This document shows positions 1 through 27,955 of a DNA stretch of 27,955 bases, one piece after another (the first letter of the stretch is position 1; the number at the start of each line of letters is the position of its first letter). Origin of the DNA: a virus (taxonomy: Duplodnaviria; Caudoviricetes); the IMG/VR virus record IMGVR_UViG_3300034096_000658, positions 1-27,955 of that record. One strand, 5' to 3'. A program made the translations under genes and the position numbers. The notes under the pieces were generated by a model. That model did no database searches and had not been told where the DNA came from. It saw only the letters and a list, made by a program, of their open reading frames with translations.

Positions 1-1032
1 TGACATAGCATTACCACCCGGAAGTGTGGTAATTTGAGTTCCGTTTGAACCTTCACGACGTGGAATCCAATAGTCTTCAAGAACAGATAGATGATTACGT
101 TCATCTCGTACTTCACCTGTTGCTTGGTTATATGTGAGTCTTGTTCTAAAACGACTCATCATATCACGAACATACTGTTCTGCTTTTTGTTTTGGTAATT
201 GACCAACATCTACATAAAACACTCGACGTTCTGGTGCACGAGCCACTCTATAAACTAAAAGAGCATCTTCTAGTTGACGTAACATATTTAATGGACGAAT
301 TGTTTTATGGAGATATCCAAGAACTCGTTTGGTATTTAAATCAATTACACCAGATGGAACATATACAACACTGTCGGTAGATAGATGTAATCCACCAGGA
401 CCAGTTAACATATATGATTCTCTATCTGTGTTTGTATACAGATAATATTCTTCAATTTTCTTGATTACAGAAACTTGAACATTTCCAAGTTTATCTTGTT
501 GTTTTTCAACTTTTCTGATCTTTTTAATTTTTAAAGGATCGAGTGGAACAATTTCTTGAATACCTAGAATAGGTTGATCCTTGTCGATAACAATGTTATA
601 AAATATTCTTGAATCAATATACCAGCGTCGAAACACTTCATATGATTTAGAATTAAAATCTAATAAATGAATTATAGTATCAAATTCTTTATAAATTTTA
701 GTTTTAATAGATTCACTAATTGGAAGATCTTTAAGGTCTAATTTAACTGCTTTTCTATCTGTCCCCAATACAATTGCGGCTGTTACAATTTCATCAATTG
801 CATTATCAATTTCTGGAAAAATTGACATATTACGGTATTGTATAATAGAACCGCTATCATCTCGAATATTAGCAGCATAGTCAAGGGCAGTTCCAAAAAA
901 TCCACCAGCATCTACAGTTACTGTACCATCAAAAATTTCAGGTGCAGCAATATTCTTAGAGACAATATCCTTTGTCTCTTCCTGATCAGGTTTCTTTTTA
1001 CCAAACTGAAATCCAAAAAGATCAATTTCCAT
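1..1032 (-). CDS. gp20: Portal protein (T4 gp20-like), 3' end runs off the window
   Basis: Not in the ORF track. Manual translation from ATG at 1032 (AAGGA RBS upstream) gives MEIDLFGFQF...FRRWYIDSRIFY...LGYLHKTIRPLNMLRQLEDALLVYRVARAPERRVFYVDVGQLPKQKAEQY...LEDYWIPRREG...ITTLPGG, the hallmark gp20 motifs; open to position 1. Confidence 0.97.
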   Translation of the reverse strand, partial: MEIDLFGFQFGKKKPDQEETKDIVSKNIAAPEIFDGTVTVDAGGFFGTALDYAANIRDDSGSIIQYRNMSIFPEIDNAIDEIVTAAIVLGTDRKAVKLDLKDLPISESIKTKIYKEFDTIIHLLDFNSKSYEVFRRWYIDSRIFYNIVIDKDQPILGIQEIVPLDPLKIKKIRKVEKQQDKLGNVQVSVIKKIEEYYLYTNTDRESYMLTGPGGLHLSTDSVVYVPSGVIDLNTKRVLGYLHKTIRPLNMLRQLEDALLVYRVARAPERRVFYVDVGQLPKQKAEQYVRDMMSRFRTRLTYNQATGEVRDERNHLSVLEDYWIPRREGSNGTQITTLPGGNAMS

Positions 1033-1059
1033 TAACAATTCCTTTATAATTAATTAGCA

Positions 1060-1623
1060 TCAGTTATTCACATTATCTGTGATACCAGCAATTGCTACAG
1101 TATCGTAAACAAACACAACGTTAAAAGTATTTAACACATTTGGACGAGATGAATTGAATGAGATTTCATTAATCGTTCGGGGCCAAAGTCCATTTAAGTA
1201 AAATGTTTTCTGTACTGCCCCATTTAAATCTAGATGCTGAATAGTCCAGTTAACTTTATAGTTTGACCCATTAACATAATTTGTATTATTATTTACATGA
1301 TTATTAATATAATTGTGCCACCGCTGAAATGATACCCACAGATCTCCGCTACCCGTATCATCTAGAATAGAAGCAGACCATGTTGAATATAATTTTTCAC
1401 CAGGATAATATAGTTTTCGACCAAAATGGTCATATGCAATGGTACTAGTTTGCAATGTGGGAATTAAAGTAGATCTTACATGAAATTCTGATATTAAATT
1501 ATTAGTATTTGAACTGTTTACAGTATCTCCACCAGATGGAAATCCACCCAGAATCTTAAAACGATTTTGTCTTGTTCCACCACCTAAAAAATTATCTTTA
1601 AATTGATTTAATGAAGTAGGCAT
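1060..1623 (-). CDS. gp19: Tail tube protein paralog A (gp19 family, more diverged copy)
   Basis: GGTRQNRFKI, FGRKLYYPGEKLYSTWSASILDD, LWPRTINEISF, FNVVFVYD match the gp19 pattern; lies between the other gp19 copy and the portal; AAAGGA RBS. Confidence 0.85.
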   Translation of the reverse strand: MPTSLNQFKDNFLGGGTRQNRFKILGGFPSGGDTVNSSNTNNLISEFHVRSTLIPTLQTSTIAYDHFGRKLYYPGEKLYSTWSASILDDTGSGDLWVSFQRWHNYINNHVNNNTNYVNGSNYKVNWTIQHLDLNGAVQKTFYLNGLWPRTINEISFNSSRPNVLNTFNVVFVYDTVAIAGITDNVNN

Positions 1624-1642
1624 AGGTAGTTTCCTTTAGCAT

Positions 1643-2185
1643 TTATATACCAGTTAAAATTTCTAAATGGTCAAACGTTAAAGTTACGTCAAAAGTTACA
1701 AACTCAGAAGATCCCATATCAAAATTTATACCACCAACTTCACTGGGCCAGCATCGAAATAATTTAATTTCACGATAGATTTGACCATTTGCTTGTAATT
1801 GTTGAATAAAAAAATTAGTTTGAAGATTTTTATATCCAAAATCATTATTAGTTAATTTATGTGTTTGATGTCCGTCTAAAAGTTCTTTCCATTGCTGAAA
1901 AGCTTTCCACAAAACTTTATCACCGTCATCATATACTTTAATTGGCCAGACAGAATATTGTCTATCACCAGCAAAGTATGCCATACGACCTCTATATGGA
2001 ACACCTATGACACCAACATCTGCTTTTGGTAAAGCTGCAGACGATATAGTATATGCTGATTTTGTTTGAGCAAAATTGGCATTATTAATACCAGTTGGAA
2101 ATGAAGGAATAACCTTAAATCTATTGGCACGAGTGCCACCTTTAAATGCTGCTTTAAATGTATTTAATGAATTATTGATTGCCAT
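1643..2185 (-). CDS. gp19: Tail tube protein paralog B (gp19 family, canonical motifs)
   Basis: GGTRANRFKV, VPYRGRMAYFAGDRQYSVWPIKVYDD, CWPSEVGGINFD, FDVTLTFDH; directly downstream of the sheath gene. Confidence 0.92.
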   Translation of the reverse strand: MAINNSLNTFKAAFKGGTRANRFKVIPSFPTGINNANFAQTKSAYTISSAALPKADVGVIGVPYRGRMAYFAGDRQYSVWPIKVYDDGDKVLWKAFQQWKELLDGHQTHKLTNNDFGYKNLQTNFFIQQLQANGQIYREIKLFRCWPSEVGGINFDMGSSEFVTFDVTLTFDHLEILTGI

Positions 2186-2186
2186 T

Positions 2187-3497
2187 TTACTGTGCGAGTG
2201 TTATATTGATGGTAAATGTAGTTGTTCCAATCAATGGAGTCACAGACACAAATATAGTTAATGATGCTGCATTATCAGTGTTGTTAGTAGAATTGCATAC
2301 AACTTGTGTTTGTGCTGTATCAATATTTGTTGCATATTGAAGAAGATAATTTTGTATTTCAGCTGTAACCAATAGTCTAGTAGTAGCATTATTAATTTGA
2401 TACAAATATTTAATACCAATATCTGTAATATCTCGTTTCATTGCAGATTTCATTTGAGCTGGACCTACACGCTCATCTACAATTGGAGCTGAAGTAGATG
2501 CAGTTGCTCCTACTAAATCTGATCCCAAGAAATTTCCAGAAGTAAAGTTTAGAAAATAATTTACTCTAGCACTTGTAAGTAAAGTTTTTAATGCACTATC
2601 AGACCAGTTAACAGTTCCAGTAACAGCACCATTTAATACAGTACCACGACCAGATCCTGCAATAGTTAAGTATAATTCACCACGAGAATTTGCTCGTGTA
2701 AAAAATCCAGCAATATCAGCTGATAAATTATTTGTATATGTAATTGTGCCACCATTTAATAATGAAGGTACTGGAAATGCTGTAACTGTTTTTTGTCCAT
2801 ATACTGAAAATACTCTATCTGAAACAGTTGCACCTTCTGTAAAGGCTGTAGAAGCAAAAGCAAATGTTGCTAATGTCTGTCCAGCACCATTGTTTATGGT
2901 AGGAAATATACCAATGGTATAAGGAGATTCTGTTTCAAGCCATTTTTGAATACCAGTAAATCCTGCACCAGTACCTGTGCACAATGCAAGATCTATATCA
3001 TCTGAGGTATCAGCTTTATATTGATTAAAACCAATAGTTGCACCAGCAATTATAAGATTACCACCATACGAAAGATAATCAAGAGCGTATAGAAAATCCA
3101 AACCAGCATTACCGGTACCACCAAAACCTATTGGATTTGTTCCAGTATTAGCAAAAAAGCCAAATGGATTAGTTGTACCTGCAGTTGAAACTTCATTAAT
3201 TAAACATCCAGTAACTCCAGACAGTTTATTTAAATCATTAATCAAACCACTTGGAGATGTGTAAAAGATATACTTATCTCCTGTAGTTCCTGTAGCGGGT
3301 GTTGATTTAACTGCTTTAGCATATAGGAGCCATCCAAACAATCCACCTGGATCATTTGTAGGAATTCTACTATTAAAATTTATTGTTGTATTATTATAAG
3401 TAATACCAGTTAAAAATGCTGCAGTCATTTGAGCCGCAGTAGATACAGTTTCGCTATTAAATTGATTCGTACTAGTAAAAGAACTGAGAGTTGCCAT
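2187..3497 (-). CDS. gp18: Tail sheath protein (gp18-like), short and diverged
   Basis: Position between gp17 and gp19; remnants of sheath motifs DYLSYGGNL, LSADIAGFFTR, IAGSGRG, NNATTR, VVCNSTNNT; 436 aa. Confidence 0.8.
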   Translation of the reverse strand: MATLSSFTSTNQFNSETVSTAAQMTAAFLTGITYNNTTINFNSRIPTNDPGGLFGWLLYAKAVKSTPATGTTGDKYIFYTSPSGLINDLNKLSGVTGCLINEVSTAGTTNPFGFFANTGTNPIGFGGTGNAGLDFLYALDYLSYGGNLIIAGATIGFNQYKADTSDDIDLALCTGTGAGFTGIQKWLETESPYTIGIFPTINNGAGQTLATFAFASTAFTEGATVSDRVFSVYGQKTVTAFPVPSLLNGGTITYTNNLSADIAGFFTRANSRGELYLTIAGSGRGTVLNGAVTGTVNWSDSALKTLLTSARVNYFLNFTSGNFLGSDLVGATASTSAPIVDERVGPAQMKSAMKRDITDIGIKYLYQINNATTRLLVTAEIQNYLLQYATNIDTAQTQVVCNSTNNTDNAASLTIFVSVTPLIGTTTFTINITLAQ

Positions 3498-3519
3498 AAT
3501 TGTCCTTTTTAATCAATAA

Positions 3520-3527
3520 TATTTAGT
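3520..3527 (-). promoter_or_regulatory. T4-type late promoter variant (ACTAAATA) upstream of sheath
   Basis: Minus strand reads ACTAAATAttattgattaaaaaggacaattATG in the gp17-gp18 gap. Confidence 0.6.
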
Positions 3528-3533
3528 AATTTT

Positions 3534-5186
3534 TTATACCTTCTTCCAAATAACACTACCATCTGAATATTCATCGGAATCAAAAGATTCATCGCTTACA
3601 ATGAATAAGGTGTTATTATCTTCTGGTTTTACGGCTTCTTCATAATTAAATTTGGCACTTTCAATTAAATCTGCAAAATATTCTTGTCTAGAAAGCCAAG
3701 CAAAAAATACTAAGGTCATTACCAAATCATCATTATGGCTATCTTCTGCTCTAAAAGTATTTGATTTGGATACAAATGTTGTAAGTTCTGTAATGATTCT
3801 TTCATCATTTAGCAAAATTTTATCTTCTTCTACCAACCGCTTTAATATAGCACATCCCAATTTTTTTGTCTGAGTAGTGGTTCTAAGTCCCATTTCAGTG
3901 CGGCTACTCCCACCAAATCCTTGAGATAAAACCTGTCCTTTTCTTCCTAAAATTTTAGTCATAAGAACATTTTCATATTCTAAGTCATTATAAAGAATAC
4001 TTGAAACTTGTCCCCCAATGTCATTTGTTTCAATTAAAACATATGCATTATTATATTTTTCTGCAGCACTTTTAATTGAAACAGGAAAACTAAATGGACT
4101 AACCGTATTATTTCTGTAACTGGCTACAACCTTATATGGTGATGTAGTTCCGTCAATTACAGTAAACGCAGAATAATCAGATCCTTGACCACGAGAAACA
4201 TCTGCCTGTAAAAAATAAATTTGATCTTTGACTGGCTGTTCAAATATTCTTAAACCTTCAGAGTTTTCTTCTAGGAAATCTTCTGGTGCCAAAACATTTA
4301 ATTTTGATGTGGCTACAAGCGTATTAGAAGAGCCAAGAAAACTACAACCATATTCCTGTTCAAACTGTTCTGGACTCGTATTTGCTAACTGCTCCGCTGC
4401 CCAGGCATCGTCTCGTTTTGGTCCACCGGGGGTTATGGGGACATCCCTCCAACTTACCTCGATAGGGACGAAGTTATTCTTAGACTTGTGCCCAGCCGGT
4501 CTATTGGCATCTACCCACAGTTTATGAAAGTGATTCATTCCATTAGGAGTAGATACAATGATAAGTTTGGTAGTTAAACCAGCAGAAATGGTTGGATAGG
4601 TAGATGAATAAAACTCTTCTGCAATATGAGAAGGTAAGAACGCATATTCATCTAGTAGGAGTAAATTATACGAACCACCACGGATAGCGGATGAGGAGGT
4701 TGCATCACACACAACTCTAGATCCATTTTCTAATTTAAAACTTGTCTTATTCCACTCTACCACACCTTGTTGTAGAAAGTGAGGTAGATTTTCATATGCC
4801 ATTTGTAATTTTGCAAATAGTTCGTCTTTGGCAGTTTTTAATTTATTTGCTAAAATAGCAACATTAACAGATTGGTTGAATGTAACATAATGTGTAATAT
4901 AACCAATAACAGAGGTAGATTTACCAGACTGCCGGGGCCATTTAGAAATAACAAAACGATTATCGTGAATAGTCTGTACAAATTTTTCTTGGTAATCATA
5001 TAACTTGAAAGGCATTATACCTTTATCAAGAGTTTTAACTTTTACGTATTTGCTACAAAAATAAACAGGGTCCTTGGCGCATTTAATATATTCGTCAAGT
5101 TGTTCTTTTGTATAACTTAACTCTATGCCTGGAGGCTTTAGTTTTGGATTATTTCTATAACCTTGATTTTTATTGTTTAGGCTCAT
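3534..5186 (-). CDS. gp17: Terminase large subunit
   Basis: GYRNNPKLK, LYDYQ, Walker A PRQSGKST, Walker B LLLLDEYAF, IIVSTPNGMNHF, FEQEYGCSF, nuclease ADVSRGQGSDYSAF, NDDLVMTL. Confidence 0.98.
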   Translation of the reverse strand: MSLNNKNQGYRNNPKLKPPGIELSYTKEQLDEYIKCAKDPVYFCSKYVKVKTLDKGIMPFKLYDYQEKFVQTIHDNRFVISKWPRQSGKSTSVIGYITHYVTFNQSVNVAILANKLKTAKDELFAKLQMAYENLPHFLQQGVVEWNKTSFKLENGSRVVCDATSSSAIRGGSYNLLLLDEYAFLPSHIAEEFYSSTYPTISAGLTTKLIIVSTPNGMNHFHKLWVDANRPAGHKSKNNFVPIEVSWRDVPITPGGPKRDDAWAAEQLANTSPEQFEQEYGCSFLGSSNTLVATSKLNVLAPEDFLEENSEGLRIFEQPVKDQIYFLQADVSRGQGSDYSAFTVIDGTTSPYKVVASYRNNTVSPFSFPVSIKSAAEKYNNAYVLIETNDIGGQVSSILYNDLEYENVLMTKILGRKGQVLSQGFGGSSRTEMGLRTTTQTKKLGCAILKRLVEEDKILLNDERIITELTTFVSKSNTFRAEDSHNDDLVMTLVFFAWLSRQEYFADLIESAKFNYEEAVKPEDNNTLFIVSDESFDSDEYSDGSVIWKKV

Positions 5187-5613
5187 TATTCACAATTTCA
5201 GCATCAATGATTTTATTGGTGCTTCTATCTTTATTTAAGATGTTCTGTAGATCAGTTGTAGAACCAAGAAATACAGAATTATTGGTTTGTTTAATTTCTG
5301 TTTTTACTGCTGTTGTATCTTTTACTTTTTTATGTACATCAATAACGTTATTATTCAGATCTGCAAGCGTTTTAAGTAAAATAGCAACTACTTCAAATGC
5401 TCTGGGACTATCTGATTCAGTAGCAACTTTCAAAGCACTTTCAAGAGCAATACTTCCATTATTCAATAAATCTTTAAAATTACCTTGAACTAATTCATAG
5501 TCTTTTTGAAAATTGTTATTATTAAAAGTTCCACCAGCTATATTGGATGGTTTAGTATCTGGTTGAACAGGCACATTAAAAAATTGAGATAAATTTTTAT
5601 TCATCGAATCCAT
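5170..5613 (-). CDS. gp16: Terminase small subunit
   Basis: KDYELVQGN, SDSPRAFEVVA, TNNSVFLGSTTDLQ motifs; overlaps the start of gp17. Confidence 0.92.
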   Translation of the reverse strand: MDSMNKNLSQFFNVPVQPDTKPSNIAGGTFNNNNFQKDYELVQGNFKDLLNNGSIALESALKVATESDSPRAFEVVAILLKTLADLNNNVIDVHKKVKDTTAVKTEIKQTNNSVFLGSTTDLQNILNKDRSTNKIIDAEIVNNEPKQ

Positions 5614-6265
5614 TTCGTCCAGCAGTTAAACCCCTCAAAGAAATACTGTCAATATCAGTAATCGTTTGTACTTTACCAAAAATATAACTTTTAGCCACAA
5701 AACTAAATGATGAAATATTAATACGCCTTCCAGACATATCTCCATCATATCGTTCACTAATACTATTTGATATCATTGATATAGGAATTTTTACATTATC
5801 CTGTGCTGAATTCAATGACATACTAATAATATGATCTGGATTAAAATATGGTATAATTTGTTCAACAATCTGTAATGTATCATCAATGTGTCTAGTATAA
5901 ATGAATAAACTAAAACCAACATTAACAGGTACTTGTTCTGTTATAATTGATGGATTGTCTATACAAGCATTTCTTGATAGTAGTGGTGTGTTTCTATTTC
6001 TACGACGAGATGCATCTGTAGCAACATTCGTCATAATATAACTCATACGTGGAAGTTGGTTTTCAATACGAATACCATCATTTATTGATGATGGTTCCAA
6101 CAATCTTCTAATGAATTTTTCTTGTGAAGCATAGGTAATTGGAACACGTATACTTAAATCAGTAGCACTATCTGGATTATCATGATTAACAAAAATATTA
6201 TTAAATAATGATCCAAAACCTACAACTAATTTTCTTAAATTTTTATTATAAAAATAGTCAAACAT
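5597..6265 (-). CDS. gp15: Tail terminator / sheath stabiliser
   Basis: YFYNKNLRKLVVGFGSLFNNI, VPITYASQEKF, LPRMSY, LQIVEQIIPYFNP. Confidence 0.95.
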   Translation of the reverse strand: MFDYFYNKNLRKLVVGFGSLFNNIFVNHDNPDSATDLSIRVPITYASQEKFIRRLLEPSSINDGIRIENQLPRMSYIMTNVATDASRRRNRNTPLLSRNACIDNPSIITEQVPVNVGFSLFIYTRHIDDTLQIVEQIIPYFNPDHIISMSLNSAQDNVKIPISMISNSISERYDGDMSGRRINISSFSFVAKSYIFGKVQTITDIDSISLRGLTAGRNGFDE

Positions 6266-6274
6266 GTTTTATCC

Positions 6275-6940
6275 TTATGTGCAGTCTTCATCTGCGAATG
6301 GATTATTTGGATCAAAGGTATATCCTGCTGATTCAGTCTTGAGAACATCATTAATACCTGCAGTAGTTCCAAGATTATTATTAATAGGAATAATTTGTGA
6401 CCCAGAGTAGCCCCGAGTTTGGCTAAGAAGAGCATCAATTGCTTGGTTATCTGTAGTAATTTTCTCGTAACTATAAGTGAAGAGTTCTGCAGTTATCATA
6501 TAACTATACAATTTACCCATTACATATAATGGATTTTCATGTTCTACAAAATTAATTTCAAATAAAGATTTGGAAAGAGGAAAATATATAAGATCTCCTT
6601 CTCTTGGTCTCGTAACTGCAGGAGCCCTATAAGTTACTTCTTCATTAAACCGTTTTCTTGCAAAGAGTAAAGTAACCTTATCTTTAATCTCTAACCCAAA
6701 TTGTGTAATCATATCCGTACCATCAAATGACTTATAGTTTAGTAAATACATCTCTAATGTAAATGCTTTTGTAAATGCAGAGGCTGGGTCTTCTCCAAAC
6801 AACTTATCAATAGCAAAATAATCACGTGGAACATATATGCAGTCTTGCCCCATAGCCTGAATTATTTCTATAGTTATACCTTCAACAAGATTTTGTTCTT
6901 GTGTATTAGTATAATTGCTAATGTATGGGTTTGTTGTCAT
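6275..6940 (-). CDS. gp14: Neck protein
   Basis: EQNLVEGITIEII, YVPR, LFGED, RPREGDLIYFPL, FEINFVEHENP, ELFTYSYE, FDPNNPF. Confidence 0.95.
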   Translation of the reverse strand: MTTNPYISNYTNTQEQNLVEGITIEIIQAMGQDCIYVPRDYFAIDKLFGEDPASAFTKAFTLEMYLLNYKSFDGTDMITQFGLEIKDKVTLLFARKRFNEEVTYRAPAVTRPREGDLIYFPLSKSLFEINFVEHENPLYVMGKLYSYMITAELFTYSYEKITTDNQAIDALLSQTRGYSGSQIIPINNNLGTTAGINDVLKTESAGYTFDPNNPFADEDCT

Positions 6941-6941
6941 A

Positions 6942-7769
6942 TTATCCGATCATAGGATCTGGTGGCAGTTCTTGTGTCTTCTTTAATAGTTCTTCAATCG
7001 CATTAAGTTCCTGTTGTGCATCTTGCATCATGGCTGGTGCATTCAAAGAAGCACCACCGGGAAGTGGAACACCAGAAAATTTAATAAGATTCTGAGCCCA
7101 TTGTTTTTTCAATAATGCTGTATAATGTCTTTTAAATATTCTATCATTCCATGTTTTAGGATATCGTGTCGTATCAACTTCAACATATGCTTCGACCATA
7201 AGAACAGATCCAACAGGAATTTTACTATAATCTGTTTCTAGATACAAACGATCTGTTGTTTTTGTGTAGGTATAAGAAACCGGATAATTAAAAATATCAT
7301 TAATAAGTTTAATATAACTCATACCTTCCATATAACTTGCAATGGGTCCAGCTGAAAATGAAGACTGATTCATGTATAATCCAAAGAAATCAAAAAGAGT
7401 TAATTGATACCTTAAATCAAACATGTAATCTCCAACAGAAGTACTGGGAGCATATACTTTTGTAATACTTCTAATCGCGGATGCATTTGGCCAATAACCT
7501 GTAAGACCATTCTCATTAGTTTTAATTTGTGCACCAAGAGCTGGTCCAAAAGTAGTTGTATCAAATGATCGAGTAGCTAAATCATTTGCAGTAACCGTAT
7601 ATGCATATAAGGCTCTTTGATTAAAATCAAAATGCCTTTCATACATGTATTCTAAAGATTCATCTAATCGATCTTCTGCTTGCTGAGAATCAATATTTAC
7701 TTGTACAACAGGTGATCCCAATGTACGGTAACAATAGTTGATAAAATCTTGTCGTGTAGTTATAGCCAT
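6942..7769 (-). CDS. gp13: Neck protein
   Basis: YCYRTLGSPVVQVNIDSQQAEDRLDE, MFDLRYQL, ALLKKQWAQNLIKFSGVPLPGG, ELPPDPMIG. Confidence 0.95.
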   Translation of the reverse strand: MAITTRQDFINYCYRTLGSPVVQVNIDSQQAEDRLDESLEYMYERHFDFNQRALYAYTVTANDLATRSFDTTTFGPALGAQIKTNENGLTGYWPNASAIRSITKVYAPSTSVGDYMFDLRYQLTLFDFFGLYMNQSSFSAGPIASYMEGMSYIKLINDIFNYPVSYTYTKTTDRLYLETDYSKIPVGSVLMVEAYVEVDTTRYPKTWNDRIFKRHYTALLKKQWAQNLIKFSGVPLPGGASLNAPAMMQDAQQELNAIEELLKKTQELPPDPMIG

Positions 7770-7777
7770 ATTAAAAA

Positions 7778-7785
7778 TATTTATG
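7778..7785 (-). promoter_or_regulatory. T4-type late promoter variant (CATAAATA) 8 nt before gp13 ATG
   Basis: Minus strand CATAAATAtttttaatATG. Confidence 0.65.
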
Positions 7786-8227
7786 TATTTTCTATAATCT
7801 TATTAATTTTATCAAACATTTCTTCATTGACCGGATTACTATTTACAGTTATTTGAACCAATTGTACTGTTTCAGGGGGCAATTGTTCGATTACCTTTTT
7901 TCGATCCCCATCTTCATTATCATAAAAATTTGGATCATAGTTGGTAAATCCTGGCATTTTAAGTGGGCAACTTAAAGTTGGATAGTCTAATTTACAATAT
8001 TCACCCGGTTCTTTAATTAACCAAGTATTGGGTTTGTCACCACAACCACACTTACCACAAAAAAAATAATTCGAGTTACGACTTTTATTTAAAAATTTAC
8101 ATGGTGGAAGTATACCATTCCCATAACAAGAAATATACCTCAATTGCTTAGTTGGTATATCTGTCTTAGTATTTTTGAATCCACGTGATGCAACTGACAT
8201 TGCATACAACATAATTTTAGTAATCAT
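7781..8227 (-). CDS. Cys-rich hypothetical protein, probable metal binder
   Basis: 148 aa with RYISC...PPC...FFCGKCGCGD...CKLDYPTLSCP; tightly packed in the operon. Confidence 0.7.
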   Translation of the reverse strand: MITKIMLYAMSVASRGFKNTKTDIPTKQLRYISCYGNGILPPCKFLNKSRNSNYFFCGKCGCGDKPNTWLIKEPGEYCKLDYPTLSCPLKMPGFTNYDPNFYDNEDGDRKKVIEQLPPETVQLVQITVNSNPVNEEMFDKINKIIENT

Positions 8228-8228
8228 A

Positions 8229-8852
8229 TTATGGGGTTGTATAAATATAACTCATTCCGGCTGGTAGCACACTTCGTTGTAAAAAAGCTTTATGTTCTTC
8301 CGATATATCTGCAACAATTTCGATAATATTAGAACCATAATTTGATACAGCAGTAGTGGTATAATCATATCCCAACAATGTTACCAAAACATATTTGATC
8401 GCTGCAGTTGTTCCTTTGATATCAAAATATTGAGAATCAACTTGAATAGAGAAGCGTCGAATATTTGGTAAGATTTCTACTAATCCTACAGAAGAAAAAT
8501 CTTCTCCAGGAAAATAAAATTCAGCTAAACCCTGTAGTAACTCTTCAGGCATTTCCATAGGAGATCGTAAAGTCTCCCATTCAATATATGCTCCGTAACC
8601 ATATTTAAGACTAAACAACCACCTTAAATAATTTTTTAAAATTGGAACAATTTTAACATTATTAGTATCAGCCTCATATTCTCGAATAATCCATTCTGGT
8701 AATAAAGATTCTAATGTAAGCTGATCACCGATAAATTTATCTTTACCTACATTTAATAACTCTGAGCCATATATTTTTTGTACATATGCTTGCATTAAAT
8801 TTACTTTAGCTGCTAAAGTTACAGGTAGTCTATTAAAAAATAAAGGAATCAT
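8229..8852 (-). CDS. Small baseplate wedge subunit (gp7-like core, P2 gpI-sized)
   Basis: Follows gp6; LLPEWI...ILKNYLRWL, YFDIKGTTAAIKYVL and terminal VLPAGM motifs resemble gp7/gpI-type wedge proteins. Confidence 0.65.
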   Translation of the reverse strand: MIPLFFNRLPVTLAAKVNLMQAYVQKIYGSELLNVGKDKFIGDQLTLESLLPEWIIREYEADTNNVKIVPILKNYLRWLFSLKYGYGAYIEWETLRSPMEMPEELLQGLAEFYFPGEDFSSVGLVEILPNIRRFSIQVDSQYFDIKGTTAAIKYVLVTLLGYDYTTTAVSNYGSNIIEIVADISEEHKAFLQRSVLPAGMSYIYTTP

Positions 8853-9922
8853 AATGCGTAGACTACTCCTATACCAGCAATAGTACGTGATTGTAGGTAG
8901 TCAATTAGAAGAGTTTGATTGCTTGAAGATAATCCAGTAACATATACATTAACGGTGCCTGGTGTATCACCATTTCGTACTGAAATCAAAGTAGAATCAT
9001 TTGTTCCAGTAATACTAGAACTTAAAATAGCTTTTTCAAAATCTTTCAATGTAACACATCTATCTTGACCATTTGCATTAAATAACACTTTTGCTCTTGC
9101 AGTGTCAACAGATATAGTATCATAACCGCCAGAAGCTGAACCAATAATATTTAATAAACCGGTTGGATCAATAATAGTACCACCATTTCCAGCTTTACCA
9201 TTTGATACAATAGCACGAACAATAACAGATTTTGATGTTGGAACAATTGCAGCATTAGCAAAATTATTAGTAACCAAATATCCATTTGAGCCATGTGTTA
9301 CAGTAAAGAAATTATTATTAATTGATGTAGTTGTATTTCCTTTACTTACTCTTGTCCATTTAATTTTTTCAGCTTTATTTAATGAATCTGGAATAACATA
9401 AAAAGAAATTGTATTAGGATCTATATTATATGGAAGTATAATGGATTGGCTTACATGATCGTAATTGGAAAATGTTGCAACAGATGATCCCGAATATAAA
9501 TAAGTTTCAACTGCAGCTGATGCTCCTGAAGTTTCATTATATAGATAGAATCTTAAATTTGCACCACTTGTAGATGTTGCTGCAAATCCTGTATAATCAT
9601 CCATTGCAGCTGTAGTTACAACTCTAGCAGATGCAGATTGTATCAAAGGAACTATAACTGAATGATTTGAGGCAATTGAAACTATAGATTCTAATAGCGT
9701 TGCTGTAGATAAAAATGATTCAGTAAATCCAAATTGAGCATATACCCCATTATATGCTGTGGCAGTTGCAAGAGTTCTTAATAATAAATTAGCTGTACTA
9801 GCTTCATCTCTAAAAGAAATATCAGTTAGACCGGGTTGAACTTCTAAAAAAGAAGTCAATGAATCCATAATATTTTCAAAGTCTAAAGAAGCAACATTTA
9901 AGGATTTTAAATTATATGTCAT
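8849..9922 (-). CDS. gp6: Baseplate wedge protein (gp6-like), short
   Basis: SLDFENIMDSLTSFL, ESFLSTATLLESIVSIA, SNGKAGNG, QDRCVTLKDF; follows gp25; 357 aa. Confidence 0.88.
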   Translation of the reverse strand: MTYNLKSLNVASLDFENIMDSLTSFLEVQPGLTDISFRDEASTANLLLRTLATATAYNGVYAQFGFTESFLSTATLLESIVSIASNHSVIVPLIQSASARVVTTAAMDDYTGFAATSTSGANLRFYLYNETSGASAAVETYLYSGSSVATFSNYDHVSQSIILPYNIDPNTISFYVIPDSLNKAEKIKWTRVSKGNTTTSINNNFFTVTHGSNGYLVTNNFANAAIVPTSKSVIVRAIVSNGKAGNGGTIIDPTGLLNIIGSASGGYDTISVDTARAKVLFNANGQDRCVTLKDFEKAILSSSITGTNDSTLISVRNGDTPGTVNVYVTGLSSSNQTLLIDYLQSRTIAGIGVVYAL

Positions 9923-10302
9923 GTTAGTGGTATTTCAATTCTACAAGAAGATTTGTTTTGTGAATTTAAACTCAATTCTGTTAAAAAACTAATATCAAAA
10001 ATTATTACAGTATCTGAATAGTAATTAATAGAAACTTTAACATCAAAGATTTTTTTAATTGATGATTTGATTGCTGCCTGTAGAATATTAACTATAAGCT
10101 GTCTATTGATACCAATATCATAGATATAATCACTAATATTTGCACCAAAAGAAGGATTCATCATATTTTCTCCTTTATTGGTACGTAAAATATTTTCAAT
10201 TTGTTGAACAATAGAATTTGTTCCATCAACATATGCGATATCTTTTGTTCCATTAATCGTGAACGCAGGTTCTAATAAAATTGAAAAGTCTTTAGTACGC
10301 AT
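9919..10302 (-). CDS. gp25: Baseplate wedge / sheath initiator
   Basis: SIVQQIENILRTNKGENMMNPSFGANI, the gp25/GPW signature. Confidence 0.92.
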   Translation of the reverse strand: MRTKDFSILLEPAFTINGTKDIAYVDGTNSIVQQIENILRTNKGENMMNPSFGANISDYIYDIGINRQLIVNILQAAIKSSIKKIFDVKVSINYYSDTVIIFDISFLTELSLNSQNKSSCRIEIPLT

Positions 10303-10308
10303 ATCAAA

Positions 10309-10316
10309 TATTTATA
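10309..10316 (-). promoter_or_regulatory. T4 late promoter TATAAATA 6 nt before gp25 ATG
   Basis: Minus strand TATAAATAtttgatATG, exact T4 consensus in an intergenic gap. Confidence 0.8.
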
Positions 10317-10319
10317 TCT

Positions 10320-11177
10320 TTAGGACCAGTTCTCGTAAGTGTTAGGTGGATTGAATGGATTATTAAAAACACCTGGGTTATTTGGAATATTTAAGGTATC
10401 ATTCCATGGATTTTCTGGAGGAGTTTCACCACCACCCTCACCACCTGGAGTTGCTGCAACAGATGTTGGTGGTAAAATACTTGTAAGAGCAAGTTGTGTT
10501 TCGTGTGTACCCGTATTGGTAAACATGTGTTTAATACCCAAAACCCAATATATTCCATTAATAGGAGATGATCCGGCTGAATACGGATAGCCACTAGTAT
10601 TGTTTGCTACAACTTCAACAAAATCACCAGATCTTAAACTCATATCTCCAGAAATATTAATAGTTACTTTTCTTCCAAAGGTTATAGAATCTAAAAACTC
10701 TTTACGTTTAACGGGAGCATCTTTAGGAGTATTCCAAAAAGTAGCAACATTTAAACGTAATTTTAAATACGCTTCAAATTTTTCACCAATCTCTGGACAA
10801 CTGCAGTTAAATGGTGCTTCTGGAAGTCCCCACAAACAACCAAAGAAATCTTCACCAAGTTCTGTATTAGATTTAATCTTCATACATTCATTAGATGCCG
10901 TACCTAAATAAATATCAAATGGTGGTGTAAGACCAGCAGAACCACACATTCCAGGAAAAGACCATAAAGATGCTGATCCTGTTATACCTATTGCTTCTGC
11001 AATAGTAGCAATTTTGGGAAAACGTGTCAAACAATCATCTAATGATGTTGGAGATGATGTTATGCCTTGAGTGATTTGTGCATTTGCACAGACATATTCA
11101 CCACGTGCACCAAAATTACCAATAGGTGTTGATAACACATTTGAACCAAGAGTTACAATTTTTCCTTTTTGTGGCAT
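10320..11177 (-). CDS. Probable C-terminal part of baseplate hub (gp27/GpD-like) with Cys-rich N-terminus and Pro/Gly/Asn tail
   Basis: VTINISGDMSLRSGDFVEV...GIYWVLGIKHMF...HETQLAL resembles the last beta-barrel of gp27/GpD/VgrG hubs; start overlaps the upstream stop (TAATG). Confidence 0.6.
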   Translation of the reverse strand: MPQKGKIVTLGSNVLSTPIGNFGARGEYVCANAQITQGITSSPTSLDDCLTRFPKIATIAEAIGITGSASLWSFPGMCGSAGLTPPFDIYLGTASNECMKIKSNTELGEDFFGCLWGLPEAPFNCSCPEIGEKFEAYLKLRLNVATFWNTPKDAPVKRKEFLDSITFGRKVTINISGDMSLRSGDFVEVVANNTSGYPYSAGSSPINGIYWVLGIKHMFTNTGTHETQLALTSILPPTSVAATPGGEGGGETPPENPWNDTLNIPNNPGVFNNPFNPPNTYENWS

Positions 11178-13132
11178 TAGCAGTTCCCATCTAAAACGTT
11201 TTCGGCACTAAAGTAATACAATGCTTTACCTCTTAATTCTGGTGGTACTGTTATATTACCATCCATTGCCATTTTTTCTGCACTTGTACGATACATTTTT
11301 ACAATATGTGCTATAGTTGCACCAGTTGGAGTGACAGTGCTCGTATTACATCCAATAGGTCTATATTTAAATCCACCAACTTCAGAAACCCAACCGGGTG
11401 GTAGATACTTTGGATCACCTAAACCAGCAGTTCTCTCATTTAAATTTATCGCCCAAGTATCTTGGGTTGCACCAGCCATATTAGTTTCATCAGTTTCCCA
11501 TAATTCCATTAATGACCAATATGTACTACCAGCAGCATTAATAAACTTTAAACCTTCCCATTTATATCTCCACTTTAATTCGGGACCCATTGATTGTGTT
11601 GTTGAAGTTGCTGCTGCATAATCTGCAACCAATTTATCTGGTTCATATCTTATTAAATTTGCAAAGAAGGTTTCGTCATCACCAAGACAACACAATACAT
11701 ATAAAACAAAGTTTTCACGTTCAATTTTTCTACGTGTTTCCAAATTATCAGGAGAATACGATGAACCTTTATATAATTCTGTAAGATTTTTTTGAATTTG
11801 ATTATAATAGAAAGTACTAGTATCTGGTTCAGCTTCAGGATCTGCTGTTAGTGATCTAGGATAATCAGGGTGAACTGCTGTCATATCAAACATATTTTTC
11901 CACATTTCAGTATTATCTGCACGTGAAAAATAACCACTGTGACCCATGTAATCATTAGTTGAATATGTCTTTGCTAACCCAAATTCACCCGACCCATGTG
12001 TAGCTGGAGCGTTATCATTTGTAGTGTTGGTATCAGAAACCCATCCATAATCTTTTTCATAAAATACTTCATCTGCACCAGATGTTATTCCACCAATTAA
12101 ACCATTAGATGCAATGGTTTCAATATTATATTTTTCACCATCATCTTGAAAATGGAATGTTAGAGCTTTGGTTGTATATTTTACTGAATCAGTTATTTCA
12201 GGTGGAATAATATCTAAAAACTTAGGAGTTTTTCTAACATAAACATAATTTTTAGAAACAAATTGATTTGTAGGATCAGTATTTAAAACATAAATCTTTT
12301 TATATGTTTCTCCATTTGTAGATAGCTGAGTAGGACTATCACCATTATAAACACTATATCTATAGTTATTGTTATTATATTTGGTAATACTAACAGGATC
12401 TTTACTCAAATCAGATGGAAAATGTTTAAAATTAATGTAATCACCAAATTCCGTCCAAAACATAAATCTGGGTTCAAATGATGTTTTATCTACAGCCAAT
12501 GAAGAAAGGTAATTTAAATATTGAAATGCATTATCTGTAACAGATAAATTTAATTTATTACTTCCAACATTTAATTGTTTTAATGAAAAGAAATTGTCTG
12601 CAGGAGTTAGTGTTCCAATATGAGTATCTTGAGTTGAACTAAGTCTATTTTTAATATTATTACTTGCAGAAGTAAATAATTCTTCAATTGTATAAACTCT
12701 ATCTTCAAGAGTGTCTACACTAATAAGTAAATCTGCTGCTGATGTTTTTTGTGATAATTTATAAAAACTATTAGTAAAATTAATTGAAACAAAACTATCT
12801 TCATTATCAGAAGCCGCATTGGTTACATTTGCAGTACTGGTTATTGATAATAAACGTGGTTTAGCACCATCATTAAATGAAACCAAAATGCTATCAATTT
12901 GATTTTTTTGAATAAAATTTATTATATCTCCTGTATCACGTACAACAAGAGCACCTACTGGATAAATCTCAAATACACTTTCTTCCATTTCCAATCGTGT
13001 AAATTTACACTCAGCATTCTCTCTTGTATTTTGGCTCAATATATCAAATGAATAGTTTGGAAACTTTGAACTTTTAAAAAGTAAAGATCTTATTGTAGAA
13101 TCAAAGGCGTTTGAATTTGTATTTATTGCCAT
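11177..13132 (-). CDS. Probable N-terminal part of baseplate hub (gp27-like) plus an extra C-terminal domain
   Basis: Follows gp53; LEMEESVFEIYPVGALVVRDTGDII and AFQYLNYLSSLA...FMFWTEFGDYINFK resemble N-terminal and central hub motifs of T4-like tail proteins. Confidence 0.55.
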   Translation of the reverse strand: MAINTNSNAFDSTIRSLLFKSSKFPNYSFDILSQNTRENAECKFTRLEMEESVFEIYPVGALVVRDTGDIINFIQKNQIDSILVSFNDGAKPRLLSITSTANVTNAASDNEDSFVSINFTNSFYKLSQKTSAADLLISVDTLEDRVYTIEELFTSASNNIKNRLSSTQDTHIGTLTPADNFFSLKQLNVGSNKLNLSVTDNAFQYLNYLSSLAVDKTSFEPRFMFWTEFGDYINFKHFPSDLSKDPVSITKYNNNNYRYSVYNGDSPTQLSTNGETYKKIYVLNTDPTNQFVSKNYVYVRKTPKFLDIIPPEITDSVKYTTKALTFHFQDDGEKYNIETIASNGLIGGITSGADEVFYEKDYGWVSDTNTTNDNAPATHGSGEFGLAKTYSTNDYMGHSGYFSRADNTEMWKNMFDMTAVHPDYPRSLTADPEAEPDTSTFYYNQIQKNLTELYKGSSYSPDNLETRRKIERENFVLYVLCCLGDDETFFANLIRYEPDKLVADYAAATSTTQSMGPELKWRYKWEGLKFINAAGSTYWSLMELWETDETNMAGATQDTWAINLNERTAGLGDPKYLPPGWVSEVGGFKYRPIGCNTSTVTPTGATIAHIVKMYRTSAEKMAMDGNITVPPELRGKALYYFSAENVLDGNC

Positions 13133-13133
13133 A

Positions 13134-13958
13134 TCATGTATATTTAACAGTAATTAAATTACGTGTAACTTTAGATAATTCGCTTGGAACAAATGTATTT
13201 ATTTTTTTGTTGACCACAACTACAGCTTCTTCTTTAGTATATTGTGCTGTTGGTGGTTGTCCTGCAATTGGATTATAACTTGGAGGAATATCCGCTATTG
13301 CCATGTTTCTAAAAGAAATAACATTTGAAACAGTAGAATACTGAAGTACTTCATCAGTTTGTAAATACTTTTGTGTATCTATACTAACAATTTCATCTAC
13401 AGTAGACATGATGTAACCAGTTGGTGATTTAAAATCAATATATTGATAATTTGGATTCAAATCAATAAATGAAGTCACACCGTTTACTTGTGGTTTAATT
13501 GTTATTTTTTTAGTATACGAATCCTGGTCTTCAACAACAAATATTTGACCATCTAAATCAAAATTACCAACATAGCTATAGTCATATGGACTCCCACCTG
13601 TTGCTGCGTATGGTAAAACAATACTTCCAGGAAGCATATAAAATCCAGTTAAACCAATCTGAAGTCCTAATGTGGTCACATACTTTTCTTTATTCTTTTT
13701 ATTAAATTCTGTTGAATTATCCTCTAATAGAGTAAATGGGTTAATCCAACTATTAGCTAAAAGCAGAAGCCAAAAAGAATTTGGATCTTCATATAACTTT
13801 GATGCTGCTTCCACTAAAGTGGTTTTTGAATCAAATTCAAATTCTTTTTTAGAAACTAAATCAAAATTAAATTTATAATAACTAAAAAAATCACTAATAG
13901 AATATGTACCATTTGTAGTTTCAAAATTACGTTTTGGTAATTGATCAAAATATTTCAT
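13134..13958 (-). CDS. gp53: Baseplate wedge protein with LysM-like domain
   Basis: MKYFDQLP, AASKLYEDPNSFWLLLLANSWINPF; adjacent to gp48. Confidence 0.88.
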   Translation of the reverse strand: MKYFDQLPKRNFETTNGTYSISDFFSYYKFNFDLVSKKEFEFDSKTTLVEAASKLYEDPNSFWLLLLANSWINPFTLLEDNSTEFNKKNKEKYVTTLGLQIGLTGFYMLPGSIVLPYAATGGSPYDYSYVGNFDLDGQIFVVEDQDSYTKKITIKPQVNGVTSFIDLNPNYQYIDFKSPTGYIMSTVDEIVSIDTQKYLQTDEVLQYSTVSNVISFRNMAIADIPPSYNPIAGQPPTAQYTKEEAVVVVNKKINTFVPSELSKVTRNLITVKYT

Positions 13959-13960
13959 AA

Positions 13961-14785
13961 TTATCCACCGTATCCAAAATAATAATCTGAAATTTCAGAT
14001 TTAGATAACGTTGCATTGAGTTCCGGAACATATGTTCCTGTTTCAAATTCGGTAAAGTTTAATCCAAGCAAAACAGCAGAAGATCTTAGATCTGGTAAAA
14101 AACGAACAATTGGATCACCATAATCAGCATGTTTGACAACTAGTCCACTAAGTACGCATGGAAGAGGTTCACCAAACCAATCGGCAGTTGCGTTTTGGTT
14201 GTAGTCACCATTACCAGACTGTCCATTGGAATTACGTAATACACTAACATTCCATAATCTCTGTGGATAACTGCGTTCTGGTAGTCCAGTTGCCACTACA
14301 GGGTATGAACCTTTACGAAAGGTTCCAATAATATCTGCAACAGTCAAAGATTCTTCAGCACTTTTTGGTGTAAAAAGATATTCAAAATAATAACTTTTTC
14401 TTGCTTCAGAAATCATAGTAAGTTCAGTAATATTACTGAATCTTCTATATGTATCTGTTGCATACTGTCTTTCTGCAAAGAAACTGATTGGTTGCATAAC
14501 TCGAGAATATAATGTTCCAAAGTTCTCTAAACCACCACTATTTGCTGCTCCTGCCATAGAAATAACAGGTCCTACAGGATTCTGACCTTCACCAAATTGG
14601 TGGATGACACTATATCCTGGTTCTTTTGGCATAGGAAGCACTATACGAGCAGCAGAACGGGATATGATGCTCTCACGTGTTCTTTCAAAGTTCTTCAATG
14701 AGTAGTTTGCTACATCAAAACACAACTGTAGAGGAACTTCATTTTTGGAAGCATTTGAAAGAGGATAAATATAGGTTGAAGGCAT
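13961..14785 (-). CDS. gp48: Baseplate tail-tube cap
   Basis: IVLPMP, RKSYYFEYLFTPKSAEES, CVLSGLVV, LGLNFTEFE. Confidence 0.85.
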   Translation of the reverse strand: MPSTYIYPLSNASKNEVPLQLCFDVANYSLKNFERTRESIISRSAARIVLPMPKEPGYSVIHQFGEGQNPVGPVISMAGAANSGGLENFGTLYSRVMQPISFFAERQYATDTYRRFSNITELTMISEARKSYYFEYLFTPKSAEESLTVADIIGTFRKGSYPVVATGLPERSYPQRLWNVSVLRNSNGQSGNGDYNQNATADWFGEPLPCVLSGLVVKHADYGDPIVRFLPDLRSSAVLLGLNFTEFETGTYVPELNATLSKSEISDYYFGYGG

Positions 14786-14793
14786 TCTTATAA

Positions 14794-14815
14794 TATTTAT
14801 AAAATATCATAAATA
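14794..14815. promoter_or_regulatory. Back-to-back late promoters for gp48 (minus, TATAAATA 14794-14801) and gp4 (plus, CATAAATA 14808-14815)
   Basis: Both motifs lie in the 36-nt divergent gap, 8 and 6 nt from the respective ATGs. Confidence 0.78.
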
Positions 14816-14821
14816 TTTTAA

Positions 14822-15256
14822 ATGGCATACAGAACACAATTTTTTCCGCAAAATAAACAAAAATACGTTGGTGATTCTCAAAAAATCATTTGTAGATCAT
14901 TATGGGAACGAACTGTCTGTAAATTTTGTGATGATCACCCCAGCATTATAAAGTGGTCATCTGAAGAAATTGCCATTCCATACTTTCACCCAATCGACAA
15001 TAGAGTCAGAAATTACTATCCAGATTTTTTAATTCAGTTTCAACAAAAAGAAAAGTTATGTTTATGGATGGTCGAAGTTAAACCAAAAAAACAAACAATC
15101 TTAAAAGAAAATGCTTCTAAAAATGAAAAGTATACTTGGGTAGTTAATAATGCAAAATGGGAAGCAGCCAAAAATTATTGCACTAAGAATAATATTGAAT
15201 TTAAACTTCTAACAGAAAAAGAGTTATATAACAAATGTCATCTTCACAAAATTTAA
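14822..15256 (+). CDS. gp4: Head completion nuclease (TnsA-like PD-(D/E)xK fold)
   Basis: KYVGD...RSLWER...WSSEEIAIPY...YYPDF...VEVKPKKQT...NNAKWEAA...LTEKEL. Confidence 0.95.
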   Translation: MAYRTQFFPQNKQKYVGDSQKIICRSLWERTVCKFCDDHPSIIKWSSEEIAIPYFHPIDNRVRNYYPDFLIQFQQKEKLCLWMVEVKPKKQTILKENASKNEKYTWVVNNAKWEAAKNYCTKNNIEFKLLTEKELYNKCHLHKI

Positions 15257-15798
15257 ATAATATTGAAACCATAAAAACCTATTTGGATACCCATCAAGGT
15301 CTTCAAAGAGCTAACAGGTATTCTGTTGTAATAAAAAATATAGCATCAAATGATGATGCTTTGACATGCTATCCGGAAGCAGTATCTTTTGGTGCAAGAG
15401 CTACAAATTACATATATGACAATTTACAAGGATATGGTTATGGTCGGGCTGTTCCCAACTCAAGTAAGTTTGTTGGTGGAATAGTAATGACATTTATGGT
15501 TACTGGAGATTTAAGTATTTTAACATACTTTAATGACTGGTTTGATTCTATGTATGCAAAGAATGCTAATAGTACGTTTACAGTGCCTTACTATGATCAG
15601 TCTGTTTTAGGTTCTGAACTATATTTGACATACTTAGATCTAAACGGCAATCCTTCTCCAGGACGTTCTGTGTGGACATTTAAAGAAATTTATCCTGTCG
15701 AGTGTATGCCATTAGAAATGTCATCAAAACCCGACTCTCCACTTTTATATCAAGTTGTACTAAATTATCGAAACATTGAAAGATCTACAGGAGATTAA
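15235..15798 (+). CDS. Tube-fold baseplate protein (gp54-like tube initiator)
   Basis: GLQRANRYSV, YFNDWFD, VPYYD, FKEIYPV: gp19-family fold, positioned between gp4 and gp26. Confidence 0.75.
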   Translation: MSSSQNLNNIETIKTYLDTHQGLQRANRYSVVIKNIASNDDALTCYPEAVSFGARATNYIYDNLQGYGYGRAVPNSSKFVGGIVMTFMVTGDLSILTYFNDWFDSMYAKNANSTFTVPYYDQSVLGSELYLTYLDLNGNPSPGRSVWTFKEIYPVECMPLEMSSKPDSPLLYQVVLNYRNIERSTGD

Positions 15799-15799
15799 T

Positions 15800-16456
15800 A
15801 TGGATATTTTAAATTTATTTAAAGATGCTCAACCAAAGTTTGAAACAACTTTACCGTTTAGTAAGAAACAAGTTTTATTTACTGCATTTAAAGTCAAAGA
15901 CGCAAAAAAAATTGCGTTAGTCTTACAAGAAAATAATAAGAAATTATCTTTAATTGCTCTTTATGAGTGTATTAAAGAAAATTCTAATTTAAAAAATATT
16001 GATGATTTATGTTTGGCAGATGCTGAATATTTATTTTTACAAATTAGATCTAAAAGTGTTGATGAACTTTTAAATGTCCTAGTTAATGGTAGTAAATATC
16101 AGATTCAAATTAATAACATTATTACAAAAAATAATTTACAGATCAAAACAATTTTAATAGGATCTTCAATTGTTTTAAATTTAGAATCTCCAGTACTATC
16201 AGATCTGTTAAAACAAGACAATTTTGATGACCAAACTTATGCTAAAGCATGTATCAAAAGTATAAACATATCTGGACAAGTATTTTACCTAGATAAATTT
16301 TTAAACAAAGAATGTCAAGATATTATTGACAACATGCCAATTTCAACAATTAAGGATCTTAACAAATTTGTAGAAACCGAACCCAGACTTTATTTTGCTA
16401 TAAAGGATGAAATAAATGAAAGTGAGGTAAACGGTTTCCTAAGTTTTTTTATCTAG
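15800..16456 (+). CDS. gp26: Baseplate hub assembly chaperone
   Basis: PKFETTLP, FTAFKVKDAK, DAEYLFLQIRSKSVDE, terminal GFLSFF; the ATG at 15800 with AGGAGA RBS is preferred over the track's 15776 start. Confidence 0.9.
   Translation: MDILNLFKDAQPKFETTLPFSKKQVLFTAFKVKDAKKIALVLQENNKKLSLIALYECIKENSNLKNIDDLCLADAEYLFLQIRSKSVDELLNVLVNGSKYQIQINNIITKNNLQIKTILIGSSIVLNLESPVLSDLLKQDNFDDQTYAKACIKSINISGQVFYLDKFLNKECQDIIDNMPISTIKDLNKFVETEPRLYFAIKDEINESEVNGFLSFFI
16444..16450 (+). other. Candidate -1 ribosomal frameshift heptamer T TTT TTT
   Basis: AGT TTT TTT ATC TAG at the end of gp26 gives a correctly phased X XXY YYZ heptamer; the -1 frame is the gp51 ORF. Confidence 0.7.
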
Positions 16457-16653
16457 CATCTAGTTACTTTGATATAATTGATTATTATAAAACCAATTTT
16501 TCATTATTTAAAGAACTAAAATGGTCTATATCTGATATTGAAAATATGTATTTTTGGGAGAGAGAAGTTTATATAAGTGTTTTAGTTAGTTACAATCAAG
16601 ATTTACAACAACAACAACAGCATAACTCAGCAGCAGGACAATACATTGGATAA
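16450..16653 (+). CDS. gp51: gp51-like hub assembly catalyst domain, no canonical start codon of its own
   Basis: Not in the ORF track. Manual translation YLASSYFDIIDYYKTNFSLFKELKWSISDIENMYFWEREVYISVL...QYIG* matches the gp51 motif YYKTNF..L......S..EIENM..WERE.Y; frame bounded upstream by TGA at 16423-16425. Confidence 0.88.
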   Translation, partial: YLASSYFDIIDYYKTNFSLFKELKWSISDIENMYFWEREVYISVLVSYNQDLQQQQQHNSAAGQYIG

Positions 16654-17146
16654 CACAAGTAAAATTGATATTCAGGCAGAAAAGTTAGCCTTTAATGATT
16701 CTATTGTACAATCAGGTACATATAACGATATGGCAAAACCATCAGAACCTGTTACAAAAATGGAATTGCCACAAACTGAATTGATAGGAGAAAAGGCAAA
16801 TATCCCATCGATTGTAATGGCACCTGTTACCCCACCAAGTAACTATGAGACTGATGATAGAATTAGTATTAATCCAGTTGTACCGGCTTCTCGTGAATCT
16901 AAATTATTAAATATGCAAACCAGTTCACCAGATAATGTAACTAGTAAAAAAACAACAAATATAGAAAAACAGATATCACAGAGCATACTACCTTCAATTC
17001 AAAAAATTGCACAACAGGTAAATGATATGGGTACGTCTCAAGGAAAAAAAACCAGTATGACTGAAGAACGACCTACACTTGCCCCCGTAAATTTAATTTT
17101 TATGGAAAGAAGTGCTAAGGCATCTCAATCACCTGCATGGTCATAA
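16646..17146 (+). CDS. Hypothetical protein in the tape-measure position (TTG start)
   Basis: 166 aa ORF, AGGA 7 nt upstream of TTG, ends at a terminator; Pro/Ser/Thr-rich with one amphipathic-looking helix. Confidence 0.65.
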   Translation: MDNTSKIDIQAEKLAFNDSIVQSGTYNDMAKPSEPVTKMELPQTELIGEKANIPSIVMAPVTPPSNYETDDRISINPVVPASRESKLLNMQTSSPDNVTSKKTTNIEKQISQSILPSIQKIAQQVNDMGTSQGKKTSMTEERPTLAPVNLIFMERSAKASQSPAWS

Positions 17147-17173
17147 AAAAAGCCCCCTTGCGGGGGCTTTTTT
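17146..17173. terminator. Bidirectional rho-independent terminator
   Basis: AAAAAAGCCCCC-TTGC-GGGGGCTTTTTT between convergent genes; GCAA (GNRA) loop on the minus strand. Confidence 0.95.
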
Positions 17174-18033
17174 CAGTCGTTTTCCATTTCAGAGAAGTAC
17201 TTCAGAGGATCCTTTTCCTCTACATCTTCTGATGCAATTGGGTTTGAATCCACATCATCTTCAATACTCTTAGCTGATGCAAACTGTGCACGAATGTCAT
17301 CACCCGTGATCTTATTAAAACGATCCTTGAGTTCTTGATGGCTCTTAAACTGACTCTTGTCAGTAAACTCCTTAAGAGGATACTGTGTCTTCCAAAGTTC
17401 TTCTAACTTCTTATCATCTCCACCAAGAAGAGGTGCAGGAGATGAAAACTCAGAACGATCATAGTTTACATAACCACCTACGTTGCGAATCTTGATCTTA
17501 AAGTCAGCACCAGTCCAAAAGTTAAAGGGATCTACTGCCTTCTCGTCTTGGTATTCTGGATGAGCAAGTCCCTGAATCTTTTGGAAGATCTTGGTACCGT
17601 ACTGATAAAGGAAAACCTTTCCCTTATTCTCTGGGTTTGCAGGATCTTCAAGAACAAGAATGTTGGAGATGTAAGTCAACTTACGCTTACGGTTTCTTGC
17701 AATATTTTTGTCATCTTCGATACCACTGTTCCACAGTTCTGTGTTTGCTTCACATATAGGGCACTTCTCTCCAAGAGTCGTTGGGCAGTTCTCAAATAGC
17801 CAGCCACCCTTTCCCTTGAATGCGTGACTATAGATAGAAACAAACGGACTATCTTCTCCTGCAATCTCTGGAAGGAATCGAATTACTGCATAACCGTTTC
17901 CCGACTTATCAATACCGGGCTTCCAAATACGTTCATCTTTGTAACTCTCCTTTGAGGTGAGCTTATCCATACGCTCGGTTAGGGATGCGACTGAGTTCTT
18001 ACTCTTCTTCTTGAAATCTGAAAAATTTGCCAT
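17173..18033 (-). CDS. gp32: Single-stranded DNA-binding protein
   Basis: DERIWKP, GNGYAVIRFLP, Zn site H...ENCPTTLGEKCPICE, NEGK-like NKGKVFLY, GADFKIKIR, NYDRSEF, acidic tail. Confidence 0.98.
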   Translation of the reverse strand: MANFSDFKKKSKNSVASLTERMDKLTSKESYKDERIWKPGIDKSGNGYAVIRFLPEIAGEDSPFVSIYSHAFKGKGGWLFENCPTTLGEKCPICEANTELWNSGIEDDKNIARNRKRKLTYISNILVLEDPANPENKGKVFLYQYGTKIFQKIQGLAHPEYQDEKAVDPFNFWTGADFKIKIRNVGGYVNYDRSEFSSPAPLLGGDDKKLEELWKTQYPLKEFTDKSQFKSHQELKDRFNKITGDDIRAQFASAKSIEDDVDSNPIASEDVEEKDPLKYFSEMEND

Positions 18034-18079
18034 ATGTAACTTTCTTTCCCCAGGGATCTACCCTGGCCTTTGTCTTTTA

Positions 18080-18107
18080 ATTATATCATCAATACACGGT
18101 CAGTCAA
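18080..18107 (-). promoter_or_regulatory. sigma70-type promoter for gp32 (TTGACT-N16-TATAAT, extended TGn -10)
   Basis: Minus strand TTGACTgaccgtgtattgatgaTATAAT. Confidence 0.75.
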
Positions 18108-18333
18108 CTGGTAGTTTCTTTGTTTTACAGTTTTTTAATAAATGTTTTTCTTTGGCTTCAATTTGAATTTTTTCTACAATTGGTCTACTGACCAATTTTC
18201 CAGCAGTTCCGGGATCTATACCCATTTCTTCTGCTAATTCTATAATTGCATCCATAAAACTTAGTTTTGTTAGAGTTACTCTCTCTAAAACTTGGTTTGA
18301 AAATTTTTCTTTGGCGGTCTCATCTATATACAT
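18100..18333 (-). CDS. gp33: Late transcription coactivator
   Basis: EKFSNQVLERV...SFMDAII...IDP...KLVSRPIVEKIQIEA...LLK...KLP. Confidence 0.9.
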   Translation of the reverse strand: MYIDETAKEKFSNQVLERVTLTKLSFMDAIIELAEEMGIDPGTAGKLVSRPIVEKIQIEAKEKHLLKNCKTKKLPVD

Positions 18334-18339
18334 GACTAC

Positions 18340-18367
18340 AGTATATATCGTAAATCAAAATAATCAA
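18340..18367 (-). promoter_or_regulatory. sigma70-type promoter for gp33 (TTGATT-N16-TATACT), 6 nt from ATG
   Basis: Minus strand TTGATTattttgatttacgataTATACTgtagtcATG. Confidence 0.6.
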
Positions 18368-18379
18368 TAATTAAATACA

Positions 18380-18387
18380 TCTAAATA
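18380..18387 (+). promoter_or_regulatory. Late promoter variant TCTAAATA
   Basis: In the divergent gap upstream of the 313-aa ORF; followed by TT like most of the other late promoters here. Confidence 0.5.
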
Positions 18388-18413
18388 TTGATGACTCATT
18401 CTAGGTAAAAACT

Positions 18414-19355
18414 ATGGGAAGCACAACAGACACAATTCCAATTCAAACATCTGGTATTACCGCAAATATTGCTACTGATTATATCGGTACAGGTGGAATT
18501 ACTGGACATTACCAATTAATCAAACTTGCATATGGCGTTGCTGATTCTGCAACCATAGTTAGTAGCTCGAATCCCTTCCCCGTAACCATTGCGGCTGGTA
18601 TGACTGCTACAATTTCTGGATTTACCGGAACCATTCAGGTTCAGGGTGTTGGTGGTGGTACTCCGGTACCAGTATCTGGAACTGTTGTAGTTACCGGTAT
18701 CACTACTTCACAACTGTATGTTACTACTACAAGTGGTTCTAGAGTTGAAATCACTGGTGGTATTCCGCTTACTAAAATTCGAGATGCAGTCTCAGTATTT
18801 GGTCCCAATGGTATAACTTATGTTTATACTCACCTAGTTGACGCTGCAGGAAACTCATTAAGTTATACTAACGGTGCCTTGAATGTTAATATTCAAGGAG
18901 TTACTATCAGTACAACCATTCAATCTACTGTTGGTGTATTTGGAATATCTGGAGCCACTGCTGTAGGTGTAAATGTTGGTAACACTGTTGGTATTAACGA
19001 CACTGCTATTCTTTCTGGTATCACTGCTATGTATGGTCAGATTGTTGGACTACGTAGTGATCTGGGTGGCTTTGCCGTTATTCGTCCTACCGGTGGCACA
19101 GCATATAGAATTTCTAGTACTTCGACATCAACAGTTTTATCAGGCTTTACTTGTAAGTCTGGAGTCAATCTTAAAGCCGCATCAAGTAATACAGACATAA
19201 TCTATATTGCAGATAGTTCCAGTGCAGGATCAACAACTAATACAGGATATGAATTAGATCCGGGTGAGTCGCTCTTTATTGATATTATCAATATGAATTT
19301 GATTGCACATAGAGCAAAATCTTCATCCCAAGTTCTAAGTTATATCGCCACATAA
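18414..19355 (+). CDS. Gly/Thr-rich probable virion structural protein
   Basis: 313 aa, beta-rich composition, C-terminal GVNLKA...NTDIIYI...GYELDPGESLFI module; late-promoter-like motif upstream. Confidence 0.7.
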   Translation: MGSTTDTIPIQTSGITANIATDYIGTGGITGHYQLIKLAYGVADSATIVSSSNPFPVTIAAGMTATISGFTGTIQVQGVGGGTPVPVSGTVVVTGITTSQLYVTTTSGSRVEITGGIPLTKIRDAVSVFGPNGITYVYTHLVDAAGNSLSYTNGALNVNIQGVTISTTIQSTVGVFGISGATAVGVNVGNTVGINDTAILSGITAMYGQIVGLRSDLGGFAVIRPTGGTAYRISSTSTSTVLSGFTCKSGVNLKAASSNTDIIYIADSSSAGSTTNTGYELDPGESLFIDIINMNLIAHRAKSSSQVLSYIAT

Positions 19356-19356
19356 A

Positions 19357-20670
19357 ATGTTAAAAGACGCTTTAACAACAGTTAAGACATCATCTTCCTA
19401 TACAGCACAATTTATAGGAAATACTGCAGATCCATGCTTTACTAAAGGTAAATTAAATGGATCTGCAAATGTTTTTGTAACTGGTAACTCTTTCTTCTTT
19501 GATTATTCTGAATTAAAGAATGGAACAGATTTAAAATTTTTAAATAAGTTTTTTAATGGTCGTACTGGTGGAGATACGTTTAATTTTTCAAGTGGTACAT
19601 ACTATGAACCTACTACCGGTTCTCAAATTACTTGGAATGGTACATTTACGCTTCAAGGTAAAACAGGAACATATAACCAATATATTTTATGTTCTGGGGT
19701 TACTGGTACTGCAGCACTAACTGCTGGATATTATGTAAATAAGAACTTTACAAGTCCCATACAGTTTACAGCAACTACTGGGAATACAGCAAATATTCTT
19801 ATATCAAAGACTCCAAGAAATACACCATTAAATTTAGATTATTTGGGTATATACGGATCTGACTATGGTTTAGAAGAGTATGTTGAAGTATTAGAAAGTG
19901 TATCTAACACTGGTCGTTTAACACTTAAAAACTTTGTTAAATTGAATGACGAAACAGAAGTTGTTTACGTAACAAATTCTCTAACAAATGAGAATTTATT
20001 CTTTAAGAAATCTACAATTAATATATTGAATCGTGGTATTCCTTCACTAGAAGTATTATCATCAACTCAGATTCAAAATGGTGTTACAAAGATAGCCGAT
20101 GCTACAACAGAAAATACTATTTTACTTTTAGAAAATCAAAATACATATCAGTATGATCTAAAACAAAAAAATAATCCAACACAACACTGCTACTATTATC
20201 CAAATTCTACATTAAAATCAATAACATCAAATAGTGAAAATATTTCAGAATATAAAAATTTATCATTCTTTTATTCTACAATTTATATTTTAACTACACA
20301 AACTGTTTATAATTTGGTTTATAATTCCGAAGGATTTAATATTTCGGAATTTGTAGGATTTAATAATTCTGAAGATAGAATTTATATTAATGGAAATGAA
20401 ACTGATATTTTATCAATAACAAAAGCATCAGTAATTTTACCTATGAAATTTGATTTATCAGATGCCTCAAATAGAGGTTCTGTTATAGAACTATTTACAG
20501 ATTTTCAATGCACACAAACGCTTATCTCTGATTATTATTTAACAGGATCACCAGGATATGAAGGTGCTGCTTTTATATATTTTGCTAACAGACCATCATC
20601 TGTATCAAATATTTATATGAGATGTATTAAAAATACAACAAATATTATTCAAATTTCAATATCAGCCTGA
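19357..20670 (+). CDS. Hypothetical protein, possibly virion-associated
   Basis: 437 aa ORF 1 nt after the previous stop; Thr/Asn/Ser-rich; no family recognised. Confidence 0.7.
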   Translation: MLKDALTTVKTSSSYTAQFIGNTADPCFTKGKLNGSANVFVTGNSFFFDYSELKNGTDLKFLNKFFNGRTGGDTFNFSSGTYYEPTTGSQITWNGTFTLQGKTGTYNQYILCSGVTGTAALTAGYYVNKNFTSPIQFTATTGNTANILISKTPRNTPLNLDYLGIYGSDYGLEEYVEVLESVSNTGRLTLKNFVKLNDETEVVYVTNSLTNENLFFKKSTINILNRGIPSLEVLSSTQIQNGVTKIADATTENTILLLENQNTYQYDLKQKNNPTQHCYYYPNSTLKSITSNSENISEYKNLSFFYSTIYILTTQTVYNLVYNSEGFNISEFVGFNNSEDRIYINGNETDILSITKASVILPMKFDLSDASNRGSVIELFTDFQCTQTLISDYYLTGSPGYEGAAFIYFANRPSSVSNIYMRCIKNTTNIIQISISA

Positions 20671-20939
20671 ACAGATTCATCTTTAAATGGTTCTGTTCTC
20701 CATTTATTATAATATTGTATAAATTCAGGTTGTACATCAGCAGTAAATAAATATGCTTTTTCTGGAAGAAAAAATCCATCTTGTACATTAGTATATGGTA
20801 ACCACGTACCCAAAATCAGTTTACCTTGTTCTACAGACATAATTATTGCAGCATCTTTAATAAAGATACCTTTTCTTTTTTCAACACAATCGGCAACAAT
20901 TTCTTCATTATATGAAATTTTAATAAATTTTATTGGCAT
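20649..20939 (-). CDS. Phage Sm-like fold protein
   Basis: IKFIKISYNEEIVAD...IKDAAII...WLPYT...FIQYY pattern typical of small Sm-like proteins of T4-like phages. Confidence 0.6.
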   Translation of the reverse strand: MPIKFIKISYNEEIVADCVEKRKGIFIKDAAIIMSVEQGKLILGTWLPYTNVQDGFFLPEKAYLFTADVQPEFIQYYNKWRTEPFKDESVQADIEI

Positions 20940-20942
20940 ATA

Positions 20943-21347
20943 TTATACTTTCTTTTTATTTGCACATCCACATGGTTTTTTAATAGTATTAGAAGATTTA
21001 CTACTATCATCACTTAAATCTAAAATGTTATTGTTTGATACATTGATCAGTGGTTGAAATTTTAAAACAATATATGGTATAGAGATATATTGGTTAAATT
21101 TTTTTCTTCTGGCTTCACATCCACAGTTACCTTTAGTTATTTTTATAATAAGATATTTGATGCCTGTGAACTTTGTCACAAAATCAATAACATCTCCCAA
21201 TCCAATTGTTTTTATTAAAAGAATAATTGTTTTTTTGTATATTGTATTATTGCTTTGATTTGATTTCCAGTTAGCAGGAACATTATATGTTCCACCGTTT
21301 CCATCAGATGTTGAACTTGTATTAAATGTGAATCTACCTGTAAACAT
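20943..21347 (-). CDS. Small basic CGC-motif hypothetical protein
   Basis: GLGDVIDFVTKFTGIK...GNCGCEARRKKFN and terminal KKPCGCANKKK; GAGGAG RBS upstream. Confidence 0.7.
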   Translation of the reverse strand: MFTGRFTFNTSSTSDGNGGTYNVPANWKSNQSNNTIYKKTIILLIKTIGLGDVIDFVTKFTGIKYLIIKITKGNCGCEARRKKFNQYISIPYIVLKFQPLINVSNNNILDLSDDSSKSSNTIKKPCGCANKKKV

Positions 21348-21372
21348 ATATCACTAATCTCCTCTAATATAG

Positions 21373-24300
21373 TTATGGCTCTGTTACAATAGCCTGACAA
21401 GTAATATCTCCAGATTGTACTACGGGAGTTTGTTGATTAGGATTAGGACCAGTTTGTGGAGAAACTATAACTTGATATGAACTAAGAGGTGGAGGATTTG
21501 GATTAATAAATCCTGAAAAACTTACTCTATCAAACGTTACACCATTAAACGAATTTGGTCTAAAGGCATTTATTAAATGCCATTTTTTAAGATCTCCACC
21601 CAATGGAGGAGCATAGTTATAAGTATTTCCAACATCAAAAACTAATAATTTTATATTTAATTGATCGTCTGTACACCCTGAGCTGTAACACGGTAATGTT
21701 GCACCTAACCAAGGATTATCTGTGACACCAACATAACTGCTAGCAAGTTTATAAGGCGAACCTACTGGTACATTACGTTGATATGATACTATCCCATCAT
21801 CTGCAGTACCATCTGTTTGCCAACCTAATGGTGTATCTTGACCATCTGGTGATACATACCAAATCCAACCACCAGGACCTAATATTGATGCTCCTGGATC
21901 TGCCAAAATACATCCAACTGTTCCATTACCATCACATGGTTTACCTGTTTGACTTTGGTTTCTTAATGCAAAGAAATAGGAATCTTGTAACTTATCTAAT
22001 CTAGCTTCACCCAAATAAACATAAGGGTACTGTAAAACACTATCATATGGAAATATTTTTAAAGCATTTGATGGTTTATTATATTCGTGTCGATATGGAT
22101 CTTTGGTAAAAAATGTTTTATAAGTTGATGAAGCTTCATCATATCCAAAGTATGTTAATTTTTGTACATAATTAAAATATGAAATATTTGTAATATGTGT
22201 TTTACAACATCCATTTTTTCTTGAAAATTGTTTATACGATTGTATAAAATAATCTTTATTAGAATTAAATCCTACTTTTCCTACTGATGTAGCACATATG
22301 TCAGAGAAAGAAGGTCCATCTGGACAACAATTTCTTATACAAGTACCACCCTCACAATTTGATTCACATACTAAAGCACATCCACTATCTTGTGGAGCCC
22401 AACCTCTTGCAGCTTCTAATAGCGGCATTCCAGTAGACTGCCAACAAATATCTGCTTTTTCTGGACATCCAGCACTAATGCTACTATTACCATCACTCAA
22501 TCCACTTGCTTGATTACCAAAGTCCAAATATTGTGTACATTGTGTAATATCATCTACTTCAACACTATGATTTGGTACATACGATTGGTATCTTCGAATA
22601 AAAGAATTCATCCACCAATATTGAGGATTTCCACTATATTGCCAAGATATATCTTCTGTTCCTTCAAAATTATATCCTAAAATACTGCAAGGATCGGGTT
22701 GAGCAACTGGATCTCCAGAATTAGTTATTCTTTGGTCACAAAATCCACCATAAATCCATTTTGAAAAATCCCAATTTCCAGGAACTGCTCTAAAAAAAGC
22801 TTGGCGTTGAAAGTATTTTGGAATATTACTGGTACCCGCACCGAATTGGGCTGTTACAGCTTCAGGATCAACAAAATCTCGATAATTCCAAGTAGGAGAT
22901 ACAACATCACCGTATTTTAAAGCAATAGCATGCCCATATCCAAATGATATATCACTGTAACCAAATTCACTTATATCATCAGGATCTGGAGTAGACAAAC
23001 CATAATAGTTTTCATTTTTTCTTGTCCATATAAACGTTTTATTTACACGAAAGAATTCTGTTCCAAATAGTTGAGAATCATTTCTAGTTTTATATAAAAC
23101 AGCAAATCCATTTGATCCTGCTGTAATTTTTATTATATCTCCATCAAAAGTTTGAGACCAAGATCCAGTTGCACCGGGTAAATCTGTTGTTTTGTATGTA
23201 GGAAGCATTTCAGTTCTTCCCCATACATATACAGTAGAATTAGAAGCAACCATACTATAGTCTGGTCCACCATCAACAAATATTAATTTATCTGTAGGAC
23301 TATGTTGAGAAAGTAAATCAAAAGATTCTGCAAGTAAAGATTCATCCTGAGAACTACTAGGGATATCTGTTTTATAGGTTACAGTCCACTGATCTGCTAA
23401 ATTTTTTACAGAATCTGGAAGAAAGGTTGGTATTGTAGTTCCAATTTTTTCACCTAAAGGATTAATATAATAATATGCACCCCAAACTCTTACTTGATTA
23501 TCAGATTGTATTGCAATTGCATGATAATTACCAGATCCAATTTGGGTATAATATGGTCTACTATAACCTGCAGTAAGACCATTAATAGTATTACCAGAAT
23601 CGTCAATAGGAACACGTTGTATTAATCCTGTACGCGCATCCTTTAAATCATCAGGTGTAGATGAACTATATCTACAAGTTTCATTTATATTTCCATATGT
23701 TATGCCATTGTATCTACCATAAAATAGTCCGCTACTATTTATTTGTAATGTAACATTATATTCGCCTTCAGATACGTAGCCTGGTTTAGCGTCATATCTA
23801 TTAATAATATTATTTGTTCCAGGAAGATTTTCATTATTTTGACCATACTGAAATATATTATCAGTATTATCACCGGTTACTGCTAATTCACCCATAGAAG
23901 ATATTGCAACGGTATGTTTACTTCCATTAGCAACATCAGACCAAACCATTTCTCTATTGTCAGCATAATCACCATATCCACCTGGATTTGAAAAACTAGA
24001 ACGAACAAACGTTCCGTAATCGCATGCTTTATTACCCCAAGAACGTAATCTATATTGAGGGAGTTTTGCATCATAATTATAAACTGGATAATTTTCTCCA
24101 GGTATTCTTGGAATAACACCATCAGCTAGATCACAGAAAGAATCTTGACTAGGTGATGATGTACAAGATGTTGATGTTTGATTAAAATCAAAAAACTCAG
24201 GATATTCAACTAATGCAACTTCAAAGGTACTACTTTTACCACCAAGTTTTACTAAAATACCTAAAGTAGGATCTGCACCAGCAGCTTGATTATCTTGATC

Positions 24301-26907
24301 TGCAACCAAATCTCTTGGTAAACAATTTGCAAGATTTTGCTCACCATATCCAGATGCAACTAATTTTCCTTGATATGTGTGCCAAAAATTAGTATTTAAT
24401 CCTGCAGTAACTTTACTAATTCCTTTTGGAAACCATGGATTAGTTAAACTGACTACAGTGAGTATAGATGGAACTGTAATTTGATCATAAACATTATTTC
24501 TACATGAATCACCAGTACACCCCCATGCTACTGCTATACCGGATTCAATATAAGATGGTAAAACTGCACGTCTAGGAAAAGGAAATGTTTGTAAATCTTG
24601 GAACTTACTTACCGTTGTGTCTGACAATAATTTTTGTTTAATTATTTTTGGAGTTACACTTCCAGTTACTGGTTCAACATCTAAAAATTCAACTAAATTT
24701 TTATAACCGGCTGTACCACCAACAATTGAAGAAATATATGGATTTAATACAATATCATTATTTACATCATATTCTGCAGATTGAATAATTTGTGTTGTTT
24801 CTGTTGCAATATCTATTGCATGATCCTTTACACGTAAAATTCCTGCTCGTACCATTTCTTCTAATGCAGCACTAACATATGCATAATCTGATATTAAAGT
24901 AGTTCCATCAATATCAATAGGTGTTGGTGTTGGGGCTCTATTACCTTTTTCTATTAAACTATAAAAATAGTTATAATAACCCTTTAAAAATCTTTCAGGA
25001 TTAAATAATTCACCTGCTATTAAAAGATTGTTATTTAAAGAATAAAGTTTAAATGTATAAAGATCAAAATGAAATATTGGAATCTGTGAACCAACATACA
25101 TTACTCTTCGGGGACTAGTTCTTATTAACGAGTAACGTATAGCTTCTTGTCCATGAAAATTCATATCATTTCCACTTATATTACCACTATATGGTATTTC
25201 AAATGGTGATGATAATACATTACCATGATTTAAATTAGCTGCTAGATTAGGATGCTTAACACCATCACCAGATCTATGTGCCCATGCTTCAAAATGATGT
25301 TCTAATGTTACATATCCTATTAGCTGATCTTTTAATCTGGTTTTATTTACTGTAACTTCTTTGTAGCGTATATCGTATTCAATTGGCATATCATTAGATG
25401 ATATTTTTTGAAAACGTGTAGGGTCATACGATGGTCCAAAATCTCTATTTGGATCATCAGATCTACCAAAAGTCCAAATATCAAATCCGGATTTTAGTTT
25501 ACCATTATTTTTATCTTCTTGTAAAGCAAGTCTCATTAAATATGGAGAAATTCCATATGCAAAACATAATTTTCTATATCTTGGATTATAAATCTCGGCA
25601 GGAATATTTGCTGGTATAGATGGATTACTTGAAGGGGAAAATGAACAATGTTCTCCAGCCATACCACCTTGTGTCCAAAGTCTAAATTTTCCAGAATGAA
25701 AAGGATATGTTATATTATTTCTTGCAATTGCTGAATTCCGAGCAAAGACACCTGCAACTGTATCCATACCAGGACTACCACACCAACAACATCCTATTTC
25801 GGATTTTTTCATTGGTGATTGAAATGGATTCATAAATGGCAGATAGCCATATTGATATTCTTTTTTAGAAATATTTTCTTTTTTAAATACTGTATCTTGA
25901 ATACCACCCTTAATGTGTGCAAAACGCCTACATTCACACGGTGTTGAGGGCCAGGTACCAGATAATGGTGGTGATCCACCAATACACGGAGAATCCAGTG
26001 CATTTGGATTAAGTATTCCTGCATTATTAGTGGTTACATTAAAAGCAGGAGAACATGATCTATCTACAGATCCAAATAAACTACTATGATGATATGCTTG
26101 ACACTGAGGTATCATAGGTTCGCCACCAAAAGCATATTCTGGAGGATACCAAATAAAATAGCATGCAGTGTGTCGATACATTATATCAAAATCATCACCA
26201 CCAGGTGCACCATTACCAAATAAACATTGTTTACATGCGTCAGGTGGAGCATTTTGATTACATCCACCACCACCACCAGGACCATCGGGACCACCGGGAC
26301 CACCACCCGGATCAGTATCAACCCCACCACCTGGAGTAATGACTCCTGGATCACCCGTACTTAGTTGACCACAACAAGAATTACAAAATGATGAACATGC
26401 GGCTGCAATTGCCGGATCACGTCCACACAATCCAGTTCCACTTATAGGTGGACCATATAGTCCAGAACATTTTGGACAAACAAGACGAATTAAAGCAGCT
26501 CTATCTATACCACCAAAGGGAGCTGGTCCAGTATTATCTCCCGGTCCAATACTATAACCTGCATCTTGGATTGCGGCATAACATCCTTCACCAAATATTT
26601 CATTTGGAGAACGTTGAGAACTCCCAAGTCCACCCCCACCTCCACCAAGACCTGTTGCAATATTTGTACCACCACCATAATCAGGATTACATATGTTTGG
26701 ACATACGTTTGCACAAGTTTCACATTTTGATTTTGCATCATCTATACAATTATTTGAAAATGATTCTTGGCAAGGATTATTATCATTTTGAAATAAACAA
26801 TCACAACATTCTTGTGGATAATATTTATTACACGGAGAATATGGTTGATCAATAGTTTCACTTTTTAAAAATGAAAGATATTTACTAACTGTTTTTCTAT
26901 TTAACAT
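21373..26907 (-). CDS. Giant Cys-rich protein with interrupted RCC1/BLIP-II-like beta-propeller repeats
   Basis: 1844 aa; repeats WSDVANGSKHTVAISSMGELAVTGDN, YTQIGSGNYHAIAIQSDNQVRVWG, VDGGPDYSMVASNSTVYVWG, IIKITAGSNGFAVL, YSDISFGYGHAIAL, ISKVTAGLNTNF. Confidence 0.8.
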   Translation of the reverse strand: MLNRKTVSKYLSFLKSETIDQPYSPCNKYYPQECCDCLFQNDNNPCQESFSNNCIDDAKSKCETCANVCPNICNPDYGGGTNIATGLGGGGGGLGSSQRSPNEIFGEGCYAAIQDAGYSIGPGDNTGPAPFGGIDRAALIRLVCPKCSGLYGPPISGTGLCGRDPAIAAACSSFCNSCCGQLSTGDPGVITPGGGVDTDPGGGPGGPDGPGGGGGCNQNAPPDACKQCLFGNGAPGGDDFDIMYRHTACYFIWYPPEYAFGGEPMIPQCQAYHHSSLFGSVDRSCSPAFNVTTNNAGILNPNALDSPCIGGSPPLSGTWPSTPCECRRFAHIKGGIQDTVFKKENISKKEYQYGYLPFMNPFQSPMKKSEIGCCWCGSPGMDTVAGVFARNSAIARNNITYPFHSGKFRLWTQGGMAGEHCSFSPSSNPSIPANIPAEIYNPRYRKLCFAYGISPYLMRLALQEDKNNGKLKSGFDIWTFGRSDDPNRDFGPSYDPTRFQKISSNDMPIEYDIRYKEVTVNKTRLKDQLIGYVTLEHHFEAWAHRSGDGVKHPNLAANLNHGNVLSSPFEIPYSGNISGNDMNFHGQEAIRYSLIRTSPRRVMYVGSQIPIFHFDLYTFKLYSLNNNLLIAGELFNPERFLKGYYNYFYSLIEKGNRAPTPTPIDIDGTTLISDYAYVSAALEEMVRAGILRVKDHAIDIATETTQIIQSAEYDVNNDIVLNPYISSIVGGTAGYKNLVEFLDVEPVTGSVTPKIIKQKLLSDTTVSKFQDLQTFPFPRRAVLPSYIESGIAVAWGCTGDSCRNNVYDQITVPSILTVVSLTNPWFPKGISKVTAGLNTNFWHTYQGKLVASGYGEQNLANCLPRDLVADQDNQAAGADPTLGILVKLGGKSSTFEVALVEYPEFFDFNQTSTSCTSSPSQDSFCDLADGVIPRIPGENYPVYNYDAKLPQYRLRSWGNKACDYGTFVRSSFSNPGGYGDYADNREMVWSDVANGSKHTVAISSMGELAVTGDNTDNIFQYGQNNENLPGTNNIINRYDAKPGYVSEGEYNVTLQINSSGLFYGRYNGITYGNINETCRYSSSTPDDLKDARTGLIQRVPIDDSGNTINGLTAGYSRPYYTQIGSGNYHAIAIQSDNQVRVWGAYYYINPLGEKIGTTIPTFLPDSVKNLADQWTVTYKTDIPSSSQDESLLAESFDLLSQHSPTDKLIFVDGGPDYSMVASNSTVYVWGRTEMLPTYKTTDLPGATGSWSQTFDGDIIKITAGSNGFAVLYKTRNDSQLFGTEFFRVNKTFIWTRKNENYYGLSTPDPDDISEFGYSDISFGYGHAIALKYGDVVSPTWNYRDFVDPEAVTAQFGAGTSNIPKYFQRQAFFRAVPGNWDFSKWIYGGFCDQRITNSGDPVAQPDPCSILGYNFEGTEDISWQYSGNPQYWWMNSFIRRYQSYVPNHSVEVDDITQCTQYLDFGNQASGLSDGNSSISAGCPEKADICWQSTGMPLLEAARGWAPQDSGCALVCESNCEGGTCIRNCCPDGPSFSDICATSVGKVGFNSNKDYFIQSYKQFSRKNGCCKTHITNISYFNYVQKLTYFGYDEASSTYKTFFTKDPYRHEYNKPSNALKIFPYDSVLQYPYVYLGEARLDKLQDSYFFALRNQSQTGKPCDGNGTVGCILADPGASILGPGGWIWYVSPDGQDTPLGWQTDGTADDGIVSYQRNVPVGSPYKLASSYVGVTDNPWLGATLPCYSSGCTDDQLNIKLLVFDVGNTYNYAPPLGGDLKKWHLINAFRPNSFNGVTFDRVSFSGFINPNPPPLSSYQVIVSPQTGPNPNQQTPVVQSGDITCQAIVTEP

Positions 26908-26913
26908 ATAAAA

Positions 26914-27156
26914 TTAACCACCACTCTCAGCACACCCACTACCACAATTAACATTATTTGTTGATGATTGACCATAAATTGTTCTTGGTGATCTCTGTAC
27001 ACCTGGTCTTTTTATTTTTAAAATTATTAAATCGTCGGGGTGTACTGGGTTTGCAGTTACCATTGTAGCACCAACTAAAGTAATAAATTCATCAAATAAA
27101 AATGGGCTACAACATGTACGATTAGCAGTACCACAACAACATGATTTTTTAGGCAT
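26914..27156 (-). CDS. Small Cys-rich protein (MPKKSCCCG...)
   Basis: 80 aa, first gene after a perfect late promoter; same frame as the giant ORF. Confidence 0.7.
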   Translation of the reverse strand: MPKKSCCCGTANRTCCSPFLFDEFITLVGATMVTANPVHPDDLIILKIKRPGVQRSPRTIYGQSSTNNVNCGSGCAESGG

Positions 27157-27173
27157 AATAAGGTCTCACATCT

Positions 27174-27181
27174 TATTTATA
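27174..27181 (-). promoter_or_regulatory. T4 late promoter TATAAATA for the Cys-rich operon
   Basis: Exact consensus, 17 nt before the ATG at 27156, immediately after a terminator. Confidence 0.8.
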
Positions 27182-27186
27182 CCCAT

Positions 27187-27221
27187 AAAACAACAAAGGC
27201 TCCCAGAAGGAGCCTTTGTTG
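27187..27221 (-). terminator. Rho-independent terminator after the wHTH gene
   Basis: 13-bp perfect inverted repeat CAACAAAGGCTCC / GGAGCCTTTGTTG with 5-nt loop, followed by TTTT on the minus strand. Confidence 0.85.
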
Positions 27222-27240
27222 CAAATAAATTAGTCAAATT

Positions 27241-27477
27241 TTACCGACTACGAGAGCGAACTACTCGATAGTGTGCACGACCCTTAATGGTCTCACAAAC
27301 TACGGTATACTTCAGATCCATGCGATCAAAAGCCTCACGAAGGTTACTCATAGTTGCGCGCATATTTGCAACCTTAAAACGCTTACGAGCCTCGCACGCA
27401 TTCAGGGGGGTACCTGAGCGCATATAATCAAACACCTTCTGAATCTTCGTCGGACGGTCAACAGTAGTAATATCCAT
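27241..27477 (-). CDS. Small basic winged helix-turn-helix DNA-binding protein
   Basis: TKIQKVFDYMRSGTPLNACEARKRFKVANMRATMSNLR followed by two beta-strands; GAAAGGA RBS, own promoter and terminator. Confidence 0.75.
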   Translation of the reverse strand: MDITTVDRPTKIQKVFDYMRSGTPLNACEARKRFKVANMRATMSNLREAFDRMDLKYTVVCETIKGRAHYRVVRSRSR

Positions 27478-27508
27478 AGAACTTTCCTTTCTTATAAGAA
27501 GTTGCTAT

Positions 27509-27536
27509 ACTATACACTCTAGATTTAACCTGTCAA
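27509..27536 (-). promoter_or_regulatory. sigma70-type promoter TTGACA-N16-TATAGT
   Basis: Minus strand TTGACAggttaaatctagagtgTATAGTat; an alternative -10 TAGTAT at 18-bp spacing is also possible. Confidence 0.7.
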
Positions 27537-27544
27537 GTGATTAT

Positions 27545-27552
27545 TATAAATA
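27545..27552 (+). promoter_or_regulatory. T4 late promoter TATAAATA
   Basis: Exact consensus upstream of the GAGGAGG RBS of the last ORF. Confidence 0.7.
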
Positions 27553-27573
27553 ATAATGACTGAGGAGGGCTTT

Positions 27574-27955
27574 ATGGAACAGAAGAGTCATCAGTTTATA
27601 AAATTTGTACGCAAACATCTTGCCCAATATGGCATGAAACTTATACTTGGACGCGGTAAATGCGTCAATGTAGACGGTTTTCGCTGTTCTGGGTGCTTTG
27701 ATGAGTCTGGAAAGGCGATTCGGATAGCCAGACATTGTAATGAATTTTTACATGTTCTAGTTCATGAATATTGTCATTTTTTACAGTACATTAATAGCAG
27801 TAAAGTGTATGAAAAGTCATATAAAGCCTCAAATATTGTAGATGGATGGTTAAAAGGTAAAAATTATGCGGCTAAAGATGTTAAAAGGGCATTTTTTATC
27901 GTTCGTTCAATGGAAAGAGACTGTGAAAAACGAGCAGTTCGTTTAATAAATGAAT
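27574..27955 (+). CDS. HExxH zinc metallopeptidase-like protein (ImmA/IrrE-like), runs off the window
   Basis: Not in the ORF track. Manual translation MEQKSHQFIKFVRKHL...CSGCFDE...FLHVLVHEYCHFLQ...MERDCEKRA; GAGGAGG RBS; in-frame upstream ATG at 27556. Confidence 0.75.
   Translation, partial: MEQKSHQFIKFVRKHLAQYGMKLILGRGKCVNVDGFRCSGCFDESGKAIRIARHCNEFLHVLVHEYCHFLQYINSSKVYEKSYKASNIVDGWLKGKNYAAKDVKRAFFIVRSMERDCEKRAVRLINE

What the first reader, a model, noticed from the sequence alone, without database searches (positions are those of the whole stretch)
16646..17146. Only a 166-aa gene where the tape measure should be: possible stubby-tailed T4-like phage
Seen: the operon gp4, gp54-like, gp26, gp51 has one more short gene and then a strong terminator; no long helical tape-measure ORF occurs in the window. 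Known: the gene after the frameshifted chaperone is normally the tape measure, tail length scales at roughly 0.15 nm per residue, and T4 gp29 is 590 aa. Inference: if this is the ruler, the tail would be about 25 nm or less. With the duplicated tube, degenerate sheath, minimal wedge, split hub and absent spike, this points to an undescribed miniaturised tail built from contractile-tail parts on a T4-type head.
Basis: inference. Interest (0 to 1): 0.75.

Follow-up and report, generated by a model that had tools for sequence, protein, structure and literature searches.

The report
Stubby-tailed T4-like phage, miniature tape measure
In a widespread group of uncultured T4-like phages, the gene slot that normally holds the long tail-length ruler holds only a 139-214-residue protein, and the usual tail spike gene is not found, so these phages likely carry a stubby tail of roughly 20-40 nm instead of T4's 93 nm and would need another way to get DNA into the cell.

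Summary
In 151 related loci (90 distinct sequences) the frameshifted gp26/gp51 chaperone is followed by one 139-214-aa gene, then convergent gp32. The family has 111 clusters at 50% identity, none over 232 aa; cultured T4-like controls carry 492-1079 aa in this slot. The protein is laid out like a stripped tape measure: conserved ends, length-variable Pro-rich middle, amphipathic helix. It lacks the membrane segment and basic DNA-binding tip of T4 gp29. The window's record is only a fragment, but five long relatives, one about 97% complete by synteny, show no gp5 spike or PAAR and no conserved membrane-bearing long ruler candidate. The split hub and two ancient gp19 paralogues are confirmed. 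Two corrections: the sheath is a conserved two-domain core, not degenerate, and 25 nm is an estimate (22-37 nm on T4's scale, more if stretched), not a ceiling. The ruler role rests on position and anatomy: there is no homology to known tape measures, hub-binding could not be modelled, and no virion has been seen. Best reading: stubby T4-type tail, about 0.65.

The parts
16646..17146 (+). 166-aa putative miniature tape measure: N motif (residues ~6-16), variable P/S/T-rich middle, amphipathic helix (~100-127), conserved C-terminal motif (~140-165)
   Evidence: function inferred
15800..16456 (+). gp26-like tail/hub assembly chaperone, short form (218 aa from the ATG at 15800)
   Evidence: PF12322 E 1e-21, phrog_150 E 4e-24
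16426..16653 (+). gp51-like frame, reached by a likely -1 frameshift on the T7 run near 16443-16449
   Evidence: phrog_634 E 5e-16; T run in 90 of 90 and open -1 frame of 55 aa or more in 89 of 90 distinct relatives
15235..15798 (+). gp54-like tube-fold initiator, 187 aa
   Evidence: phrog_45 E 2e-9; groups with C48C1 gp54 on long branches
14822..15256 (+). gp4 head completion protein
   Evidence: phrog_218 E 9e-50
14794..14815 (.). divergent T4-late-promoter-like sites (TATAAATA on -, CATAAATA on +; consensus recalled)
17146..17173 (.). bidirectional intrinsic terminator between the short gene and gp32
13961..14785 (-). gp48 tube cap
   Evidence: phrog_230 E 6e-10
13134..13958 (-). gp53 wedge subunit
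   Evidence: phrog_232 E 8e-6
11177..13132 (-). hub, N-terminal piece (gp27 fold in about residues 1-416) plus an unmatched C-terminal domain (about 440-651)
   Evidence: Z 11.2, rmsd 4.0, 199 aligned to a chain of the KP1 baseplate-cup entry 9f4a, followed by other hub entries
10320..11177 (-). hub, C-terminal piece: Cys-rich N-terminus plus the second barrel; sits in the slot where C48C1 has gp5
   Evidence: hhalign prob 93.8, E 2e-7 to control hubs; phrog_350
9919..10302 (-). gp25
   Evidence: PF04965
8849..9922 (-). short gp6, 357 aa
   Evidence: phrog_219 E 7e-21
8229..8852 (-). 207-aa conserved gene in the gp7 position; identity not established
   Evidence: no family; 203-251 aa in relatives
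5597..6265 (-). gp15 tail terminator
   Evidence: PF16724 E 5e-50
2187..3497 (-). 436-aa sheath with the two core domains of T4 gp18
1643..2185 (-). tail tube paralogue a
   Evidence: PF06841, phrog_45 E 1e-33
1060..1623 (-). tail tube paralogue b
   Evidence: phrog_45 E 1e-23

Best explanation
The 166-aa gene is likely a stripped-down tape measure that sets a stubby tail of about 5-9 tube rings (roughly 20-40 nm) on a T4-type head. Shown: its position, its conservation, its anatomy, the split hub, two tube paralogues, a two-domain sheath and the lack of a detectable spike. Inferred by analogy with T4 gp29: the gp26/gp26-51 chaperone pair holds the chain; its conserved C-terminal ~25 residues dock in the hub, as the last 20 residues of gp29 do; the helix bundles with its copies; the Pro-rich linker runs up the lumen while gp48, gp54 and the two gp19 paralogues stack round it; and the N-terminal motif is capped by gp3/gp15. 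It has no membrane segment or helical-bundle domain and its tip is acidic, so it would only measure and plug. Membrane crossing would fall to other proteins, most plausibly head-packaged ejected proteins or the hub's extra C-terminal domain (both untested). The short sheath may still contract over a few nanometres or may act as a rigid collar.
For: Slot holds one gene of 139-214 aa (median 149) in all 90 distinct spacers from 151 loci. Profile search of 1.84 billion representatives: 111 hits, longest 232 aa. Controls carry long genes there: C48C1, with nearly the same gene order, 492 aa; S-SM2 766+845; P-SSM2 529+516; P-SSM4 1064+1079; Melnitz 109+742. Conserved ends around a 48-123-aa variable middle; amphipathic helix in 29 of 37. 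T4 gp29 is coiled coil, Pro-rich region, TM, helical bundle, then a 20-residue hub-binding loop (bioRxiv 10.64898/2026.03.06.709160 and PMC12929629, passages); this protein resembles it with the TM and bundle removed. The chaperone frameshift is kept, which suggests a client is still needed. G001 (135.8 kb) lacks about 4 kb by synteny, and that stretch in G003 and G004 has no ORF of 230 aa or more. No TM-bearing ORF of 300 aa or more is shared among G001-G005 apart from a guaC-type dehydrogenase. A gp5 OB profile finds the left-out C48C1 control (E 2e-18) and nothing in G001-G005 (best E 2.4). No room for a gene between hub pieces and gp25 in 63 of 63 distinct loci.
Against: No homology to any tape measure: none in PHROGs or Pfam, none by hhalign to T4 gp29, none to control slot proteins, nothing significant in PDB or the Atlas. 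Position alone can mislead: in Melnitz a 109-aa membrane protein comes first and the long gene second. The middle is Pro-rich, not helical, and lengths show no ring periodicity (best P 0.015 of 17 periods). PHROGs did not label the C48C1 or Melnitz long slot proteins as tape measures, so a divergent long ruler elsewhere could be missed, and several large unannotated ORFs exist (791/786/795 aa and 514/585/617 aa conserved). The window's own genome is unseen beyond 28 kb; CheckV rates G001 only 75% complete. No virion has been seen.
Confidence: 0.65

Rival explanations
1. The tail is stubby but not measured. Each ring comes from its own gene (gp48, gp54, gp19a, gp19b, gp3: five tube-fold rings, about 20 nm), and the short protein is a slack tether or plug left over from the tape measure.
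For: The two gp19 paralogues form two separate supported groups across 11 relatives each (96/92) and both are present wherever the region is held (15 distinct sequences each). A gp3-like gene follows gp23 in G001. The protein's length varies from 139 to 232 aa without ring periodicity and does not track sheath length (rho -0.22, P 0.5, 12 pairs).
Against: Extracellular contractile injection systems also carry two tube paralogues yet have long tails (recalled). Both ends and the helix are conserved, and the frameshifted chaperone is kept.
Confidence: 0.15
2. The tail is of normal length, and the real tape measure is one of the large unannotated genes elsewhere (for example the conserved ~790-aa or 514-617-aa ORFs). 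The short gene is then an accessory tail protein.
For: These ORFs are conserved in G001-G003. PHROGs misses divergent T4-like tape measures. The window's own genome is mostly unseen.
Against: They have no TM-like segment (max hydropathy 1.39 and 0.83), whereas 8 of 10 control slot proteins do. They lie far from the tail module. The 791-aa ORF has an N-terminal L-x-E site of the gp21 type (motif per PMC9026906, passages) and a basic C-terminal tail matched in small Vibrio phages, which fits a head protein better. No phmmer match to nine control proteins.
Confidence: 0.12
3. Tail length is set with no ruler at all, by self-limiting polymerisation of tube and sheath; the short gene does something else in assembly, and the tail could be of any length.
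For: No homology ties the protein to tape measures. Type VI secretion builds tube and sheath without a tape measure (recalled).
Against: The tape-measure chaperone pair and its frameshift are kept directly upstream in all 90 distinct relatives, and gp15 and a gp3-like terminator are present.
Confidence: 0.08

Closest known systems
Phage T4 tail (gp29 tape measure, gp18, gp19, gp27/gp5/gp5.4)
   Same: Same part list for neck, terminator, tube, sheath core, gp48/gp54, gp25/gp53/gp6, hub fold and gp26/gp51 chaperones.
   Different: Slot protein 166 vs 590 aa, with no TM or bundle domain and an acidic rather than basic N-terminus (K+R exceeds D+E in 1 of 37). Sheath 436 vs 659 aa; two gp19 genes; hub in two genes; no gp5/gp5.4; gp6 357 vs 660 aa.
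Kyanoviridae-type T4-like phages (C48C1, Melnitz, S-SM2, P-SSM2, P-SSM4)
   Same: Nearest cultured kin (terminase up to 53% identical). C48C1 has nearly the same order gp25..hub-gp53-gp48 / gp4..gp54-gp26-gp51-slot / gp32-gp33.
   Different: All five carry a 492-1079-aa protein in the slot. C48C1, S-SM2 and P-SSM2 have an annotated gp5 in the fetched region. No record among 50,697 phages matches this clade's gp48.
Minimal contractile systems (PVC/Afp eCIS, P2/Mu-type and R-pyocin tails)
   Same: Two-domain sheath of similar size (PVC and Afp sheath chains of 351-383 aa are among the fold matches); two tube paralogues in PVC/Afp (recalled).
   Different: These have a spike and long tape measures (recalled); here neither is found, and the head is T4-type.
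Short-tailed phages that deliver DNA with ejected head proteins (T7-like, crAss-like; recalled)
   Same: Would share the short, fixed tail and reliance on head-packaged proteins. Relatives carry 2-12 ORFs per long contig with capsid-targeting-like N-termini (my own pattern).
   Different: Here the tail is made of contractile-tail parts with a sheath and baseplate; ejection is not shown.

Membership tests
Tape measure proteins (T4 gp29 type) | Gene directly after the frameshifted tail-assembly chaperone pair | tested here: met
   90 of 90 distinct spacers; open -1 frame in 89 of 90
Tape measure proteins (T4 gp29 type) | Sequence or profile homology to known tape measures | tested here: inconclusive
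   No hit, but PHROGs also failed to label two control long slot proteins
Tape measure proteins (T4 gp29 type) | Long, mainly helical body of several hundred residues | tested here: not met
   139-232 aa; one ~28-aa amphipathic helix; middle 9% Pro
Tape measure proteins (T4 gp29 type) | Transmembrane segment and pore-forming bundle | tested here: not met
   Max 19-residue hydropathy under 1.0 in 73 anchored members, 0.63 here; 8 of 10 controls reach 1.6
Tape measure proteins (T4 gp29 type) | Basic N-terminal DNA-binding tip | tested here: not met
   First 25 residues average 1.4 K/R against 4.9 D/E; T4 gp29 has 6 against 3
Tape measure proteins (T4 gp29 type) | C-terminal ~20 residues bind the hub trimer | not tested
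Tape measure proteins (T4 gp29 type) | Length of the protein sets tail length | not testable with these tools
   Needs virions
T4-like phages (T4 core genes) | T4-type portal, terminase, neck, gp23/gp21/gp22, gp32, gp33, gp55 | tested here: met
   Window and G001
Contractile tail (myophage type) | Sheath with core domains, gp25, gp6, gp53, tube, terminator | tested here: met
   Sheath C-domain Z 9.5, rmsd 2.5, 85 aligned to phi812 sheath; N-domain Z 7.4, rmsd 3.3, 117 aligned to T4 gp18M; model pLDDT only 56; HMM E 5e-12 to T4 gp18
Contractile tail (myophage type) | Central gp5/VgrG spike with PAAR tip | tested here: not met
   gp5 OB profile blank in G001-G005 with positive control; PF05488 blank with controls ringing. 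The hub's C-terminal domain (440-651) was not folded alone and could be a substitute
Contractile tail (myophage type) | Sheath actually contracts | not testable with these tools
   Needs virions

The most novel reading that the evidence does not exclude
A widespread lineage of T4-like phages has turned the contractile tail into a podovirus-like stub: five or six rings, each possibly from its own gene, a two-domain sheath, a split hub with no spike, and a ruler reduced to a tether with no pore domain. DNA entry would then depend on a set of head-packaged ejected proteins, a third architecture between myoviruses and podoviruses and a natural intermediate showing how a long tail can be lost.
Probability: 0.4. 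Interest if true: 0.85.

Novelty: new variant of a known kind. Interest (0 to 1): 0.7.

Why it matters
T4-like genes are routinely read as 'myovirus with a 100-nm contractile tail'. A clade with over a hundred 50%-identity clusters of this gene that probably breaks the rule would change how such metagenomic phages are assigned a morphotype. It also separates the two jobs recently shown for T4 gp29, measuring the tail and forming the inner-membrane pore: this protein can at most do the first. That makes 'what is the minimal ruler, and what replaces the spike and the pore' directly testable. Natural 140-aa and 210-aa versions give a built-in test of the ruler rule.

Tried and rejected
The window's own record is only the 27,955 bases, so genome-wide tests were done on relatives G001-G005 (gp26 47-70% identical). 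Searches for a known family for the short protein were blank: PHROGs and Pfam, PDB sequences gave only non-significant coiled-coil hits (best E 0.04), ESM Atlas none, hhalign to T4 gp29 and gp28 none. Ring periodicity of length: not found; the distribution is bimodal, about 125-160 and 180-205 between anchors (73 of 110 proteins had both anchors). Length against sheath length: no relation; tube duplication is invariant, so no correlation is testable. Synonymous and non-synonymous counts for the gene against two close relatives were about equal by codon (11/12 and 29/30): modest constraint, not used as strong evidence. PF06714 search: nothing rang in controls either, so uninformative. PF10145 blank, but weak because it was not shown to detect T4-type rulers. 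The hub's C-terminal domain got no structural match in the whole-protein search and was not folded alone; a search for shorter homologues gave 8 hits without Pfam domains. Host: no genome contig matched the hub; gp32 matched one 1.8-kb contig in a Terrimicrobiaceae bin at 88%, too weak to name a host. 'Degenerate sheath' rejected: both core domains are present and length is held at 428-441 aa in 15 distinct sequences. Sequencing-read tools were not used. Literature: nine searches showed no listing describing a short-tailed T4-like clade or this gene family; I saw only listings and abstract starts for those hits, the library lacks most subscription papers, and no supplements were read.

Full report
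Observation. The window is a 27,955-base fragment of a T4-like phage and is all that is held of its genome. On the plus strand run gp4, a tube-fold gp54-like gene, gp26-like, a gp51-like frame and the 166-aa ORF at 16646-17146; a 12-bp bidirectional hairpin follows, then gp32 head-on. gp51 has no start codon and sits in the -1 frame behind a T7 run at the end of gp26. The ORF is real: 20 database proteins match, 17 of them also 166 aa long.

The pattern is clade-wide. Scans with gp48 and gp26 brought 203 usable loci from viral and metagenome collections (one unrelated locus, L005, was left out, and many loci are the same contig). In the 151 that hold both gp26 and gp32, giving 90 distinct spacers with gp26 30-100% identical, the space is 638-865 bases and holds one gene of 139-214 aa. 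All 90 have the T run and 89 an open -1 frame. A profile of 37 members found 111 clusters among 1.84 billion representatives, the longest 232 aa, so no long form of the family is on record there. Cultured controls differ: C48C1, with nearly the same gene order, has 492 aa after gp51; S-SM2, P-SSM2 and P-SSM4 have two genes of 516-1079 aa; Melnitz has 109 then 742 aa. Earlier notes of this scan describe the same frameshift upstream of tape-measure-like genes in other T4-like phages; I checked the frameshift signal here but treat those notes as leads only.

Anatomy. The family has a conserved N-terminal motif, a 48-123-residue middle rich in Pro, Ser, Thr and Glu, a ~28-residue amphipathic helix (significant in 29 of 37) and a conserved C-terminal motif ending in Pro-x-Trp. 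No member tested has a transmembrane-like stretch (73 anchored members), whereas 8 of 10 control slot proteins do. The N-terminus is acidic. For T4 gp29, passages of bioRxiv 10.64898/2026.03.06.709160 give a coiled coil (1-120), a proline-rich region, a TM segment (207-246), a helical bundle (273-518) and a C-terminal loop (571-590); passages of PMC12929629 show the last 20 residues bound to the gp27 hub and a basic N-terminal tip needed for DNA binding. The short protein looks like that plan without the pore-forming part and without the basic tip. This is analogy: I found no homology to gp29 or any tape measure.

Is there a long ruler elsewhere? Five long relatives were read in full (83-136 kb). 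G001 is 135.8 kb. By synteny with G003 and G004 its ends are about 4 kb apart, and that stretch has no ORF of 230 aa or more in either; CheckV says only 75%. PHROG scans of most G001 ORFs that had no match in the window (obvious replication and sugar-modifying genes were left out) found fibres, head genes and a gp3-like gene after gp23, but no tape measure, gp5 or PAAR. That blank is strong for gp5, where a left-out control is found at E 2e-18 and the relatives give nothing (PHROG control E 1e-43). It is weak for tape measures, since two control long slot proteins were not labelled either. The conserved large unknowns (791/786/795 aa; 514/585/617 aa) have no TM-like segment and lie outside the tail module, and the TM-bearing long ORFs are not shared among relatives apart from a guaC-type dehydrogenase. 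So a hidden long ruler is unlikely but not excluded.

The rest of the tail. The 651-aa gene folds like the N-terminal part of a gp27 hub (Z 11.2, rmsd 4.0, 199 aligned, model pLDDT 64); the 285-aa gene carries the last barrel (hhalign 93.8%, E 2e-7). They are never fused, and in 63 distinct loci no gene fits between them or before gp25, the place where C48C1 has its spike. Hub residues 440-651 are unmatched and could replace the spike. The two gp19 genes form two supported groups (96/92), so the duplication is old and kept. The sheath is 428-441 aa in 15 distinct sequences. It matches T4 gp18 at 463-641 (E 5e-12) with a weak trace of the N-terminal segment, and a low-confidence model matches both core domains. 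It has lost the outer domains; passages of PMC3004832 say domain I makes no inter-subunit contacts and the inner domains form the core. It is minimal, not decayed.

How it most likely works. T4's 590 residues give a 925-A sheath of 23 rings (PMC3004832), about 0.158 nm per residue. That gives 26 nm (6-7 rings) here and 22-37 nm across the family. A fully stretched middle would allow about 42 nm here and 65 nm for the longest member (my arithmetic). Either way the tail would be far shorter than T4's. The inferred steps are: the chaperone pair holds the chain, the C-terminal motif docks in the hub, rings of gp48, gp54 and the two gp19 proteins stack round it, and gp3/gp15 cap it. Without spike or pore domain, entry needs other proteins. 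The relatives carry many ORFs whose N-termini look like capsid-targeting signals with an L-x-E cleavage site (2-12 per long contig by my own pattern; the concept from passages of PMC9026906; the exact motif recalled), which makes ejected head proteins the leading guess. The main rival is a fixed stack with one ring per gene (gp48, gp54, gp19a, gp19b, gp3, about 20 nm) in which the short protein is a slack tether; the lack of ring periodicity in its length fits that. Together the two stubby-tail readings carry about 0.8.

Against. Melnitz shows that a short non-ruler gene can sit right after gp51, though there a long gene follows and here none does. Two tube paralogues alone do not imply a short tail (recalled from PVC/Afp).

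Known or new. No record among 50,697 phages matches the clade's gp48, and the sheath matches only over its C-terminal 40%. Nine literature searches showed no description of this clade or of a short-tailed T4-like phage (listings and abstract starts only). Passages of PMC13585406 give medians of about 650 aa and up for annotated tape measures by repeat class and no minimum, so I cannot claim 'shortest known'. It is not filed as a member of the gp29-type family, since length, TM segment and basic tip fail, but it likely works like the ruler half of one. Verdict: new variant of the T4-type tail, interest 0.7.

Noticed in passing
window 16426-16653: gp26-gp51 -1 frameshift on a T7 run, conserved in 90 of 90 distinct relatives; already noted in other T4-like phages by this scan.
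   Followed up: yes
window 21373-26907: 1844-aa Cys/Gly/Pro-rich ORF with RCC1-like repeats; relatives carry divergent or unrelated Cys-rich ORFs of 850-2278 aa at or near this place, several starting with a Cys-triplet motif, like the 80-aa ORF at 26914-27156. Possibly a variable receptor-binding module.
   Followed up: partly
window 7781-8227 and 20943-21347: Two small Cys-rich genes; the 148-aa one sits between the wedge genes and gp13 and is conserved across the clade (52-70% identity), with no family match.
   Followed up: no
window 11177-13132, residues 440-651: Extra C-terminal domain on the hub, ending in a conserved F-x-A-E-N-x-x-D-G-x-C motif, with no structural match; candidate spike substitute.
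   Followed up: partly
window 18414-20670: Two conserved plus-strand genes (313 and 437 aa, Gly/Thr-rich, no family) next to gp33 in all long relatives; likely structural.
   Followed up: no
L141:5525-5923 (G002): ARAGORN calls a permuted tmRNA in this relative, beside several tRNAs.
   Followed up: no
G002 27838-38804; L010:10224-12569: In G002 the gp13-gp20 block is moved away from the baseplate block, and a second gene of 897 aa with partial similarity to gp14 follows gp14; L010 has a long insert at the same place.
   Followed up: no
G001 6193-44185 and 128195-133759: Many ORFs of 100-930 aa (one of 3079 aa nearby) with similar short N-terminal motifs but unrelated bodies; candidate head-packaged, ejected proteins.
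   Followed up: partly
L259: gp32 88% identical on a 1.8-kb contig in a Terrimicrobiaceae (Verrucomicrobiota) bin; may be mis-binning, a weak host hint.
   Followed up: no
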